Part shown: positions 1 to 64,000 of the stretch, in pieces | Numbering within the stretch: the first letter of the stretch is position 1 | How the letters are laid out: the number at the start of each line of letters is the position of its first letter | DNA from: Dehalococcoidia bacterium | GTDB taxonomy: Bacteria > Chloroflexota > Dehalococcoidia > Lucifugimonadales > UBA2962 | DNA length: 64,000 bases | Assembly (NCBI GenBank): GCA_965250195.1 | Contig: OZ252295.1 | Coordinates: 1,295,212 to 1,359,211 of the forward strand | Direction of reading: 5' to 3' | Translations under genes and position numbers: made by a program | The notes under the pieces: generated by a model | Databases searched by the model: none | Seen by the model: only the letters and a program-made list of their open reading frames with translations | What the model was told of the DNA's origin: nothing

Positions 1-242
1 CGGACGGGACGCTTGTGGAGATAATGGAGTTGGGCAACCATCCCTTCATGTTGGGTGTGCAGTTCCATCCGGAGTTCCTGTCGCGGCCCAACCGGCCGCA
101 CCCTCTTTTTAGAGAGTTCATTGGCGCCGCCAAGCGCACATTGCGCGAGGGCGGCCAGCACGTATTGCCGTTAGACGGAGCCGGGCCAGTGATTCGCGAG
201 TTGGTAAACGAGACTCCGGTAGAGGTAAAAGAGGCGACATAG
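1..242 (+). CDS. pyrG: CTP synthase, C-terminal fragment (glutamine amidotransferase domain); 5' end lies outside the window
   Basis: Translation ...[29 protein letters not shown]... carries the conserved PyrG C-terminal GATase motif. The frame is open back to position 1. Confidence 0.85.
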
Positions 243-280
243 ACTGTCCCACGCCATTTACTAGGCGTCGGGACTATGCT

Positions 281-955
281 ATGTTTTCGAGGTTCCCGTT
301 GCGCATATTTCTTGATACAGCGAACGTTGACGAAATCCGCGAGAGCGTCCGGATGGGCGTGATCAGCGGAGTCACCACAAACCCTTCACTGGCGGCCAAA
401 GAGGGCATAGGCACCTCGAGTGGTTACAGGGAGGCGGTTCTCGAGATCACCGAACTGGTGGACGGCCCCATCTCCGTTGAGGTGGTAAGCCTGGACACCG
501 AGGGCATGATCGAAGAGGGCTGGGGTATCTCTCAATGGCATCCCAAGGTGGTGGTGAAGTTGCCGAGCACCCGGAGCGGATTCGAAGCGATGGCCCACCT
601 CTCCAGGGAAGGGGTCAAAATCAATCAGACACTATGTTTTTCTGTAAACCAGGCAGTCGTGGGGGCACAGACGGGGGCCGCATTCGTCAGCCCTTTTGTG
701 GGACGGTTGGACGACCAGGGTCTCGACGGCATGGATCTGGTTCGGGACATAGTCGATGTGTTCGCCAAGCACCCGATAAGTACGGAGGTACTCGCGGCCA
801 GCATCAGGCACCCGTTACATTGCCTGATGGCCGCGCAAGCAGGAGCCCACATCGCCACGATTCCCTTCAAAGTACTGGGCGAGATGATCAAGCATCCGCT
901 GACCGATACTGGAGTCGCCAGATTCAACGAGGATTGGGAGAAAGCCTCACAATAA
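281..955 (+). CDS. tal: Transaldolase / fructose-6-phosphate aldolase family (short TalC/Fsa type)
   Basis: RIFLDTANVDEIRE...GVTTNPSL...FVSPFVGRLDD are the hallmark motifs of about 215-aa transaldolases. An alternative TTG start at 299 is preceded by GAGG with a 6-nt spacer and would give the canonical MRIFLDTA N-terminus. Confidence 0.85.
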   Translation: MFSRFPLRIFLDTANVDEIRESVRMGVISGVTTNPSLAAKEGIGTSSGYREAVLEITELVDGPISVEVVSLDTEGMIEEGWGISQWHPKVVVKLPSTRSGFEAMAHLSREGVKINQTLCFSVNQAVVGAQTGAAFVSPFVGRLDDQGLDGMDLVRDIVDVFAKHPISTEVLAASIRHPLHCLMAAQAGAHIATIPFKVLGEMIKHPLTDTGVARFNEDWEKASQ

Positions 956-1131
956 ACCTCAACCAAACCCTTTAACCTTCACCTCCCCCTTTTTACGGGC
1001 CCGACGGCATTAGCCCGGCCGGGCGACCGCACCGAAACTTCCCACACACACCCATCCACCACGAAAGTCCACCCCACGCGGCCCTGCCGCTCGCACGCGA
1101 GGCGGCCCATCCTGAATCGGAGTCCAATGAC
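945..1131 (+). promoter_or_regulatory. C-rich, G-depleted leader upstream of rho (candidate rut-like autoregulatory region)
   Basis: Positions 945-996 contain no G at all (cctcacaataaacctcaaccaaaccctttaaccttcacctccccctttttac). Positions 1031-1077 are again C-rich and G-poor (cccacacacacccatccaccacgaaagtccacccca). Confidence 0.3.
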
Positions 1132-2400
1132 ATGGACCTTTTAGAGCTACAGAAATATTCAGACGACGATCTTAAGAGGGTCGCCCTCGACCTAGGCGTG
1201 CCGGAGAACGGCACCTCAGGTAGACGCCACGACCTGCTGAGGAAGGTCCTGCAGGCCTACTCGGACCGCGACGGTGGGAACATCGTCGTCAGCGGCATCC
1301 TCTCCATCGTCAACGACGGTTACGGCTTCCTTCGTCAGGGCGAAGTGATGCACGGAGCCAGCGACGTCTATGTCTCGCAGTCGCAGATCCGCCGCTTCGG
1401 CCTGCGCAACGGAGACGAAGTTGGAGGCCAGGTGCGCCCGCCCAAGGACGGCGAGCGCTACTTCGGGCTCGTCAGGGTTGAGACGGTCAACGGTGTCGAG
1501 CCTGACCGGTCCAGCAGCCGACCGCATTTCGAGCGACTCACGCCGATCTTCCCCGAAGAACGCATCGTGCTCGAAACGGACCGTAAGCAGCTCTCGGCGC
1601 GGCTCATAGACCTGTTGGCACCCATAGGTCGGGGCCAGAGAGGCATGATCGTCTCCCCGCCCAAGGCCGGTAAAACAACCTTCCTTAAAGATATCGCCAC
1701 CGGCATCACCGCCAACTCACCAGAAATTCACCTCATGGTCGCCCTCATAGGAGAGCGACCGGAAGAGGTCACCGACATGCGCCGCTCCATCAAAGGAGAG
1801 GTGTTCAGTTCCACGTTCGACGAACCTGTGGAAGACCACGTTCGGGTCGCCGAACTGGTGATCGAGCATGCCAAGCGGCTGGTAGAGGCTGGCAACGACG
1901 TCGTTATCCTCTTAGATTCGTTGACCCGGCTAACCCGGGCCTACAACCTGGCGGTGCCAACGAGCGGCCGCACGCTGTCCGGGGGAATCGACCCGGTGGC
2001 GTTATATCCGCCGAAAAAATTCTTCGGCGCCGCCCGCAACACAGAGGAGGGCGGCAGCCTCACCATACTGGCCGCCGTCCTGGTAGATACCGGCTCTCGC
2101 ATGGACGACGTCATCTACGAAGAGTTCAAGGGCACCGGCAACATGGAAATCCATCTCGACCGGCGTCTTGCCGAGCGCCGGATATTCCCGGCCATAGACA
2201 TCCACAAGAGCGGCACCCGGCGTGAAGAACTGCTTTTGGACGAGACAACCCTCAAGCAGGTGTGGCTCTTGCGCCGCATGGTCAGCATGGTCAGCTCCGA
2301 CGCCATGCACTCAACCGAAGCCATTGAAAAGGTTTTGGAGCGCATGTCCAAGTCCAAAGACAACACAGAATTCCTGGCAAATCTGGGGAGCGACGTCTAA
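1132..2400 (+). CDS. rho: Transcription termination factor Rho
   Basis: N-terminal Rho_N ([10 protein letters not shown]), the cold-shock-like RNA-binding domain (GYGFLR), Walker A PPKAGKTT and the C-terminal ...[18 protein letters not shown] motif. Length is 422 aa. Confidence 0.95.
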
Positions 2401-2495
2401 AGGTCTCTGGCGGCCCCAAAAAAAGTGTCGCTCGCGGCAGATCGAACAATCGTGCGAACACCGATAATTCCACGTGAAACTCCCATCGCGAGCCC

Positions 2496-2525
2496 TTGAC
2501 AACGGTTTTGGGCGTGGTGTACAAA
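2496..2525 (+). promoter_or_regulatory. Candidate sigma-70 promoter for the large surface-protein gene (TTGACA-N18-TACAAA)
   Basis: Perfect -35 TTGACA at 2496-2501 and TACAAA at 2520-2525, in the only AT-richer non-coding stretch between rho and the 1002-aa ORF. It implies a leader of about 175 nt. Confidence 0.4.
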
Positions 2526-2704
2526 TTACAACCGGATTGGCCCGCGAAGCCGAGAAATCGGGTTAAACGGGTCAAAACCATTCTGTAGACGGATGAACAG
2601 GATTCGTCCGGGGCGCATTGTGTGCCCTTTGGTCTATTTGGCTGCACGGAAAAACTGGCCCCGAATTTTAGGGCCAGGCAAAGCGGAAACACAGGGGGTA
2701 GGCA

Positions 2705-5700
2705 GTGAAAAGCAAGCAGAGACTGGCGATACTCTTCGGCGCAATAGTGGCGCTGATGACGATTCTGACAGTCGTGCCCGTATTCGGCGCCACCGGGACC
2801 TTGCGGTTCCCGGACGCCAGCGACACCGATGAAATTGTCAGCTGGGCCCGGCAGGGCGGCACCGTAATGATTGAGGTCACCGATGCGGACCTTGACACAG
2901 GGTCCGACAAGGTAATCCGGGTGACCCTCGAAGGTGTTTGTGCGGCTGATGAAACTTTCCAGATCACCACCTTGGGTGATTCGGAGACTTTGACGGGAAC
3001 CACGCACATTTCCACAACTGTCACAGCGCCGATCCTCGACAAAGACGGCAGCGGCGCTGTCACCCTGGCCGACGTCACTGAGACGTCCACCGACATCTCC
3101 ATTCTGTCGGTTGATGGCGGTAACGGCATCATCACGGTTCAGTGCACGTCCGACGTCCGTGATAACCGGACGTTTGACCTTAACTACTCCGCGGGCGCGG
3201 TCAACGACACAGCCTCGGCAGGTAGCTCGACGGGTTCCGTCGAGATAACCAGCGACGCCAGCCCGTCCGCTCACGCCGTCCTCCTCGAAGAGAGCGGCGC
3301 TCAGACAGGCGTGTTCCGCGGCGTTCTGTTCCTCACTTCCTCAGTCACAAACACGACAACGTTCCAGTGTCTGGATTCTGATGGCTGTACCACCGACAAC
3401 GGTGGAGGCTCCAAGGAGGTGGGTTACCGCACGACCACCGTTGCGGCGGTCAAAGAGGGCGACTACTCCAACGGCAAATGGTCGGTCGGTGACCTGCAGG
3501 TCAGCGCAGCCGACACCGTGGTCTTCTCGTTCGATGACACGGCCTCGGATGACACGGCCGTTGCGCGCACCACCTCCATAGTGGTGGAGACGACAGCTCC
3601 GACAGTGGCCAACACGGCCCCGGCGGAAGGCACCGCTACAGACAACAACCTCCCCACTGTTAGTGGCGAGGTTACCGATACTGACTCCTTGGTTAGTTCT
3701 GCATCGATCAATGTGGTGTTCGGCTTCGACTTCTCAGCGACGCCAAACACGACAATCAACGAGTCCTACGTGATAGACGTCGTCGATAATGACATCGACA
3801 CGATCGACTCCGGATTCGCTATAGAGCAGAGAGTCGCCACAATTAATGCGGCAGAGCAGAACCAGGACCAGGTCATCTACTGGTGGATCACCGGTAACGA
3901 CGTTTCTGGCAACAAGTTTGTCAGTGACGCGGAACCCAATGATTCTGATGGCGTTGCCGACGCCTGCGACGCCGCTGCCTGGTTCGAATCCGGCTTAAAC
4001 GCCGACCATGCACTGGTCAACACTGATGTTTCAGTCTCCTCCAACGTTAAGGGTTGCCAGGGCTACTCCATTAGCGTGGACCGGACTGCCCCGACATTGG
4101 ATAGCGCCACCACCGGCGTATTCTGGGACACCACCAAGACTGGCGACGACAAGACCCAGACCGACGTAACTGCGGCAGACGCAACTTCCATATCCGTCGT
4201 CTTTGACGGCGCGCTTGACGCCAGCACCGTTGACCGGACCGACTTCACCGTGGACGGCGTCACCCCGCTGGAGGTAGCGACCTTCGCAGGCGCAAACACA
4301 AGGGTCTTCCTGGAGGTCGCCTCACAGGATCCCGCCGCCCGGCCCGTAGTGGCCCTGGTGGGCGCTGTGACGGACCTTGCAGGTAATGACACGGACTCCG
4401 GCAGCGCGACCGCTACCGACGGTATCGCCCCGACGCTGACCCTCTCGGTCAGTTCGGACGCGACCCCGTCCGCGGCCAGGCCGGTCACCAATGACAAGGC
4501 CACCGTGACTCTCGGTTCTAACGAGAAGGGCACCGGTGTTCAGATCTTCGTCGTAATTGTTGGTGCCGACACCAAGATCATGGGTACCGAGACCGAGTTG
4601 ACCGAACTCGGTGGGCCGACCTCATGGACGGCTACGGCGGACCAGTCCGGCGACGGCGTGTACAACGTCCGGGCAAGGGCCAGGGACCTCAACAGCACGA
4701 CGAACGTCGGTACTGCCGGTATCACGTCGACGGCCTCTATTGATCTGGACGACGCGACCTTGTTCGAGCTCGACACATCCATTCCGTCGCCGGTCATTTT
4801 GCCCTCCAACGCGGATGGCACTGATGACCCCGACACGGTCATTTCGATTAACTTTGCCACTGAGGGCAAGGAGTACGGCCTGACCTCCGGTGGGGCCGCG
4901 TCTACGGACTCGGCAACGGTGAGCACGAACTTCGACACGTACGGCGAGGTCACCGTAACCAAGGCCGAGCTTGACGAGGTCGATATCCTGGCCAGCTTGA
5001 ACACGAACGACAACGTTCGGTTCTTGTTCAAGGCCACCGGCCTGACGATAGGCGAGCACACCCTGTCTGTGTCCGCTATGGACTCGGCTGGCAACGAAGT
5101 GGACTTCTCGGATCACACATTCGAGGTGAGTGTGCGATCCTCCACGTCCATCGCCCTGACCCCGGGTTGGAACATGGTCAGTTTCCCGGGTACCCCGGGA
5201 GACGCGTCCATTGACGCGGTCATCGGCACGGTGCCCGTGACGGTGGTTATGGCCTTCGACCCGACCAACGCCGCACAGTGGCTCATAGCTTCGCGTGCAG
5301 ACGCGACCCAGAGCTTCTCCGGCACGCTGACCACCATTAGCTCGGCCCTCGGTTACTGGGTCCTGACCGACACATTCGAGTCGATCAGCACCTTCATCCC
5401 GAGGACCGCGGGTGGTGCGGCAGGCGGCGGTACTCCGGTACAGCCTCCCACCGTCAAGCTGGTTGCGGGTTGGAACCTGGTTCCGATATTGGACGTGACA
5501 GGCGACGATGATGCCGACACGGAGATCGATCCCGACGACTACTTCGGTAGTGTGGACACGATCACCAGGGTCTACTGGTTCAACACCCTCGACGGGTCGT
5601 GGGTGACGATTGTCCACTCCTCGTCCGGCAACGACGGCTCCGATGAGGAGACGTTGCGGATCGGTAGGGCATACTGGGTCTTCACGACCGCCGCGGGTAC

Positions 5701-5713
5701 CATTACCCCATAG
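2705..5713 (+). CDS. Large secreted acidic Thr/Asp/Ser/Val-rich cell-surface protein (S-layer-like; Ig-like repeats)
   Basis: GTG start with a GGGGG Shine-Dalgarno 6 nt upstream. N-terminal signal peptide MKSKQRLAILFGAIVALMTILTVVPVFGA. Recurrent domain-boundary motifs (T)APT(V/L) at about 3593, 4084, 4424 and 4780. Two C-terminal modules carry GWN(M/L)V ... YWV motifs. Confidence 0.8.
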   Translation: MKSKQRLAILFGAIVALMTILTVVPVFGATGTLRFPDASDTDEIVSWARQGGTVMIEVTDADLDTGSDKVIRVTLEGVCAADETFQITTLGDSETLTGTTHISTTVTAPILDKDGSGAVTLADVTETSTDISILSVDGGNGIITVQCTSDVRDNRTFDLNYSAGAVNDTASAGSSTGSVEITSDASPSAHAVLLEESGAQTGVFRGVLFLTSSVTNTTTFQCLDSDGCTTDNGGGSKEVGYRTTTVAAVKEGDYSNGKWSVGDLQVSAADTVVFSFDDTASDDTAVARTTSIVVETTAPTVANTAPAEGTATDNNLPTVSGEVTDTDSLVSSASINVVFGFDFSATPNTTINESYVIDVVDNDIDTIDSGFAIEQRVATINAAEQNQDQVIYWWITGNDVSGNKFVSDAEPNDSDGVADACDAAAWFESGLNADHALVNTDVSVSSNVKGCQGYSISVDRTAPTLDSATTGVFWDTTKTGDDKTQTDVTAADATSISVVFDGALDASTVDRTDFTVDGVTPLEVATFAGANTRVFLEVASQDPAARPVVALVGAVTDLAGNDTDSGSATATDGIAPTLTLSVSSDATPSAARPVTNDKATVTLGSNEKGTGVQIFVVIVGADTKIMGTETELTELGGPTSWTATADQSGDGVYNVRARARDLNSTTNVGTAGITSTASIDLDDATLFELDTSIPSPVILPSNADGTDDPDTVISINFATEGKEYGLTSGGAASTDSATVSTNFDTYGEVTVTKAELDEVDILASLNTNDNVRFLFKATGLTIGEHTLSVSAMDSAGNEVDFSDHTFEVSVRSSTSIALTPGWNMVSFPGTPGDASIDAVIGTVPVTVVMAFDPTNAAQWLIASRADATQSFSGTLTTISSALGYWVLTDTFESISTFIPRTAGGAAGGGTPVQPPTVKLVAGWNLVPILDVTGDDDADTEIDPDDYFGSVDTITRVYWFNTLDGSWVTIVHSSSGNDGSDEETLRIGRAYWVFTTAAGTITP

Positions 5714-5753
5714 CGCGAGTGACCAGTAGGTAGATACTACGGTTAGTAGTTAG

Positions 5754-5790
5754 AATGGCCTCTCTCCTCTTCCCGGGGAGGGAGGCCATT
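5754..5790 (+). terminator. Strong GC-rich hairpin after the surface-protein gene (terminator or attenuator without a U-tract)
   Basis: AATGGCCTCTCTCC-tcttcccgg-GGAGGGAGGCCATT forms a 14-bp stem with one G-U pair, 41 nt after the stop codon. No T-run follows. Confidence 0.45.
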
Positions 5791-5816
5791 CGCTTATATG
5801 AGAGGTTGGTAGTCAC

Positions 5817-6869
5817 TTGAAAATCGCCAGAGCGAGACGGTGGGCTATTTTGGGTTTAGTGGTGGCTATCGCCCTCACCTCGCTCGTGCAACCCGTGTCA
5901 GCTCAGGCCCCACCCCCTCTACCCGCGGTCATTAACGGTGTCGTGTCATTGTCCGGTGGCGGACCCATCCCCGACGGCACGGTGCTCGTGGGTCGCATAA
6001 ACGAATACGAAACTCCTCCCGTCGTAATTAGGGGTGGCGAGTTCGAGAATCTCGTAATCGCCCCCCAGGACGGCAATCTCGTGGGTCGGTCCGTGTCCTT
6101 TCACCTGGTGCTCAAGGACTCCAACGGGGATATCATCGACAGCGTGACCGCACCGGAAAACATCACCTATCAGCCGGCGCTCATCACTAGAGACTTTTCG
6201 ATCACCTTCTCACGGATCCCGCTGCCGCCGGCGACACCGACCCCGATGCCGACGCCCACCCCGACTCTCACCCCCACCCCCACGGTGGCGCAGCCGGCCA
6301 TATTTTCCGGCCTGCTAATCGTCGTCGGTGGCGTCATTCCCGACTCAGCTCAGTTGACCGCCCGGATGGGCGACTACGTTTCTGACCCCGCTCTGATCAT
6401 CGGCGACGAGTTCAAAAACCTTGTCGTTGACCCTGGCAATCCGGGTTTCATCGGCCAGGAAGTGGAGTTCATCCTCGATGGGGTCTCATCGAACACAGTT
6501 GTGACGTTCGCGAGTGGAGGTTCGAACCGCGATCTCGAATTGATCTTCAGGGGCCTTCCGACGCCCACTCCGACGCCGACACTGACGCCGACGCCCACTG
6601 CGACACTCACACCTTCGCCGACACCCACGCCGACCGCAACGCCGTCGCCCACCGTCACCGCGTTGCCGCCGACTCCGGCAGTCGAGGCGCAAACACCTAC
6701 CGCTACGGTCGAACCGACCGCCACACCGGACCCCAGCGGCTTTTTTGGCACCTGTAGCGCCCCTAGTGGCGAAGTGCCCGTGCGGGCGGCCGTAGCCAAC
6801 GGCCTGCTCCTCTTGGGCCCGCTCGGACTCATCTGGGCCTACCGTCGCAGGCGCAGCCACGGGGAGTAG
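5817..6869 (+). CDS. Secreted protein with two homologous about 65-aa domains, Pro/Thr-rich linkers and a C-terminal TM anchor with basic tail
   Basis: TTG start. Signal peptide ...LVVAIALTSLVQPVSAQA. Duplicated module VINGVVSLSGGGPIPDGT...EFENLVI / IFSGLLIVVGGVIPDSA...EFKNLVV. C-terminus is GTCSAPSGEVPVRAAVANGLLLLGPLGLIWAYRRRRSHGE. Confidence 0.7.
   Translation: MKIARARRWAILGLVVAIALTSLVQPVSAQAPPPLPAVINGVVSLSGGGPIPDGTVLVGRINEYETPPVVIRGGEFENLVIAPQDGNLVGRSVSFHLVLKDSNGDIIDSVTAPENITYQPALITRDFSITFSRIPLPPATPTPMPTPTPTLTPTPTVAQPAIFSGLLIVVGGVIPDSAQLTARMGDYVSDPALIIGDEFKNLVVDPGNPGFIGQEVEFILDGVSSNTVVTFASGGSNRDLELIFRGLPTPTPTPTLTPTPTATLTPSPTPTPTATPSPTVTALPPTPAVEAQTPTATVEPTATPDPSGFFGTCSAPSGEVPVRAAVANGLLLLGPLGLIWAYRRRRSHGE
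6218..6284 (+). repeat. Low-complexity (ACN-CCN)n coding repeat, PT-linker 1
   Basis: Encodes PLPPATPTPMPTPTPTLTPTPT inside the 5817-6869 CDS. Confidence 0.8.
6554..6735 (+). repeat. Low-complexity (ACN-CCN)n coding repeat, PT-linker 2
   Basis: Encodes LPTPTPTPTLTPTPTATLTPSPTPTPTATPSPTVTALPPTP...TPTATVEPTATPDP inside the 5817-6869 CDS. Confidence 0.8.
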
Positions 6870-6886
6870 AATAGTCGGGAAGTCGA

Positions 6887-7906
6887 ATGCTCAGCTCCCG
6901 ACAGCAGGCCATACTCAACTACATCGTCGAGCACTACGTCGCCGGTGCCAGCCCGGTCTCGTCTCGCTCCATCATTGCCGATGGCAGGCTCGGAGTTAGC
7001 TCGGCCACAGTTCGCAACGACGTAACCGTTCTTCAGGAGCACGGTTACGTAACCCATCCGCACTCATCCGCCGGGAGCGTCCCCAGTGACAAGGCGTACA
7101 GGATGTACGTCGAATCGGTGGCCAGTAGCAACGAAAATCGCGAGCCCACTGCCACTCGGGCATCGGTTCGCCACAAATTGGCGCGGGCGAACATGGACGC
7201 TGAGTACTGGTCCAGCACAGCGGCGGGAATACTGGCCGGGTTGGTCGACAATCTTGCGGTAGCCACCCCCGCCAGGTCGGCCGAATCCAGAGTGAGGCGA
7301 CTGGACGTCGTGCCCCTGGAAGGCCTATTGGCCATGATGATCGTGGTCCTGGAACAGACCAGGCTCCGGCGGCACATGGTCCGCCTGGCTGAGCCCACCG
7401 ACGCCGACGTACTGGCCAGGTCCGCGAACCGTGTTCGCGACCTTGTAGAAGGGCAGACTCGCAGCCAACTGGCCCAAGTCCACTTCGATCTCACGCCCCT
7501 GGAGCGAAAAATACTCCAGACAACCATCGAGGTACTTGAAGCAGAAGATAAAGGCCTGTTTAGAGATCACTACTTGGACGGCCTACGGAACCTCCTGTCA
7601 CAGCCTGAGTTTGCTGAAAACCGCAAGGTGAGAGATCTGGTAGAGGGTTTCGAAGATGGCACGCTTGCCCAGGCCGTACTGGAAGAGATGCCCGAAGGCG
7701 CCACGCTGAGGGTAGTAATTGGTGCCGAAAACCGTGGAGACGTGCTGCGGCCTCTGAGCGTCGTTATCGGGCGCTACAGAGGCCCGGGCGGTGCGGTCGG
7801 TGCGATAGCGGCAGTAGGCCCGACTAGGATGCGCTATGCCCACACAATCGCCCGGGTCAAGCTAATGATCTCGGTCATGACGGAAATGGCCAACCTCAGG
7901 TCATAG
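6887..7906 (+). CDS. hrcA: Heat-inducible transcription repressor HrcA
   Basis: N-terminal winged-helix LSSRQQAILNYIVEHYVAGASPVSSRSI, a length of 339 aa, and position directly upstream of dnaJ-prmA. Confidence 0.9.
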   Translation: MLSSRQQAILNYIVEHYVAGASPVSSRSIIADGRLGVSSATVRNDVTVLQEHGYVTHPHSSAGSVPSDKAYRMYVESVASSNENREPTATRASVRHKLARANMDAEYWSSTAAGILAGLVDNLAVATPARSAESRVRRLDVVPLEGLLAMMIVVLEQTRLRRHMVRLAEPTDADVLARSANRVRDLVEGQTRSQLAQVHFDLTPLERKILQTTIEVLEAEDKGLFRDHYLDGLRNLLSQPEFAENRKVRDLVEGFEDGTLAQAVLEEMPEGATLRVVIGAENRGDVLRPLSVVIGRYRGPGGAVGAIAAVGPTRMRYAHTIARVKLMISVMTEMANLRS

Positions 7907-7981
7907 CCCGTAGAGCGGCGGACTCCCTCCCAAACTCACTCGGTCCTCACCCAAGAATCTCGTTTCCCGGTGCACGCATCC

Positions 7982-8011
7982 TTGAACGCCCTGCCGAGGT
8001 CCAAATATAAT
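7982..8011 (+). promoter_or_regulatory. Candidate sigma-70 promoter for dnaJ (TTGAAC-N18-TATAAT)
   Basis: TTGAAC at 7982-7987 and a perfect TATAAT at 8006-8011, in the 152-nt hrcA-dnaJ spacer. Confidence 0.5.
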
Positions 8012-8058
8012 TGAACATTGTGCGTCCTCAATTTGACGTACCCGGTGAACGACACTGC

Positions 8059-9198
8059 ATGACGACCAAAAAGCGCGACTACTATGAGGTTCTGGGCGTT
8101 CAGCGAAACGCCTCGGATGAGGAGGTCAAAAAGGCCTTCCGCAAGCTGGCGCTCGAATTCCACCCCGACCGCAACAAGGCGGAAAAGGCGGGAGAGCGAT
8201 TCAAAGAGGTAAACGAGGCCTACCAGGTTCTCTCCGACGAGGACCGCAGGGCACAGTACGATCGCTTCGGTCACTCCGGCGTCACAAGCGGTGGTGCCAC
8301 GGGCTTTGACGGCTTCGATTCATACGGAGGTGTGGGGGACATCTTCGAGGCCTTCTTCGGCGGCTTCGGCGGACAGGCCCAGACAGGCTCCGCCCGACGG
8401 GGCTCCGACCTGCGAGGCTCCGTCACGGTGTCTTTCGCCGAGGCAGCATTCGGGACTGAGAAAGAGATTGAGATCTCCCGGACCGAAAAGTGCGCCGTCT
8501 GTCGTGGAAGCCGTAGCGAGCCCGACACCACCCCGGAAGTGTGCACAAACTGCGGTGGCTCGGGACAGCTGCGGCGGGCACAGCAGGGCTTCTTCGGTCA
8601 GTTCGTGCAGGTAGTGACATGCAGCGTTTGCGGGGGTGACGGACAGGTAATTACCAAACCCTGCAAGCACTGCAGCGGCTCCGGCATCGAGCGCAAGCAG
8701 CGCACGCTCGCCGTGACCATTCCGGCCGGAATCGAGAGCAACACCCAGCTCAAGTTGCGAGGGGAGGGTGAAGCCGGCCTCGGTGGTGGCCCGTCCGGCA
8801 GCCTGTATGTTGCGCTCAGTGTCCAGCCCCACCAGCTGTTCAGGCGCGAGGGCAACGACGTACGCTACACCCAGAGGCTCAACGTCGCACAGGCTGGGCT
8901 GGGTGTGGTCCTGAACATCCCTACCCTAGAAGGGGAGGAAACCGTCGAAATACCGGCCGGCACCCAGTCCGGGCAGTTAATAAACCTCAAGGGCCGAGGC
9001 ATCCCCCACCTCCGGAACAAAGGTCTCCGGGGCGATCAGATCATCGACCTGTTCGTGCTCACCCCCGAGGACCTCTCCGAAGAGCAGCGACTGCTTCTTG
9101 AGCAGCTCGCGGCCACTTTACCGGACGAGGGTGAAGTCTCCGAGCAGGACGGCCGAACCTGGGTGGGCAAGATCAAGGACACTATCTCCGGTCCTTAA
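8059..9198 (+). CDS. dnaJ: Molecular chaperone DnaJ
   Basis: J-domain DYYEVLGV...HPDRN, a G/F-rich region and four CxxCxGxG zinc-finger repeats ([32 protein letters not shown]). I set the start at ATG 8059, not the tracked 8011, to give the canonical [15 protein letters not shown]-terminus. Confidence 0.95.
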
Positions 9199-9216
9199 GT
9201 CACTGCGTGACGGCCA

Positions 9217-10125
9217 ATGACACTGATTGAGTTCAGTATCCGGACACCCGCTGAATTCGTAGAACCCATCTCCGAACTGTTCGCTCGCTATGGTGAGCAG
9301 GGCGTCGTCGTGGAGCTTGACGGTGGCTACAACCCGGACGAGGGCGAGTCGCGTCCTCCGGACGCCCCGGCGACACTGCGCACCTACCTCCCGGCCGACG
9401 ACCAGCTCCCGGCACGGCGAGCTGGAATCGACGCCGGTGTCAGGTTGATCGCCCTCGTCGCACCAATAGGTGATCTGACCGAGCGGGCCATAGAGGAAGC
9501 CGAGTGGCGCGACGCCTACAAGCGGCATCTCAGAACCCTGACAGTCGGGAAACGGCTAATGGTGGTCCCTAGCTGGGATGAGCCGCGTTCTGTTGGCTCG
9601 CGGGTGGTCATTCGGCTCGACCCCGGTCTCGCCTTCGGGACGGGGCATCATCCGACGACCGCAATGTGCCTCCAGTTCGTCGAAGAACTTCTCGAACCCG
9701 CCGCCTGCGTTCTGGACGTCGGGTGTGGGTCGGGCATCCTCTCCATAGCCGCGGCCAAGCTGGGCGCGACCAGAGTGCTCGGGCTCGACATCGACCCGGA
9801 CGCGGTCTCGGCTGCCAATCGCAATGCGGCCGACAACGAGGTTGACCGCGTAGTCACCGCGGTCGAGGGGACACTTGAGAGCCGCCAAGGCGATGGCCCG
9901 TTCGACCTGGTGCTCGCCAACATCTCGGCCAAGGTGATCATCGCGTCTGCCGAGCACATCGCTGCCGTTGCGAAGCCCTTGGGCGCCGTCGTCTGTAGCG
10001 GTGTCCTCGCAGAGAGGGGCGACGAAGTAACCGGCGCCCTCGCGGCCGCGGGTCTGCGGGTAAGCGAGGTTCGGCAGGAAGAGGAATGGCTTGCGATCCA
10101 CGCCGTTCACCCTGACGTGCGTTAG
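9217..10125 (+). CDS. prmA: Ribosomal protein L11 methyltransferase PrmA
   Basis: PrmA architecture with FGTGHHPTT and the SAM-binding VLDVGCGSGILSIAA motif. The hrcA-dnaJ-prmA order is conserved. Confidence 0.9.
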   Translation: MTLIEFSIRTPAEFVEPISELFARYGEQGVVVELDGGYNPDEGESRPPDAPATLRTYLPADDQLPARRAGIDAGVRLIALVAPIGDLTERAIEEAEWRDAYKRHLRTLTVGKRLMVVPSWDEPRSVGSRVVIRLDPGLAFGTGHHPTTAMCLQFVEELLEPAACVLDVGCGSGILSIAAAKLGATRVLGLDIDPDAVSAANRNAADNEVDRVVTAVEGTLESRQGDGPFDLVLANISAKVIIASAEHIAAVAKPLGAVVCSGVLAERGDEVTGALAAAGLRVSEVRQEEEWLAIHAVHPDVR

Positions 10126-11150
10126 CCGCCTTTGCCACCGTCCAGCCCGCTCCATTCGGGGGCGGGCCGTCTGCCCAGGAGCTCGGAAATGGCCGACTCC
10201 AGCGAGACCCCCTCGAACAGGATCGAGTTGATGGCCCGGGCAATGGGCATATCGACCGACAGCCGGTCGGCCACCTGAACCGCCGCCGCCGTGGTGTCCA
10301 CGCCCTCCGCGACGTTGTGCATCCCGGCGCGAATGTCCTCCAGCTTGCGACCGGCGGCCAGTTCGGCGCCGACGTGGTGGTTCCGACTCAGGTCGCTGTA
10401 GCAGGTCGCTACCAGGTCGCCCATCCCGGCAAGTCCCGCCAGCGTAAGCGGCGCCGCGCCCGATGCCACCCCCAGTCGGGCGATCTCCGCCAGGCCCCGG
10501 GTGACGAAGGCCGCCTTGGCGTTGTCGCCCAGCTGAAGCCCGTCGCAGATGCCCGCGCCGATGGCGATAATGTTCTTGAGGGCACCGCCCAGCTCCACCC
10601 CGACGAGGTCGGCGTTGGTATAGACGCGGAAGCTCTGCGACGAGAACGCGGCCTGCACCCTCGCCATCGCTTCGTCGTCGGACCCGGCCACGACCGTGGT
10701 GGAGGGCAGGCCGGAAAGCACTTCGCTCGCCAGGTTAGGGCCCGAAAGCGCGCATATGTGCCCGTCCCAACCGGGGCCAAGCTCTTCGGCGATCACCTCG
10801 GACATGCGCTTGCCGGAGGATATCTCCAGCCCCTTAGTGGCGCTCACGACCGTAGCGCTAGAGGGCACGTCTTCGGCGATGCGGGCCATGTTCTCTCTGA
10901 TCGACCGCGACGGCACGGCCACCATCACAAGGTCGGCGCCCGTCAGTGAATCTGCCGGGGATGATGTCGCCGACACGGTGTCGGGCAGGGTCACTCCCGG
11001 CGCGAAGCGCTTGTTTTCCCGGTCCCGGTTCAGAGCGTCTGCTTCGGCGCCGTCGCGTGCGAGTATGCACACGGATGCGCCGTTGCGGGCTAGCAGGACC
11101 GCGAGCGTCGTTCCCCAGCTCGTCGTCCCGATGACTGCGGCGGTCGTCAT
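10122..11150 (-). CDS. gpsA: NAD(P)H-dependent glycerol-3-phosphate dehydrogenase
   Basis: N-terminal dinucleotide fold VIGTTSWGTTLA, GALKNIIAIGAG and NHHVG motifs. It lies downstream of der-plsY. Confidence 0.92.
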   Translation of the reverse strand: MTTAAVIGTTSWGTTLAVLLARNGASVCILARDGAEADALNRDRENKRFAPGVTLPDTVSATSSPADSLTGADLVMVAVPSRSIRENMARIAEDVPSSATVVSATKGLEISSGKRMSEVIAEELGPGWDGHICALSGPNLASEVLSGLPSTTVVAGSDDEAMARVQAAFSSQSFRVYTNADLVGVELGGALKNIIAIGAGICDGLQLGDNAKAAFVTRGLAEIARLGVASGAAPLTLAGLAGMGDLVATCYSDLSRNHHVGAELAAGRKLEDIRAGMHNVAEGVDTTAAAVQVADRLSVDMPIARAINSILFEGVSLESAISELLGRRPAPEWSGLDGGKGG

Positions 11151-11153
11151 GGC

Positions 11154-11843
11154 CTAGCCTGCCCGGTCCTGCGCGGGCCCGGCCCCTTCGGCGGCTTGTT
11201 TTGCCTCATCGGCGACTAGTGCCGGGGCCAGCTCCGCCTTCGTGCCCAGCTTACGCTCCTTGCCTCTGATCAATCGGACAACGTTGTCGTAATGACGGAT
11301 GACCACCGCCGGGGCCCCGACAATTCCGTACCACATGAAGTCTGTCTCGATGACCCCGGTTGCGGCGAGGGCGATCAGGGCGACGCAGCCAGCCGTCGCT
11401 CCGATGATAGATCCCACAGAAACGTACTTCGACAGGAAGACCAGGGGCACTCCAACGCCGGTGGCGATCAGACCGGCCCACGGCGAGAGGATAAAGAGCC
11501 CGCCCCAGCCGGTGGCGATGCCCCTGCCGCCCCTGAAACCGGCGAACACGGGAAAATTGTGGCCCAGCACGGCGGCCAGCCCAGCGGCTGATTGCAGTCC
11601 GGGTGTGTCGGAGAAAGCTATCACCACCGCGATTGCGATCACCGCTTTGGACATGTCGAGAAGCAGGACCAGCGCCCCCACCTTCTTGCCCGAGGTGCGG
11701 ATGACGTTGGTCATGCCCGTCTTCCCGCTGCCGAAGTCGCGCACATCCACGCCGCTCGCCACCCGCGCCGCGATGAGCCCGAACGGCACTGAGCCGATCA
11801 GATAGCCCACGGCTATGAAAATGAGGTATTCGAAGAAAATCAC
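11154..11843 (-). CDS. plsY: Glycerol-3-phosphate acyltransferase PlsY
   Basis: Polytopic membrane protein with YLIGSVPFGL..., GSGKTGMTNV and HNFPVFAGFRGGRG motifs typical of PlsY. Confidence 0.92.
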   Translation of the reverse strand: MIFFEYLIFIAVGYLIGSVPFGLIAARVASGVDVRDFGSGKTGMTNVIRTSGKKVGALVLLLDMSKAVIAIAVVIAFSDTPGLQSAAGLAAVLGHNFPVFAGFRGGRGIATGWGGLFILSPWAGLIATGVGVPLVFLSKYVSVGSIIGATAGCVALIALAATGVIETDFMWYGIVGAPAVVIRHYDNVVRLIRGKERKLGTKAELAPALVADEAKQAAEGAGPAQDRAG

Positions 11844-13174
11844 TGTTCGCCCCTGCCCCTGAACCGCATCCTCAGCGGCGTTCCCTCGAAGCCATAGGTG
11901 CCGCGAATGGCGTTTTCCAGGTACCGCCGGTAAGAGAAGTGCACCAGGTCGGCCTTATTGACGTAGACCGTGAAACCGGGCGGGCCGATAGAGTCTTGAG
12001 TCACCCCGTACACCTTCAGTCCGTGCCTGGGGTTGGACGCCGGTGGGTGGTCGGCCACGGCGTTGAGCACCGTGCGTCGTAGGTCGTAGCGCGGTAGACT
12101 TCTCGACCACTGCACGTGCGCCTCCCCGGCCGCATCCAGCAGTTCGCCTACCCCGTCCCCCTTAAGCGCCGATATGAACCGCACCGGCGCGAAGTGGAGG
12201 AACTTGAATCGCGCCCGCACGAACCGCTCCGTGTCGGCCTTGTTCAGGCCCAGCTCGGGGGCGAGATCCCACTTGTTCACGGCGATCACAATGCCCCTGT
12301 GCGCCTCCAGCACATAGCTGGCGATGTGGGCGTCCTGCGCCGTGGCCAGCTCGGTGGCGTCCAGCAGCAGCAGCGCCACCTGTGCCCGCTCAATGGCGCG
12401 GAGAGACCGCAGGACGCTGTAGCGTTCGATGCCCCTCTCCACGCTGCCCCTGCGTCGAATACCCGCCGTATCTATCAGCAGCATGGACGTGCCGTCGCGC
12501 TCGATCAGCGTATCTATTGCGTCTCGGGTTGTTCCGGGAACGTCGCTGACAATCGAGCGTTCTTCGCCCGCAATGGCGTTGAGCAGTTGCGACTTGCCCG
12601 AATTGGCCCGGCCCACGATGGCCAGGGACAGGTCGGCCAGCGACTCGTAGTCCGGTTCGGTCTCGGGCAAGGCTTCGACAACTTGCGTCATCAGGTCGTC
12701 CACGCCCCTGTTGTGGTACGCGCTCAGTGGAATCGGGTCCCCAATGCCCAGTGAGTGAAATTCGAGAGACGTGCTCTCCCGCTCGGGGTTGTCCGCCTTG
12801 TTTGCGGCCAATATCAGCGGCTTCCCGGCCATGCGCAGGCTCTGGGCCACGTCCTCGTCGTCCGGCGTCACCCCGTCCACCGAGTCCACCACCAGCACGA
12901 TGACATCGGCGTCGGCGATGGCTACTTCGACCTGGTTGCGAACTTCGTCCGATAGACCTGCCACCTGAGTAGACCGGGTCGGCTCCAGCTCTAGGCCGCC
13001 GGTGTCTATCAGCACGAACCCTGCCCCGCCCCATTCAACGTTCGTCATTAGTCGGTCGCGGGTGGTGCCGGCCACCTCCGAGACAATGGCGCTTCGGTCC
13101 CCGGCAATCCGGTTGTAGAGCGTGGACTTGCCCACATTTGGGCGTCCGACAATGGCGACAAGTGGTTTAACCAT
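11840..13174 (-). CDS. der: Ribosome-biogenesis GTPase Der (EngA)
   Basis: Two tandem GTPase domains (GRPNVGKST...DTGG and GRANSGKSQ...DTAG) plus a C-terminal KH-like domain. Confidence 0.95.
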   Translation of the reverse strand: MVKPLVAIVGRPNVGKSTLYNRIAGDRSAIVSEVAGTTRDRLMTNVEWGGAGFVLIDTGGLELEPTRSTQVAGLSDEVRNQVEVAIADADVIVLVVDSVDGVTPDDEDVAQSLRMAGKPLILAANKADNPERESTSLEFHSLGIGDPIPLSAYHNRGVDDLMTQVVEALPETEPDYESLADLSLAIVGRANSGKSQLLNAIAGEERSIVSDVPGTTRDAIDTLIERDGTSMLLIDTAGIRRRGSVERGIERYSVLRSLRAIERAQVALLLLDATELATAQDAHIASYVLEAHRGIVIAVNKWDLAPELGLNKADTERFVRARFKFLHFAPVRFISALKGDGVGELLDAAGEAHVQWSRSLPRYDLRRTVLNAVADHPPASNPRHGLKVYGVTQDSIGPPGFTVYVNKADLVHFSYRRYLENAIRGTYGFEGTPLRMRFRGRGEQ

Positions 13175-13182
13175 GTCTGGGC

Positions 13183-14100
13183 CTAGCCGAGCAACCGGCT
13201 GAGAATGGCTTTTTGAGCGTGGAGCCGGTTCTCGGCCTGGTCGAAGACAACCGAGCCGGGGTGTTCCAGCATCCCCGGCGCGATCTCCTCGCCCTCATGT
13301 GCGGGCATGTCGTGCATGAAGACCGCGCCGGGGCCGGCGCGCTCCATTAGCTCGGGGCCCACCTGGTAGCCCTCGAACGCGCGCAGCTTATCGGCTGCCT
13401 GGTCCTGTTCGCCCATGCTCACCCACACGTCCGTGTACACCGCGTCCGCTCCGGTGACGGCGTCCTCCGGGCTCTGGAGCCAGGTCACGGAGCCGCCCGA
13501 GCCCTCGGCCCGTCGCTGCGCCTCTGCCCAGGGCTGATCCGGCACCTGATAAGCGGCGGGACAGGCCATGGTGAAGTGCGCGCCCACCGAGCCGCAGGCG
13601 ATGGCGAGGCTCGCGGCCACGTTGTTTCCGTCGCCGATGTAGGCAATCTTGGCACCGGTAAGCGCGCCTCGCTTCTCGTGCACCGTCAGCAGGTCGGCCA
13701 TCGCCTGGCACGGGTGCTCGGCGTCCGATAGAGCATTGACCACGGGTATCGAGGCATATTCGGCCAACTCGACGAGCGTGTCATGAGAGAACACGCGGGC
13801 CACCACACAGTCGAACCACCTCTCCAGCACCCGCGCCACGTCGGCCACCGGTTCTCGTTGCCCGAGCCCGACGTCTTCGGGGCTGAAGTACACACAGTCC
13901 CCGCCGAGCTGCCGGACGCCCACCTCGAAGCTACCCCTGGTCCTCAGCGAGGGTTTTTCGAATAACAGCGCGACAATCATGCCGTCTAAAGGACGTGTGG
14001 CGTCGGCGCCGTTCTTCACTCGCACAGCCGCTTCAACAATATCGGCAACCTGGCTCGGAGGCAGGTCCGCCACCGACAAAAAGTCGCTCAGTTTGCTCAT
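13183..14100 (-). CDS. argF: Ornithine carbamoyltransferase-family enzyme (non-canonical active-site motifs)
   Basis: FEKPSLRTRGSFE, HPCQAMADL, DVWVSMGE and FDQAENRLHAQKA align by eye with OTCases. STRTR reads SLRTR and HCLP reads HDMP. The start is set at MSKLSDF (14100); the tracked ORF extends to 14136. Confidence 0.7.
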   Translation of the reverse strand: MSKLSDFLSVADLPPSQVADIVEAAVRVKNGADATRPLDGMIVALLFEKPSLRTRGSFEVGVRQLGGDCVYFSPEDVGLGQREPVADVARVLERWFDCVVARVFSHDTLVELAEYASIPVVNALSDAEHPCQAMADLLTVHEKRGALTGAKIAYIGDGNNVAASLAIACGSVGAHFTMACPAAYQVPDQPWAEAQRRAEGSGGSVTWLQSPEDAVTGADAVYTDVWVSMGEQDQAADKLRAFEGYQVGPELMERAGPGAVFMHDMPAHEGEEIAPGMLEHPGSVVFDQAENRLHAQKAILSRLLG

Positions 14101-14256
14101 CGCCCCTAAATGCCCCCAAAGGCGATGATATGCCACGGAATCGCGGTCCTACAAGGAACCGGCAGGCCTGCGTTCGAGTGTCTCGCCGCGTTAGAATCGT
14201 CTGGTCGGTGGCGCGGCATGCAACAAAGCAGTTTCGGTGGACGCAAAGGGCAGGTG

Positions 14257-14604
14257 ATGACAAACGGCAACATCGGGGCCGAAAGGGTCCTCCTCACCGA
14301 GGACAGTGTGATAATCGACTGGAGCGACGGCCAGACCTGCTGCTACACGGCCAGGGAGTTGCGCCTCAACTGCGGCTGCGCCGAGTGCGTCGAGGAGTGG
14401 AGCAAACGCAAACTGCTCGACCCCGCCACCGTTCCTGCCGACATCCGGGCTGAAGACTACCTGATGGTGGGCCGATATGCCGTCCAGTTCCTCTGGAGCG
14501 ACGCCCACTACACCGGCATCTACCCGTTTGACACGATTCGCACCATCCTGCCCTGTGCAGAGGCCGCGGACAGTGGCATCGATCCGGTCGGTGACAACAA
14601 ATGA
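14257..14604 (+). CDS. DUF971 (gamma-butyrobetaine hydroxylase-like N-terminal) domain protein
   Basis: ...IDWSDGQTCCYTARELRLNCGCAECV...YAVQFLWSDAHYTGIYPF is the DUF971 pattern. ATG 14257 is preceded by a purine-rich aaagggcagg. The longer tracked ORF overlaps the argF-like 5' region. Confidence 0.7.
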   Translation: MTNGNIGAERVLLTEDSVIIDWSDGQTCCYTARELRLNCGCAECVEEWSKRKLLDPATVPADIRAEDYLMVGRYAVQFLWSDAHYTGIYPFDTIRTILPCAEAADSGIDPVGDNK

Positions 14605-14617
14605 GGCGAGTTCAGAA

Positions 14618-15568
14618 GTGAAAATCGGCTTACTAATAGAGGCACAGGACGACCTTACCTGGGAGCTCTGGCGCCGCGTCGCCAAATCGGCAGACGAACT
14701 GGGATTCGACTCCCTGTGGCGGTCCGACCACCTCGTGGCACTATACGGCAAGATGCCCGGCGGCTCCTTTGATGCCTTCCTCAATCTGGCGATAGCTGCT
14801 GAAGTGACGGACCGCATCGAGCTGGGCACCATGGTCGCCTCGGTGACCTTTCGTCACCCCTCGGTGCTTTCCCGTCTCGCCGCTCAGATAGACGCCCTCT
14901 CGGATGGGCGCTTCGTGCTCGGCGTCGGCGCCGGATGGCACGATGGCGAGCACACGGAGTACGGCGTCGACTTCCCGCCAATTGGCGAACGTATGGACAG
15001 GCTTCGCGAGACCATCCTGTATTGTCGCGCGTCCTGGTCCCCGGGCCCTGCGTCCTTTATCGGCACGCACTACCGGCTCGACGGAGCCAGCGGCCTGCCC
15101 GGCCCGGTGCGCCAGCCGCTGCCCATACTCGTAGGCGGCTCAGGCGAGCGCCGCACGCTGCGCATCGTCGCCGAGCTGGCCGACGAGTGGAACGTCACCG
15201 GCCGCGACCTCCCCAAATATCCCCACAAACTCGAGGTCCTTGCTCGCCACTGCGACGCCGTCGGCCGCGACATCGCCTCGATTCGGCGCTCCATCGCGGC
15301 CCCGTTCGCCGTGGGCGTGGACGATGCAGACCTGGACGCCCGCATAGAGAGGCTCAGGCTTCGCGTCCCCACCCTCACCGGCGACCCCCGCAATCTGGGG
15401 GACCACAGAGGGCCGGGCGGCTGGTTCTCCGGCAGTCCGGACGAACTGGTAGATCAACTGGGTCGGCTATCGGAAATGAGCGTCTCTCGGGTCATGCTTC
15501 AGCACCTGGCCCACGACGACTTCTCCGCGCTCGAGCTACTGGCGGCTCGGGTCCTGCCGCAGCTCTGA
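14618..15568 (+). CDS. Luciferase-like monooxygenase (LLM) family, probably an F420-dependent oxidoreductase
   Basis: VKIGLLIEAQ...GFDSLWRSDH...GTMVASVTFRHP...GRFVLGVGAGW is the LLM TIM-barrel signature. The GTG start at 14618 gives the standard N-terminus. Confidence 0.8.
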   Translation: MKIGLLIEAQDDLTWELWRRVAKSADELGFDSLWRSDHLVALYGKMPGGSFDAFLNLAIAAEVTDRIELGTMVASVTFRHPSVLSRLAAQIDALSDGRFVLGVGAGWHDGEHTEYGVDFPPIGERMDRLRETILYCRASWSPGPASFIGTHYRLDGASGLPGPVRQPLPILVGGSGERRTLRIVAELADEWNVTGRDLPKYPHKLEVLARHCDAVGRDIASIRRSIAAPFAVGVDDADLDARIERLRLRVPTLTGDPRNLGDHRGPGGWFSGSPDELVDQLGRLSEMSVSRVMLQHLAHDDFSALELLAARVLPQL

Positions 15569-15569
15569 C

Positions 15570-16319
15570 GTGAGCGAAACCGTCCAAATCGGCGACACTG
15601 GAGGGCTGCCCACCGCCGTGCTATTCGACCTGGACGACACCATCCTCGCCACCTCTGAGGTCTCCACCGAATGTTGGGCCGTGGTGGCGGACCGGTTCGC
15701 ACCGGTGTTCAAGGGCATAGGCCACGACGTCACGCCGGAGCGTCTGCACACCGCCATTCACGACTACCGAGTGTGGTTCTGGTCGGACACGAGGCGCAAC
15801 CTCAGCGGTCGCCTCAACCCGAGACAAGCGCTAATAGAGAACGTGCGCGGCGGCCTCGAGGCGCTGGGCATAGTCTCAGCGGATTTGACCGAGCAGCTGG
15901 CCGACGCTTGGTCCGAAGTGCGTCGGGCCGCCTCCCGGCCGTTCCCCGGCGCCATCGAGACGTTACGAACATTCAGGGAACGCGGCGTCAAGTTGGGCTT
16001 GGTAACCAACGGGGCCGCCGAAACCCAGAGCATGAAAGTCGAGCACCTCGGCCTGGCCGGACTCATCGACCACATCCAGATTGAAGGGGTCTTCGGCGTC
16101 GGCAAGCCCGAGCCGGAAGTGTACCTGCACGCTCTTAAAACTCTCGGGGTGGAGCCGAATGAGACCTGGATGGTGGGGGACAACCTCGAATTGGATGTCC
16201 TCGCCCCCATGCGCATGGGCATCCACGGCATCTGGATCGACATCATCGGTGCGGGCTTACCGGAAGACGCCCCCGAGCGACCGGACCGGATCATCCGGGC
16301 CATCTCAGAACTGGTCTAA
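15570..16319 (+). CDS. HAD-superfamily hydrolase (subfamily IA)
   Basis: Motif I AVLFDLDDTIL, motif II LVTNG, and motif III/IV GKPEPE...MVGDNLELDV. Confidence 0.8.
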   Translation: MSETVQIGDTGGLPTAVLFDLDDTILATSEVSTECWAVVADRFAPVFKGIGHDVTPERLHTAIHDYRVWFWSDTRRNLSGRLNPRQALIENVRGGLEALGIVSADLTEQLADAWSEVRRAASRPFPGAIETLRTFRERGVKLGLVTNGAAETQSMKVEHLGLAGLIDHIQIEGVFGVGKPEPEVYLHALKTLGVEPNETWMVGDNLELDVLAPMRMGIHGIWIDIIGAGLPEDAPERPDRIIRAISELV

Positions 16320-16337
16320 CGAGCCCCGCACGCTCGG

Positions 16338-16757
16338 TCAGGCGGGCCGAAATTTCGGCAGCGTGATCTCCTCTGTCACGTCGTCGAAGACCACGTCTAG
16401 CGCCATCCCAATCACCAAATCATCGGGCTCCGGTTCACCGGAAAAGCCGATGATGTTGGTCGCCATCATCGGCCCCTCCTCCAGCTCCACGATGGCCGTT
16501 ACGAACGGCGCGTCCGCCTGGAAGCCGGGGTACGGGGAACGGTGAACGATGGTGAAAGTGTGCAGCGTCGCCTTGCCGCTTGCCTGCATCCACTCGGTGT
16601 CCTTGGAAAAACAGCACGGCGAAATATCTCTCGGGTAAAAGTAGGCTTTTTCGCACGCCTTGCACCGGCGCAGCCACAATTCGTGCTCTTTCGCCTTGTC
16701 CCAGTACAGTTGCGACTCGCCCTGAGGCGCGGGCAGCGGCTTTTGGTAGTCGGCCAT
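16338..16757 (-). CDS. Zn-ribbon/OB-fold protein (DUF35 family), partner of the adjacent thiolase-like protein
   Basis: CKACEKAYFYPRDISPCC rubredoxin-like ribbon followed by an OB-fold region. The gene starts 1 nt after the stop codon of the upstream thiolase-like gene. Confidence 0.8.
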   Translation of the reverse strand: MADYQKPLPAPQGESQLYWDKAKEHELWLRRCKACEKAYFYPRDISPCCFSKDTEWMQASGKATLHTFTIVHRSPYPGFQADAPFVTAIVELEEGPMMATNIIGFSGEPEPDDLVIGMALDVVFDDVTEEITLPKFRPA

Positions 16758-16758
16758 C

Positions 16759-17910
16759 TCAGTCCACCGCCAGAATCGCCGTGCCGGTCGATGACAGGTA
16801 ACCGCCGGTGCCGTTCACCAGCGCGATCTTGGGGTCGTCGAGTTGGCGATCACCCGTTTCGCCGCGAAGCTGCCTCACCGCCTCCAGTACGAGGAACATG
16901 CCGTACATGCCCGTATGCGTGTACGACAGCCCGCCGCCCGACGTGTTCATGGGAAACCCGCCGCCCGGAGCCGTTCGCTGGTCGGCCACGAAGTCGGGGC
17001 CCGCTCCCGGCCCACAGAAGCCCAGCGCCTCTAGAGTCACAAGGACCGTGTAGGTGAACGAGTCATAGATCATCGCCAGGTCGATATCGGAGTGCGTGAC
17101 GCCCGCCCGGGCCAGGGCCCGAGGTCCCGTCTCACGAGAAATCGGACTGGTCATGTCTTCCATCTGGCTGATGATGGCATGGTCGTGGCCCTCAGCGGCG
17201 CCCAGCACCCACACGGGTTTCTTTTTCAGGTTCCGCGCCCGCGCTGCCGACGTAATCACGTACGCTCCGCCCGCGTCTGTGACAATGCAGCAATCGAGCA
17301 GGTGGAACGGCCAGGACACCCAGCGGGAGTCGTGGTAGTCATCGAAGGTCATCGGGTCGCGCATGTACGCCCTGGGATTCAAAAGTGCCCATTTTCGGGT
17401 CGAGACAGCAATTTCTGCGAGCGCCTGGCGCGTCCTGTCCTCGCCGTAGACGTGCATATAACGGCGGGCGGCCATCGCATATGCCACGGGCGCGTTGACG
17501 ATGCCGTAGGGGATCTCGAACTGCTGGCCGGGCTCGGCCGGGTCCGGCGCCGGGCGCGTGAGGCGGCTACGGCCCGCCTCGCCGTGAGTCACCAGCGCCA
17601 CCTCGCAATAGCCCGCCCGGATTGCGGCCATGGCGTGAGCGATGTGGATGACAAACGAAGAACCTCCTACAGCCGTGCCATCGGTGTACCGGGGAGTAAT
17701 ACCCAGGTACTCTGCCAGCACCATGGACGAGTACCCGGCGGTGAGCAACCCGTCCACCTCGCCGATACCGATGCCCGCATCTTCGAGCGCGTTGTACGCG
17801 GCCTCTGCGTGGTGCTGGAGCGAAGACTTCCCGGGAATTTTCCCGATCTCGTCCGACTCTGCGACGCCGACGATAGCGACCCTGTCGTTTGCTGCTGACA
17901 TGGGCCGCAT
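16759..17910 (-). CDS. Thiolase-like (SCP-x / lipid-transfer-protein type) enzyme
   Basis: Thiolase-fold length (383 aa). The N-terminus VAIVGVAESD...GK and the C-terminal NTSGGGLS...G motif are typical of nonspecific lipid-transfer-type thiolases that pair with DUF35. Confidence 0.85.
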   Translation of the reverse strand: MRPMSAANDRVAIVGVAESDEIGKIPGKSSLQHHAEAAYNALEDAGIGIGEVDGLLTAGYSSMVLAEYLGITPRYTDGTAVGGSSFVIHIAHAMAAIRAGYCEVALVTHGEAGRSRLTRPAPDPAEPGQQFEIPYGIVNAPVAYAMAARRYMHVYGEDRTRQALAEIAVSTRKWALLNPRAYMRDPMTFDDYHDSRWVSWPFHLLDCCIVTDAGGAYVITSAARARNLKKKPVWVLGAAEGHDHAIISQMEDMTSPISRETGPRALARAGVTHSDIDLAMIYDSFTYTVLVTLEALGFCGPGAGPDFVADQRTAPGGGFPMNTSGGGLSYTHTGMYGMFLVLEAVRQLRGETGDRQLDDPKIALVNGTGGYLSSTGTAILAVD

Positions 17911-17918
17911 CGTACGGG

Positions 17919-18746
17919 CTACAGGGTGATGTTGTCGATCAGCCGCGTCTCGCCCACAAACCCCGCCACCAGAGCCAGCGCCGGGCCGGTGATCTCGACC
18001 AACTCTTCCAGAGTCTCGGCAGTGGCGATCGAGACGTAGTCCACCCTGGCGCCGGTCGCCTCCATCTCCCTGCGCATCGCCCGCCTGAGCGCCTCCGCTT
18101 CGGTCTCGCCGTCTGCCCTTAGCGCGGCAGCGCTCTGTAGCCCCGCGTAGAGGCCCCGCGCCGCCGCTCGTTCGTCGGTGTTCAGCGCGGCGTTGCGGCT
18201 GCTCAGGGCCAGGCCATCCGGCTCCCGTACCGTCGGTACGCCTATGATCTCGGCACCCAGACCCAGATCACCGGTCATGCGACGGACCACCAGCAGCTGC
18301 TGAGCGTCCTTTTGCCCGAAATAGGCCCGGTCGGGCCGGGTAATAGCCAGCAGCTTGCAGACGACAGTGGCGACGCCGCCGAGATGGCCCGGTCGCGACT
18401 CGCCCTCCAGTCGCTGTGCCAGTCGGCCCACCGAGACCGTCGTATCGAACCTTTTCGAGTACATCTCCGGGGTAGAAGGCGTGAAAACCACATCGACACC
18501 CTCCTCCTCCATGATCGCCAGGTCGCGCTCTCGGTCTCGGGGGTACGTCGAAAAATCCTCGCCAGTACCGAACTGCGCCGGGTTGACGAAGATCGAGGCG
18601 GCGATGGTGGCGCACTCGGCCCTGGCCGCGCGCAGTAGTGCCACGTGGCCCCCGTGCAGCGCTCCCATGGTCGGTACCAGACCCAGCGGGCGTTCGCAGC
18701 CTTCTAGCTCGGCCCGAAGCGCCTCCGCCGTTTTTACGACCCGCAC
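17919..18746 (-). CDS. panC: Pantoate--beta-alanine ligase
   Basis: VPTMGALHGGHVAL, FVNPAQF, and YFGQKDAQQL motifs. Confidence 0.92.
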   Translation of the reverse strand: MRVVKTAEALRAELEGCERPLGLVPTMGALHGGHVALLRAARAECATIAASIFVNPAQFGTGEDFSTYPRDRERDLAIMEEEGVDVVFTPSTPEMYSKRFDTTVSVGRLAQRLEGESRPGHLGGVATVVCKLLAITRPDRAYFGQKDAQQLLVVRRMTGDLGLGAEIIGVPTVREPDGLALSSRNAALNTDERAAARGLYAGLQSAAALRADGETEAEALRRAMRREMEATGARVDYVSIATAETLEELVEITGPALALVAGFVGETRLIDNITL

Positions 18747-18748
18747 GG

Positions 18749-19624
18749 CTACTCCAGCGCCTCGTCCCCTTGCTCCAAGTCTGGCTCCTCAACAGTGCCG
18801 ACCATCGCCGCGACCACCTCTTCCGACACGTGGTGGCTCTCAGCGTCGCCTGGGAAACTGCCGTCTTTGATGTCCGAGAAGTACGAGCCCAGGGCCGAGC
18901 GCATGTCGTCCGCCATATTGGCGTAGCGCCGGGTGTGCTTGGGAATGAAGACCTCGAACAGCCCCAGCACGTCGTGCAGCACCTGGATCTGCCCGTCGCA
19001 GTGCTTCCCGGCTCCTATGCCGATGGTGGGTACGGTGACCCGGGCCGTGATCTCCCGTGAAACCTCTGCCGGCACCAGCTCGAGCACTATCGAATAGACT
19101 CCGGCCTCTTGCAGCGCCAGTGCGTCTGTGAGAAGCCTCTGTGCTTCTAAAGGCCTCTTGCCCTGCACCTTGTAGCCACCCAGCTGGTTCACCGACTGGG
19201 GCGTCAGCCCGATGTGGCCCATGACGGGTATGCCCGCCGCGATCATGCGCCTGATGGGCCGGACCATGTGCCTGCCGCCCTCAACCTTTACGCTCTGGGC
19301 GCCGGCCTCCTTGAGGTAGCGGCCCGCGTTATGCACCGCCTCCGGCCACCCGGCGTTGTAGCTGAGGAACGGCATATCCGCGACTACGTGGGCGTTCTTG
19401 GTGCCCCTCACGACCGCGCGAGTGTGGTGAATCGACTCGTCCAAAGTCAGCGGGACCGTGTCCTCGTAGCCCAGCATGACCTGGCTCATCGAGTCGCCCA
19501 CGAGAATGGCCGGGAAGCCCACTTCGTCGACGATACGGGCCGACGTGTAGTCGTAGGCGGTGATCATCCCGATCCTCTCGCCTCGACGCTTCATCTCCGC
19601 CAACTGGTGAATGGTTGTGCGCAT
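18749..19624 (-). CDS. panB: 3-methyl-2-oxobutanoate hydroxymethyltransferase
   Basis: ITAYDY...LVGDS...VKVEGG...MGHIGLTPQ motifs. A GGAGGAGG Shine-Dalgarno lies 6 nt upstream of the ATG. Confidence 0.92.
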   Translation of the reverse strand: MRTTIHQLAEMKRRGERIGMITAYDYTSARIVDEVGFPAILVGDSMSQVMLGYEDTVPLTLDESIHHTRAVVRGTKNAHVVADMPFLSYNAGWPEAVHNAGRYLKEAGAQSVKVEGGRHMVRPIRRMIAAGIPVMGHIGLTPQSVNQLGGYKVQGKRPLEAQRLLTDALALQEAGVYSIVLELVPAEVSREITARVTVPTIGIGAGKHCDGQIQVLHDVLGLFEVFIPKHTRRYANMADDMRSALGSYFSDIKDGSFPGDAESHHVSEEVVAAMVGTVEEPDLEQGDEALE

Positions 19625-19705
19625 CCGGTACCTCCTCCTTCTTCCTTCGCCCGAGTGAGGGCCTGCGCGATTTGCCGCTTAACGGGCCACAGGACCCGCT
19701 CTCAA

Positions 19706-20605
19706 TTATGTAATCGGGTTATCGGCTATGTATTCCTTTAGGAGCCGCTCGATCTCCCTAGCATCGGCCGGATCGGCCACGCCCTTTTCCAGCGCGAACG
19801 GCAGCCCGGCCAGGGCCGACGTCGCATACATCTGCAGCGCTTCCGTACTCACGCTCTTCATCGATTCGAGATGCTTTTTCACGGTACCGACGTCACCGCG
19901 TACGTACGGTCCGGCGATGCCGTCGGGGTAGCCGCTCGTCGCCAGGATGTCCGCGACGCCCTTTAGTATCGGCATCAGCGACGAGTTCGCGTCGTTGCGC
20001 GCCACCCCGAAACGGTCTTCCCAGATCTGCGCGATCACGGCTGACTGCCCCATCAGTACGCCCCCGATCATCACCACCGATGCGTGGTACAGGGGTTTAT
20101 CTTCCGAGCGCAGCGCGATTGGATTCCCGCCCAGATCGCTAGCGACCTGAGTCAGGTAGCTCTGGATGTCGCCCGAACCCTCAATCCCGAAGGTCGAGCC
20201 CGGCAGGGCCTCCAGCGCCGCCTCGACCGATGCAAAAGCCTGGAGAGGATGGAGAGACCCGGTCGCCACGCCCAGCGCCGCCGGGCCCTCGAATACGTCG
20301 AGTGAGGTCACTCCCGAGCAGTGCGCCACCCCCTGACTCTCGCGCCATGAGATGCCGTCGGCGACCGATTTGATGACGCCGTCGAATGTGGTGATGAACA
20401 CGAAGTCGGCCCTATCGGCCGCTTCCTGAATCGACTCATACGCCTCGCAGCCGTCGATGCGCCCGGCCAGGTCCTGCGCCGATGCGAAGGTCCTGCTGGC
20501 GGAAGCCACCACCGGGTAGCCTTCGCGCGCGAGGGCCACGGCGATGGTCTTACCCACGGCACCCGAGCCGACGAACGCCAACTTACTGTTTTTACTGAAA
20601 GTCAT
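19706..20605 (-). CDS. Rossmann-fold NAD(P)-binding protein with a DUF2520-like C-terminal domain (candidate ketopantoate reductase by context)
   Basis: N-terminal FVGSGAVGKTIAVAL dinucleotide fold. C-terminal ...LYHASVVM...GPYVRGDVGTVKKHL resembles the DUF2520 pattern. It sits immediately upstream of panB-panC on the same strand. Confidence 0.6.
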   Translation of the reverse strand: MTFSKNSKLAFVGSGAVGKTIAVALAREGYPVVASASRTFASAQDLAGRIDGCEAYESIQEAADRADFVFITTFDGVIKSVADGISWRESQGVAHCSGVTSLDVFEGPAALGVATGSLHPLQAFASVEAALEALPGSTFGIEGSGDIQSYLTQVASDLGGNPIALRSEDKPLYHASVVMIGGVLMGQSAVIAQIWEDRFGVARNDANSSLMPILKGVADILATSGYPDGIAGPYVRGDVGTVKKHLESMKSVSTEALQMYATSALAGLPFALEKGVADPADAREIERLLKEYIADNPIT

Positions 20606-20609
20606 TTGT

Positions 20610-21629
20610 CTAGAGTTCCCCGAGTGCCGGCACTCCGGCCAGGCCCGTTGCTTCCGTTGCTGACCGTGCCAATGCTGCCGCGACGGTTATGGCCGCAGCC
20701 GCGGTAATGCGGTCCAGGTCGGTCGGAGCCACCGCTTCTCCCGGTTCCTTTGGCTCCCTTCCGGTGGCCAGGGCGAAGAATGTGTCTCCGTCGTGCACAG
20801 TATGGGCCGGGCGCACGGCCATCGCCAGCCCGTCGTGAGCGGCCGCAGCGACCCGGGTGGCCTGCACCTTCGTCAACGCGGCATCGGTGGCGATCACGCC
20901 GATCGTCGTGTTGGTACCGGCTGGCATCGAAGGCGGCGCCCATTCCGGGGCGAGAATTTCTTCGACCGCATCTACCATGTCGCCGTCTGGATTACGGGGG
21001 CCTGCGATGAGGCGACCGGACCCGGCTTCGTAAACCCCGCCGACCGCATTGTTGGCTACGATAGCCCCAACCCTGACCCCGTCCCCCAACACCAGCCCCG
21101 CCGTGCCGATTCCTCCCTTAATCAGGCCTTCTCGTCCCAGCAACTTTGCTACCGTGGCGCCCGTCCCGGCGCCCAGCGTACCCTCCTGTGGTCGCCCGCT
21201 TTTGGCCATGGTGCAGGCGCGATAGGCATCGTCGGGGGCTGGAATCACCGGAGAAATCAGGTGCAGATCGAAGAGGATCGCGGCAGGGACGATAGGCACC
21301 TTCATGCCCCTGGCATCGTGCCCGATGCCCTTGTCGCTAAGGTAGCGGACCACGCCTTCCGCCGCGTTGAGGCCAAACGCACTGCCGCCGCTGAGCAGCA
21401 CGGCCTGGACTTTTTGCACGTTTGCGGTAGGATCGAGCAGGTCCGTCTCACGAGTGCCGGGAGAGGCGCCGCGAACGTCCACCCCGGCCACGGCGCCGCC
21501 TTCGCACAGCACCACCGTGCAACCGGTGGCCCCGGCCCGGTCCGTGTAGTGGCCGACGGTGATGCCGGCAACGTCGGTTATCGAACCGGGCGCGGGGTTG
21601 GGAATCTGTGTTGTTTTGATACTGGTCAA
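20610..21629 (-). CDS. P1/S58-family peptidase (DmpA/BapA-like aminopeptidase)
   Basis: GITVGHYTD...TGCTVVL...GVDVRGASPGTRETDLL...GTNTTIGVIATDA are signatures of the DmpA family of self-processing Ntn hydrolases. Confidence 0.85.
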   Translation of the reverse strand: MTSIKTTQIPNPAPGSITDVAGITVGHYTDRAGATGCTVVLCEGGAVAGVDVRGASPGTRETDLLDPTANVQKVQAVLLSGGSAFGLNAAEGVVRYLSDKGIGHDARGMKVPIVPAAILFDLHLISPVIPAPDDAYRACTMAKSGRPQEGTLGAGTGATVAKLLGREGLIKGGIGTAGLVLGDGVRVGAIVANNAVGGVYEAGSGRLIAGPRNPDGDMVDAVEEILAPEWAPPSMPAGTNTTIGVIATDAALTKVQATRVAAAAHDGLAMAVRPAHTVHDGDTFFALATGREPKEPGEAVAPTDLDRITAAAAITVAAALARSATEATGLAGVPALGEL

Positions 21630-21753
21630 TGCTCACCGTTCCAATCGGATTGGCTGCAAGCTGCATCATAAACAACCATGCGGTCTGCGTCTAACGCAGC
21701 GCCTCTGGACCCGTCCGTAGACTGGGATCGAACCGAAGTCCTGTGATGATCGG

Positions 21754-21762
21754 TGGTACAAT
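21754..21762 (+). promoter_or_regulatory. Candidate extended -10 promoter element (TGgTACAAT) for the lpd-pdh operon
   Basis: TGGTACAAT at 21754-21762, 38 nt upstream of the lpd TTG start. No good -35 element. Confidence 0.3.
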
Positions 21763-21799
21763 CAGCGTTCGTTCTCACTCCCAATCGCCGAGGTGATCT

Positions 21800-23197
21800 T
21801 TGGTAGAAAACGGCTCAAATTACGACCTCGTTATCCTCGGCAGCGGGCCTGGGGGATACGTTGCGGGCATCCGTGCGGGCCAGTTGGGCATGCGCACCGC
21901 CGTGATTGAGAGAGCAGAGATCGGCGGCATCTGCCTGAACTGGGGCTGCATTCCATCCAAGGCTCTTTTGCGCAACGCAGAAGTGCTCAGCCTGTTTAAC
22001 GAGGCGGAGCGGTTCGGCATCGAAGTCGGCACCGTCGTAGGGGACTTTGGAAAGGCCATCGACCGCAGTCGCGAGGTCGTCGACCGCCTCACCAAGGGCG
22101 TAGCGTACCTGCTGAACAAAAACAAAGTCGATGTGATTCGGGGCAGCGGCGCCCTGGTGGACGCAAACACCGTGCGTGTGGACGGTGAGTCCCCGCAGAC
22201 CTTGACCGCGTCAAACGTTATGATCGCCACCGGTGCTCGTCAGCGCGGTCTGCCCAACCTCCCCATCGACGGCAAAGTCGTAATCACAAGTCGACAGGCC
22301 CTAGAGATGCGTGAGGCGCCCGGCCGGGTGGTGATAGTGGGCGGCGGTGCCACCGGAGCGGAGTTCGCTTACCTGTATAACTCCTACGGCTCCGAAGTGA
22401 CCATCGTAGAGCTGCTTCCTCGCATGGTCCCGTTGGAAGACGACGACGTCGGGGCCCAACTCACCCGCTCGTTCAAAAAAATGGGCGTCAAGGTAATGAC
22501 CGAAGCCCACGTGCTCGGAATAACCACCGAGTCCGGCACGGTCAAAGTCACCGTATCGAAGGGCGAGAACGAATCCGTCATCGAATGCGACCGGGTACTC
22601 GTCGCCGTCGGCGTGACCGGCAACATCGAAGACATCGGGCTTGAAGAGGCAGGCGTGCAGACCGAGCGAGGCTACATCCCCATCGATGACAGCATGAGAA
22701 CCAACGTCCCTGGCGTGTACGCTATCGGCGACGTCACCGGGAAGCTTCTCTTGGCCCACGTCGCCTCGGCGCAGGGAGTCACGGCGGTCGAGACGATGGC
22801 CGGTCTGGAGCCCCCGGCCCTGGACTACGACCTCATGCCCAAGGCCGTCTACTGCCGTCCCCAGGTGGCCAGCTTCGGCATGACCGAGCAGGCTGCTCGT
22901 GAGGCCGGTCGCGAGCTAAAGATCGGTAGATTCCCGCTGTCCGCCTCCGGCAAGGCCCTGGCGCTGGGCGAGACCGACGGTTTTGTAAAGGTCGTCTCGG
23001 ACGCCGAGATCGGCGAGATACTCGGCGTCCACATGATCGGCCCAGAGGTGACCGAACTACTGGGTGAAGCTTCTCTGGCGCGATTACTGGAGGGCACCAC
23101 CACTGAGATCGGCTGGCTGGTCCATCCCCATCCAACAATCTCAGAGGCCTTGAAAGAGGCCGCCCTCGCCGCCGAGGGGGAGGCGATCCACGCCTAG
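21800..23197 (+). CDS. lpd: Dihydrolipoyl dehydrogenase (E3)
   Basis: FAD fold DLVILGSGPGGY, redox-active disulfide GGICLNWGCIPSK and C-terminal HPHPTISE. TTG start with a GAGGTGA Shine-Dalgarno. Confidence 0.93.
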   Translation: MVENGSNYDLVILGSGPGGYVAGIRAGQLGMRTAVIERAEIGGICLNWGCIPSKALLRNAEVLSLFNEAERFGIEVGTVVGDFGKAIDRSREVVDRLTKGVAYLLNKNKVDVIRGSGALVDANTVRVDGESPQTLTASNVMIATGARQRGLPNLPIDGKVVITSRQALEMREAPGRVVIVGGGATGAEFAYLYNSYGSEVTIVELLPRMVPLEDDDVGAQLTRSFKKMGVKVMTEAHVLGITTESGTVKVTVSKGENESVIECDRVLVAVGVTGNIEDIGLEEAGVQTERGYIPIDDSMRTNVPGVYAIGDVTGKLLLAHVASAQGVTAVETMAGLEPPALDYDLMPKAVYCRPQVASFGMTEQAAREAGRELKIGRFPLSASGKALALGETDGFVKVVSDAEIGEILGVHMIGPEVTELLGEASLARLLEGTTTEIGWLVHPHPTISEALKEAALAAEGEAIHA

Positions 23198-23242
23198 GGC
23201 CCGGTCCCATCCGGCGGCATCTGCAAAGCCGCCGCGCTCAAG

Positions 23243-24217
23243 ATGAAAGTATCCCCCAAAATAGACAAGGCGATAGCCCGCGACCTGTACCGGCAAATGC
23301 AACTCATTCGCCACTTCGAAGAGGAGTGTAGCGCGCAGTACATGCAGGGTCGCATAAGGGGCTTTCTTCACCTTTACATCGGGGAAGAGGCCGTGGGCGT
23401 AGGCGCCATCTCCGCCCTGCGCGAAGACGACTACGTAGTCAGCCATTACCGCGATCACGGCCATGCCATCGCCCGTGGTTTGGACCCGTCGGCGATCATG
23501 GCGGAGCTAATGGGCAAGGCCACCGGTGTGAGCGGGGGCAGGGGCGGTTCCATGCACCTTTTCGATAAGTCGAAGGGTTTCATGGGGGGCTACGCGATCG
23601 TCGGCGGTCAGCTACCGATAGCCGTCGGCCTTGCCCTCGCCGTCAGTCAGCAAAGACTCGACAAGGTCGTAATGTGCTTCTTCGGTGACGGCGCTGTGAA
23701 CGAGGGCGAGTTCCATGAGGCGCTCAATCTCGCGTCGTTGTGGAACCTGCCGGTCATCTTCATGCTGGAAAATAACCTCTACGGTATGGGCAGCCACATC
23801 GACCGTACCCACGCCGCGGGCAGGGACCTGTACACGTCGGCCGACTCCTACAACATCCCCGCCATGCAGGTTGATGGGATGGACGTAATGGCGGTGCGTG
23901 AGGCCGCTCAGGAGGCTGTGCACCGTGTCAGAGCGGGCGATGGCCCGGTGTTCTTAGAGGCCATCACCTACCGATTCCAGGGCCACTCCATGGCCGACCC
24001 GGTCCAGTACCGGGACAACAAAGAGGTCGACGAGTGGAGGGGGCGAGACCCCATCTCGCGGTTCGTCGACTTTGCCGTCGGAGAGAACCTCTTTGGTCCG
24101 GAGGACCTCGCGGCCGTTCAGGAAGAGGTTGAGTTGACGGTCGAAGAAGCCACCCGTTTCGGCATCGAAAGCGAGGAGCCGACAATCGAATCCATGTACG
24201 GTCACGTTTATGGCTGA
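23243..24217 (+). CDS. pdhA: 2-oxoacid (pyruvate/acetoin/branched-chain) dehydrogenase E1 alpha subunit
   Basis: ThDP-binding motif GDGAVNEGEFHEALNLASLWNLPVIFMLENN and YRFQGHSMADP. Confidence 0.9.
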   Translation: MKVSPKIDKAIARDLYRQMQLIRHFEEECSAQYMQGRIRGFLHLYIGEEAVGVGAISALREDDYVVSHYRDHGHAIARGLDPSAIMAELMGKATGVSGGRGGSMHLFDKSKGFMGGYAIVGGQLPIAVGLALAVSQQRLDKVVMCFFGDGAVNEGEFHEALNLASLWNLPVIFMLENNLYGMGSHIDRTHAAGRDLYTSADSYNIPAMQVDGMDVMAVREAAQEAVHRVRAGDGPVFLEAITYRFQGHSMADPVQYRDNKEVDEWRGRDPISRFVDFAVGENLFGPEDLAAVQEEVELTVEEATRFGIESEEPTIESMYGHVYG

Positions 24218-25187
24218 AATGCAGCTTAGAGAGGCGGTGGCGCAGGGCCTGCGAGAGGCGATGGACTCCGACGAGCTCTTCATGATGCTCGGCGAGGACA
24301 TCGGCGAATACGGAGGCGCCTACGCCGTAACTAAGGGCTTTTTGCGTTCCTACGGGCAGGACCGTGTCCGCGACACGCCCATATCGGAGGCCGTCATCGT
24401 GGGGGCGTCGGTCGGCGCGGCCATGGGCGGCATCCGACCGATAGTCGAGGTGATGACGATCAACTTCACCCTTCTGGCCATGGACCAGGTCGTCAACCAC
24501 GCCGCGAAGCTCAGGTACATGTCCAATGGGCAGATAACCGTTCCGATGATCCTGCGAACCGTGACCGGTGGCGGGGCGCAACTCGCCGCTACCCATTCCC
24601 AGAGCTTCGAGGGTTGGTACGCGAACGTCCCCGGCCTGCTGGTCGCGACCCCGGCGACGCCTTACGACGCCCTGGGGCTGATGCGCTCGGCCGCACGCAG
24701 CGAAGACCCGGTCGTGTTTGCCGAGCACCAGTTGCTGTACGGCATGAAGGGCGAAGTGCCGGAAGAGTGGTACGAGGTGCCCTTTGGAAAAGCCGCTGTT
24801 CGGCGAGAGGGGAGCGACCTGACGCTGGTGGGCTACTCCCGCATGGCTAACGTGGCTTTGGAGGCCGCCGGGATTCTCACCGAGCGCGGCGTCGATGCGG
24901 AAGTGATCGACCTGCGTACTCTGAGGCCGTTAGACATGGAGACCGTAGTCGAGTCGGTTCGTAAAACCGGGCGAGCGTTAGTGGTAGAAGAGAACTGGAA
25001 GACTGGTGGTTTCGGCGCCGAAGTCGCCGCTGGGATTCAGGAGCAGGCATTCGATGACCTCGACGGCCCCGTGGGGCGAGTCGGTGGCCTGGAAGTGCCT
25101 TTCCCTTACAATGGCCGGCTGGAGGCCGCCGCCATTCCCGACGCCGCCAGGGTGGCGTCCGAGGTATCGAGACTTTTCGGCATCTGA
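24210..25187 (+). CDS. pdhB: 2-oxoacid dehydrogenase E1 beta subunit
   Basis: Transketolase-like pyrimidine-binding and C-terminal domains (RVRDTPISE..., EVIDLRTLRPLD). It overlaps pdhA by 8 nt. Confidence 0.9.
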   Translation: MAEMQLREAVAQGLREAMDSDELFMMLGEDIGEYGGAYAVTKGFLRSYGQDRVRDTPISEAVIVGASVGAAMGGIRPIVEVMTINFTLLAMDQVVNHAAKLRYMSNGQITVPMILRTVTGGGAQLAATHSQSFEGWYANVPGLLVATPATPYDALGLMRSAARSEDPVVFAEHQLLYGMKGEVPEEWYEVPFGKAAVRREGSDLTLVGYSRMANVALEAAGILTERGVDAEVIDLRTLRPLDMETVVESVRKTGRALVVEENWKTGGFGAEVAAGIQEQAFDDLDGPVGRVGGLEVPFPYNGRLEAAAIPDAARVASEVSRLFGI

Positions 25188-25236
25188 AGCCGTATGGCGA
25201 AGAGAACCCAGGCGATGGGAGCGGGAGCGCTAGACA

Positions 25237-26538
25237 ATGGCAACTGAACTGACCATGCCCCAGATGGGCTACGACATGCAGGAGGGTACCGTCGTCCGAT
25301 GGCTCAAGTCGGAGGGTGCGCAGGTTGAAAAGGGCGAGGTGATCGCCGAGATCGAGACCGACAAGGCGGTCGTGGAGTTCCCGTCCCACGCCGACGGCCT
25401 GCTCAGGCGGATCGTCGTGGCCGAGGGCGGCACCGTGCCCGTCGGTCAGGTTATCGCCGTGGTAGGCGAAGAGGGCGAGGAGATAACCGTGGCCGCGCCC
25501 CCCGAGCCCGCCGAAGGAGAACCAGAAACTGACGACGAGCCGAGCGCCGCGGTTCCCCTGCCCGCGTCGACTTTGTCCCCGCCCGAGCTCGCACCAACCG
25601 ATTCCGCCCCAGCTCCGGTTGCACGAGCCGCCGACTTAGGAAGGGTGCGAGCCTCGCCTGTGGCACGCAAACTGGCAGAAGAGCGCGGCATCGACCTGAC
25701 CCAGGTCGTCGGCACCGGCCCCGGCGGCCGCATTACACGAGAGGACGTCGAGGGCCACGTGCCCGACCCGACGGCGACACCGGTACCAGAGGCGGCCCCG
25801 ATCGCAGCGACCCCAGTCGCCGCCCCTGTTGCAGCCGTTGGCGGCGCTCTGAAGGGCGACATGGTGCCCCTCAGCCGCATGCGCCAGCAGATCGCCAGGG
25901 TGACCGTTCGCTCCAAGACCGAGGCTCCCCACTTCTACGTCTCGACCGAAGTGGACATGACCCAGGCCATGGAGATGCGCAAACAGATCAACGCCAGCCC
26001 CGACTTCGAGGGAGCCAAGGTCTCGGTCAACGACCTGATCCTGAAGGCGTGCATCGGGGCCTTGAAAAAGCACCCCAAATTCAACGCCACCTTTACTCCT
26101 GATGGCATTCAGATGCACGAGCACATCAACATTGGCATGGCCATCGCCGAAGACGAAGGCCTCATCGTGCCCGCCGTCAGGGACGCCCACGACATGTCCC
26201 TCAAGCAGTTGGCAATCGCCAGCAGGGACCTGGCCGAGCGGTCCCGGGGTGGTGCGCTCACCGCCGACGAGTACACCAGCGGCACCTTTACCGTCAGCAA
26301 CCTCGGAATGTTCGACGTCAGTGGGTTCCTGGCCATCATCCACCCACCCCAGTCCGCCGTCGTGGCGGTGGGCTCCGTGGGTAAAAAGCCAGTCGTGCGA
26401 GGCGAGCGGGTAGAGGTCGCCGACATCATGACGGCAACCCTGTCGGCCGACCATCGCATCGTTGACGGAGCGGAGGGCGCGCTATTCATCGGCGAGGTCA
26501 AGTCCATCCTGGAAAACCCCTACCAGCTTCTGGTATAA
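25237..26538 (+). CDS. pdhC: Dihydrolipoamide acyltransferase (E2) with a single lipoyl domain
   Basis: Lipoyl-Lys motif IETDKAVVEFPS, an Ala/Pro linker, a peripheral-subunit-binding domain (SPVARKLAEERGIDL) and the catalytic DHRIVDGA. Confidence 0.9.
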   Translation: MATELTMPQMGYDMQEGTVVRWLKSEGAQVEKGEVIAEIETDKAVVEFPSHADGLLRRIVVAEGGTVPVGQVIAVVGEEGEEITVAAPPEPAEGEPETDDEPSAAVPLPASTLSPPELAPTDSAPAPVARAADLGRVRASPVARKLAEERGIDLTQVVGTGPGGRITREDVEGHVPDPTATPVPEAAPIAATPVAAPVAAVGGALKGDMVPLSRMRQQIARVTVRSKTEAPHFYVSTEVDMTQAMEMRKQINASPDFEGAKVSVNDLILKACIGALKKHPKFNATFTPDGIQMHEHINIGMAIAEDEGLIVPAVRDAHDMSLKQLAIASRDLAERSRGGALTADEYTSGTFTVSNLGMFDVSGFLAIIHPPQSAVVAVGSVGKKPVVRGERVEVADIMTATLSADHRIVDGAEGALFIGEVKSILENPYQLLV

Positions 26539-26556
26539 GAGGCCGAGGCCACTAGT

Positions 26557-27357
26557 TTGAAATTGATCAAAGAGCCCCGCGTCTACCTGACCACGCGAAC
26601 CGCCGTTGACTGGGAGGCGATAGCCGAGTTCCTGGCGGCAGAGGGCGTCCCTCCGATACCGCAGAGTATCCGTGCGGGCGACGACGAGTCGGCCGCGGTC
26701 GTCGAGGTCTCCGCCCGCATGTGCTACATGAGCTACGGCCGGGGTAGGCGGGACATCGCCGACTTCGTGACCAACCTCCTTTCGTCAAAGGACGGTAGCG
26801 TCTTCGAGCACGTCAACTACGGCTTCGTGGTGACCGGCGTGTCGCGCAGCCTCACCCACGAGCTGGTTCGCCACCGGGCCGGGTTCGCCTACTCCCAGCG
26901 CTCCCAGCGCTACGTAGACGAGGCGGGAGCGGCCTTCGTCGTACCACCGGCGCTCGCACGAAAGGTCGGCGACGTGGAGACGGCGGCAAAAATATTCGAA
27001 AAGGCGATGGATGTGGCCTCGTCCAGTTACGACGAGCTGGTAGCGGCGCTGGAAAAGACGCTGCCTTTGGACCTCTTTGAGCTCAAGACAGACCGGCGCA
27101 AGGCCATCAGGCAGGCGGCCCGTTCGGTGCTACCCAACGCTACGGAAACGAAGATTTTCATCACCGCCAACGTCCGCGCCTGGCGACACTTCATCGAAAT
27201 GCGCGGAGCGTCCTACGCCGACTGGGAGATTCGCAGCCTGGCCCTGCGCATCCTGGCGCTACTGGAGCAAGAAGCGCCGTTGCTCTTCGGCGACTTCACC
27301 GTTGAGCAATTGCCAGACGGCACCTCCATAGCCACCCCTCTCTACTCCAAGGTCTAG
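26557..27357 (+). CDS. thyX: FAD-dependent thymidylate synthase ThyX
   Basis: ThyX signature HELVRHRAGFAYSQRSQRY (RHRxxSxxxxSxR). Confidence 0.9.
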   Translation: MKLIKEPRVYLTTRTAVDWEAIAEFLAAEGVPPIPQSIRAGDDESAAVVEVSARMCYMSYGRGRRDIADFVTNLLSSKDGSVFEHVNYGFVVTGVSRSLTHELVRHRAGFAYSQRSQRYVDEAGAAFVVPPALARKVGDVETAAKIFEKAMDVASSSYDELVAALEKTLPLDLFELKTDRRKAIRQAARSVLPNATETKIFITANVRAWRHFIEMRGASYADWEIRSLALRILALLEQEAPLLFGDFTVEQLPDGTSIATPLYSKV

Positions 27358-27363
27358 CTTCTG

Positions 27364-28131
27364 TTGCGCCGGTTTGAGGGCAGGGTCACCGTGGTCACCG
27401 GGGCCAACTCCGGCATCGGTGCGGCCACGGGCGAGGCCTTCGCCCGCGAGGGTGCCGCCGTTGCGCTCGCCGCCCGTCGTAAACAAGAGGGCCAGGCCGT
27501 CGCCGACCGCATCACCGCCGCCGGCGGACGCGCCATATTCGTAGAGACCGACGTCGCCGATGCGGCCCAGGTGCGGAACCTCATCGACACGACCATAGAG
27601 GCATTTGGACGTCTCGACTACGGCGTCAACAACGCGGGGACCGAAGGGGCCAGGACGCCGACGGCCGAATATCCGTTGGAAGAGTGGGACCGGGTATGCG
27701 GCGTGAACCTGACCGGCGTCTACCTGTGCATGAAATACCAGATCCCCCACATACTCAGTGACTCAGTTGACGGAGGTGCGATAGTCAACGTCGCATCCGG
27801 CAACGGCCTGGTTGGGGGCGCCGGTGTGCCTGGCTACATCGCCAGCAAGCACGCTGCCGTGGGCCTGACCAAGGCCGCGGCGCTCGACTACGCCCCACAG
27901 GGCCTACGCATCAACGCCCTGTGCACATCGAGCGTGGCCACGCCCATGCAGGACCGCATATTTGGCGGCGACGCTCCCGAGATCATGGCAAAAGTAGCGA
28001 ACATGCACCCGTCCGGCACCATCTCCACCCCCGAGGAGTGCGCGGGAGCCATCATGTGGCTGTGCTCGGGGGCGGCGTCCTACCTGACCGGCTACGCTTA
28101 TGTAATGGACGGGGGCTGGCTGGCCCGCTAA
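27364..28131 (+). CDS. Short-chain dehydrogenase/reductase (SDR)
   Basis: TGANSGIG cofactor motif, NNAG, and catalytic YIASKHA. Confidence 0.85.
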   Translation: MRRFEGRVTVVTGANSGIGAATGEAFAREGAAVALAARRKQEGQAVADRITAAGGRAIFVETDVADAAQVRNLIDTTIEAFGRLDYGVNNAGTEGARTPTAEYPLEEWDRVCGVNLTGVYLCMKYQIPHILSDSVDGGAIVNVASGNGLVGGAGVPGYIASKHAAVGLTKAAALDYAPQGLRINALCTSSVATPMQDRIFGGDAPEIMAKVANMHPSGTISTPEECAGAIMWLCSGAASYLTGYAYVMDGGWLAR

Positions 28132-28137
28132 AGTTCG

Positions 28138-28809
28138 TTATCGCCTGGCCACCGGCTCGGCGGCCTCAGTAGCCCGTGCGTTGTGCTCCGCGATCAGCTC
28201 GTCGATGATGCGAACGAACTTGTCGTCCCGGATGCCGCCGTCCACCCGGTCGAACACGGTGCCATCGGCATTAATAAATACCGTCGCCGGAAGCCCCCGG
28301 ACCGCGAAATTGACCACCGGTGTGCGGTTGGGGGGAGCGCCGGCAGGGTAGGTAATGTTAAGTTCATCGAGAAGCGCGATCGCGTTGTTTCGGTTGCCAA
28401 GACCGGTAAAAATGCCGACGTCCATGCCCAGAATGATGACCTCATCGCCCCGTGCCTGGTGCACCCGCTCGAACCCCGGCATCTCAGCCCGGCATGGCGG
28501 GCAGTTGCCCGCCCAGAAGTTGAGCGCCACCGGCTTATCCAGCGCCAGCACGTCATTGAAGCTGATGTTCGTCCCGCCCAGCAGCTCCTGGCCCTGGTAG
28601 ACCTCGAACTCGAAGTCCGATGCGCTGTTGGACGATCCTATTGCCTGGAGAGTGCCGAAAACCACCAGCACCAGCACCGCTACCAGCACGAAACTCATAA
28701 TCAGGTTGGATGGGCGCTTGTAGAAAGCTACTTGGGCCGCACTCGCCTTGCCAACCCGCTTGCGTTCCCGCTTCGTCGCCCGTTTAGCCACTGATTGCTC
28801 CCCTCCCAC
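28138..28809 (-). CDS. Membrane-anchored TlpA/ResA-like thiol:disulfide oxidoreductase
   Basis: A single N-terminal TM helix (LIMSFVLVAVLVLVVFGTL) followed by a thioredoxin fold with FWAGNCPPCRAEMP. Confidence 0.8.
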   Translation of the reverse strand: MGGEQSVAKRATKRERKRVGKASAAQVAFYKRPSNLIMSFVLVAVLVLVVFGTLQAIGSSNSASDFEFEVYQGQELLGGTNISFNDVLALDKPVALNFWAGNCPPCRAEMPGFERVHQARGDEVIILGMDVGIFTGLGNRNNAIALLDELNITYPAGAPPNRTPVVNFAVRGLPATVFINADGTVFDRVDGGIRDDKFVRIIDELIAEHNARATEAAEPVARR

Positions 28810-28875
28810 CGGCCGCTTATCACGGGTCGGTCCCCCTGGCTCAGCGCCACAATCGACGCAATCGCAATTCCACCC

Positions 28876-30396
28876 CTATTCGATGCCGTCGGTCGGGACG
28901 CGGTTCACCCCCAGATCATCGTTTGCCTCCTGCCGGTCCATCTCCTCACTGCGGGAGCGGTTCCACGCCATTAGCAGGGCCGGGACTATCGCGATAGCGC
29001 TGACCAGGGCGGCTATTACGAAAAACTCTACGAACAGATCCATCCCAATGGTTGTCACGGTTGTCTGGAACTCGGCGACCCGTGCGCTCGTCACCGCCGC
29101 CGCCTCTCCCACAGTGGGCAGCGGTAGAGGCACGTCCGAGACCAGAATCGAGAACCGTTGGGAACCCCACGCCGTAATCGCGGCGAGGCCGAACGTCATC
29201 CCCAGCAGCCGCATCGCCGTCACCAGCCCTGCCGATGCCCCGCGGTCCCGGTGATTCACCGGGACCGTCGCGCCCAGTGCGATGGGGGCGATGAGCAGAC
29301 CGAACCCGAGCCCGGCCATCGCCAGGTGAATCGTCATGGAGGGCTCGCCGATATCCAGGCCCCACGTGCTCATCAGGCCGTAGCCTCCCGCCACGAGAGC
29401 GAGCCCCAATACCGTAGGAATGCGGTAATCCATGCGCTGCGCGGCCAGACCGCCGATGACGGCCCCGATGGGCATGGCCAACGTCATTCTCATGAGGCGC
29501 AGGCCGCCCTCCAGGGCCGAGTGCCCCATCAGGTACGTTGTCATGTACGGAATCGACACCATGCCGATGATCAGGGCGACTCCGATTAACAGGTGGCTAA
29601 AGTTCGCCGTTACCACCGTGATGCTGCGGAACATCGAATTTGGCAGCAGCGTGACGGAGCCGGTTCGCTGGCGATAGATGAACGCCGCTAGCGCGGCCCC
29701 GGCCAGCACGAAGTAGCCGACCATCGCCAGATCCAAGCTGTCGATGCGAGACAGCCCCAGAGTCACGGTCGCCAGAGACACGGCGAGGAACCCGCCGCCC
29801 ATGTAGTCAACCTTCGACCTGAATTTTGGACTGGGCCCCAGCAACCAGAACAGCGCGATGAGGACCACCGCGCCCAGGGGGATATTCATCCAGAAAACCC
29901 ACGGCCAGTCCAGGAAGCGTCCGACCAGGCCGCCCCAAAGCGGCCCGATCACACCCCCGGCCTCCGCGGCGCCTCCCACCAGCCCGAACGCCAGCGCCCT
30001 GTTTCCCCTCGGGAACAGGTCGCCGATTATGGCAATGGCGATCGGCAGCATCGCACCGGCCCCAATCGCCTGGAACACCCGGAAAGTGATGAACGAAGAT
30101 AGGTTAGGAGCGAGCGCGGTCGCTACCGACCAGCCCATGAAAAACACCATCGCCCAGGCGAACATGCGCCGGTGCCCGAACGCATCCGACATGGAGCCGA
30201 CCAGGGGCATCGCGGCTACGTAGCCCAGTAAGTAGGCGGTAATCGTCCACGAGGCCTTGTCCAGTTCCGTGGGCGGAATGCGGAAGTCGAGCATTATGTC
30301 CTGGAGGACGGTGACGATAACCGTCTGGTCGTCGGCGGCGACGAACACTCCAAGGCAAATCGGTATCAGCGCCAGGTAAGGCGAGGGGCGAGGCAT
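28876..30396 (-). CDS. MFS transporter, DHA2 (14-TMS EmrB/QacA-like) family
   Basis: A 506-aa polytopic protein with the MFS motif A-like GSMSDAFGHRRMF and a length typical of 14-TMS drug/H+ antiporters. Confidence 0.88.
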   Translation of the reverse strand: MPRPSPYLALIPICLGVFVAADDQTVIVTVLQDIMLDFRIPPTELDKASWTITAYLLGYVAAMPLVGSMSDAFGHRRMFAWAMVFFMGWSVATALAPNLSSFITFRVFQAIGAGAMLPIAIAIIGDLFPRGNRALAFGLVGGAAEAGGVIGPLWGGLVGRFLDWPWVFWMNIPLGAVVLIALFWLLGPSPKFRSKVDYMGGGFLAVSLATVTLGLSRIDSLDLAMVGYFVLAGAALAAFIYRQRTGSVTLLPNSMFRSITVVTANFSHLLIGVALIIGMVSIPYMTTYLMGHSALEGGLRLMRMTLAMPIGAVIGGLAAQRMDYRIPTVLGLALVAGGYGLMSTWGLDIGEPSMTIHLAMAGLGFGLLIAPIALGATVPVNHRDRGASAGLVTAMRLLGMTFGLAAITAWGSQRFSILVSDVPLPLPTVGEAAAVTSARVAEFQTTVTTIGMDLFVEFFVIAALVSAIAIVPALLMAWNRSRSEEMDRQEANDDLGVNRVPTDGIE

Positions 30397-30402
30397 GAGA
30401 GC

Positions 30403-31161
30403 TTAGGGGATGTCCGGGGCCTCGATGTTCACCGGCTCGTCGAACTTCGACAGCGTCACCACCCGCACCGTGTCCGGCGCGTCTGAAGGCGCCACCTGGC
30501 CGATGAACCGCGCCAGCTTTAGATGCAGCGTATGGGCGTCGATCTCCACCTCTAGGTCCACGACCCCGTCTTGCACCGTGGCCCCCAGCAGAGCCTCCAG
30601 GGAGTTGGCCGGCACCTTGCCGGTCAGCTTGTACAGGTCGCTGCCCGAATCCACGAAGACCGCTCCCGTTACCTCGTCGAGGACAGAGGAAATGCCCTCT
30701 TTGGGGTTAAAGAACTGGATGGGCGAGACGTTCGCGTCGATCTCTTGCCACTCTCCCGTCAACGGGTTCGTCATGTAATTGGCGTCGCCGATTGCAATGA
30801 GCTTGGCATTAATTGGGATATTGCCGAATAGCCCGGAAAACTCCGCGTAAAGCCTGTCCGGGGGCTGCACGTCGCCGAAAGTATCCTCGACGTTTAGGCC
30901 GGGCAAAAACGCAGTGGTGCCCACCTCATGCACCATCTGAAAGTGGAACGTCCCGAGGTTCGCCATAACCTCGCCGGAGCGGGCAAGCACCTCGGCCTCC
31001 GTCAAAGGCTCGGCGGCGGGAGTTGGAGTAGCGCTCGGTTCAGAGCCTCCGCAGGCAGAAGCGATTATTACGAGACTCGCGATCGTAGCGACCACAGCCA
31101 GTGACTTCGGGAGACGCAAAGAGACCCCGCCGTTTGCGGCGGGGTCTCCAAATCGCTTCAA
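30403..31161 (-). CDS. LppX/LprAFG-family-like lipoprotein (LprG-like)
   Basis: Lipobox ...VIIASAC|GG. The 252-aa size and pattern (...GDANYMTNPLTGEWQEI...LYKLTGKVPANSLEALL...) resemble the LprG/LppX lipid-binding fold. It ends 7 nt upstream of the MFS gene. Confidence 0.6.
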   Translation of the reverse strand: MKRFGDPAANGGVSLRLPKSLAVVATIASLVIIASACGGSEPSATPTPAAEPLTEAEVLARSGEVMANLGTFHFQMVHEVGTTAFLPGLNVEDTFGDVQPPDRLYAEFSGLFGNIPINAKLIAIGDANYMTNPLTGEWQEIDANVSPIQFFNPKEGISSVLDEVTGAVFVDSGSDLYKLTGKVPANSLEALLGATVQDGVVDLEVEIDAHTLHLKLARFIGQVAPSDAPDTVRVVTLSKFDEPVNIEAPDIP

Positions 31162-31176
31162 AAAGCGGCCGGTTCC

Positions 31177-32346
31177 TTACCGGTCGTTTCGGACGCGGCT
31201 GCTCCTCATCACCATGGCGCCGCCGCCGAGAATCAGGACCAGCGCGGCCGCCAGGGCGAGCATCGCCATGGTCGCCACCGACTTGTCACCGGTGTTGGAC
31301 AGGCCGATACCGAGCTCGGGTCCTACCGGTGCCAGCCCGCCGGCTGTCAGCGTGTAGGTGGCCATCAACTGGGCTTCCACGTAGGCCTGAGCGGCGCCGC
31401 CTTCGGTGCCGGCCGAGCTAATCGTGCCGTCGGCGTTGGAATCCAGGCCGTTTAAGGCGCTGGAAAGGAACCCGACAACCGGGCTGAGTTGCAGCTTGGC
31501 CAGGAACAGGGTCGACTGACCCAGTGAGACCAGAGCCTCGTCCCTTGCGGAAGAGGCGTGGCTGGCGGCGTTCCCGCCGGCCGACTCGACAAGCGCTGCG
31601 TGCTCTGCAATCATCGTGTCGTCAGGAGACTCGCCCGCTGCGAAGGTCGCATGTTCGGCGTCCGACGCATGCAAAAGGACGCCCAGTCCGTCACCAGGGT
31701 TGCCGAACGAGCCGTCGAAGTTGGCGCCGTCCGTGCCCTCGATGATGTTGATGACGTGGTGGGTGTTTAGCTGAACCTCTTCCAACGTGTCGGAATCGAT
31801 TGCCAGCTGTGCGTGCGTAATCGCAGCCTGAATCTGAATCTGGAGGTTGGACAGAATACCCGTACCGGAGCCCGGCGGCCAGTCGGTAAGAAGGTGCCGG
31901 ATGTGCGCCATCGACGACAGCGGAATCCGGTGGCTGAACGCGACTACGTCCGAGGGGTCCGGGTCGGTGTCGGGCACCGGCTCCACGGTAACGACGAACT
32001 TGTTGTAGCCGTTGGTGAGGTTCTCGCCGTCAGCGGAGACGAACACGTGGGCAATGGTGCCGTCTGCGGCGACCGCCATCACACCCACGCTCAGCTTGTC
32101 GTCACCGTTGTCGCCGACAAGCCAGCCTTCCAGTGCTGTGCCGGCGGCCACGGAAGGCACATCCTCCATGGCGACCGTTATAGTGTCGCCGAGGCTGGTT
32201 CCGTCAGAAATTATAGCCGTCCCTGTACCTGCCCCCGCGGATATCAATTCGGGTTCCTGGGCCATTGCCAGGCCCGTGGGAAGCGCCATGGACAGCAATA
32301 GGGCCAGGAGGGTTGCGACCCTGGCTCCGGGTCTCTTTATTGACAT
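31177..32346 (-). CDS. Secreted protein: RskA-ectodomain-like N-terminal domain, helical His-rich middle region, and an LSNTG sortase-type C-terminal sorting signal
   Basis: Signal peptide MSIKRPGARVATLLALLLSMALPTGLAMA. N-domain ...EGWLVGDNG...FVVTVEPVPDTDPDPS parallels the anti-sigma C-domain. C-terminus is LSNTGD + ATMAMLALAAALVLILGGGAMVM + RSSRVRNDR. Confidence 0.7.
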   Translation of the reverse strand: MSIKRPGARVATLLALLLSMALPTGLAMAQEPELISAGAGTGTAIISDGTSLGDTITVAMEDVPSVAAGTALEGWLVGDNGDDKLSVGVMAVAADGTIAHVFVSADGENLTNGYNKFVVTVEPVPDTDPDPSDVVAFSHRIPLSSMAHIRHLLTDWPPGSGTGILSNLQIQIQAAITHAQLAIDSDTLEEVQLNTHHVINIIEGTDGANFDGSFGNPGDGLGVLLHASDAEHATFAAGESPDDTMIAEHAALVESAGGNAASHASSARDEALVSLGQSTLFLAKLQLSPVVGFLSSALNGLDSNADGTISSAGTEGGAAQAYVEAQLMATYTLTAGGLAPVGPELGIGLSNTGDKSVATMAMLALAAALVLILGGGAMVMRSSRVRNDR

Positions 32347-32446
32347 TTAGCTCGTAACCCCCTGTTTTTGGCAAAAAGGCCGCAAGGCCGTGCCGACGAC
32401 GAAACCGTATCACAAGCGCGTGGCGTGGCCTAGGCTTGCCGGGCGA

Positions 32447-32455
32447 ATTTTAGCA
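32447..32455 (-). promoter_or_regulatory. Candidate extended -10 element (TGcTAAAAT) just after the anti-sigma stop codon
   Basis: The minus strand reads ...tttagtatttgTGcTAAAATtcgccc.... It could drive the downstream 31177-32346 gene independently. Confidence 0.25.
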
Positions 32456-32461
32456 CAAATA

Positions 32462-33496
32462 CTAAAGATCGCCCACGAGAACCTGGTCAGTCGTCGGGTC
32501 GCTGCTACCACCGGCGGGTTCAACGGTGATCGCAATGGCGTCAAATTCGCCTACCGGAGCCACTAGCTGGAGAACAGTTTGGCCGTACCCGGAAGAGTCG
32601 ACCGTAAACGTTCCTCCGCTGATCCGCGACCCGTCCTTTATGAGCCAGATCTGGTACACCTGATCGTCGGGCAACGGGGGCAGGTCGAGTACCGCAAGAA
32701 GGCCGATGCGGCCGTCATCGGACATGAATATCATGCCCCGGGCCGACGCAGTTTGGCCGGCCGACCACAGCAGGTTCACGGAACGATCGGGTGCGGCGGC
32801 CATGTAGGTCAGCGTTCGCTGATCCTTGACGATGTCCATCATCTCGGATTCGTTTGTTGCCACCGTTTGCACCCGGCCGGCGAGTTCGGTCTGCTCCTCC
32901 ACTACCTCAGCGAGCAATTCATCGACCTGCTCCATGACCGAGGTCTCTTCCTCGACGACGAGTGCCAGTTCCTGCTGCTCAACTGCGGCCTCTTCGACCC
33001 TCTCGCCCATTACCTGTAGCTCGTTTTGGGTCGCCGTCTCCTGTAGTGCCAGGGCCTCGACCGTCTGGGACAGTTCGGCCGCGTCGCTCTCGACCGACCC
33101 CAGCCGGCTGTCCAGCCACACACCGCCGCCGATCAGCAGTGCGATCGCCACCACACCGAGGCCCATCGCGGGATGTGCCCAGCGGCTGCCGGCCAGTGCC
33201 TTCACGCTGCGTGTAAAGCCGCCCGGGCCCTGTTCACGGGGCGGGGCCAACAGTGTCTGGGCACGTGAGCTGAGATCGGCATCGACGCGGGCGAACAGCG
33301 CCTTTGCCACCCGGTCGGGCACCGGCACGCGTTCGGCAGTTGCGGCCAATGACGCCATCGTCTCAACCGCCTCGGCCATTTCAGGATGGTCCTCAGGGCA
33401 TTCGGCGCGGTGCGCCTCAAATTCTGCGCGCCGGTCTTCACCGAGCGCGCCGAGGGCATACAGTTCGTAGTCGTCTGTTATCTGCTTACAGTTCAT
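32462..33496 (-). CDS. Anti-sigma factor, RskA (anti-sigma-K)-like: N-terminal zinc-finger-like anti-sigma domain, TM helix, coiled coil and extracytoplasmic RskA domain
   Basis: YELYALGALGEDRRAEFEAHRAECPEDH (H-x3-C-x3-H variant of the ZAS motif), a TM helix HPAMGLGVVAIALLIGGGVW, and a C-terminal ...YQIWLIKDG...AITVEPAGGSSDPT motif. Confidence 0.8.
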   Translation of the reverse strand: MNCKQITDDYELYALGALGEDRRAEFEAHRAECPEDHPEMAEAVETMASLAATAERVPVPDRVAKALFARVDADLSSRAQTLLAPPREQGPGGFTRSVKALAGSRWAHPAMGLGVVAIALLIGGGVWLDSRLGSVESDAAELSQTVEALALQETATQNELQVMGERVEEAAVEQQELALVVEEETSVMEQVDELLAEVVEEQTELAGRVQTVATNESEMMDIVKDQRTLTYMAAAPDRSVNLLWSAGQTASARGMIFMSDDGRIGLLAVLDLPPLPDDQVYQIWLIKDGSRISGGTFTVDSSGYGQTVLQLVAPVGEFDAIAITVEPAGGSSDPTTDQVLVGDL

Positions 33497-33617
33497 AGCT
33501 CTATCAATTACTAACGCAGCGCTCGCCCAAGCGGATTTCCGGTCTAGAGACTGGGTAAAGCCCCTTCATCCGGGTTGCCCGGTTCTGGGCACCAGGTTCG
33601 GGCGGGCTGGTGCTGAT

Positions 33618-34214
33618 TTATCCCATTACGTCGCGGCTCACCGTCGCTCTCAGTTTTTTTAGTGCCAGCCTCATTCGCGTTTTTACCGTCCCCAGTGGTT
33701 GTTCCAGGCGGGCAGCTATCTCTGTATGAGTAAATCCGCCAAAGTACGCCAGCTCCACCACCACCCTCTGTTCGGGTCTGAGCGTCTTGAGCGCCTCATC
33801 GAGGACTCCCCGCTGGAACTGGGCGGTGGCGAACCGAACGGGATCGGACGTGTCATCCGAAGGGATATCGAGCGTCTCGACCTCGCGTGAAGAGCGCTGC
33901 TGCTCCCTGCGTTTGCGCCGTCTTATCTCGTCGATGGCGCGGTGGTGGACAATGCTGAACAGCCAGGCAGTCACCTTGCCCCGCCCCTTCTTATAGCTCC
34001 CGGCCCTACGCCAGACATTGAAGAAGGCGTCCTGCGTCACCTCCTCCGCGGCACCGGGTTCCCTGAGAATCTTCAGGGCGAACGAATAGGCGGCCGTCGA
34101 GTATCGTCGGTACAGCTCCGCCAGGGCGTCGCGCCGTTGCTCGGCGATGAGGTCCAGCAGCTCCTCGTCGCTCAGTTCCGCCATTTCGGGCAGTTCGGGG
34201 GTTTGGTCGGTCAC
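33618..34214 (-). CDS. ECF-type RNA polymerase sigma-70 family factor (SigK-like by context)
   Basis: Region 2 (DAFFNVWRRAGSY) and region 4 HTH (ELAYFGGFTHTEIAARLEQPLGTVKTRMRLALKKLR). I chose the GTG start at 34214, 9 nt downstream of a TATAAT. ATG 34184 is an alternative; the tracked 34340 start adds an implausible Arg/Gly-rich extension. Confidence 0.85.
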   Translation of the reverse strand: MTDQTPELPEMAELSDEELLDLIAEQRRDALAELYRRYSTAAYSFALKILREPGAAEEVTQDAFFNVWRRAGSYKKGRGKVTAWLFSIVHHRAIDEIRRRKRREQQRSSREVETLDIPSDDTSDPVRFATAQFQRGVLDEALKTLRPEQRVVVELAYFGGFTHTEIAARLEQPLGTVKTRMRLALKKLRATVSRDVMG

Positions 34215-34312
34215 GGGGGCCGAATTATATCGGCAATCGATCTGGGGCGGGCACGGTCCAACCCGCGCCCCGCCTCGGCCACAGCCATTCACCTGCGAGG
34301 CCGCGGAGCGCG

Positions 34313-34341
34313 TTGACACCCCTACGGCTCGCCCATACACT
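34313..34341 (+). promoter_or_regulatory. Candidate sigma-70 promoter (TTGACA-N17-TACACT) for the tandem SDR genes
   Basis: Perfect TTGACA at 34313-34318, a 17-nt spacer and TACACT at 34336-34341. The GTG start at 34349 lies 7 nt after the -10 element, so the mRNA may be leaderless. Confidence 0.5.
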
Positions 34342-34348
34342 CGCGGCC

Positions 34349-35131
34349 GTGAACAGGCCCATTTTGCCGCGATTGGAGGGAAAGGTCGCTATCGTGACCG
34401 GCGCCGCCGGTGGCATGGGCGCCGTTGAGGCAAGACTGTTCGCCCAAGAGGGCGCCGTCGTAATCCTCACCGACGTCCAGGACGAGCTCGGGCGCGGCGT
34501 CGCCGAGCAGATAACGATAGACTCAGCCGACCGTGGCGGGAGCGCCGGTTACCTTTCGCTCAATGTCGCAAGCGAAGACCAGTGGGAACGGGTCATCGAG
34601 CACACCCTGCGGGTGCACGGTAGATTGGACGTGCTGGTCAACAACGCGGGCATCGGCGGCGGCGGCGATGAGGTCACCGACTTCACCGTCGAGCAGTGGG
34701 ACAGGGTGCTGGGCGTGAACGCCACCGGCGTCTTTCTCGGTACCAAGCTCGGTGCTCTCGCAATGCAACGTACAGGAGCCGGCTCCATCATCAACATCTC
34801 CTCCGTCTATGGGCTGGTCGGGGCAAACCGAGGGGCCGCGTATCCTGCATCAAAAGGCGCCGTCCGGGCGTTTACAAAGGCCGCTGCAGTGCAATTGGCC
34901 CCAGACAACATCCGGGTGAATTCAGTCCATCCCGGCTTCATAGACACCCCGCAGACGAGGTGGATGTTGGAAGATCCCGAGATCGTCCGTGAACTGAAAG
35001 ACCGCACACCCCTGGGCCGAATCGCCACGCCCGAGGACATCGCCCCTGGCGTGCTCTACCTGGCCAGCGACGAGTCGGCGTACATGACCGGAGCCGAATT
35101 CGTCATCGACGGCGGGATAACGGCCCAGTGA
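34349..35131 (+). CDS. SDR family oxidoreductase (paralog 1 of a tandem pair)
   Basis: TGAAGGMG, NNAG and YPASKGAV motifs. The start is chosen by alignment to paralog 2 (MNRLEGKVA...); the tracked ORF starts at 34313. Confidence 0.85.
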   Translation: MNRPILPRLEGKVAIVTGAAGGMGAVEARLFAQEGAVVILTDVQDELGRGVAEQITIDSADRGGSAGYLSLNVASEDQWERVIEHTLRVHGRLDVLVNNAGIGGGGDEVTDFTVEQWDRVLGVNATGVFLGTKLGALAMQRTGAGSIINISSVYGLVGANRGAAYPASKGAVRAFTKAAAVQLAPDNIRVNSVHPGFIDTPQTRWMLEDPEIVRELKDRTPLGRIATPEDIAPGVLYLASDESAYMTGAEFVIDGGITAQ

Positions 35132-35886
35132 ATCGACTGGAAGGCAAGGTCGCTCTTATCACCGGCGCGGCCGGTGGCATGGGCGCGGCTGAGGCGAGAC
35201 TGTTCGCCCAAGAGGGTGCCGTCGTAATCCTCACCGACGTCCAGGACGAACTGGGCGAAAAAACTGCCCGAGACGTTACCAAATCGGGCGACCCGGCCGT
35301 CTACCGGCGCCTCAACGTGTCGTCCGAGTCCGAATGGATCGAAACAATCGACTGGGTCGAGTCGTGTTATGGCCGACTGGACGTGGTGGTAAACAACGCG
35401 GGCATTTTCAGCGGTCGCGTCGGCCGCCTCGTCGACTACACTGCCGATGACTGGGACCGCGTCATCGCCGTCAACGCCACAGGCGTGTTTCTCGGCACCA
35501 AGCACGGAGCACGTTCCATGCGCAACGCGACCGGCGGTTCGATAGTCAACATTTCCTCGGTCTATGGACTGGTTGGCGCTGCGGGTGAGGCCCCGTATCC
35601 GGCTTCAAAAGGTGCAGTACGGTCATTTACCAAGGCCGCTGCGGTGCAATTGGCCCCAGACAACATCCGGGTAAATTCAGTTCACCCCGGCTTCATCGAC
35701 ACCCCCCAGTCGGCCTCCCTCATGGACGACCCCGTCGAGCGGGCCAAGCTGGTCGAGCGCACCCCCATCGGCCGCATCGGCACATCTGAGGACGTAGCGT
35801 GGGGGGTTCTCTACCTGGCCAGTGACGAGTCGGCGTACATGACCGGCGCCGAGTTCGTCATAGATGGCGGCGTAACGGCCTATTAG
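35128..35886 (+). CDS. SDR family oxidoreductase (paralog 2 of a tandem pair)
   Basis: Same motifs as paralog 1. The GTG start overlaps the paralog 1 stop codon (GTGA). Confidence 0.88.
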   Translation: MNRLEGKVALITGAAGGMGAAEARLFAQEGAVVILTDVQDELGEKTARDVTKSGDPAVYRRLNVSSESEWIETIDWVESCYGRLDVVVNNAGIFSGRVGRLVDYTADDWDRVIAVNATGVFLGTKHGARSMRNATGGSIVNISSVYGLVGAAGEAPYPASKGAVRSFTKAAAVQLAPDNIRVNSVHPGFIDTPQSASLMDDPVERAKLVERTPIGRIGTSEDVAWGVLYLASDESAYMTGAEFVIDGGVTAY

Positions 35887-35942
35887 GCCCCTTTGGACGG
35901 CTTCGCCCCTTGGTTGGGTGATCCGAATCGGGGGTTCATCCG

Positions 35943-37190
35943 CTACGTCCGTGGTTTCTTAGGGGAAACCGTTCCGGCACCTACTTCGAAAAGATGCATG
36001 TCGGCTCTGCGGGCCGGTTCCACTGCATCAAGTTCGGCCGTCGTTATCAGGCACTGGTCGTAGCCCGCCACCCTGTCCAGTACCAGTTCTCGGCGCACCG
36101 GGTCCAGTTCCGATAGCACATCGTCGAGCAAGATTACGGGAGTCTCCCCCAGTTGCTCCGACAGGTATTCGGCCTCTGCCAGCTTGAGCGCTAGGACAGC
36201 CGACCGTGCCTGGCCGCGGGACGCGTAGCGAGCGGCCTCGGCGCCGTCGATCAGGATCCGCAGGTCGTCCCGGTGCGGCCCGACCGACGTATTTCCTGCG
36301 GCGGTGTCGCGGCGGCTGGTTTTGGCCAGCGCCGCCGCCAGCGCGACTGTGATGCCATCGGCATCCGCTCCCTCCGACGCCGGGACAGTGAAACTGGCCT
36401 CATAATCGATGTCCAGCTTCTGCGAGCCATTGGACAGGTCTGCGTAGACCGACGCGGACTGCCTTCTCAGCAACTCCATGGACCGGAAACGGGCCGCCAC
36501 AATGTACCCGCCGTCCTGTGCCACCCGCTGATCCCATGGGGCCAGTTCGCCCGTGCTTGAACGGCCGTCGCGGATGGCACGCAGCAGGTGATTGCGCTGG
36601 ATGACGCCCCGTCCGTAGCGCTGGAGAGCACGCAAGTAAGAGCGGTCGTGCTGGGAAATGAGAATGTCCAGGTAGCGCCTACGCCCCGATGGCGAGCCGT
36701 AGACCAGCTCCAGGTCCGCGGCCGAGAACAGCACCGCGTTGACCTCTCCTATCAACGCTGACGCAGTTCGGGGCGCGCCGTTCACCCTGAGCGTTTTTTG
36801 GAACGAGACACCGGTCCAATCGTCGGCGACGTTGTCGCGCCCGGTGAGTTCCGGGACAGGGTCGCCGCCGGGATTTCCGTAGTCTGCGGGCCCGAGCAGG
36901 TCGATCTGCACAGTTACCGTGTCTCCAGACCGGTCCACCGTCGCCGACACTACCGTATGCGCCTGCTCGCCTGTCCGGCCGGGACCCTCATAGGCCTTGC
37001 CAAAGCCGACCAGCTCCCTGTCCACCTGTGCCCTGGGCGACTTGGCGACAGCCAACAGGTAGAGCGCCTCCAGCAGATTGCTCTTGCCGTTCCCGTTGGC
37101 GCCGTGAAGCAGGCTCACGCCGGGGCTCAAGTCGAGCTGAAGCGCGGCGAAGTTGCGAAACCTCTTCAACGTGAGGTGAGAAAGGTGAAT
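35943..37190 (-). CDS. recF: DNA replication and repair protein RecF (proposed ATT start)
   Basis: FRNF...LHGANGNGKSNLLEA Walker A, an ABC-like signature and Walker B LLDDVLSELD. The tracked TTG start (37169) leaves only 3 residues before FRNF. ATT at 37190, with GGAGA 8 nt upstream, restores the usual 10-residue N-terminal strand. Confidence 0.88.
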   Translation of the reverse strand: MHLSHLTLKRFRNFAALQLDLSPGVSLLHGANGNGKSNLLEALYLLAVAKSPRAQVDRELVGFGKAYEGPGRTGEQAHTVVSATVDRSGDTVTVQIDLLGPADYGNPGGDPVPELTGRDNVADDWTGVSFQKTLRVNGAPRTASALIGEVNAVLFSAADLELVYGSPSGRRRYLDILISQHDRSYLRALQRYGRGVIQRNHLLRAIRDGRSSTGELAPWDQRVAQDGGYIVAARFRSMELLRRQSASVYADLSNGSQKLDIDYEASFTVPASEGADADGITVALAAALAKTSRRDTAAGNTSVGPHRDDLRILIDGAEAARYASRGQARSAVLALKLAEAEYLSEQLGETPVILLDDVLSELDPVRRELVLDRVAGYDQCLITTAELDAVEPARRADMHLFEVGAGTVSPKKPRT

Positions 37191-37226
37191 GTTTTCGATC
37201 TCCGACTTCGGCCCGTGTGGTCCAGT

Positions 37227-39266
37227 CTATTCGCTCACTGAGAGCGCCTTGATAAGGCCCAAAAACTCGTCCTCGTCCAGGATCTCGACGCCAAGTTCTT
37301 GTGCCGACGCCAGCTTGGACCCGGCGTCCGCGCCCGCTACGAGATAGTTTGTTTTTTTACTGACGCCCCCGCTGACGGCGCCGCCAAGACCTTTAATGCG
37401 ACCTTGCACATCGGACCGGCTGAAGCGCTCCAGTCTGCCTGTGACCACGAACCGCAGCCCCTCGAAGATCTGCGGCTCTGGTTCACCCGGGTCCTCATCA
37501 CGAAGATTGACGCCGGCCTCCCGGAGCTTGCCGACGACGGCCCGGTTCGTCTCGTCCGAAAAGTAGTCGGCGACGCTGGCCGCTATCTTCGGCCCTATGC
37601 CTGGCACCGCCTCGATGTCCTGCGGAGAAGCATCCATCACCTCGTCGATGTCCCGGAAACGGCGGGCCAGCAGTTCGGCCACCTCGGTGCCGACGAACTT
37701 GATGCCCAGCGCTACCAGCACTCGCGCCAGTGGCTGGCTCTTGCTGGCGTTTATGGCATTGAGCAAATTGGTGACGGAGATCTCGCCCATGCGATTTGTG
37801 GTTAAAAGATCATCTCGCCGTTTGTGCAGGGAATAGATGCCGGCGGCATCCTCAATGAAGCCCTGCGCCAAAAACAGCGCGACCTGTTTTTCACCGAGCC
37901 CGTCAATGTCCATCGCGCCCTTCGACACGAAGTGCTCAATGAGCCGGGTGAGCTGGGCTGGACAGCTAGCGTTCATGCAGTACGAGCTAGCCTCGTCCTG
38001 TGGCCGGACCACGTCATGGCCGCACACCGGGCATCGTTTTGGCATGACGAACTTGCGGGGTCGGCCGGTGCGCCTCTCCGGAAGAGAACGGACCACCTGC
38101 GGTATCACCTCACCCGCCCTCTCGACGATCACCCGGTCGCCCCTGCGCAGGTCCTTGGACCGGATGTAGTCCTCGTTGTGCAGCGTCGCCTGTTTCACCG
38201 TGGCCCCGTTAATGACTACCGGCTCTAGTACTGCATAAGGGTTGATGGTGCCGGTGCGGCCCACGTTTACTCTTATGTCCAGGAGGGTGGTCTCACGCTG
38301 TTCGGCGGGGAACTTGTAAGCGATGGCCCAGCGCGGCTCCCTGCCGACGTGTCCAAGGTGGTGCTGATAGTCGAACCGGTTCACCTTCACAACGACGCCG
38401 TCGCAGGCGTAGTCCAGGTCGTCCTTGCCCTCTAGCCACTGCCGGTAGTAATCGACCGCCTCTTCGGGAGAGCCGACGAGCCGGTTGTGCGGGTTGACGC
38501 TGAAACCCAGGCCGGACAGGTACTGCAGCGTGGCGAAGTGCGTATCGGTCGGGACCACGTCCTCCGGGTACCCAAGGGAGTAGACGTAGATGTCCAGCGG
38601 CCGCTCGGCCGTGGCGGTGGGGTCGATCTGCCGCAGCGACCCGGCGGCCGTGTTGCGCGGGTTGGCATAAAGGGGCAGGCCCTCGGCCTCCCGTTTGGCG
38701 TTGAATTTTTCGAACTCTGAGATGGGGAACAGAACCTCGCCGCGAACTTCAAAGGTGGCAGGATAATCCCCCACCACGCTCTTGGGCAGACGCTCAATCG
38801 TGCGCAGATTGGCCGTCACGTCCTCGCCCACGCGGCCGTTGCCACGGGTCGCTCCTCGCGTGAACTTGCCGTCCTCGTAGGTAAGGGCTACGGCGAGGCC
38901 GTCGTACTTGAGCTCACACGCCATCTCGAAATCGTCTCCGATCAGCTCGGCGGCCCGCCCATGCCACCCGAGCAGGTCTTCGGGCTCGAAGGCGTTGCCC
39001 AGGCTGAGCAGAGGCACCGGGTGGGTGACCTCGGAAAAGCCTCTCGAAGGCGCGGCCCCGACCACCTGAGTCGGCGAATCGGGGCTGGCCAACTCCGGGT
39101 GATCGGCCTCCAGCGCCCGCAGTTCCTGCATCAACACGTCGTACTCGGCGTCGCCGATCTCGGGCGTGTCCTGCCCGTGGTACAGTGCGTTATGGTGCAG
39201 AATCTCGGCGCGAAGCTCGGCGACTTGTTCGCTGACGTTCGTTAGTGCACCGGCGCCATCTACCAT
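37227..39266 (-). CDS. ligA: NAD-dependent DNA ligase LigA
   Basis: Adenylation motif CELKYDG, a Zn finger CPVCGHDV...C..C, HhH repeats and a C-terminal BRCT domain. The start is ATG 39266 (MVDGAG...); GTG 39296 is also possible. Confidence 0.93.
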   Translation of the reverse strand: MVDGAGALTNVSEQVAELRAEILHHNALYHGQDTPEIGDAEYDVLMQELRALEADHPELASPDSPTQVVGAAPSRGFSEVTHPVPLLSLGNAFEPEDLLGWHGRAAELIGDDFEMACELKYDGLAVALTYEDGKFTRGATRGNGRVGEDVTANLRTIERLPKSVVGDYPATFEVRGEVLFPISEFEKFNAKREAEGLPLYANPRNTAAGSLRQIDPTATAERPLDIYVYSLGYPEDVVPTDTHFATLQYLSGLGFSVNPHNRLVGSPEEAVDYYRQWLEGKDDLDYACDGVVVKVNRFDYQHHLGHVGREPRWAIAYKFPAEQRETTLLDIRVNVGRTGTINPYAVLEPVVINGATVKQATLHNEDYIRSKDLRRGDRVIVERAGEVIPQVVRSLPERRTGRPRKFVMPKRCPVCGHDVVRPQDEASSYCMNASCPAQLTRLIEHFVSKGAMDIDGLGEKQVALFLAQGFIEDAAGIYSLHKRRDDLLTTNRMGEISVTNLLNAINASKSQPLARVLVALGIKFVGTEVAELLARRFRDIDEVMDASPQDIEAVPGIGPKIAASVADYFSDETNRAVVGKLREAGVNLRDEDPGEPEPQIFEGLRFVVTGRLERFSRSDVQGRIKGLGGAVSGGVSKKTNYLVAGADAGSKLASAQELGVEILDEDEFLGLIKALSVSE

Positions 39267-39286
39267 GTCGTGCGGCCCGGCGGGCC

Positions 39287-40237
39287 TCAGTCCCACATGC
39301 CGGTGCTGAAGTACCGTTCGCCCAGGTCGTTAAAGATCGTCACGACCCTCGCGCCCCTTTGTACGGCTCGATCAATGGCCGCCACCCCGACCGCCGCCAC
39401 GAGGTACGCCCCCGACGACTGGCCCACGAACACACCCCGAGATGCCATGACCTTGGCCATCTCGACCGCCTCGTCCAGGCCTACGGAAACGCGCTCGTCA
39501 ATAACGCTCTCGTCCAGAATCTCTGGAACGAGGTTGTCCTCGTCGAGAGGCTTGAGACCCTCGATGCCACGCCAGTCACCGGGCTCAATGCAGATGACTT
39601 TGATGTCCGGGTCATGCTCTTTCAGGCGCCGGCCCACCCCCGTTATCGTTCCTCCTGTACCCACTCCTGCGACGAAATGGGTCAGGTCCTGCATCTGGCT
39701 GAGAATCTCTGTGGCAGTCGTCTCATAGTGGGCGATCCAGTTGTGGTCGTTGGCGTACTGGTTGCAGAAAAAATACCGGTCCGGGTCGGCTTCGTAGCGG
39801 CGCTTCACCTCGCGCATCGCCTCGTCGTACCCCAACAGCGGGTCCGTCTCGATGATCGTCGCGCCGTGTGCGAGCACGCGCTTCTTGCGCTCCTCAGAGG
39901 CGTTGCCCGGCATGACCAGCTCGACCTTGCGGCCGATGACCGCCCCGATCATCGCGTAGGCGATACCGGCGTTGCCGGAGGTGGAATCGATGAGAGTCTT
40001 GTTTTCGGGCAGGTCCCCGTCGAGCACCGCCTCCACCATCATGCGCAGGACCGGCCTGTCCTTAATGGAGCCGCCAGGGTTGAGGTTCTCCAACTTGGCG
40101 TAGACCTGCAGGTTACGTCCGGACCCGTTCGTCTCGCCGAGTCCAGAAAGGTCGACCCTAACCAGAGGCGTATCGCCGATAGTGCCGAGCAGTGGGTAAT
40201 CGGCAATGAACTCGAGGTACCGAGCCTTATCCTTCAA
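39287..40237 (-). CDS. PLP-dependent cysteine synthase family protein (CysK/CysM-like)
   Basis: GDTPLVRV...NPGGSIKDRPV (PLP-lysine motif), TSGNAGIA, and GTGGTITG. TTG start. Confidence 0.85.
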   Translation of the reverse strand: MKDKARYLEFIADYPLLGTIGDTPLVRVDLSGLGETNGSGRNLQVYAKLENLNPGGSIKDRPVLRMMVEAVLDGDLPENKTLIDSTSGNAGIAYAMIGAVIGRKVELVMPGNASEERKKRVLAHGATIIETDPLLGYDEAMREVKRRYEADPDRYFFCNQYANDHNWIAHYETTATEILSQMQDLTHFVAGVGTGGTITGVGRRLKEHDPDIKVICIEPGDWRGIEGLKPLDEDNLVPEILDESVIDERVSVGLDEAVEMAKVMASRGVFVGQSSGAYLVAAVGVAAIDRAVQRGARVVTIFNDLGERYFSTGMWD

Positions 40238-40336
40238 TGGGGGTTGCCTTCTTTTACTGCGGGATGTCGCTCGCGGATGGGCGCCTGGCGGGCCGGGTGC
40301 CTACAGGGCAGGATATCGCTCACCACTACGCCCGTG

Positions 40337-40370
40337 CAAAAACGAGGACCGGGCCAACGGCCCGGTCCTC
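40337..40370 (-). terminator. Intrinsic terminator downstream of gyrB
   Basis: The minus strand reads GAGGACCGGGCC-gtt-GGCCCGGTCCTC (12-bp perfect GC-rich stem) followed by GTTTTTG, about 50 nt after the gyrB stop codon. Confidence 0.75.
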
Positions 40371-40418
40371 CATTACGCTCACGCCAAACCCCGGGGCGGC
40401 CTCCGGCCGACCCGGCCA

Positions 40419-42374
40419 CTACACGTCCAAGTTCCTCACTTCGAGTGCGTGTGTTTCGATGAATTCTCGCCGCGGCTGAACGAGGTCGCCCATGAGCAGC
40501 GTGAAGACCATGTCCGCCTCGGCCGCGTCGTCCACCGACACCTGCAAAAGCGTTCTCGTCTCCGGGTTCATCGTCGTGTCCCAAAGCTGCTCCGCATTCA
40601 TCTCGCCCAGGCCCTTGTAGCGCTGTAGGCCCACGCTGCGCTTGTTTTTGAGCTGCAGCATTATCCCCTCACGCTCGCCTTCTGAGTACGCATAGGCCAC
40701 GGTCTTACCGGACGAGACGCGGTACAGGGGAGGCTGCGCGATGTAGAGGTGGCCGTGCTCAATGAGCAGCGGCATATGCCTGAAGAAGAACGTGAGCAAG
40801 AGCGTCCGGATGTGCGATCCGTCTACGTCGGCGTCGGTCATGATGATGATGCGGTGGTAGCGGAGCTTGGCGAGGTCCATTTCCTCGTCCATGCCAGCAC
40901 CGAAGGCCACGATCATGGCCCGGATTTCCTCGTGGGCCAGCATCTTGTCCGCCCTGGCCTTCTCCACGTTGAGAATCTTGCCCCGGAGCGGCAGAATCGC
41001 CTGCGTCTGCCTGTCGCGGCCCATCTTGGCCGTGCCCCCGGCGGAGTCGCCCTCCACCAGGTAAATCTCGCAGTTCTCCGGGTTCTTGTCCGAGCAGTCG
41101 GCCAGCTTGCCCGGCAACTGTCCGCCGTCCATGGCGTTCTTGCGGATAATGAGGTCCCGCGCCTTGCGAGCGGCCTCGCGGGCGCGCTGGGCCGTGATCG
41201 CCTTCTCGATGATGCGGCGGCCCTCCCTCGGGTGCTCTTCCAAATATGTCGTTAGCTCTTCGACCACGGCACCCTCTACCTGGGACCGAATCTCGGGGTT
41301 GCCGAGCTTGGCCTTGGTCTGGCCCTCGAACTGGGGGTCGGTGAGCTTCACGCTGACAACCGCCGTTAGTCCGTCCCGAGTATCGTCCCCGGCCAGATTG
41401 GGCTCGTTGTCCTTGATGATCTTCTGTTTGCGCCCGTAGTCGTTCATGACCCTGGTCAGCGCCGACCGGAGACCGGTCAGGTGAGAACCGCCGTCGACCG
41501 TGTTGATGCAGTTGGCGAACGACAGCACCGTTTCGCTGAAGCTCTCGTTGTAGAGCAAGGCCACCTCGACGATGGTGGAGTCAACCCGCTTTTCCAGGTA
41601 GATCGGTTCGGGGTGCAAGGTCGCGCGGCCGTGACCGAGATCGACCACGAACTGGGAGATGCCGCCCTCGTAGAAGAAATCGACCTTCATGGGACCGTCC
41701 AGCAGGTTCGCGTGCATCTCGGAAGCGAACCGGATGTGCAGCCCTCGGTTGAGGTAGGCCATCTCCTTGAAACGTTGAGTTAGAGTTTCAAACTCGTATA
41801 AGAAATCTCCAAATATTTCCGGGTCAGGCGTGAACGAAATAGTGGTGCCTTGTTCTTCCGCCGAAAGACCATCGGAGGTCTCCAGTTGGGTCACACTCTT
41901 GCCTCGAGAGAACTCCTGCTTGTACACGTTGCCGTCACGCCGCACCTCAACCAGCATCTCCACGGAAAGGGCGTTCACGACCGAGGCCCCGACGCCGTGC
42001 AGGCCGCCCGAAACCGTGTAAGCTTTGCCTCCGAACTTGCCCCCGGCATGGAGCGTGGTCATCACCGTCTCGACGGCGGAAAGCCCGGTCACGTCGTGGA
42101 TGTCCACCGGTATTCCGCGCCCGTCGTCGGCAACGGTGACTCGACCGTCCCGTTCTATGAGAATATCGACCTGCGTGGAGAACCCCGCCATGAACTCGTC
42201 CACCGAGTTGTCTACAATCTCATAGACGAGGTGGTGCAGGCCCCGCTGGTCCGTGCTTCCGATGTACATACCAGGCCGTTTGCGGACCGCTTCCATGCCC
42301 TCCAGGACTTGGATGTCGCTGGCCGAATATGCGTCTGTGGACCCGCCTTTTTTACGGCTGCTCTTCTTGGCCAT
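40419..42374 (-). CDS. gyrB: DNA gyrase subunit B
   Basis: LEGMEAVRKRPGMYIGST, a GHKL ATPase domain, Toprim EIYLVEGDSAGG and the PLRGKILNVE motif. Length is 651 aa. Confidence 0.93.
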   Translation of the reverse strand: MAKKSSRKKGGSTDAYSASDIQVLEGMEAVRKRPGMYIGSTDQRGLHHLVYEIVDNSVDEFMAGFSTQVDILIERDGRVTVADDGRGIPVDIHDVTGLSAVETVMTTLHAGGKFGGKAYTVSGGLHGVGASVVNALSVEMLVEVRRDGNVYKQEFSRGKSVTQLETSDGLSAEEQGTTISFTPDPEIFGDFLYEFETLTQRFKEMAYLNRGLHIRFASEMHANLLDGPMKVDFFYEGGISQFVVDLGHGRATLHPEPIYLEKRVDSTIVEVALLYNESFSETVLSFANCINTVDGGSHLTGLRSALTRVMNDYGRKQKIIKDNEPNLAGDDTRDGLTAVVSVKLTDPQFEGQTKAKLGNPEIRSQVEGAVVEELTTYLEEHPREGRRIIEKAITAQRAREAARKARDLIIRKNAMDGGQLPGKLADCSDKNPENCEIYLVEGDSAGGTAKMGRDRQTQAILPLRGKILNVEKARADKMLAHEEIRAMIVAFGAGMDEEMDLAKLRYHRIIIMTDADVDGSHIRTLLLTFFFRHMPLLIEHGHLYIAQPPLYRVSSGKTVAYAYSEGEREGIMLQLKNKRSVGLQRYKGLGEMNAEQLWDTTMNPETRTLLQVSVDDAAEADMVFTLLMGDLVQPRREFIETHALEVRNLDV

Positions 42375-42410
42375 GAAGTACTCCGGGGAAAGAACGTTAG
42401 TTGCTGCCTA

Positions 42411-42439
42411 ATTTTACCAATTTCTGAGAATTAATTCAA
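42411..42439 (-). promoter_or_regulatory. Candidate sigma-70 promoter for gyrB (TTGAAT-N17-TAAAAT)
   Basis: The minus strand reads ggtTTGAATtaattctcagaaattggTAAAATtagg. The gyrB ATG follows 36 nt downstream with a GGAG Shine-Dalgarno and 6-nt spacer. Confidence 0.55.
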
Positions 42440-42493
42440 ACCATTTACGTGGATGTTATCGGACGGAAGCCCTCCGTACACCGTCACGGTTCG

Positions 42494-42522
42494 TTGACAC
42501 GGCCCGGAGACCGAACTACCAT
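42494..42522 (+). promoter_or_regulatory. Candidate sigma-70 promoter for the cobalamin riboswitch transcript (TTGACA-N17-TACCAT)
   Basis: TTGACA at 42494-42499 and TACCAT at 42517-42522, divergent from the gyrB promoter. Confidence 0.4.
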
Positions 42523-42559
42523 CCCGCCATTCGGCTTTCGGGACGGCTACAGGGCGCCC

Positions 42560-42716
42560 GAACCGGTTTAACAATCTAGAACGTTGGGATGAGGGTGCCC
42601 GTACGCTCCATATCGCTTGGAGCCAGGGCTTAATTGAGGAAGCCGGTCTGAGTCCGGCACTGTCCCGCAGCGGTAGGTCTCGAACCATCGAGACAAGTCC
42701 GATCAACTGCCCCCTC
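42560..42716 (+). promoter_or_regulatory. Cobalamin (B12) riboswitch
   Basis: The core AAUUGAGGAAGCCGGUCUGAGUCCGGCACUGUCCCGCAGCGGUAGG parallels the E. coli btuB leader core (AAUAGGGAAUCCAGUGCGAAUCUGGAGCUGACGCGCAGCGGUAAGG). A B12-box-like AAGUCCGAUCAACUGCC lies at 42695-42711. The downstream genes are btuFCD-like and cobQ. Confidence 0.8.
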
Positions 42717-42773
42717 CCGTGTTATTGACCTTCGAGGCAAAGGTACAGGCACGTCGGCCCCGGAATCCGGCAT

Positions 42774-42812
42774 AAGGCCCTGCACACAACTCGTGGCGGG
42801 GCCTTTTTGGTT
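42774..42812 (+). terminator. Hairpin plus T-run (first of two tandem terminator-like structures after the riboswitch)
   Basis: AAGGCCCTGC...GCGGGGCCTT forms a 10-bp stem including one G-U pair, with an inner CAC/GTG extension, followed by TTTTTGGTTT. Confidence 0.5.
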
Positions 42813-42832
42813 TCCGGAGTTTTAAAAAGACG

Positions 42833-42863
42833 ACTCCCGGTACGAAAGGCCGGGAGTTTTTTG
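42833..42863 (+). terminator. Canonical intrinsic terminator (second after the riboswitch; probable expression platform)
   Basis: ACTCCCGG-tacgaaagg-CCGGGAGT followed by a T6 run, 53 nt upstream of the binding-protein ATG. Confidence 0.65.
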
Positions 42864-42915
42864 TGCCTATTGGCCGGTCAAAGTATTTGGCCGGTTTGTC
42901 AGGAGATGACTGGAA

Positions 42916-43905
42916 ATGAAGATTCGTTTGTTCGCGGTAATGGCCTTATTGTTGCTGGCGGCGGGGATTGCCTGTGGCCAGGCCGCCACCGAGCCCGTTG
43001 AGACGCCCGTTACCCTCGAACCCACGGCCACAATCGTTGCCGTGCCGACGGCGACCACCGTGCCCGCCCCTGAGCCCACGGCCACCACCGCTCCGGCCCC
43101 GGAGCCCACCTACGAGCCGGTCACGCTCGTCGACGGCGCGGACCAGGAGTTCGTCTTCACCGAACCCCCGGAAAGAATCGTCGCTTACGACTCCGCCGTG
43201 GTGGAGATCCTCTTCGCCATCGGTGAGGGCTACCGGATTGTGGGAACCCACGACTTCGTGGAATACCCCGCGGAGGCCGCCGATGTCAGGCGCATCGGCA
43301 GCGCGTTCGAGATAAACGTCGAGGCAATCGTCGGGCTGGAGCCCGACCTCGTCTTCCTGTTTTCGCCCGGCTTCATGGACGACCTGCAGGGTGCGGGCCT
43401 CCGGGTCCTGTTTCTCCCTTCGCGCTCCAGTGGCTTCGGGGACACCGCCGCCGACATCCGGCTCTGGGGCCGCATCGTGGGCAACCCCGATGCGGCCGAG
43501 GCTCTGGCGATAGATTTCGAGACCCGGTTGGCGGCCCTCAAGAGCGTGCTGGCGGGCGTCACAAACGGCCCCCGTGTCTTCCGAGACGAGGGCGGGCTGT
43601 GGACCCCCGGACCCGACACCCTAATCGGCGAAGTCCTGGCCCTGTTGAAGCTGGAAAACATCGCCGGTGACCTCAGCGGATTCGAGCAGATAAGCCCCGA
43701 GGTGATTGTGGAGCGCGACCCGGAGATCATCATCGCTACCGAATTTTCCACCATCGACTCCGACTCCGCCTTCTCCGGTGTAACGGCGATCAAAGAGGGG
43801 CGCGTCATCCGCATGGAGGGCGAGCCCTTGAGCGTGGCCGGCACCCGCTTCATACAGGGCGTCGAAGATCTCGCCCGCCAAATCTACCCCGAACTGTTCC
43901 CTTAA
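42916..43905 (+). CDS. ABC transporter substrate-binding protein, BtuF/FecB (cluster 8, cobalamin/siderophore) type; probable lipoprotein with a Pro/Thr/Glu linker
   Basis: Signal peptide ending LLLAAGIAC, a linker TEPVETPVTLEPTATIV...APEPT, then a PBP core (ERIVAYDSAVVEILFAIGEG..., PDLVF). It sits downstream of a B12 riboswitch. Confidence 0.85.
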   Translation: MKIRLFAVMALLLLAAGIACGQAATEPVETPVTLEPTATIVAVPTATTVPAPEPTATTAPAPEPTYEPVTLVDGADQEFVFTEPPERIVAYDSAVVEILFAIGEGYRIVGTHDFVEYPAEAADVRRIGSAFEINVEAIVGLEPDLVFLFSPGFMDDLQGAGLRVLFLPSRSSGFGDTAADIRLWGRIVGNPDAAEALAIDFETRLAALKSVLAGVTNGPRVFRDEGGLWTPGPDTLIGEVLALLKLENIAGDLSGFEQISPEVIVERDPEIIIATEFSTIDSDSAFSGVTAIKEGRVIRMEGEPLSVAGTRFIQGVEDLARQIYPELFP

Positions 43906-43942
43906 TGCCATCCAAACCCTCTGTGCCTGGGTTAGGAAACCC

Positions 43943-45055
43943 TTGAGACTGCCGGATCGCCTGGGGTCGGCGGCGTTTTGCCGTTCTCCCGTCCAGGGCC
44001 TCGACACGGCATCGGGCGCGGCTGTCTACGGCGTCGCTCGGCGCCGTGTCGCGGTCCGGTTGGCCGTCGGCTTCGTCGCCGTCGTTGTAATCGCCGTGTT
44101 GGCGGCCGGAGTGGGGGCGGTGCAGATACCCTTTGAGACCACCGTTTCCATCGCGATAGACCGCTTACCCGGCATCTCTATAGATGGCGACTGGCCGGCC
44201 AGCTGGCAGACCATCCTGTGGACGCTGCGGTTCCCCCGCATCGTCATGGCCGGCATCGTCGGCGGGGTGTTGGCGTTGAGCGGCGCGGCCTACCAGGGCC
44301 TATTCCGCAACCCGCTCGCCGACCCATATTTAGTAGGTGTGGCCTCCGGAGCGGGTCTGGGGGCGGCCATCGTCTTCCTCACCGGGCTGTCGGTTTTCGC
44401 CGTGGGAGGCGGGCTCCTGCCCATAGCGGCCTTTGCGGGTGCCATCGCCGCAGTGACTGTTTCGTATCTGGTCGCCCGGCGGTCGGACGGCCTTCCTTTG
44501 ACCACGCTCATACTCGCTGGAGTCGCCGTCGCGGCGCTGGCCGGTGCGGTTACCTCTCTACTGATGATCCGCAGCGACCCGTCACTGCGGCCGCTGCTGG
44601 CCTGGCTGCTGGGCGGTTTTTCGGGGTCGCGTTGGACCCATGCCTGGCTCATCCTTCCCTACGTCGTGCCCGGCGTCTTGATCCTGCTCGCATATGCCCG
44701 AGTGCTGAACGTCATGCAGCTCGGCGACGACCACGCCCGCGCGGCGGGGGTGAACGTCGAGCGCACCAAAATAGTGCTGCTCGGAGTCGCATCCCTTCTA
44801 ACTGCGGCGGCGGTGGCGTTTAGTGGAATCATCGGCTTCGTGGGCCTCGTCGCCCCTCACGTCGCCAGGCGACTGTGGGGAGCCGACCACCGCTTCCTCA
44901 TGCCCATGTCGGTCCTGGTAGGCGCGGGCTTCCTCATACTGGCCGATCTCGGCGCCCGGACGCTGGCCAGCCCGGCTGAGCTGCCGGTGGGGATAATCAC
45001 CGCGTTCGCGGGGGCGCCCTTCTTTCTCTTCTTGCTGACGAGGCCCTCCCGATGA
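43943..45055 (+). CDS. FecCD/BtuC-family ABC transporter permease
   Basis: Polytopic protein with RFPRIVMAGIVGGVLALSGAAYQGLFRNPLADPYLVGV..., the FecCD signature region. The N-terminus is uncertain (TTG at 43943). Confidence 0.85.
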   Translation: MRLPDRLGSAAFCRSPVQGLDTASGAAVYGVARRRVAVRLAVGFVAVVVIAVLAAGVGAVQIPFETTVSIAIDRLPGISIDGDWPASWQTILWTLRFPRIVMAGIVGGVLALSGAAYQGLFRNPLADPYLVGVASGAGLGAAIVFLTGLSVFAVGGGLLPIAAFAGAIAAVTVSYLVARRSDGLPLTTLILAGVAVAALAGAVTSLLMIRSDPSLRPLLAWLLGGFSGSRWTHAWLILPYVVPGVLILLAYARVLNVMQLGDDHARAAGVNVERTKIVLLGVASLLTAAAVAFSGIIGFVGLVAPHVARRLWGADHRFLMPMSVLVGAGFLILADLGARTLASPAELPVGIITAFAGAPFFLFLLTRPSR

Positions 45056-45882
45056 CGAGTCCTGCAGCCAGGCTCCGTGTGGACGACCTGCGCTTCGGAT
45101 ACGGTGACGCGCCCGTGCTACGTGGCGTCTCGCTTGCGGCAGAGACCGGCGAGGTGGTGGGGGTGTTGGGGCCGAACGGGTGCGGCAAGACCACGCTCTT
45201 CAAACTGATAATCGGCTCTCTTAAACCCGTGGACGGTCGCATTGACGTCGACGGCGACGACCTGTCGGGCCTCGGGCCCGGCGAGCGTGCCAGAAGAGTA
45301 GCCGCGGTGCCGCAAGACCCGATCGCGCCGATCGGCTTCAATGTAGCGGACCTGGTGATGATGGGCCGCAACCCGCATCTCGGCCTGTTACAGGTGGAGG
45401 GCGAACGGGACCGGGCCATCGCGGTGAAGGCCATGGAGCGCACGGACATCCTTTCCCTGGCGCATCGGCCCGTCACCAGCCTCTCCGGCGGCGAGCGCCA
45501 GCGGGTGTTCGTGGCAATGGCGCTGGTGCAGCGGGCGCCGGTGTTGCTGCTCGACGAGCCGACGTCCAACCTCGATCTGGCCGCGCAGGCGACCGTCATG
45601 GCTCTCGTTCAGCGGTTATGCCGGGAGCGGGGCGACACCGTGCTGGTGGCCATGCACGACCTGACACTGGCGGCCCAGTGGTGCGACCGGCTAGTGCTCA
45701 TGGAAGGTGGCACGGTCCGCACCGAGGGCACGCCGGAATCGGTCCTGACGGGACACAATGTCGCGGCCGTCTACGGTGCTGACGTCGTCATCGCCCGTCA
45801 CCCCCAGAGCGGTACCCCTGTCGTGCTTTCCAGTACCGCCGACCGACGGCCTTCCGGGAGATGCATATTTCCTCCGTCCTAA
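45052..45882 (+). CDS. ABC transporter ATP-binding protein (BtuD/FepC type)
   Basis: Walker A GPNGCGKTT, signature LSGGERQR, and Walker B LLLDEPTS. It overlaps the permease gene by 4 nt. Confidence 0.88.
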   Translation: MTSPAARLRVDDLRFGYGDAPVLRGVSLAAETGEVVGVLGPNGCGKTTLFKLIIGSLKPVDGRIDVDGDDLSGLGPGERARRVAAVPQDPIAPIGFNVADLVMMGRNPHLGLLQVEGERDRAIAVKAMERTDILSLAHRPVTSLSGGERQRVFVAMALVQRAPVLLLDEPTSNLDLAAQATVMALVQRLCRERGDTVLVAMHDLTLAAQWCDRLVLMEGGTVRTEGTPESVLTGHNVAAVYGADVVIARHPQSGTPVVLSSTADRRPSGRCIFPPS

Positions 45883-47363
45883 TGGTGCAGGGCACCGGGT
45901 CGTCGGTGGGCAAGAGCCTGCTGGTGGCTGCCCTGTGCCGAATCTTCCGGCAGGACGGCCACTCCGTCGCGCCCTTCAAGGCGCAGAACATGTCCCTCAA
46001 CTCCGGTGTCACTCCCACGGGCCACGAAATCGGACGGTCGACGCTCGTCCAGGCCGAGGCCGCCGGAATACTACCCTCGGTAGACATGAACCCCATCCTG
46101 CTCAAGCCCGAGGCGGACCACCGTTCCCAGCTGGTGTTGAACGGGCAGCCCGCGGGCCACATCGAGGCGTATCACTTCAACGCAAGGCGGGCCGATATGT
46201 GGGGCGCGGTCACGGTGGCGTTGGGCCGAATGCGAGCCGAGTATGACGTTGTGGTGATCGAAGGCGCGGGCTCCCCGGCCGAGATCAACCTGCGCGGCGG
46301 AGACATCGTAAATATGGAAGTCGCGTTGCACGCCGAGGCCCCGGTGGTGCTGGTCGGCGACATCGACAAGGGCGGCGTCTTCGCCCAGCTCTACGGGACG
46401 CTCGAACTGATCGCGCCCGAAGAAAAAGCGCTGGTGGCGGGCATGGTCATCAACAAGTTCAGGGGCGACGTAAAGGTGCTGGAGCCCGGCCTCGTCACTC
46501 TCGAAGAGCTCACCGGCAAGCCCGTCTTCGGCGTCGTCCCCTACCTCAGGGACCTTCAAATCGCAGAAGAGGACTCGCCGTCCGGCCAGCCCACTGCTGC
46601 GCCGGACTCGCTCGTGGACATCGCCGTCATCGCGCTGCCCCACATCGCCAACTTCGACGACTTCGACCCCCTCAAACGAGAGCCTGGGGTAGGTCTTCGT
46701 TACGTTAGGCGCCTCGAAGAACTGGGCGCGCCCGATCTCGTAATTCTGCCCGGCACCAAGACAACCGTCGCCGATCTGGGCCACCTGCGCGAGAGCGGCC
46801 TCGCCGGCGCCATCGCGGCCCTGGCCGCATCTGGAACTGGCGTGCTCGGCATATGCGGCGGCTTCCAGATGCTGGGCCGCTCCATCCTTGACCCGTCCGG
46901 CGTCGAATCGGCATCTCGCGAGGTAGAGGGGCTCCGATTGCTGCCCGTCACCACCGTGTTCGAGGCCGCCAAAAAGACCCGGCTGGTCACGGGCCGGGCT
47001 CTGGCGTCCTCTGGCGGACTGTTTGAGCACGCCGAGGGGATGGCCGTCTCCGGCTACGAGATACACATGGGGTCATCGACCCTTTCGGGAGATGAGTCGC
47101 CGAGGCGTGCCGGACCGTTCGAACTCCCTCAGCGTAGAGACGGTGCGGCAAGTAAGGACGGATGGGTGGTGGGCACCTACCTGCACGGCCTGTTCGGTAA
47201 CGCAGAGCTGCGTCGCCAAATGATCATGAATCTTGCCATTCGAAAAGGCGTGAAGCTGCCAAGCGCCGAGGTCACTGCCTTCGACCAGGCGGCCGAGTAC
47301 GACCGGTTGGCAGACGAGGTTCGGGCGGCGCTGGACATGGAAGCCATCTACGCGCTCGTCTGA
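45882..47363 (+). CDS. cobQ: Cobyric acid synthase CobQ
   Basis: MVQGTGSSVGKS... CobQ/CbiP N-terminal ATPase domain plus a C-terminal GATase-like domain (GICGGFQMLG...YLHG). The start is placed at the TAATG stop/start overlap (45882), not the tracked 45861. Confidence 0.9.
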   Translation: MVQGTGSSVGKSLLVAALCRIFRQDGHSVAPFKAQNMSLNSGVTPTGHEIGRSTLVQAEAAGILPSVDMNPILLKPEADHRSQLVLNGQPAGHIEAYHFNARRADMWGAVTVALGRMRAEYDVVVIEGAGSPAEINLRGGDIVNMEVALHAEAPVVLVGDIDKGGVFAQLYGTLELIAPEEKALVAGMVINKFRGDVKVLEPGLVTLEELTGKPVFGVVPYLRDLQIAEEDSPSGQPTAAPDSLVDIAVIALPHIANFDDFDPLKREPGVGLRYVRRLEELGAPDLVILPGTKTTVADLGHLRESGLAGAIAALAASGTGVLGICGGFQMLGRSILDPSGVESASREVEGLRLLPVTTVFEAAKKTRLVTGRALASSGGLFEHAEGMAVSGYEIHMGSSTLSGDESPRRAGPFELPQRRDGAASKDGWVVGTYLHGLFGNAELRRQMIMNLAIRKGVKLPSAEVTAFDQAAEYDRLADEVRAALDMEAIYALV

Positions 47364-47422
47364 GTCACCTCGGTGATATCCTGCGGCCCCAAATCGGGTC
47401 CATTCGGGTCGCAGAGGTGAAC

Positions 47423-48550
47423 ATGAACATCGAGACGCTCGCCGTCCATTCCGGCCTCGCCGTGGACCCGTCCACCGGAGCGGTAACACCGCCCATCCAC
47501 CTCTCCACCACCTTCGAGCGAGACCCGGACGGCAGCTATTCGAAGGGCTTCCTCTACGCCCGAATCGAAAACCCCAATCGGAGCGCGCTGGAAACCGCGA
47601 TGGCCGAGCTTGAGGGTGGTGAAGCGGCGGCGGCCTTCTCCTCCGGCATGGCGGCGGCGGCTGCGGTCTTCACCGCGCTGACGCCTGGTGACCACGTTTT
47701 AGCTCCGACCGATGTCTACCACGGCACGGCACAGTTGCTTAGGGACCAGATGACGCGTTGGGGCCTGGACATCGAATTCATAGATATGGGCCGCCTCGAT
47801 GCGGTGCGGGCGAAGATGCGGCCGGACACCCGGCTGGTGTGGACCGAGACACCGTCCAACCCCCTTCTCAAGGTCACGGACCTCAGCGCGGTCGCGGCGC
47901 TGGCCGGTGCTGTCGGGGCCGTAAACGTCTGCGATTCGACCTGGGCGACACCCGTTTTGCAGCGCCCGCTCCTGCTCGGCTGCGACCTCGTAGTGCACGC
48001 CTCCACCAAGTACCTTGGCGGCCACGGCGACGTGCAGGGCGGACTCGTCGTCGCGGCGAAAGCCGAAGGCTTTTTCGAGCGAGTGCGGGACGTCCAGGCG
48101 AACGGAGGCGCAGTGCCGTCCCCATTCGACTCCTGGCTCGTGCGGCGGGGCATTCGCACGTTGCCACTGCGCATGAGCGCGCACTGCACGGGCGCCCAGC
48201 GAATCGCCCAGTTTCTGGACGGCCACGCGAAAGTTAGCGCCGTCCACTACCCCGGCCTGCCCCATCACCCCGGCCACGAAATAGCCGCCGGGCAGATGTC
48301 CGGTTTCGGGGGCATGGTGTCGTTCCAGGTAAGTGGCGGCGCCGATGCGGCCAAGTTCGTTGCTGCCGCCACGACTCTCTTTACACGCGCCACCAGTCTG
48401 GGCGGAACGGAGAGCCTGATCGAGCACCGGGCCTCCATGGAGGGCGAGGCGACGGCCACGCCCGATGACCTGCTGCGCCTCTCCATCGGGTTGGAGCACC
48501 CCGACGATTTGATCGCCGATCTGGAGGGAGCGCTAGGGGCTTCGAGCTGA
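47423..48550 (+). CDS. Cys/Met-metabolism PLP-dependent enzyme (cystathionine gamma-synthase / beta-lyase / sulfhydrylase family)
   Basis: ETLAVHSG..., the PLP-lysine motif HASTKYLGGHGD, and C-terminal RLSIGLEHPDDLIADL. The start could be GTG 47417 or ATG 47423. Confidence 0.85.
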   Translation: MNIETLAVHSGLAVDPSTGAVTPPIHLSTTFERDPDGSYSKGFLYARIENPNRSALETAMAELEGGEAAAAFSSGMAAAAAVFTALTPGDHVLAPTDVYHGTAQLLRDQMTRWGLDIEFIDMGRLDAVRAKMRPDTRLVWTETPSNPLLKVTDLSAVAALAGAVGAVNVCDSTWATPVLQRPLLLGCDLVVHASTKYLGGHGDVQGGLVVAAKAEGFFERVRDVQANGGAVPSPFDSWLVRRGIRTLPLRMSAHCTGAQRIAQFLDGHAKVSAVHYPGLPHHPGHEIAAGQMSGFGGMVSFQVSGGADAAKFVAAATTLFTRATSLGGTESLIEHRASMEGEATATPDDLLRLSIGLEHPDDLIADLEGALGASS

Positions 48551-48688
48551 TCGGCGCTCCTTGTTTTGACCCCTTGTGGTGGGGTAGAGTACCAGCGCGA
48601 AATGGCACCCGTCTGAGCGTGCCAATGGCCGGGCTTTTGGCGGAGCCCATCACGCTCAGCGCCAGGTCGCTAAACAGAGGAGGACTCG

Positions 48689-51034
48689 ATGACCACTTCC
48701 CTAATGGGCGTCCGTGTAAAGAGGCGTGAAGACGCGCGGCTTTTGCGCGGCACCGGCAAATACGTCGACGACATAAAGCTGGCGGGGATGCTGTCCATGC
48801 AGCTGGTTCGTAGCCCTTACGGTCACGCGAAGATCACCAGCATCGACTCCTCTGCCGCCGAGGCGATGGACGGCGTTGTCGCCGTCTACACCGGCGAGCA
48901 GCTCAAAGACGAGCAGGGCTCCGTGCCGTGTGGATGGGTAGTCCCCGACACCAAAGAAGTCGCCCACCCTCCTATAGCCATCGACACCGTGCGCTTCGTC
49001 GGTGACATCGTCGCGGCCGTCGTGGCCAGGACCCCCGAGGCGGCGGCAGACGCCGTCCGATTGGTAGACGTAGAGTACGAGAACCTTCCCGTGGTAGTCG
49101 GGACTGGAGAGGCCGCCAAGCCCGGCGCCCCTCAGCTGCACCACGACGCCCCCAACAACATCGCTTTCGAGTGGCAGGTCGCCGGTGGCGACGTCGACGC
49201 CGCCGTCAAGGAAGCCGAAGTCGTCGTCAAGCAGACCATGGTCAACCAGCGACTGGTCCCCAACGCCATGGAGACGCGCGGCATCGTCTGCGAATACAAC
49301 CACGGCTCCAACCAGCTCACCCTGTGGACCTCGACTCAGATCCCGCATCTCGTGCGGCTACTGTTGGCCCTGACCATCGGCCACCCCGAGCATCTGATTC
49401 GGGTGGTCGCCCCGGACGTGGGTGGCGCATTCGGCTCCAAGCTCTACATGTACGCGGAGGAAGTCATCGCCGCCGTCGTGGCCAAGCGTGTGAGGCGCCC
49501 GATCAAGTGGATCGAGTCCCGGCAGGAGGCGTACATGGCGACCACTCATGGTCGCGATCACCTCAGCACCGGCACCCTAGCTGGGAAAAGTGACGGCACC
49601 ATAACCGCATTGGACGTCGAAACCACCGCCAACATGGGCGCCTACCTTTCTACGTTCGCCCCGCTCATTCCGACGCTCCTCTACGGGCTGATGATGGGCG
49701 GCCCTTACGACCTGGCGAACCTGCGGTGCAGTGTCACCGCCGTCTACACCAACACCACACCTGTCGATGCCTACAGGGGCGCCGGGCGGCCCGAGGCCGT
49801 GTACATCATTGAGCGGCTGGTGGACATGTTCGCCGCCAAGATCGGCATGGACCCCGGAGTCGTGCGGCGAAAGAACTTCATCGAGCCCTTCGACGACGGC
49901 CACACGGTCGCCACGGGCGTCACCTACGACAGTGGCAACTACCACATCGCGTTCGACCGGGCCATGGAGATCGTCGGCTACGAAGACTTCCGCGCCGAGC
50001 AGGCCGCCGCTCGCGACGAGGGTCGATTGCTCGGAATCGGCCTCTCAACGTACGTAGAAATCTGCGGCGCGGCCCCGTCGTCCGTAGCCGTCACCCTCGG
50101 GGCGCGTGCTGGACTCTGGGAGAGTGCGACTGTTCGTGTGAATCCCACCGGAACTATTCGCGTATTCAGCGGCTCATCCAGCCACGGCCAGGGCCACGAG
50201 ACCGCCTTCGCCCAACTGGTAGCAGGTGAACTCGGGGTCCCAATCGAAAACGTCGAGATCGTCCACGGTGACACCGACCAGGTCCAGTTCGGCACCGGCA
50301 CCTTCGGGTCTCGGAGCGCCGCGGTCGGTGGAGGCGCCATCAACGCGGCCGTCACCAAAATCAAAGACAAGGCCAAAAAGCTCGCGGCCCACCTGCTGGA
50401 AGCCGCGCCCGAGGACATCGTCTACGAAGACGGCAAGCTCTTCGTAAAGGGCGCCCCGGCAGAGGCCAAGACTTTTGGGGACATCGCCCTCGCGGCTCAT
50501 GTCTACGCCGGTGAGCTTCCTGATGGGATGGAGCCCGGGTTGGAAGAAACGAGTTTCTTCGACCCCAGCAACTTCACCTGGCCCTTCGGCACCCACATCG
50601 CCGTCGTCGAAATAGACCCCGACACCGGTGCGGTAACACCCCTTCGGTACATAGCGGTGGACGACGTTGGCAACATCATCAACCCGATGATCGTCGACGG
50701 CATGGTGCATGGCGGCGCCGCCCAGGGGATGGGTCAGGCGTTGCAGGAAGAGGCCATCTACGATGACGACGGTCAGCTGCTGACCGGCACCATGCTGGAC
50801 TACGCAGTACCCTCAGCCGAAGATCTCCCGAACTTCGAAGTAGACCAGACCGTCACTCCCACGCAGGTCAATCCGATGGGCGTCAAAGGCGCTGGAGAGA
50901 CGGCCACCATCGCCGGCTCGCCCGCCGTCATCAACGCCGTCGTAGATGCGCTGGCGCACCTTGGCGTGACCCATCTCGACATGCCCGCCAAGCCCGAGAA
51001 CGTCTGGCGCGTCATGCGGGACGCACAGGCCTGA
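48689..51034 (+). CDS. Molybdopterin-binding large subunit of the xanthine dehydrogenase / CO dehydrogenase family, form-II CoxL-like
   Basis: A 781-aa aldehyde-oxidase/XDH a/b-hammerhead plus Mo-binding architecture. The active-site loop reads AYRGAGR (49769-49789), the form-II signature, not the form-I AYxCSFR. Confidence 0.85.
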
Positions 51035-51045
51035 GCCGAGACCCC

Positions 51046-51969
51046 GTGAGCCAAGCCCGGCCGAGCAAAACCGGGCCCAACGGCGCTCGGCGGAGTTCGG
51101 ACCCGGTCGGAAAAATCCTCGACCGGCTGGAGTCGGCCGACTACATCGCCGACCCGTCCATCGGCACCGCCATCTACATGGCCCAGGAGTTGGGTCGTCC
51201 GCTGCTAATAGAGGGCAGGGCGGGCGTCGGCAAGACGGAAATAGCTAGGGTCATGGCCGGGCTGCTCGAAACGCGCCTCATACGCCTGCAGTGCTACGAG
51301 GGGTTGGACGTCAACACCGCGCTCTACGAGTGGAACTACCCACGCCAGCTCCTGCACATCAAACTGGACGAGGGCAGCGGCCGGTCCACGGCGGACCGCG
51401 AGCGTGAGATATTCAGCCGCGAATTCTTGCTGGAGCGCCCCCTGCTGGCGGCCATCACCGAGCCCGACAGGGCGCCCGTGCTGCTCATCGACGAGATCGA
51501 CCGGGCAGACGAAGAGTTCGAGGCGTTCTTGTTGGAAATCCTCTCGGATTTCCAGGTCACGATCCCCGAGCTGGGCACCATAGCTGCAACGCATCCGCCC
51601 CTGGTGATCCTCACCTCCAACCGTACGAGAGAGCTATCCGACGCGCTGCGGCGCCGGTGCCTGTACCTGTGGATCGACTACCCGGACTACGAAAAAGAGT
51701 TGCGCATCGTGCGGGCCAAAATACCAGGTATCGAGGAGCAACTTGCCAGCCAGGTAGTGAAATTCGTAGAGGACGTGCGCGGTCTCGATCTGGACAAGTT
51801 GCCGGGCGTCTCAGAAACGTTGGACTGGGCCAGGGCCATGATCGTAATGAGCTATGAGAAGATCGACCGCGAGGCGGTCGAGAGCACCCTGGGGGCGCTC
51901 ATCAAAGACGCCGACGACCTGGAGGAGTTCAGGGCAAAGGCCCTCGAGGAGCTCGTGGCAAAAGTTTAG
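51046..51969 (+). CDS. MoxR-family AAA+ ATPase (CoxD-like)
   Basis: Walker A GRAGVGKTE, Walker B LLIDEIDRA, and a typical MoxR length (307 aa). GTG start 12 nt after the CoxL-like stop codon. Confidence 0.88.
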   Translation: MSQARPSKTGPNGARRSSDPVGKILDRLESADYIADPSIGTAIYMAQELGRPLLIEGRAGVGKTEIARVMAGLLETRLIRLQCYEGLDVNTALYEWNYPRQLLHIKLDEGSGRSTADREREIFSREFLLERPLLAAITEPDRAPVLLIDEIDRADEEFEAFLLEILSDFQVTIPELGTIAATHPPLVILTSNRTRELSDALRRRCLYLWIDYPDYEKELRIVRAKIPGIEEQLASQVVKFVEDVRGLDLDKLPGVSETLDWARAMIVMSYEKIDREAVESTLGALIKDADDLEEFRAKALEELVAKV

Positions 51970-52061
51970 AACCGCTGGCGAAGGTATAACGGCCGGCGCA
52001 AACACCGTTAGCTCACCGTAAGGGCGATTGCGACGAAGCGATCGTCATTGAGGAGAAAAAA

Positions 52062-53732
52062 ATGGCAAGGATGACCGGTAAAAAGGCGCTGCTGGAGATG
52101 CTCCGGGCCGAGGGTGTCAAGTACATCTTCGGCAACCCCGGCACCTCTGAGGGGGCGATCATGGACGCCCTCGAAGACTACCCGGACATCCACTACGTCC
52201 TGGCCACGCAGGAGGGCGCGGCCATGGGCGCGGCCGACGCCTACGCCCGTGCCACCGGCAAGCCTTCGTTCGTAAACCTGCACATCGAAACCGGCCTGGC
52301 CAACGGTATCAGCCTGCTGCACAACGCGGCGGCAGGCGGCACGCCGTTGGTGCTGACCGCGGGCAACAAAGACATGCGAAAGCTCATCGAGGGCCGCACG
52401 CCCCTGGCCGACATGGTCAAGACCTTCACCAAGTGGAGCGCGGAGCTGACGCACCCCGAACAGATACCTGCCGCCATTCGGAGGGCCTTCAACGAGGCGC
52501 GCACGCCGCCCTCAGGTCCCACCTTCATTGCCTTCTCCGCCAACGCCCTTGATGGCGAGGCCGACATGGAAATCGTGCCCAATTCGAAAGGCTACTTCCG
52601 AATGGGACCGGACGCCGACGCCATTAAAGAGGCCGCCGACATACTGGCGAGCTCCAAGAACCCCGTCATGCTGGTGGGTGACCGCGTAGCGCAGTCCGGC
52701 GCGTCAGAAGAGGCCGTGCGCGTGGCGGAAGCACTGGGTGCTCCCGTCTATTCCACCCTCTACTCCGAGATGAACTTCCCCTCTCGCCACCCGCTGTACA
52801 AGGGCCCCCTGCTCTGGGGCTTTCCAACAGGCAAAGAGGCTCTCGCCGACGCCGACGCCGTTATCGCGGTCGGTAACACCTTCTCCGGCTACTTCTTCTT
52901 CCCAGACGAGGGGAACAGTTCCTTCGCCCCCAGCACCAGGGTCGTGCACATGGACGCGTCGCCCGTGGAGGTCGGCAAGAGCGAGCCCACCGACGTCGGC
53001 ATAATCGCCGACCCCAAAATCGGCCTCGCCCAATTGGCAGAGGCGCTGGAAGGCGCCATGAGCGGCAGCGCGCAAGAAGCGGCCAAGGGTCGAGCCGAGA
53101 CCGTGGCCGGTGAGACCGCGAGCGCCAGGGCCAAGTGGGAAGCCCGCATAAAAGAGCGCTGGGACATCTCACCCATGTCGGCGGAGCGCATGATGGCCGA
53201 GGTGGCCGCCGTCATCCCCGATGACACGGTGATAGTGGACGACTCGGTCACCACCCGCGCGGCGGTGGTCGGCGCCATCGAGTTCAACCGGCCCGGCCAG
53301 GTGTTCGGCGAGCGTGGCGGTGCCATCGGCTGGGGCATCGGCGGCGGCATGGGCGCCAAGCTGGCCAACCCCGGCAAGCCGGTCATAGCCATCCTCGGCG
53401 ACGGCTCGGCCATGATGACCGTGCAGGGTTACTACACGGCCGCCATCGAGAACATCCCCATCATCTACATCATCTGCAACAACGAGGCGTACCGGGTCCT
53501 GAAGGTCAACATGGACGTGTACAAGAGCCTCGTCGTGGGTCAGAACCCGCCCCAGAGCAAGTACATGGCGATGGACTTCCCCCAGCGGCTCGACCACGCG
53601 GCCCTGGCCCGGGCGATGGGCGTCTACGGGGTGCGCATCGAAGACCCGGCCCAGATAGGGCCTGAGCTAACCAAGGCCCTCGCGTCCGGCAAGCCCGCCG
53701 TCCTCGACATCGTCATCGACGGGGCTCTTTAG
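52062..53732 (+). CDS. Thiamine-diphosphate-dependent enzyme (benzoylformate decarboxylase / acetolactate synthase-like)
   Basis: N-terminal ...GVKYIFGNPGTSE and the ThDP-binding motif GDGSAMMTVQ...IIYIICNNEAY. Length is 556 aa. Confidence 0.85.
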   Translation: MARMTGKKALLEMLRAEGVKYIFGNPGTSEGAIMDALEDYPDIHYVLATQEGAAMGAADAYARATGKPSFVNLHIETGLANGISLLHNAAAGGTPLVLTAGNKDMRKLIEGRTPLADMVKTFTKWSAELTHPEQIPAAIRRAFNEARTPPSGPTFIAFSANALDGEADMEIVPNSKGYFRMGPDADAIKEAADILASSKNPVMLVGDRVAQSGASEEAVRVAEALGAPVYSTLYSEMNFPSRHPLYKGPLLWGFPTGKEALADADAVIAVGNTFSGYFFFPDEGNSSFAPSTRVVHMDASPVEVGKSEPTDVGIIADPKIGLAQLAEALEGAMSGSAQEAAKGRAETVAGETASARAKWEARIKERWDISPMSAERMMAEVAAVIPDDTVIVDDSVTTRAAVVGAIEFNRPGQVFGERGGAIGWGIGGGMGAKLANPGKPVIAILGDGSAMMTVQGYYTAAIENIPIIYIICNNEAYRVLKVNMDVYKSLVVGQNPPQSKYMAMDFPQRLDHAALARAMGVYGVRIEDPAQIGPELTKALASGKPAVLDIVIDGAL

Positions 53733-53742
53733 GAAAAGTCCA

Positions 53743-54186
53743 ATGACCGAAAAGACAGAACACGCCCGTTTAGAAGCCTTTCTAAAGCCGTCGCTAATCG
53801 CGGTGGCGGCCACCGTGGGCACCAGCGGCATGCCACAGGTGACCCCGGTCTGGTACGACTACCGGGACGGGGCCATGCTCATCTCCGTCACCAAGGAGCG
53901 TCTCAAGTACAAGAACCTCGTCCGCGACCCCCGTCTGTCGGTGTGCGTGTACGGCCCGCCTCTGGCCAAGGTATTCGTCACCATGACCGGCCGGGCCGAG
54001 CTGTCCGACGATGACTCCATCTGGGAGCCCACCCGGAGAATCTGTGAGCGCTACATGTCGGCGGACGAAATCGAGCCCTGGATGCGGATGCTCAAGGGCG
54101 AGAACCGCGTCATCATCACCCTCAGGCCAGATCGTGTCATGTTCAAAGACCTCGACGCGATACTCCCCGCCGGACCCGGTGGCTAG
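53743..54186 (+). CDS. PPOX-class (pyridoxamine 5'-phosphate oxidase fold) probable F420-dependent enzyme
   Basis: A 147-aa split-barrel pattern ...IAVAATVGTSGMPQVTPVWYDY...RDPRLSVCV.... Confidence 0.7.
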   Translation: MTEKTEHARLEAFLKPSLIAVAATVGTSGMPQVTPVWYDYRDGAMLISVTKERLKYKNLVRDPRLSVCVYGPPLAKVFVTMTGRAELSDDDSIWEPTRRICERYMSADEIEPWMRMLKGENRVIITLRPDRVMFKDLDAILPAGPGG

Positions 54187-54245
54187 GCACGGCTCCCAGG
54201 GGCTCACGGCTCCTAGGGACATACACTGGGGGCGGCACTGAGAAA

Positions 54246-55328
54246 ATGGCCGCCATCCTGCACGCTGACTTCGACGCCTTCTACACCTCGGTAGAACAGC
54301 GCGACGACCCGGCGCTGCGCGGTAAGCCCGTCGTCGTGGGTGGCGACCCCGAAACGAGGGGCGTCGTTGCGGCCGCATCTTACGAAGTGCGGGAGTTCGG
54401 CGTCCGCTCCGCCATGCCCATGAAGACCGCCATGAGGCTGTGCCCCCACGCCGTTCGGGTTTATCCGAGGTTCGAGGTTTATCGAGACGTCTCCCGCCAG
54501 GTCATGGAGATTTTTCGTGTGGTCACGCCCCTGGTCGAGCCGCTCTCTCTCGATGAGGCGTTTTTGGACGTCACGAATCGAGTGGATGAGCAATGGTCCC
54601 CGGAAAAGATTGCCCGCGGCCTCAAGGGCCGTATCAAAAAGCGCACGAGCCTGACCATCTCCATCGGCGTCGCGTCCAGCAAGTCGGTGGCAAAGATCGC
54701 CTCGGACATGGACAAGCCCGACGGTCTCACGGTGGTCGTTCCAGGTAAAGAACAGCAGTTCTTGGCTCCGCTCCCGGTTGGCCGACTGTGGGGCATCGGC
54801 CCCAAGACCCAGGAGCGCCTGGCGGGCGACGAAATCACGACCATCGGTCAGCTCGCAGAGCGACCGGTCGAATGGTTCGCGAAAAATTTCGGGAAAAACG
54901 GCCCGTTTTTTCGGGACCTCGCCAACGGCATCGACCAAAGGCCCGTAGTGGTGGAACGCAGGCGAAAGTCTTTGAGCGCCGAGACCACGCTCGCCGTCGA
55001 CTCCGGCGACACCGAGCAGCTAACCGAACTGGTCGAGAGATTGAGCGCAAGGGTTGGAAGCCAGTTAGAGCGGCGGGGCATGTCCGGCCGCACCGTGAAG
55101 CTGAAGCTGCGGCTGGAAGATTTTACGACTTTCACCCGCCAGGTAACGCTTGATCACCCGGTGTCATCACCGGACGAAATCGGCCGGGCGGCGACGGAGA
55201 TGCTGCGCCGAGAGCTGGCCCCAGACCGGCGCTTCCGGCTCGTCGGCGTCGGCGTCTCCGGCTTCGAGACCCCCGAGACGGCCGAAGAAGAGAACCCCTT
55301 GCAGCCCCGTCTGGTCGGACTGGGCTAG
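54246..55328 (+). CDS. dinB: DNA polymerase IV
   Basis: ILHADFDAFYTSVEQRDDPALRGKPVVVGG, SLDEAFLDVT, and GIGPKT motifs. Confidence 0.92.
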   Translation: MAAILHADFDAFYTSVEQRDDPALRGKPVVVGGDPETRGVVAAASYEVREFGVRSAMPMKTAMRLCPHAVRVYPRFEVYRDVSRQVMEIFRVVTPLVEPLSLDEAFLDVTNRVDEQWSPEKIARGLKGRIKKRTSLTISIGVASSKSVAKIASDMDKPDGLTVVVPGKEQQFLAPLPVGRLWGIGPKTQERLAGDEITTIGQLAERPVEWFAKNFGKNGPFFRDLANGIDQRPVVVERRRKSLSAETTLAVDSGDTEQLTELVERLSARVGSQLERRGMSGRTVKLKLRLEDFTTFTRQVTLDHPVSSPDEIGRAATEMLRRELAPDRRFRLVGVGVSGFETPETAEEENPLQPRLVGLG

Positions 55329-55371
55329 AGTGCCGTGTGGACCGGGTCCGCATGCTCTAACATCGGTTGCC

Positions 55372-55989
55372 ATGATCGCCGACCCCTCATCGACGCCTGA
55401 GCCCGACGGCCTCGTTCGCTGCCACGACGAGGTCTACGAGACCTTCGAGCGTCTCGAATATCACGACCGTTACTGGGGCACCCCCACGCGCAACGAGCGG
55501 CGGCTCTTCGAATTCCTCTCCCTCAGCGGAATGCAGGCCGGTCTCAGCTGGTGGACAATCTGGCGTCGCCGGGAGGCTTTTCGCGCAGCATTTGACGATT
55601 TTGAACCCTCTAAAGTAGCGGACTACGGCGAAGACAAGATCGAAAAACTGCTCAACGACAAGGGGATAATTCGCAACCGGACCAAAATCAACGGAATCAT
55701 CACCAACGCCCGTGCCATCGGGACCCTGGCTCCTGAGTTCGCCAGTTTGACCGATTACCTTTGGTCCTATTTGGGCGGCAGCCCGAGGCTCAACCGGTGG
55801 GCCCGCAACGAGACCGTCCCCGCCGTCGCGCCGCCGGCGCAAGAGTTGAGTGTCGACATGAAGAAGCGCGGATTCAAATTCTGCGGGCCGACCATCATGT
55901 ACGCCTACATCGGCTCCGTCGGCCTCGTAAACGACCACCGCGAGGGCTGCTACAAGCAGGGCGAGCAACCCTTTGATATGAGCCGTTAA
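55372..55989 (+). CDS. tag: DNA-3-methyladenine glycosylase I (Tag), paralog 1
   Basis: RC...YHDRYWGTP...FEFLSLSGMQAGLSWWTIWRRREAFRAAF...IIRNRTKI...GPTIMYAYIGSVGLVNDH. The start is set at ATG 55372; the tracked ORF (55150) merely extends over the dinB 3' end. Confidence 0.85.
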   Translation: MIADPSSTPEPDGLVRCHDEVYETFERLEYHDRYWGTPTRNERRLFEFLSLSGMQAGLSWWTIWRRREAFRAAFDDFEPSKVADYGEDKIEKLLNDKGIIRNRTKINGIITNARAIGTLAPEFASLTDYLWSYLGGSPRLNRWARNETVPAVAPPAQELSVDMKKRGFKFCGPTIMYAYIGSVGLVNDHREGCYKQGEQPFDMSR

Positions 55990-55992
55990 CCC

Positions 55993-56568
55993 ATGCCCGA
56001 GCCAACCCGCTGCGACTGGTCCACCGACGACCCTGAGATGGTCGCCTACCACGACGAGGTGTGGGGGGTGCCACAGCGCGACGACCGGGCGCTGTTCGAG
56101 TTCCTAACGCTGGAGGGCGCCCAGGCGGGCCTGAGCTGGAGCACAATCTTGCACAAACGTGAAGGCTATCTTCGCGCCTTCGAAAAATTCGACGCCTCCG
56201 TCGTGGCAGGATACGACGAGGCCAAAATCGAGAGCTTGCTTGCCGACCCCGGCATCATCCGCAACCGCCTCAAGGTGCGCTCCACCATCACCAACGCGGC
56301 CGTGATAATCGAGCTACGGGATGCGGGCGTCAGCCTGTCCGATTACCTGTGGGCCTTCGTGGATGGCGTACCGATCGTGAACCGGCGCCGCGAAATGTCG
56401 GAAGTCCCCGCCGTCACGGACGAGGCTGCGGCCATGAGCAAGGCGCTGAAAAAGCGTGGCTTCCGCTTCGTCGGCCCAACCATCTGCTACGCGTTAATGC
56501 AGGCCTGCGGCATGGTCAACGACCACGTAGTGGACTGCTTCCGGTACTCAGAAGTGTCTGAGGGCTAG
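55993..56568 (+). CDS. tag: DNA-3-methyladenine glycosylase I (Tag), paralog 2
   Basis: RCDW...YHDEVWGVP...FEFLTLEGAQAGLSWSTILHKREGY...IIRNRLKV...GPTICYALMQACGMVNDH. Confidence 0.9.
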   Translation: MPEPTRCDWSTDDPEMVAYHDEVWGVPQRDDRALFEFLTLEGAQAGLSWSTILHKREGYLRAFEKFDASVVAGYDEAKIESLLADPGIIRNRLKVRSTITNAAVIIELRDAGVSLSDYLWAFVDGVPIVNRRREMSEVPAVTDEAAAMSKALKKRGFRFVGPTICYALMQACGMVNDHVVDCFRYSEVSEG

Positions 56569-57521
56569 CCGAGTACAGCCCCGGCGAAGTCGTCGTGCCC
56601 GGCCATGAACTCGGGCGCCGAGACCGCCTTGCGGCCTGCCATCTGTAGCCGCGTGATTGACAGCGTCCCCTCGCCCGTCGCCACCGCGATGACGCCGCCC
56701 AAGACCGAAACCGAGACCGTAACTGTGCCCGGCGCCTGTGCGTCCCCGGTCGTCGCCGTCGCTTCAAGCAACTTCACCGTCTTGTCGCCCCAGGCCGTAA
56801 ATGTTCCCGGCCACGGGTGATAGGCGCGCACCATGCGGGCGATGTGATCGGCCGACGCATCCCAGTCGATACGCCCGTCCTCCCGGGACAGCCGTTTTGA
56901 CAGCGTCGCGCCCGAGCCGTCTTGCGGCTGCGGCTCTGAGCGCCCCGCGTCCAGGTCGGTGAGTGCATCGATTAGCAGCCCGGCCCCCATATCGAACAGG
57001 CGCCTGGTCAGCGCCGGGGTGCCCTCGTCCGGTTCGATTGGCGTCCGGCTTTGTGCCAGCAGCGGCCCGGTGTCGAGGCCTTCGTCCAGCAGCATCACCG
57101 TGACGCCGGTCGTCTCGTCGCCGCTCAGAATCGCAGCGGCGACGGGAGAGGCACCCCGGTGTTGGGGCAGCAGCGATGGGTGAATGTTCAGGCAACCGAG
57201 CCGGGGCGCATCCAGCACGGCTTTAGGCAAGATCTTCCCGTAGGCCGCGACCACCGCGGCGTCGGGCTCCAGCGCCGCGAACTGAGCCTGCGCGACGGCG
57301 CCCTTGAGCGATCCCGGTTGCAAGACTCGCAGTCCTCGCTCCTCGGCAAACGCCTTCACCGGCGTCGGCTGCGTTTTCTTGCCTCGTCCGGCGGGCTTAT
57401 CGGGTTGCGTGTAGACGCCGACCACCTCGTGCCCGGCGCCGAGCAATAGCTCCAGCACCGGCACCGCAAAGCCGGGCGTCCCCATAAATACGATTCGTAT
57501 CTTCGTCTCCGTCTTTGCCAA
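56565..57521 (-). CDS. fmt: Methionyl-tRNA formyltransferase
   Basis: IVFMGTPGFAVP, NIHPSLLPQHRGASP, and the C-terminal Fmt domain. Confidence 0.92.
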   Translation of the reverse strand: MAKTETKIRIVFMGTPGFAVPVLELLLGAGHEVVGVYTQPDKPAGRGKKTQPTPVKAFAEERGLRVLQPGSLKGAVAQAQFAALEPDAAVVAAYGKILPKAVLDAPRLGCLNIHPSLLPQHRGASPVAAAILSGDETTGVTVMLLDEGLDTGPLLAQSRTPIEPDEGTPALTRRLFDMGAGLLIDALTDLDAGRSEPQPQDGSGATLSKRLSREDGRIDWDASADHIARMVRAYHPWPGTFTAWGDKTVKLLEATATTGDAQAPGTVTVSVSVLGGVIAVATGEGTLSITRLQMAGRKAVSAPEFMAGHDDFAGAVLG

Positions 57522-57530
57522 CCGTGTCCC

Positions 57531-58661
57531 TCAGTGCCCGAGCAGCGCCGGCAGTTTCTTGAGTTGTTCCAGATCCCGTATCGACACGAACCGGTCGACG
57601 TGACCCTCTGCCGCTACTAGCGACCGGGTTGCTTGTTCATAGCCCTCGCCGCCCAGGAGCGGGTTCAGCCAGTACACCCGTCGCACCCGGCGGCGCATGC
57701 GGCGCAGCTCTCGCGCAAGCCTCTCGGGCGACCCCGTATCCCAGCCATCGCTGACCAGGAACACCGTTGTGAGCCGGTCTTGCAGCGCCGGGTACCGGGT
57801 GTTGATGTGAGACAGGCTGTCGCCGATCCTAGTCCCCCCCGACCAGTGGTCGACCGCGTCCCCGATCTTTGTCAGCGCGTCTCGAAACGTGGGGGCGGCC
57901 AGCAGGCCGGTGACACGAGTGACAGAGGTACTGAAAACAAACGTCTCGGCCCGCGTCGTCTGTTGGGCGATGCCGTAGGCCAGCTCCAACATGAGCCCGG
58001 CATTGCGGTCCATGGATCCGCTCGCGTCCAACGCCAGTAGTAGCCGGGGCGTCCGTTCAATGCGCGTCCTGCGCGGCAGGTACAGCGGATCGCCGCCCGA
58101 GCCCAGGCTCTTGCGAAGCACGCCTCGCATGTCGATCGTTCCACGTCTGCGGTGACGCCGCAGCCTGCGAGACGGCCGCGATGCCAGCGCGGCGACGATG
58201 CGGGCGGCGACGCGCGAGACCTGCTCGGCCCGGTCCGAGTCCAGCACTGCCAGGTCGGCGCCCTGGTCGGACTCGTTGGTGCTCGCCCCCGTCCGTACGA
58301 GTTGAAGGAGTATGTCCTCGGAATTGGGGTCATGCCACACACCGGCGGCTACCCCGGCGGTGGCTCGCACCCGGGCTTTGCCGGGCAGATCGCGGCTTGC
58401 GTCTCGGGGCTCCCGCTCCGGAGGAGCATCGAAATCCCAGAAGCGTTGGAACAGCGCGTCGAACGTCGGCACCTCGTGCCGGGCCGACACCAGCACGGCC
58501 CTCAGCGCCCAGTACACGCTGCCGGGAGTGAGCAGGTCCACCAGCGCCATCGCCCGCAGCGCGTCCACGCTCTCGGGCGGCCCGGCGGTGAGGCCGTGGT
58601 CGCGGAGCGCCCGGCAGAACCTCGTCACGTGCGAGCTAACGTCATAGTCGGCCGTCGTCAT
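57531..58661 (-). CDS. VWA domain-containing CoxE-like protein
   Basis: N-terminal ...FCRALRDHGLTAGPPESVDALRAM... and a C-terminal VWA/MIDAS region LLLALDASGSM...FLVSDGWDTG, as in CoxE-type proteins that partner MoxR/CoxD ATPases. Confidence 0.8.
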   Translation of the reverse strand: MTTADYDVSSHVTRFCRALRDHGLTAGPPESVDALRAMALVDLLTPGSVYWALRAVLVSARHEVPTFDALFQRFWDFDAPPEREPRDASRDLPGKARVRATAGVAAGVWHDPNSEDILLQLVRTGASTNESDQGADLAVLDSDRAEQVSRVAARIVAALASRPSRRLRRHRRRGTIDMRGVLRKSLGSGGDPLYLPRRTRIERTPRLLLALDASGSMDRNAGLMLELAYGIAQQTTRAETFVFSTSVTRVTGLLAAPTFRDALTKIGDAVDHWSGGTRIGDSLSHINTRYPALQDRLTTVFLVSDGWDTGSPERLARELRRMRRRVRRVYWLNPLLGGEGYEQATRSLVAAEGHVDRFVSIRDLEQLKKLPALLGH

Positions 58662-58715
58662 ATCGCCATTCTAGCGGCGCCTCGTCTTTGGTGAAGGCTC
58701 GCCGAACGGGCGTTG

Positions 58716-58724
58716 TGCTAATAT
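58716..58724 (+). promoter_or_regulatory. Candidate extended -10 element (TGcTAATAT) upstream of the DUF1800 cluster
   Basis: TGCTAATAT at 58716-58724 in the divergent spacer between the VWA gene and the DUF1800 gene. No convincing -35 element. Confidence 0.3.
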
Positions 58725-58814
58725 CCGGCCCATCCCAGGTATCGCCCCCTGCACCGGCCATTTTGGCACGAGGGCCGCATATCGCCGGGGTCGCCACAAA
58801 GCGAGGAGAAGCGA

Positions 58815-60254
58815 ATGGCAACGACGGACGAACTCGCCCTAACCGCCCACCTTATGCGCCGCGCCGGTTTCGGCGTGTCTTGGTCCGACCTTGAGCGGCT
58901 GTCCGGCCAGAACTACGAGCAGCTAGTAGAAGAACTGCTCCACCCGGAGGACAACCCCCCGGTGGACGAGTTCCTTCTTTACCGTTACCACCCCACCACC
59001 GAGATACCGGGCGGCAACGTGGCCCAGGGTCAGGCCAACTACCTGTTCCACATGATCAACACCCCCCGGCCGCTGGAAGAGAAACTGGCGCTGTTCTGGC
59101 ACCACGTCTTCGCCACCGGGAACAACAAGGTCGACAACTGCAACCACCTCATGGACCAGGTGCAGATGTTCCGCGACCACGGCATGGGCAACTACCGCGA
59201 CATGCTCAAGCGCATCGCCCGGGACCCGGCCATGATCTACTGGCTCGACAACCAGGAGAACCACAAATACGCCCCCAACGAGAACTGGGGCAGGGAACTG
59301 CTCGAGCTTTTCTCTATGGGTGTCGGGACCTACTCGGAGACCGACGTCTTCGAGGCCTCGCGCGCCTTCACTGGCTGGACCGTCTCGGCCAAGATGCCGA
59401 GATTCCCTTATGGCCGATTCCCTTGGACCTTCGAGTTCCGGGCCGAGGACCACGACGAGACCGACAAGACGTTTTTGGGCCACACTGGCAACCTCAACGG
59501 CGACGACATCATCGACATCGTCGTTGAGCAACCGGCATGTCACCGCTTCATTGCCCGCCACCTGTACAACTTCTTCGTCGCCGACGAGCCCCAGGTACCG
59601 GCCTGGCAGATCGAAGAGCCCCGAGACCCGGCCGCAGTGGACGCCATCGCAAAGGTCTTCGTGGAGTCCAACCTGGAAATACGTCCCGTACTGAGATTCA
59701 TCTTCAACTCCGACTTCTTCAAGTCAAAGGCCGTGCGGTTCCAGAGGGTCAAGTCTCCAGCCGAGGTCGTTGTGGGCACCGTGAACATGATCGACGAATA
59801 CAAGGGGCCCGTGCCCTATCTGGAGATAGACCTCTCCCGGCAGGCCGGGTATATGGGCCAGGACATACTCGACCCGCCCAGCGTAGAGGGCTGGCACACC
59901 GGCAAGGAGTGGATCAACTCCGGCTCGCTGGTCACCCGCATCAACTTCGTCGCGGGCATGGTGAGCAACCCCGCCCACAAGGGCGTGCGCGACATCATCG
60001 ACCGGGTCCACGCCGAGCCGGGCGTCGCCTCTCCCGAGGGTCTGGTGGACGCCACGTTGAAATACATGGGCATGGTCGAAGTAGGGCAGGACACCCGGCG
60101 AGAGCTGGTAGAGCACGCCCGAGGCGCCAGCCCCATCGCCGCAAACGAAGGCGGCAACGGAAACGGCCACAGTGCCGCAAATGCGAGCACCGACACGGCC
60201 GTAATGGAGATGATGTCCCTCATCGCCGCCACTCGCGAATACCAGTTCTGTTAA
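58815..60254 (+). CDS. DUF1800 family protein (no recognisable signal peptide)
   Basis: N-terminal LTAHLMRRAGFG... and ...LFWHHVFATG...MIYWLDN...NENWGRELLELFSMGVG are the DUF1800 patterns. A GAGGAG Shine-Dalgarno precedes the ATG. Confidence 0.8.
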   Translation: MATTDELALTAHLMRRAGFGVSWSDLERLSGQNYEQLVEELLHPEDNPPVDEFLLYRYHPTTEIPGGNVAQGQANYLFHMINTPRPLEEKLALFWHHVFATGNNKVDNCNHLMDQVQMFRDHGMGNYRDMLKRIARDPAMIYWLDNQENHKYAPNENWGRELLELFSMGVGTYSETDVFEASRAFTGWTVSAKMPRFPYGRFPWTFEFRAEDHDETDKTFLGHTGNLNGDDIIDIVVEQPACHRFIARHLYNFFVADEPQVPAWQIEEPRDPAAVDAIAKVFVESNLEIRPVLRFIFNSDFFKSKAVRFQRVKSPAEVVVGTVNMIDEYKGPVPYLEIDLSRQAGYMGQDILDPPSVEGWHTGKEWINSGSLVTRINFVAGMVSNPAHKGVRDIIDRVHAEPGVASPEGLVDATLKYMGMVEVGQDTRRELVEHARGASPIAANEGGNGNGHSAANASTDTAVMEMMSLIAATREYQFC

Positions 60255-60284
60255 CCGGGTTCTCAAGTCCGAGAGGAGAAAAAT

Positions 60285-61466
60285 ATGACCACAGCACAAA
60301 AAGACCCGGTCGTCGTCGTAGTCCAGCTATCGGGTGGCAACGACTACCTCAACACCGTAGTCCCCTACGCCGACCCCAACTACTACGATGGGCGGCGTAA
60401 CCTCAACATCCCCGAAGACCAGGTTCTTCATCTCGATGATGAATTGGGCTTCCACCCTGCAATGGGACCGATGGCACGCATGTACAAAGAGGGCAACGTA
60501 GCCGTCATCCACGGCATCGGCTACCAGAACTCGGTGCGCTCCCACTTCCGGTCCATGGACATCTGGCACACGTGTGAGCCGGTGAAGGTCGGCACAGAGG
60601 GCTGGTTGGGCAGAGCTACAAGAGAGCTGGACCCGAACGGCGAAAACCCGGTCACCGCGGTCAACTTCGGCCACGGTCTGCCCCGTGCCCTGGTGGTGCC
60701 GGGAGTCTCGGTGGCATCAGTTGCGGACCTGTCCAACTACGGCCTGCTCACCGACATAGCGGAGCGGGAAAAGCGAGAGGCGGTGCTGCAGCGCTTCACC
60801 AACATCTACGCCCCTGAGATGGGAGCGGGGCAAGTTATGGATTATCTCGGCCAGACAGGTCGTGACGCCCTGAAGGGGGCCGACATCCTCAAGGCCGCGC
60901 CTCAGAAATACAACTCCACCGTCGAGTACGCTTCGACCGGCATCGCCCGGAGCCTGCGGGACATCGCCATGACCCATACGGCCAACCTCGGCACCCGCAT
61001 CTTCTACACCCAGCACGGCAGCTACGACACCCACGCCGGGCAGGCGGCTGCCCATCACAAGTTGTGGTCCGAGCTATCGGTCGCCATATCCGACTTCTGG
61101 GACGACCTGCGCGAGCACGACGCCGACGAGAACGTGGTCATGTACCTGTTCTCCGAGTTCGGTCGCCGGGTGCGCGACAACGGCTCCGGCACCGACCACG
61201 GAGCGGCCGGGGTGTCGTTTGTGATCGGTCCCAGGGTTGCGGGTGGCATGTACAGCACCTACCCGGACACCAGGGCAGAGGCGCTGGACCAGGGCGATCT
61301 CGTCCCCAACGTAGACTTCCGCAGCTCCTACGCCACCATCCTGGAGGACTGGCTGAGGCTCGACGCCGTGCCCATCGTCAAAGGCTCCTTCGAAAAGCTG
61401 GCATTCGTCGGTAGCGGCCCCAGCGGCGGCAATGGGCCCAATGGCGGCAACGGGGCTAGGGTGTAG
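60285..61466 (+). CDS. DUF1501 family protein (sulfatase/alkaline-phosphatase-like fold); lacks the usual Tat signal
   Basis: VVVQLSGGNDYLNTVVPY...HPAM...IHGIGYQNSVRSHFRSMDIW...FYTQHGSYDTHAGQ...SEFGRRVRDNGSGTDHG is the DUF1501 pattern. The N-terminus MTTAQKDP goes straight into the first beta strand. Confidence 0.8.
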   Translation: MTTAQKDPVVVVVQLSGGNDYLNTVVPYADPNYYDGRRNLNIPEDQVLHLDDELGFHPAMGPMARMYKEGNVAVIHGIGYQNSVRSHFRSMDIWHTCEPVKVGTEGWLGRATRELDPNGENPVTAVNFGHGLPRALVVPGVSVASVADLSNYGLLTDIAEREKREAVLQRFTNIYAPEMGAGQVMDYLGQTGRDALKGADILKAAPQKYNSTVEYASTGIARSLRDIAMTHTANLGTRIFYTQHGSYDTHAGQAAAHHKLWSELSVAISDFWDDLREHDADENVVMYLFSEFGRRVRDNGSGTDHGAAGVSFVIGPRVAGGMYSTYPDTRAEALDQGDLVPNVDFRSSYATILEDWLRLDAVPIVKGSFEKLAFVGSGPSGGNGPNGGNGARV

Positions 61467-61475
61467 GGAGGCGAA

Positions 61476-62483
61476 ATGCTTACGACGACAGCGCAGGGGC
61501 GAACCTGGGAATTCAGTCACGCGATAGGCCGCATCGCGGGCGTCGGCGAGGGCTTCTTCGGCCCCACTGCGGTCGCCACCGCGCCCGGCGGGATCTTGTA
61601 CGTGCTCAATCGCGGCCATGCCGGGGGCGACCTGGGCGTCACCGTGCAAAACCAGCGAGTCTCCAAACTAACGCTTGATCACGAGTTGTTGGGGGAATTT
61701 GGGCGAATGGAAATGACCTGGCCCGTCGCGCTCGCCGTAGCGCCCGACGGCCGCGTCTTTTGCACAGACGAGCACCGCAACTTCGTCGCCATCTACAGCC
61801 CAGAAGGCGAGCGCCTGGATCAATGGGGCGAACCCGGCGACGGCCCCGGCCACATGAGCGGCCCATCCGGCATCACCTTCGACAACGACGGCAACGTCTA
61901 CGTCGCGGACACAGGGTCCAATCGCATTCAACGTTTCACCAGTGACGGCGAGTACATCTCCGGTTGGGGCGGTCCTGGGACGTCCCCCGGCCAATTCCAC
62001 AGGCCCTGGGGCCTGACGGTCGATGCCGAGGGCTCGGTATACGTGGCCGACTGGGGCAACGACCGGGTGCAGAAACTCACCGGTGACGGCGTCCACCTGA
62101 TGACCCTGGGCAACGAGAACACCCACATGTCCGGGTTGCTGCGCCCCTCCGACGTCGCCATCGACTCGGCAGGCGACATCTACGTCGTGGACTGGGGCAA
62201 CCACCGCGTCCGCATCTACGATCCGTCCGGCGCCCCATTAGCATCGCTGATCGGAGACGACCAGGAGTTTTCCAAGTGGGCAAAGGCCGTCGTCGAGTCC
62301 AACCCCGACGTGGTCAAGGCATTCAGGCGCGTCGATGACCTCTCGCCCATGTACCGGTTCAACCGGCCCACGGGCATCGCCATCGACGAACACGACCGCA
62401 TCATCATCTCGGACACCAACCGGGGCCGGGTGCAGGTCTACGCCAGGGAAACGGACTTCACCGAAGCCCAGTTCAACCTTTAA
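61476..62483 (+). CDS. Six-bladed NHL-repeat beta-propeller protein
   Basis: Six NHL units are readable, e.g. GPSGITFDNDGNVYVADTGSNRIQRF, RPWGLTVDAEGSVYVADWGNDRVQKL, RPSDVAIDSAGDIYVVDWGNHRVRIY and RPTGIAIDEHDRIIISDTNRGRVQVY. Confidence 0.85.
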   Translation: MLTTTAQGRTWEFSHAIGRIAGVGEGFFGPTAVATAPGGILYVLNRGHAGGDLGVTVQNQRVSKLTLDHELLGEFGRMEMTWPVALAVAPDGRVFCTDEHRNFVAIYSPEGERLDQWGEPGDGPGHMSGPSGITFDNDGNVYVADTGSNRIQRFTSDGEYISGWGGPGTSPGQFHRPWGLTVDAEGSVYVADWGNDRVQKLTGDGVHLMTLGNENTHMSGLLRPSDVAIDSAGDIYVVDWGNHRVRIYDPSGAPLASLIGDDQEFSKWAKAVVESNPDVVKAFRRVDDLSPMYRFNRPTGIAIDEHDRIIISDTNRGRVQVYARETDFTEAQFNL

Positions 62484-62821
62484 TGCCGATGATGGTGGGC
62501 TTCTCGGCCCAGCGCTCCGAGGCGTTGCGGCGTGAGGTCGAGCGCTACGTCGCCATGATGCCGACGCTCGGTGTAGATCGCGCCGTATTGATCGGCGACC
62601 TCGCCGTCGGCAACGTCGAGCCAACGACCCCTGTTCAGCTCGTCGTCGTGCACGAAACGGACGCGCCCTTTTCCCGCAGGGCCGACTTCTTCTACAGCCA
62701 TCTGGAGCCCCGCGTCGCCCTGGACGTGACCGTCTACACCCGTGACGAGTTTTTCGAAATCTCGGAAGGCGACGGCCCTGCCGGTCAGCTCATAAGGTCC
62801 GGCGACTCCATCTTCGGCTGA
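62483..62821 (+). CDS. Minimal nucleotidyltransferase (MNT)-like protein, apparently lacking the DxD catalytic pair
   Basis: The size (112 aa), the ...LIGDLAVGN-x8-QLVVV... segment and the ...LDVTVYTRDEF tail fit the MNT fold. The position upstream of a HEPN gene, with a TGATG stop/start overlap to it, also fits. Confidence 0.55.
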   Translation: MPMMVGFSAQRSEALRREVERYVAMMPTLGVDRAVLIGDLAVGNVEPTTPVQLVVVHETDAPFSRRADFFYSHLEPRVALDVTVYTRDEFFEISEGDGPAGQLIRSGDSIFG

Positions 62822-63228
62822 TGGCAGGCGTGAAAAACAACGGCGCGCGCTGGGTGAGTCAGGCCGCACGCGACCTGGGCGACGCCGGTTACCTGCGCGA
62901 CGGAGGTCGGCACAACACGGCCTGCTTCATGGCTCACCAGGCCGCGGTCAAGGCGTTAACCGGCTACCTGTACGTCGAGGGTGCCGAGGCCGTGTGGGGC
63001 TCGTCCGTCGCCGACCTGTGCGAGGACGCGGGCGTCTTCGACCAGAGCTTCTTCACTCTCAAGGCCGACACTGTCTTTCTCGACAAGTATGCGAAGGCGA
63101 CCCTGGCGCCCGACATGCTGCCCGGCGGCATCCCCGCCGACGCTTATGATGACCTCGAATCCGAGCGCGCCGTCGAACTGGCGAGCCAGGTCCTGGCCTT
63201 CGTGTCCGAGCGAACCAGCTCTGCTTGA
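62821..63228 (+). CDS. HEPN domain protein (PF05168-like), conserved polar residues substituted
   Basis: WVSQAARDLGDAGYL...ACFMAHQAAVKALTGYL...FLDKYAKATLAPD...AYDDLESERAVELASQVLAFV follows the HEPN four-helix pattern. Confidence 0.6.
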   Translation: MAGVKNNGARWVSQAARDLGDAGYLRDGGRHNTACFMAHQAAVKALTGYLYVEGAEAVWGSSVADLCEDAGVFDQSFFTLKADTVFLDKYAKATLAPDMLPGGIPADAYDDLESERAVELASQVLAFVSERTSSA

Positions 63229-63283
63229 AGGCCCGTCGGCCCTCGCCTATAGTCCCCTGAAGCACCGAGCACGAGGAGAGAAA

Positions 63284-64000
63284 ATGGTCACCGAGCGCAT
63301 CGCGTACGTAAACGGCGAAATGGTTCCAGAGAGCGAGGCCCGCATCTCCATCAACGACGTCGGCTTCCTTTACGGCGACGCCGTGTTCGACACCACCCGC
63401 ACCTTCAACGGTGAAATATTTAGGCTCACCGAGCACCTCGACCGCTTCTACCGCTCCCTCAAGTACATGCGCGTCGACCCCGGCATGAGCAAGCGGGAGA
63501 TGGCCGACATCACCATGAAAGTGCTGGAGCACAACCTGAAACTGCGGGGAGAGAACGAAGACTACTGGGTCTCCCAGCGCGTCAGTCGCGGCACTCGTAC
63601 CCCCGACGGCCTGACCGGGCCGACCGTCGTGATGGAATGCTTCCCCCTGCCCTTCAAGCAGCGAGCGTCCCTGTACAGGGACGGCATGGCTATGGTCACA
63701 CCCTCCATTCGGCGCACCCCCCCAGAGTCGCAAAGCCCCAGAGCGAAAGTCCACAACTACGTCAACATCGTCCAGGCCGACCTGGAGGTAAAGGCCCAGA
63801 ACCCCGACGCCGTCGCCCTCCTGCTCGACGTCAACGGCAACCTCTGCGAAGGCATGGGCGCCAACATCTTCCTCGTCCGCGACGGGGAGATATACACACC
63901 CCGCGAGCAGTTCATCCTCGCCGGAATATCCCGCAGCGTGGCCATAGAGATGGCGCACGAGTTGGCCATACCCATGCACGAGGCCGACCTCGACCTTTAC
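63284..64000 (+). CDS. Class IV aminotransferase (branched-chain amino acid / D-amino acid aminotransferase), 3' end outside the window
   Basis: My own translation from ATG 63284 (AGGAGAG Shine-Dalgarno 4 nt upstream): MVTERIAYVNGEMVPESEARISINDVGFLYGDAVFDTTRTFNGEIFRLTEHLDRF...KVHNYVNIVQADLEVK...GNLCEGMGANIFLV...GISR. It stays open to the window end and is not in the ORF track because no stop codon is reached. Confidence 0.85.
   Translation, partial: MVTERIAYVNGEMVPESEARISINDVGFLYGDAVFDTTRTFNGEIFRLTEHLDRFYRSLKYMRVDPGMSKREMADITMKVLEHNLKLRGENEDYWVSQRVSRGTRTPDGLTGPTVVMECFPLPFKQRASLYRDGMAMVTPSIRRTPPESQSPRAKVHNYVNIVQADLEVKAQNPDAVALLLDVNGNLCEGMGANIFLVRDGEIYTPREQFILAGISRSVAIEMAHELAIPMHEADLDLY

Follow-up and report, generated by a model that had tools for sequence, protein, structure and literature searches.

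We found that the CoxL-like large subunit encoded at 48689-51034 of a 64-kb stretch of Dehalococcoidia DNA (64,000 nucleotides, hereafter the window) most likely belongs to an ordinary three-subunit form-II CO dehydrogenase-like enzyme, whose CoxS (S) and CoxM (M) genes would lie elsewhere in the genome. The unusual feature is the gene layout only. An unlinked S-M pair in the window's own genome is predicted from its relatives, in which partner genes parted from the large subunit (L) gene appear to be the norm.

Identity of the large subunit and the genes around it

The features from the large subunit gene to CoxE are as follows.

48689-51034, + strand: CoxL-like large subunit, molybdopterin cytosine dinucleotide-binding, form-II type, xanthine-oxidase family (781-aa ORF)
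49769-49789, + strand: active-site loop AYRGAGR, residues 361-367 (computed position), without the Cu-binding Cys of form I
51046-51969, + strand: CoxD-type MoxR AAA+ ATPase, putative maturation chaperone (AAA_5 and AAA matches)
52062-53732, + strand: ThDP enzyme, distantly benzoylformate-decarboxylase-like (three TPP domains)
53743-54186, + strand: F420-dependent PPOX-class protein (TIGR03618, 90.3 bits against a cutoff of 79.05)
54246-55328, + strand: dinB (Pfam/NCBIfam)
~55372-55989, + strand: first tag gene (Pfam/NCBIfam; putative start at the ATG at 55372, guided by an L174 ortholog of 205 aa)
55993-56568, + strand: second tag gene (Pfam/NCBIfam)
56565-57521, - strand: fmt (Pfam/NCBIfam)
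57531-58661, - strand: CoxE-type VWA protein (VWA_CoxE, PF05762, 168.6 bits against a cutoff of 26.4)

The 781-aa protein matched Ald_Xan_dh_C, MoCoBD_1 and MoCoBD_2 in Pfam with E-values from 2e-29 to 2e-91. PF01315, PF02738 and PF20256 were all far over their cutoffs, giving an a/b-hammerhead and two MoCo-binding domains at full length. Alignment to 1n5w, 8uem and 1t3q placed the Mo-site residues Q217 and E737 together with the motifs GGAFG (245-249), GQGHET (500-505) and GTFGSRS, and the closest solved structures were CoxL of 8uem (3e-202) and QorL of 1t3q (2e-165). A look-up of the exact protein sequence gave no record. The form-II motif AYRGAGR lies exactly at the coordinates reported for it by an earlier sequence-only reading of this DNA. 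As judged from these sequence features, the protein is the catalytic Mo-pterin subunit of a form-II CO dehydrogenase-like hydroxylase of the xanthine-oxidase family.

Fold and domain order are common to the window protein and the form-I Mo-Cu CO dehydrogenases (CoxMSL with CoxDEFG) of Afipia/Oligotropha carboxidovorans OM5 and Mycobacterium smegmatis (8uem), and the form-I order coxL-coxD-coxE matches the L-D-E adjacency found in the window's clade. However, form-I large subunits are 40-45% identical to that of the window and have the loop AYRCSFR (AYACSFR in some references) in place of AYRGAGR, and the window has neither CoxF nor an M-S pair ahead of L. The loop AYXCSFR with its Cu-binding Cys, which marks form I, was thus not found, and the form-I profile TIGR02416 gave 720.3 bits, below its cutoff of 991.15. 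The profile for the glyceraldehyde dehydrogenase alpha subunit, NF041018, also stayed below its cutoff (707.6 against 790; both NCBIfam). Since the Cu-ligand Cys is absent, CO oxidation at a Cu-Mo site is improbable.

AYRGAGR is identical in the form-II coxSLM-type enzymes of Azospirillum, Sinorhizobium meliloti and the SAR202 "Carboxydicoccus", and the proteobacterial form-II references are 49-53% identical to the window protein. QorMSL quinoline 2-oxidoreductase (1t3q), 6-hydroxypseudooxynicotine dehydrogenase (7dqx) and the Sulfurisphaera glyceraldehyde oxidoreductase (4zoh) belong to the same family and align over the full length. QorL shares an AYRG-type loop, AYRGVGF, and is 39% identical. 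Phylogenetic placement had been proposed earlier as a check; in a distance tree (neighbor-joining, no support values) that took its references from OM5, M. smegmatis, Azospirillum and S. meliloti and included QorL, the window protein grouped with the form-II references of Azospirillum and S. meliloti and apart from form I, and QorL was the outgroup to both forms. S-L-M operons are found in this form-II group in Azospirillum, S. meliloti and Halorientalis. The coxS-coxL-coxM order typical of form II is not present in the window, and no XdhC-type gene lies near its large subunit. Upstream of the CoxL gene an Rfam scan gave no Moco riboswitch; its single match was a cobalamin riboswitch at 42576-42728.

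The protein at 51046-51969 qualifies as CoxD on its AAA+ domain with Walker A (GRAGVGKT) and Walker B (LLIDEID) motifs, its likeness to OM5 CoxD (56% identity over 287 aa) and its adjacency to coxL; it is 59% identical to CoxD of the complete L164 cluster described below. Window CoxE is 34% identical to its OM5 counterpart. CoxD and CoxE accessory genes are also present in the Azospirillum form-II system, and the roles of the two proteins have been described (PMC4240915). Pfam, NCBIfam and the OM5 comparison confirmed the earlier identification of CoxL, CoxD, CoxE and the genes between them. CoxE is indeed displaced to the opposite strand, where it lies upstream of fmt with a spacing of 9 nt, but the distance of 6.5 kb given for it needed correction: it begins about 5.6 kb past the end of CoxD. 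The fmt(-)/CoxE(-) placement recurs in L004, L007, L035 and L174, and in 10 other loci of the window's clade CoxE immediately follows CoxD. A single inversion that parted CoxE from CoxD was considered and not supported: positions 51900-58900 hold only short GC-rich inverted-repeat pairs expected by chance, and the order L-D-E-fmt was found in no relative. The names MadB and MadC, the best NCBIfam matches of CoxD and CoxE, were likewise set aside, as both scores were below cutoff and a literature search for these names gave nothing.

CoxS and CoxM in the window and in relatives

The sequence-only reading had stated that CoxS and CoxM are missing from the window, and this was borne out. Queries for tblastn were four CoxS and four CoxM proteins from Azospirillum, OM5 and two Dehalococcoidia, and they gave no credible match in the 64 kb. 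The sole match under E=0.01, to CoxS at 47834-47989 on the - strand (E 9e-5), was not taken for a remnant, as it runs antisense within a full-length, well-supported PLP-enzyme gene and has no Cys ligands. Pfam found no Fer2_2, FAD_binding_5, CO_deh_flav_C, COXG or XdhC domain in about 60 ORFs across the window, which has no CoxG or XdhC gene. For 48 kb upstream of the large subunit and 13 kb downstream, the DNA thus encodes neither S nor M.

The large subunits of 80 related Dehalococcoidia loci fell into two sister clades of 40 loci each. In clade b (57-63% identical to the window protein) the order is S-L-M in 40/40 loci. In clade a, which includes the window (64-91% identical), it is L-CoxD(-CoxE) without adjacent S or M, and coxS-coxL-coxM order is missing from all 40 loci. 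Gene content is complementary, as S, M and CoxG occur in clade b, with no CoxD or CoxE within 10 kb, and CoxD and CoxE occur in clade a, with no S or M. P0121, on a 25-kb contig and 95% identical, has the same layout as the window.

It might be supposed that the large subunit needs no Fe-S or flavin partner, acting either alone with another electron acceptor or as a non-catalytic protein. The distance to any S or M gene is consistent with this, as is an AYRGAGR homolog on a Rubrobacter plasmid from which annotated S and M neighbours are likewise absent. Conservation in clade a, however, equals that in the S-L-M clade. AYRGAGR is invariant in 41 clade-a and 40 clade-b sequences, the catalytic motifs are identical, and the six diagnostic positions between the clades are all conservative; of 781 columns, 383 in clade a and 396 in clade b are at least 90% conserved. 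The alignments thus give no sign of functional divergence. Moreover, clade members lie near S-M in L164 and L010, and no enzyme of the xanthine-oxidase/CO dehydrogenase family is known to function without at least a [2Fe-2S] partner, which also counts against a stand-alone subunit. We regard this reading as very improbable.

Several relatives in clade a have S-M pairs of their own. L164 and L165, with large subunits 71% identical to that of the window, have a contiguous S-M-L-CoxG-CoxD-CoxE cluster. In L010, L and CoxD are followed by CoxE(-), CoxG(-) and then S and M, which are 29 nt apart with no L inserted, the pair lying 4 kb from L. P0074 is an S-M pair without L on a contig of 2,987,976 bp, about 350 kb from the clade-a large subunit of L023; S-M and L of L023/L162 appear to share a chromosome, a match that rests on equal length (2,987,976 bp) and source and not on overlapping sequence. 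CoxG(-)/S-M modules without L were also found in L163, L171, L172, L173 and L162 and in 4/4 informative short metagenome contigs. Among the matches listed for CoxL and CoxM (120 each), at least two pairs of large contigs are common to both. The CoxM tree parallels the large-subunit tree, with a single clade uniting the CoxM proteins of the modules, of L164 and of L010. The traced M proteins come from clade-a genomes with large subunits 69-71% identical to that of the window; among the closest relatives (83-95% identical) no S-M locus was identified. It is conceivable that an L-less S-M pair works with another large subunit. In the clade-a relatives the CoxG/CoxS-CoxM locus adjoins DRTGG/CcmH/CcmF genes, a conserved arrangement. 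A DUF1800/DUF1501/NHL trio is found beside CoxE in the window and, in L172, beside the G-S-M module; at only 41-58% identity it is too weak a sign to be taken for ancestral linkage. The description of the large subunit as an orphan is therefore too strong: the window contains no S or M, but its clade has members with cognate CoxS-CoxM contiguous with L (L164), 4 kb away (L010) or, on what seems to be one contig, about 350 kb away (L023/L162). Accessory genes of SAR202 form-II cox have also been reported elsewhere in the genome (PMC11411561).

The complementary content of the two clades could also mean that they are co-resident paralogs and that the window large subunit is a second catalytic subunit swapping into the CoxS/CoxM of a co-resident S-L-M operon, and two cox-like operons have been reported in SAR202 MAGs (PMC11411561). 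Yet clade-a and clade-b genomes do not overlap (40 vs 40, with about 12 complete chromosomes on each side): no clade-a genome was among the 40 clade-b genomes in our pattern-based scan, which was not exhaustive and used a collection of one genome per species. Furthermore, L-less S-M pairs are found in clade-a genomes themselves, with CoxM proteins that branch as a clade apart, and in L164 S-M-L is contiguous. Subunit swapping is thus quite improbable, and an unlinked cognate S-M pair remains the preferred reading.

The ThDP and PPOX genes downstream of CoxD

The sequence-only reading had suggested that the CoxL-CoxD-ThDP-PPOX run (48689-54186) may be a catabolic unit, here taken as a dedicated operon, with a 2-oxoacid-type substrate that is aromatic or heterocyclic. 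Such a proposal allows S and M in trans. The four genes are on one strand with gaps of 11, 92 and 10 nt (the first had been given as 12 nt, one too many), there is no convincing terminator between them, and the ThDP enzyme resembles benzoylformate decarboxylase. In 17/40 clade-a loci, and in the 95%-identical L174, CoxD has a ThDP homolog downstream of it.

Comparison of the loci does not support such a unit. Profiling of orthologous neighbourhoods upheld the L-CoxD linkage, with a CoxD homolog downstream of the large subunit in 33/40 clade-a loci, but not a dedicated ThDP/PPOX unit. Wherever the contig is long enough, the ThDP gene is accompanied by dinB and often by fmt, and we take dinB-tag-tag-fmt (54246-57521) to be a housekeeping block outside the enzyme system. 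Because dinB and fmt travel along, the association of ThDP and PPOX with CoxL looks like lineage synteny. In six loci (L012, L027, L028, L032, L034 and L041) insertions of 0.4-4 kb separate the ThDP gene from CoxD, the longest being about 4 kb in L041 and L028. Ten L-D-E loci, L010, the complete L164 cluster (S-M-L-G-D-E) and all 40 S-L-M loci lack the ThDP gene, and PPOX homologs are in the matching position only in L004, L006, L007, L035 and L174, the closest relatives. The ThDP enzyme itself is under every NCBIfam cutoff, including that for benzoylformate decarboxylase (NF005485, 322.4 bits against 493); its closest solved structure is 4q9d (6e-62), and the best solved benzoylformate decarboxylase match reached just 213 bits. 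A promoter and terminator scan of 47000-59500 gave counts at the level of shuffled sequence and is uninformative on operon structure. A catabolic operon is therefore unlikely.

Proposed subunit assembly and implications for annotation

If the three-subunit reading is right, the substrate would be oxidised at the Mo centre, where Gln217, Glu737 and the AYRGAGR loop are present, and by analogy with the family electrons would pass to two [2Fe-2S] clusters in CoxS, to FAD in CoxM and then probably to quinone via CoxG, which has been described as a quinone carrier (PMC12202499). CoxD and CoxE would act as the ATPase/VWA maturation pair for the Mo site. Form-II S-L-M systems differ from the window's clade in gene order, which is L-D(-E) with S-M elsewhere, or S-M-L-G-D-E when contiguous. 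In clade a the cluster is split into a catalytic and maturation module (L-CoxD with CoxE near) and an electron-transfer module (CoxG/CoxS-CoxM), and in the window's lineage CoxE has been further parted from CoxD by the 5.6-kb block of unrelated genes.

The split may also be functional. CoxG/CoxS-CoxM would then be a stand-alone electron-transfer chassis on which separately regulated large subunits, each with its own CoxD, dock, and the window large subunit would possibly be expressed with ThDP/PPOX in a substrate-specific pathway. This idea is rather improbable; if true, it would give a handle on the long-unknown form-II substrate.

Marine SAR202 and other Dehalococcoidia are rich in form-II CoxL homologs, which inflate estimates of CO oxidisers and whose substrate is still unknown (PMC13203968, PMC11411561). 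Form-II CO dehydrogenase-like enzymes are already known and, the annotation lesson aside, the window locus is ordinary. That lesson is that "orphan" large subunits should not be taken as novel single-subunit enzymes. A large Dehalococcoidia clade appears to keep the catalytic gene with its chaperone and to store the Fe-S and flavin genes elsewhere, so it would be missed or misclassified by surveys in which an S-L-M or M-S-L operon is a requirement.

The large subunit and its surroundings in the window

Gene identities were taken from an ORF map together with Pfam and NCBIfam scans, and all the genes named in the sequence-only reading were borne out. The genes of the cox region are as follows.

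48689-51034, + strand: xanthine-oxidase-family large subunit (CoxL, L), 781 aa, Ald_Xan_dh_C, MoCoBD_1 and MoCoBD_2 domains
51046-51969, + strand: CoxD (D), MoxR/CoxD-type AAA+ ATPase, GTG start, 11 nt after CoxL
52062-53732: ThDP enzyme, benzoylformate-decarboxylase-like
53743-54186: F420 PPOX-class protein
54246-55328: dinB
about 55372-55989 and 55993-56568: two tag genes
56565-57521, strand opposite to CoxL: fmt
57531-58661, same strand as fmt: CoxE (E), VWA_CoxE protein

As also described there, the AYRGAGR loop occupies residues 361-367 of CoxL (49769-49789), and CoxE is displaced and coupled to fmt, with a 9-nt gap between them.

Among solved structures, the large subunit best matches M. 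smegmatis CoxL (8uem, 3e-202), the CODH large subunits of Hydrogenophaga and Oligotropha, and QorL. Alignments identify Q217 as the active-site Gln and E737 as the catalytic Glu, and they also show the cofactor motifs GGAFG, GQGHET and GSRS. The protein scores below the cutoffs of the NCBIfam equivalogs for form-I CODH (720 vs 991) and glyceraldehyde dehydrogenase (708 vs 790). In a distance tree with OM5 (Afipia/Oligotropha carboxidovorans) and M. smegmatis as form I, QorL, and the proteins of the CoxS-CoxL-CoxM (S-L-M) operons of Azospirillum, S. meliloti and Halorientalis, it falls in the AYRGAGR form-II group; its identity to these form-II references is 49-53%, whereas that to form I is 40-45% and that to the quinoline 2-oxidoreductase QorL 39%. 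An AYRGAGR CoxL homolog (49% identity) is located on the Rubrobacter indicoceani plasmid NZ_CP031117.1 (L170, 5977-8343) after pxpA (5-oxoprolinase subunit) and carboxyltransferase genes, with no adjoining Fe-S or FAD subunit in a PLSDB annotation that may be incomplete.

CoxD has Walker A (GRAGVGKT) and Walker B (LLIDEID) motifs and 56% identity to OM5 CoxD. The top NCBIfam names are "MadB family AAA-type ATPase" for CoxD (275 bits vs a cutoff of 475) and "MadC family VWA" for CoxE (112 bits vs 600); no paper describing a MadB/MadC system was found in the literature.

CoxS, CoxM, CoxG, CoxF and XdhC are all absent from the 64-kb window. For CoxS and CoxM, already noted as missing, tblastn query sets from Azospirillum, OM5 and two Dehalococcoidia yielded no credible match, and no Fe-S or flavin subunit domain turned up in the approximately 60 ORFs scanned with Pfam throughout the window. 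The lone tblastn match (E=9e-5) was rejected, being antisense within a full-length PLP-enzyme gene and without the cluster cysteines.

By Pfam, the window is a core chromosomal region (rho, hrcA-dnaJ, engA, panBC, a 2-oxoacid dehydrogenase complex, ligA, recF-gyrB) that also has an uptake/cobQ operon controlled by a B12 riboswitch. This cobalamin riboswitch (RF00174, 42576-42728, + strand, 38.9 bits) precedes a + strand gene run (42576-48550) for a BtuF-like binding protein, a FecCD permease, an ABC ATPase, a cobyric acid synthase-like CobQ and a Cys/Met-metabolism PLP enzyme, which stops 138 nt short of the CoxL gene. A DUF1800/DUF1501/NHL-repeat trio (58815-62483) adjoins CoxE, and a similar trio lies at 1-3777 of a relative's locus, L172, about 4 kb from its CoxG/S-M module; their identity (41-58%) is too low for a sign of ancestral linkage. 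A HEPN-domain protein (135 aa, 62821-63228) lies close to the window end. Four long ORFs matched no Pfam family at E<=0.01.

2705-5713, + strand: 1002 aa
5817-6869, + strand: 350 aa
39245-40462, + strand: 405 aa, overlaps the ligA and gyrB gene ends; may be spurious
63059-63979, - strand: 306 aa

Gene order in two sister clades

A pattern-based scan with one genome per species gave at least 80 loci, each of them in a Dehalococcoidia or Chloroflexota MAG, onto which cox proteins were mapped by tblastn. In an NJ tree, the loci listed form two sister clades. Clade b (40 of the loci listed, 57-63% identity to the window CoxL) has the canonical form-II order CoxS-CoxL-CoxM in every listed locus, usually with a CoxG-like SRPBCC gene upstream, and neither CoxD nor CoxE within 10 kb. 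Clade a, to which the window belongs, accounts for another 40 (64-91% identity). In 33 of these 40 listed loci CoxD lies downstream of L, in 10 it is immediately followed by CoxE, and CoxS or CoxM occurs within 10 kb in only two, L010 and L030. The window order L-D-ThDP-PPOX-dinB-tag-tag-fmt(-)-CoxE(-) is also present in L004, L007 and L035 and in a JGI contig, L174 (95% identity). Close relatives with complete chromosomes include OZ220697.1, OY760908.2 and OZ242262.1, whose CoxL has 83-84% identity. Judged from these gene maps, the fragmented layout is conserved across the Dehalococcoidia clade.

In L030 (6225-14469), the clade-a L-CoxD-CoxE genes are immediately preceded by an L-M-S operon resembling E. 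coli xdhABC; the resulting M-S-L-D-E run imitates form-I order, and the xdhABC-like large subunit has only 27% identity to the window CoxL. A clade-a sub-lineage (L019, L020, L022, L023 and L050, around 10000-13200) has the large subunit without CoxD and, upstream, an efflux-type pair of an HlyD-like protein (about 800 aa) and an FtsX-like permease; in L022, L023 and L050, the large subunit is followed by a conserved ORF of only about 100 aa and by a CoxG-like gene.

AYRGAGR and all other motifs are invariant in both clades, only six positions are clade-diagnostic, all of them conservative, and conservation reaches 90% or more in 383 of the 781 columns for clade a vs 396 for clade b. At the level of sequence, the clades show no functional divergence. 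Since the motifs are invariant and conservation is similar, the window gene is a conserved, selected and normal-looking form-II catalytic subunit. It is conceivable that the clades are co-resident paralogs, but this is less favoured because no genome is in both lists among the loci listed from the pattern-based scan, about a dozen genomes per side being complete chromosomes. The lack of overlap suggests that clades a and b are the same enzyme, with gene layouts differing by lineage.

CoxL-CoxD-ThDP-PPOX had been proposed to be a catabolic unit. Such a functional operon would agree with the tight spacing (92 nt between CoxD and ThDP, 10 nt between ThDP and PPOX) and with a ThDP homolog accompanying CoxD in 17 of the 40 listed clade-a loci. 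However, on every sufficiently long contig ThDP is accompanied by dinB, and often by fmt, several genomes have 0.4-4 kb inserted between CoxD and ThDP, PPOX is limited to the closest relatives, and ThDP is absent from the L-D-E loci, L010, the complete cluster of L164 and all listed S-L-M loci. Given this distribution, inherited synteny fits the adjacency better than a functional operon, which is the less likely reading. The ThDP enzyme falls under no NCBIfam equivalog and resembles benzoylformate decarboxylases only distantly.

CoxS-CoxM loci in relatives

The clade-a locus L010 has L, CoxD, CoxE(-), CoxG(-) and then CoxS-CoxM, all in 8 kb; CoxS and CoxM are 29 nt apart, with no L in between. 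With its CoxM as a probe, CoxS was immediately upstream of CoxM without L in 4/4 informative metagenome contigs. A protein-database search listed many CoxM at 65-79% identity among its matches, and six were examined. Five of them (L162, L163, L171, L172 and L173) are in L-less S-M pairs, at about 7500-10900 in each locus, in a conserved setting: DRTGG(-), CcmH and CcmF are downstream in 5/5, and CoxG(-) is upstream in 3/5. The DRTGG gene is also CbiA-like, CcmH and CcmF are cytochrome c maturation genes, and an enoyl-CoA hydratase is often upstream with CoxG(-).

The sixth CoxM (P0028) shares a 471,221-bp contig with a clade-a large subunit (P0153, 71% identity to the window CoxL), in the contiguous, single-orientation order CoxS-CoxM-CoxL-CoxG-CoxD-CoxE. 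This locus (L164, 1-16600, ENA contig ctg360922, 471 kb) is the sole fully contiguous cluster of this kind found for clade a. Two Transposase_mut genes flank it, and upstream are HTH genes, a relaxase-like gene and an IS110 transposase; a mobile element may therefore carry the cluster there.

An S-M pair (P0074) is located at about 1.517 Mb of a 2,987,976-bp contig, and the clade-a large subunit of L023 at about 1.165 Mb of a contig that is also 2,987,976 bp. From the matching size and source, rather than overlapping sequence, the "orphan" L of L023 and this S-M pair almost certainly lie on the same chromosome, unlinked and about 350 kb apart. Form-II accessory genes elsewhere in the genome have already been reported for SAR202 (PMC11411561). 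The CoxM proteins of these modules, L164 and L010 form one clade, which mirrors the large-subunit tree.

Proposed mechanism and significance

Enzymes of this family hydroxylate or oxidise their substrate at the Mo-pterin site in the large subunit, and the electrons travel via the two [2Fe-2S] clusters of CoxS to the FAD of CoxM. By extension, the window large subunit would perform the same chemistry and pass electrons to CoxS and then CoxM. CoxG probably hands them from CoxM to quinone, as it does in form I (PMC12202499). In Oligotropha, the Mo site is sulfurated in an ATP-dependent step driven by CoxD; the VWA protein CoxE is membrane-bound and forms a complex with CoxF, which delivers copper (PMC4240915). 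At a Cu-free form-II site, installation of the sulfido ligand would be the likely task shared by CoxD and CoxE. The substrate of form-II enzymes generally is unknown (PMC13203968).

The description of the window CoxL as an "orphan" stands in that no CoxS or CoxM is near it, but its clade relatives have the S-M pair contiguous (L164), within an 8-kb span (L010) or, almost certainly, unlinked (L023); "orphan" is a matter of gene layout, not of biology. The window locus is most likely the catalytic and maturation half of a fragmented form-II CODH-like cluster, and the genome is predicted to have its own S-M pair. The chief practical value of this finding is caution for operon-based cox surveys.

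Follow-up and report, generated by a model that had tools for sequence, protein, structure and literature searches.

The closest described counterparts of the locus examined here are the Class II HEPN/MNT modules (Makarova/Koonin 2009; Yao et al. 2020, PMC7641770), which are among the commonest predicted toxin-antitoxin (TA) modules and with which it shares the MNT-first overlapping gene order, both folds and a HEPN protein of the PF05168 family. The nearest Class II HEPN proteins of solved structure are TT1696 (1ufb), ST0689 (1wol) and TM0613 (1o3u). According to the literature, Class II MNTs always keep the GSX10DXD motif (PMC7641770), whereas the MNT-like protein described below has G-D and P-x-Q at the corresponding positions and does not reach the PF01909 threshold. 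HEPN proteins of Class II are normally without the R-x4-6-H motif (PMC7641770); they keep a Tyr, plus an upstream His, a basic residue and Ex3[KR], the latter three being recognised as active-site elements of HEPN-T proteins (PMC3710099), and all of these are replaced in the present HEPN protein. Since no Class II pair has been the subject of an experiment (PMC7641770), the 'catalytic residues' of PF05168 are themselves predictions. Finally, Class II modules are patchy or mobile, whereas the pair described here lies on the chromosome and is inherited together with a metabolic operon.

The MntA/HepT system has the MNT fold in common with the present locus (8xeo, 7bxo, 7ae9), and both are two-gene overlapping modules. 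However, the HEPN protein studied here belongs to another HEPN family and lacks RX4HXY, and the residues shown to be necessary for AMPylation are missing from its MNT-like partner; indeed, a GS-to-AT change within the GSX10DXD motif of MntA abolishes HepT modification (PMC7641770). A paper on fused MNT-HEPN proteins (PMC13000451) does not deal with Class II pairs or inactive ones. HEPN proteins without any conserved polar residues have been considered probable non-catalytic binders (PMC3710099). MtlR is an inactive HEPN that is encoded with the mannitol-utilisation operon and represses it, so that, likewise, a motif-less HEPN in a catabolic operon acts non-enzymatically on that operon (PMC3710099), although MtlR itself comes from another HEPN family and lacks an MNT partner. 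PF05168-like folds also occur as non-catalytic binding domains in sacsin (3o10) and as the C-terminal domains of KNTase/GlnE-type proteins. Sacsin, however, is a eukaryotic multidomain protein, and in the KNTase/GlnE-type proteins the nucleotidyltransferase (NTase) is active and the HEPN alone inactive, whereas here the NTase partner is degenerate too.

Within the window, i.e. the whole 64 kb stretch of DNA that was analysed, a co-directional cluster on the + strand opens with a DUF1800 gene (58815..60254; Pfam PF08811, E 1.7e-102) and continues with a DUF1501 gene (60285..61466; PF07394, E 2.5e-23), an NHL-repeat beta-propeller gene (61476..62483; PF01436, E 4.9e-42), the MNT-like gene (62483..62821, 112 aa) and the HEPN gene (62821..63228, 135 aa). 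The open reading frames of the pair are as drawn in a preliminary description of this DNA, and stop/start overlaps can be read directly from the sequence at two junctions: the NHL stop TAA (62481-62483) overlaps the MNT-like ATG (62483-62485) in a TAATG (62481..62485, + strand), and the MNT-like stop TGA (62819-62821) overlaps the HEPN ATG (62821-62823) in a TGATG (62819..62823, + strand). In relatives the MNT-like/HEPN overlap is mostly 8 or 11 nt, and at loci L001 and L002 a gap of ∼20 nt separates the NHL and MNT-like genes. The MNT-like gene is directly upstream of the HEPN gene, mostly overlapping it, at 80/80 related loci, i.e. the arrangement is that of a TA module, with two small, adjacent, co-directional and overlapping genes of which the antitoxin-type gene comes first. 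A consensus scan found no promoter-like sites within the cluster and a sigma-70-like match just past the HEPN stop (63225..63253, + strand), ahead of a class IV aminotransferase gene, identified with Pfam, that starts at 63284. The position of this match directly after the HEPN stop suggests that the MNT-HEPN pair is the end of a transcription unit.

The window MNT-like protein gave zero matches to Pfam NTase models, even at E ≤ 1, and did not reach the gathering threshold of PF01909 or PF18765; canonical relatives pass PF01909/PF18765, and degenerate relatives (P0085, P0086, P0089 and L086) are also without a Pfam NTase match. Searches against Pfam, NCBIfam and PADLOC returned sub-threshold noise only (Cmr1_like_C, 0.085; PII uridylyltransferase N-terminus, 0.067), and a cluster look-up returned the annotation 'hypothetical protein' and nothing more. 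Since a PDB sequence search provided no meaningful match either, the homology rests on the family profile and the fold. A profile built from this protein together with its relatives detected canonical MNTs with E values of 1e-24 to 1e-10, and hhalign comparison of the family (A1) with 30 canonical relatives (A3) aligned 109 columns without gaps, with a probability of 99.9% and E 1.9e-34. The AF2 model has a pLDDT of 82.5, and its top Foldseek matches are MNT antitoxins (8xeo, 2rff, 7bxo, 1wot and 1no5). The product of 62483-62821 is, then, a true minimal-nucleotidyltransferase (MNT) homologue with the Pol-beta alpha/beta fold.

The hhalign comparison of A1 with A3 places G38-D39 at the canonical G-S, P50-V51-Q52 at D-x-D and D81 at the third Asp. 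The G, S, D and D residues are invariant in 30/30 canonical sequences, and the hG[GS]x9-13Dh[DE]h motif is absent from the window protein, in which D81 is the sole survivor. Loss of the DxD and retention of the third acidic site had both been proposed previously. The second proposal agrees with the mapping to D81; as regards the first, neither DxD position carries an acidic residue, but the earlier reading of the segment as V-Q-L was one residue out of register. The acids of the neighbouring HETD segment, named beforehand as residues that a profile alignment might place in catalytic positions, do not fall in the catalytic MNT columns. They were also rejected as stand-ins for the DxD, because in the AF2 model they occupy the distal end of strand 51-57 and because T59 is near-invariant among canonical MNTs too. 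Degeneracy of the MNT site is ancient and family-wide, being evident in 79/81 tallied pairs (the window plus 80 loci).

The product of 62821-63228 is a confident PF05168 HEPN: it matches the Pfam model at E 4e-13 (50 bits, cut-off 22) and PDB entry 1ufb at E 7e-15, its AF2 model (pLDDT 89.1) is helical, and Foldseek aligns it with 1ufb, 1wol and 1o3u at query-normalised TM scores of 0.74-0.78; sacsin (3o10) is matched with a TM of 0.81. Mapping of residues via 1ufb, 1o3u and 1wol equates S61 with the histidine of GHS (now GSS), L95-A96 with the R-Y of TRYP (now TLAP) and V43 with the conserved Glu, EKALK having become VKALT so that Ex3K is gone (V43, T47). The predicted PF05168 active-site set of Ex3[KR], upstream His, basic residue and Tyr is thus represented by V43, T47, S61, L95 and A96. 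The previously noted loss of the His and R-Y elements is borne out by these alignments, and the degeneracy is larger than had been appreciated, loss of the Ex3[KR] residues having been overlooked. Among 83 relatives outside the window's subclade, E43, R95 and Y96 are each present in 83/83 and K47 in 78/83, and the family His is present in 55/81 tallied pairs; loss of the Arg, Tyr and Glu occurs in the window's subclade only. The L025 pair, for instance, keeps E43, H61, R95 and Y96, and L052 is a canonical outgroup pair. Substitutions particular to the subclade are R4M, E16R, P87R, L100A and A103L in the MNT-like protein and E43V, K47T, D57A, K71G/A and D78F in the HEPN protein. The preliminary description had also looked to an R-x4-6-H motif elsewhere in the protein as a sign of retained activity. 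A literal R26-DGGR-H31 (R-x4-H) exists, and was rejected as a hidden HEPN motif: in the model it falls within the helix1-helix2 loop, away from the HEPN motif position, and outside the subclade both residues are variable (R in 17/47, H in 16/47). Moreover, such a motif is the wrong test for PF05168 HEPNs.

Because the MNT loss is old and family-wide and the HEPN loss is restricted to the subclade, the two are separate events, and the idea of a single degeneration shared by both partners is not upheld. Nevertheless, as residues required for chemistry are lost in both proteins, yet the pair is conserved and inherited with an operon, the MNT-HEPN pair of these marine Dehalococcoidia (SAR202-type) is probably now a non-enzymatic binding or regulatory module. 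The explanation that we favour, by a modest degree, is that the pair forms a Class II MNT-HEPN complex that has been domesticated, has ceased to be catalytic and belongs with a metabolic operon, as opposed to a mobile toxin-antitoxin. According to this explanation, the MNT-like protein keeps the Pol-beta fold but would lack canonical Mg-NTP binding, since the Ser of G-S and both Asp residues of the DxD are gone, while the HEPN protein keeps its helical bundle with Ex3K, the family His and Arg-Tyr, including the likely nucleotidylation acceptor, gone. The two proteins, presumably synthesised in constant proportion from the two final cistrons of the DUF1800-DUF1501-NHL operon, probably still form the tight heteromer that is typical of MNT-HEPN pairs, and this heteromer would serve non-enzymatically as a ligand-, RNA- or protein-binding module, most likely modulating or assisting the products or mRNA of that operon. 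MtlR would be a precedent for such behaviour, with the qualification that a role as regulator or adaptor of the NHL, DUF1501 and DUF1800 genes, as put forward at the outset, is suggested for the window pair by gene position only.

The proposed link with the upstream genes was examined across relatives. The pair follows DUF1800/DUF1501/NHL in the window's lineage and in five other deep lineages sampled, in one of which, that of L082-84, it is divergent and lies alongside. DUF1800 adjoins the pair in L002, L069, L081, L082-84, L086-87 and L088-89, and DUF1501 accompanies it at the same loci and in L001 (88% identity, partial), where the contig ends inside the DUF1501 gene and hence covers no position at which DUF1800 might be sought. 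In L001, L002, L069, L081 and L088 the pair comes straight after the NHL gene; L086 has a permuted gene order, and in L082/L084 the NHL gene is nearby on the opposite strand. In a rough NJ tree the DUF1800/DUF1501/NHL-linked pairs constitute one clade, and this context is retained across lineages that are merely ∼50% identical. However, the link holds for part of the family, since the sister clade follows lutABC, at 69 loci, each clade having its own conserved operon context; no lutABC was found in the 64 kb window. In the sister clade the divergence of the pair tracks that of LutB (Spearman 0.85-0.89). The neighbourhood case is one of guilt by association, and the two contexts could also mean that the pair is a passenger at operon ends. 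Literature searches on lutABC with HEPN and on SAR202 with HEPN produced no match, and those on DUF1501 with DUF1800 off-topic titles only.

A broader version of the favoured explanation, which we advance tentatively and regard as rather less likely, is that SAR202-type Dehalococcoidia possess a lineage-wide family of pseudoenzyme MNT-HEPN heteromers that has been exapted to provide particular metabolic operons with dedicated accessory subunits or post-transcriptional regulators. DUF1800-DUF1501-NHL, an uncharacterised cytoplasmic system, would be served by one clade and lutABC by its sister, the window's subclade being the end point at which the HEPN site has been erased too. If so, these would be the first TA-derived pairs in which both partners have turned into non-catalytic housekeeping components, and they would offer a handle on DUF1800/DUF1501 function. 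In either version the locus belongs to a large, vertically inherited family from an abundant ocean lineage, in which the MNT motif was lost long ago and one subclade erased the HEPN site as well; this would amount to a natural experiment, indicating that selection can act on a function of the MNT-HEPN scaffold that depends on neither AMPylation nor RNase activity. A concrete pair for binding-partner tests is supplied as well, and a dedicated accessory module is linked to DUF1800/DUF1501/NHL and, in relatives, to lutABC.

Inheritance of the pair bears on the foremost alternative, namely a binding-only, type II-like TA module in which the HEPN protein is toxic by non-catalytic means, e.g. RNA sequestration, and is neutralised stoichiometrically by the MNT-like protein rather than by AMPylation. 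The layout, with the MNT gene first and the cistrons overlapping, is classic for such a module; motif-less HEPNs scored as toxic in a genome-scale screen (cited in PMC3710099), a non-catalytic mode having been proposed (PMC3710099); and most relatives keep R95/Y96, and 55/81 the His, beside an MNT that is already degenerate, which fits an antitoxin that acts by binding. However, the distribution observed is not the mobile, patchy and neighbour-independent one of such elements: the pair co-diverges with housekeeping-type neighbours, has clade-specific contexts at conserved chromosomal positions, and is native in base composition and GC content; the 64 kb window contains just the one copy, and PADLOC found nothing. 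In addition, none of the conserved polar residues of the putative site is left in the window HEPN. A TA module of this kind is accordingly considered unlikely, and co-divergence with LutB, native composition and conserved chromosomal positions make the role outside classical TA function that was suggested initially the better reading.

A second alternative, less probable again, is that the proteins are cryptic enzymes, the MNT-like NTase being active via rearranged acids (D39, D81 and the D/E52 of relatives) with the HEPN protein as its substrate or substrate-binding subunit, as in the two-subunit NTases HI0073/HI0074 and KNTase. G-D takes the place of G-S in 62/81 pairs, D/E occupies the second DxD position in 63/81 and serves as third acid in 48/81, L086 retains D-x-E, and both HI0073 and KNTase are among the Foldseek matches. 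Cryptic active sites are conceivable given that a Legionella HEPN RNase, in which the motif R or H is dispensable, works by means of a Gln/Glu-Mg site instead (PMC11586414), and D81, with D39 in some members, might in principle allow residual metal binding. Against this, Q52 leaves the window protein with just two carboxylates, the likely Tyr acceptor (Y96) is gone, and the columns of the former active site drift within the window's subclade (D/E/A/G at position 39, P/H/A at position 50 and Q/R/E at position 52), which is the pattern expected of a relaxed former active site.

Values of dN/dS were 0.08-0.16 for the MNT-like gene, 0.15-0.22 for the HEPN gene and 0.08-0.24 for neighbouring genes, and are rough because dS is near saturation (about 1-1.8). 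These values indicate that both genes (dN/dS 0.08-0.22) are under purifying selection, like their neighbours, as opposed to being products of chance or pseudogene decay, even though both partners lack the residues that define the chemistry of their families. The notion of a functionless relic, a former TA module heading towards pseudogenes, can appeal to the catalytic residues lost in both genes and to the subclade's departure from lutABC, with which the sister clade is associated, but is very improbable and largely refuted by dN/dS at the neighbours' level, by frames that are intact in the window, L001, L002 and at least 14 MNT-like and 15 HEPN protein clusters (90% identity), and by the many non-catalytic residues that are invariant in both proteins. 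Outside the drifting columns, the MNT motifs MVGF, MPTLG and PFxRRADFF are fixed within the subclade.

The MNT-like gene (62483..62821, + strand, an ORF of 112 aa) and the HEPN gene (62821..63228, +, 135 aa) lie behind three genes on the same strand, encoding a DUF1800 protein (58815..60254, +), a DUF1501 protein (60285..61466, +, 30 nt further on) and an NHL-repeat protein (61476..62483, +, after another 9 nt). As read from the sequence, the NHL-repeat and MNT-like genes overlap in TAATG, and the MNT-like and HEPN genes in a TGATG stop/start. A consensus scan gave no sigma-70-like match within the DUF1800-to-HEPN cluster, and one (TTGAAG-17-TATAGT, 63225-63253) that starts on the HEPN stop codon and precedes a class IV aminotransferase gene, itself 55 nt beyond the HEPN gene. 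The GC content of the pair (0.63-0.67) is the same as that of its surroundings. Further upstream (54246-56568), two DNA-3-methyladenine glycosylase I genes in tandem, each matching Adenine_glyco (E 1e-65 and 1e-78), come after a dinB-type polymerase gene with IMS domains.

None of the Pfam, NCBIfam or PADLOC models recognises the MNT-like ORF, and a PDB sequence search with its product was empty. A profile built from the protein and 12 relatives retrieved 728 cluster representatives, including canonical MNTs (LFGSLARGE..SDIDLIVV..vDilVYTPEEF; E 1e-24 to 1e-10) that pass PF01909/PF18765, and hhalign of the same alignment against 30 canonical MNTs returned a probability of 99.9% (E 1.9e-34), gapless over 109 columns. 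The best PDB structural matches of the AF2 model (pLDDT 82.5), namely 8xeo, 2rff, 7bxo, 1wot, HI0073/1no5 and KNTase, are MNT antitoxins and related NTases. Together these comparisons establish, at the level of sequence and predicted structure, that the ORF encodes an MNT homologue. Since the alignment is gapless, the register of the catalytic motif is fixed, with G-S corresponding to G38-D39, D-x-D to P50-V51-Q52 and the third Asp to D81. The preliminary description, which read the DxD position as V-Q-L, was one residue out of register but correct in that neither DxD position is acidic. The GSX10DXD motif is reported to be conserved in both HEPN/MNT classes, and a GS-to-AT substitution within it abolishes HepT modification by MntA (Yao et al., PMC7641770); a pair whose MNT lacks the motif is therefore atypical.

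The HEPN ORF is a confident PF05168 match (E 4e-13; 50 bits, cut-off 22) with PDB sequence matches to TT1696/1ufb (7e-15), TM0613/1o3u and 1wol, and its AF2 model (pLDDT 89.1) superposes on all three and on the sacsin HEPN domain. For HEPN-T proteins, Anantharaman et al. (2013, PMC3710099) predict an active site made up of the motif's basic residue, a conserved His that precedes the motif and Ex3[KR], and regard a conserved C-terminal Tyr as the likely target of nucleotidylation; PF05168-type pairs have been named Class II, their HEPNs being without RX4H and retaining the conserved Tyr (Yao et al. 2020, PMC7641770). In residue alignments with 1ufb, 1o3u and 1wol, the window HEPN has GSS versus G-H/Y-S, T-L-A-P versus T/S-R-Y-P and V-K-A-L-T versus E-[KA]-A-[LV]-K; all of the predicted HEPN-T/Class II site residues are replaced, Ex3K and Tyr included. 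Outside the window's subclade (protein clusters of at least 77% identity, plus loci L001 and L002), E43, R95 and Y96 are each invariant in 83/83 relatives, and K47 is K in 78/83. The residue alignments and hhalign thus confirm the earlier claim that both partners lack their catalytic residues, and the HEPN side proves stronger than claimed: the losses of His and R-Y had been recognised, whereas that of Ex3K had been overlooked. An R-x4-6-H motif elsewhere in the HEPN protein had been named as potential counter-evidence; the sole literal R-x4-H string, R26..H31, was rejected as a rescued motif, being located in the helix1-helix2 loop of the AF2 model and variable outside the subclade. A Legionella HEPN demonstrates that an RNase site can sit elsewhere in the fold (PMC11586414).

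When genomes were scanned with the HEPN profile, at least 465 relatives emerged, from which 80 loci were kept, nearly all in Dehalococcoidia/SAR202-type MAGs. The MNT-like gene is directly upstream of the HEPN gene in 80/80, mostly overlapping it by 8 or 11 nt. Among 81 pairs tallied (the window and the 80 loci), the fully canonical ones are at two non-Dehalococcoidia loci, L052 and L057; in the other 79 G-S is replaced (G-D 62, N-P 9, G-A 5, others) and the first Asp of DxD is acidic in none. An extra locus from a protein look-up, L088, outside the 81, reads E-L-E at DxD, and the L086 protein keeps D-I-E there, although both G-S (now G-P) and the third Asp (now Q) are gone. The HEPN residues have survived much better (R-Y-P in 78/81 pairs, His in 55/81). 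Only within the window's subclade are R, Y, E43 and K47 lost, and the next relative, protein cluster P0035 (69% identity), has TRYP once more. Since the MNT losses are family-wide and the HEPN losses restricted to the subclade, the 'double degeneracy' originally described is two temporally distant events, with the MNT probably inactivated early and the HEPN site erased late and locally.

In 69/80 loci (within the range L004-L080; e.g. L025:2666-6393) the pair directly follows lutA (CCG), lutB (LUD + 4Fe-4S + LutB_C) and lutC (LUD) on the same strand, as the tail of a lutA-lutB-lutC cluster. The LutC-MNT gap has a median of 35 nt and is ≤15 nt in 32/68 cases, often only 3-4 nt. Across 67 loci the pairwise identities of HEPN, MNT-like protein and LutB are strongly correlated (Spearman 0.85-0.89), HEPN being as conserved as LutB. 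No lutABC genes were found in the 64-kb window, and a literature search found no paper tying lactate-utilisation genes to an MNT-HEPN pair. The window's DUF1800-DUF1501-NHL order recurs at L002, L069, L081 and L088/89, and at L001 for DUF1501 and NHL as far as the contig reaches; it is permuted to DUF1800-NHL-DUF1501 at L086/87 (L086:1884-6405), and at L082-84 DUF1800-DUF1501 is transcribed divergently from the pair (L082:3702-7426). A rough NJ tree (simple distances, concatenated proteins, rooted on canonical pairs) groups these DUF1800-linked lineages, whose pairs share only ~50% identity with that of the window, in a single clade whose sister is the lut-linked one. A neighbourhood kept through permutation and inversion usually signals a functional link, so that the proposed tie between the pair and these genes gains support; the preliminary interpretation overall is partly supported. 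The gene immediately after HEPN at L082-84 (L082:7601-8701) encodes an Ldh_2 protein (malate/L-lactate dehydrogenase family 2), a second, possibly coincidental, hydroxy-acid theme beside the pair. Locus L085 has neither lut nor DUF1800 context, and its transposase-like flanks (L085:3420-9219), an rve-type integrase gene and an HTH_Tnp_1 gene, suggest local rearrangement by insertion sequences. A Tat signal is usual in DUF1501 proteins; no signal peptide or Tat motif was obvious by eye at the N-termini of the window's DUF1800, DUF1501 and NHL proteins (58815-62483), and the system may thus be cytoplasmic in this lineage.

On balance, the pair is probably a Class II MNT-HEPN heteromer that has been domesticated and works by binding rather than catalysis. 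It would be produced at a constant subunit ratio from the final cistrons of a metabolic operon and would bind a ligand, RNA or the operon's proteins, with AMPylation and RNA cleavage playing no part. In function, MtlR comes closest: this inactive HEPN shares an operon with mannitol-utilisation genes and acts as its repressor, though not by binding the operator (PMC3710099). Domestication of MNT-HEPN pairs has already been described by Anantharaman et al. (PMC3710099); in their cases, KNTase and GlnE-like enzymes, inactivity is limited to the HEPN and the NTase still works. Here both partners of a degenerate, operon-embedded pair are predicted to be inactive. A toxin-antitoxin module working by binding only would fit the gene layout, and motif-less HEPNs have been reported to be capable of toxicity, but this explanation is considered rather unlikely. 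Cryptic enzymatic activity via rearranged acids is more doubtful still.

That the pair is a decaying relic is highly implausible, being contradicted by selection: between the window, L001 and L002, with values rough at a dS of ~1-1.8, the MNT-like gene has a dN/dS of 0.08-0.16 and the HEPN gene one of 0.15-0.22, in the same range as NHL (0.13-0.24), DUF1501 (0.08) and DUF1800 (0.13). Both genes are real rather than decaying. The former MNT catalytic columns drift within the subclade (39, D/E/A; 50, P/H/A; 52, Q/R/E) while other MNT-like motifs stay fixed, the pattern that marks a protein retained for a non-catalytic role. Subclade-specific substitutions at otherwise conserved positions, R4M, E16R, L19V, P87R, L100A and A103L in the MNT-like protein and Q39H, E43V, K47T, D57A, K71G/A, D78F and A84T in HEPN, occur in both partners together and may reflect a remodelled interface.
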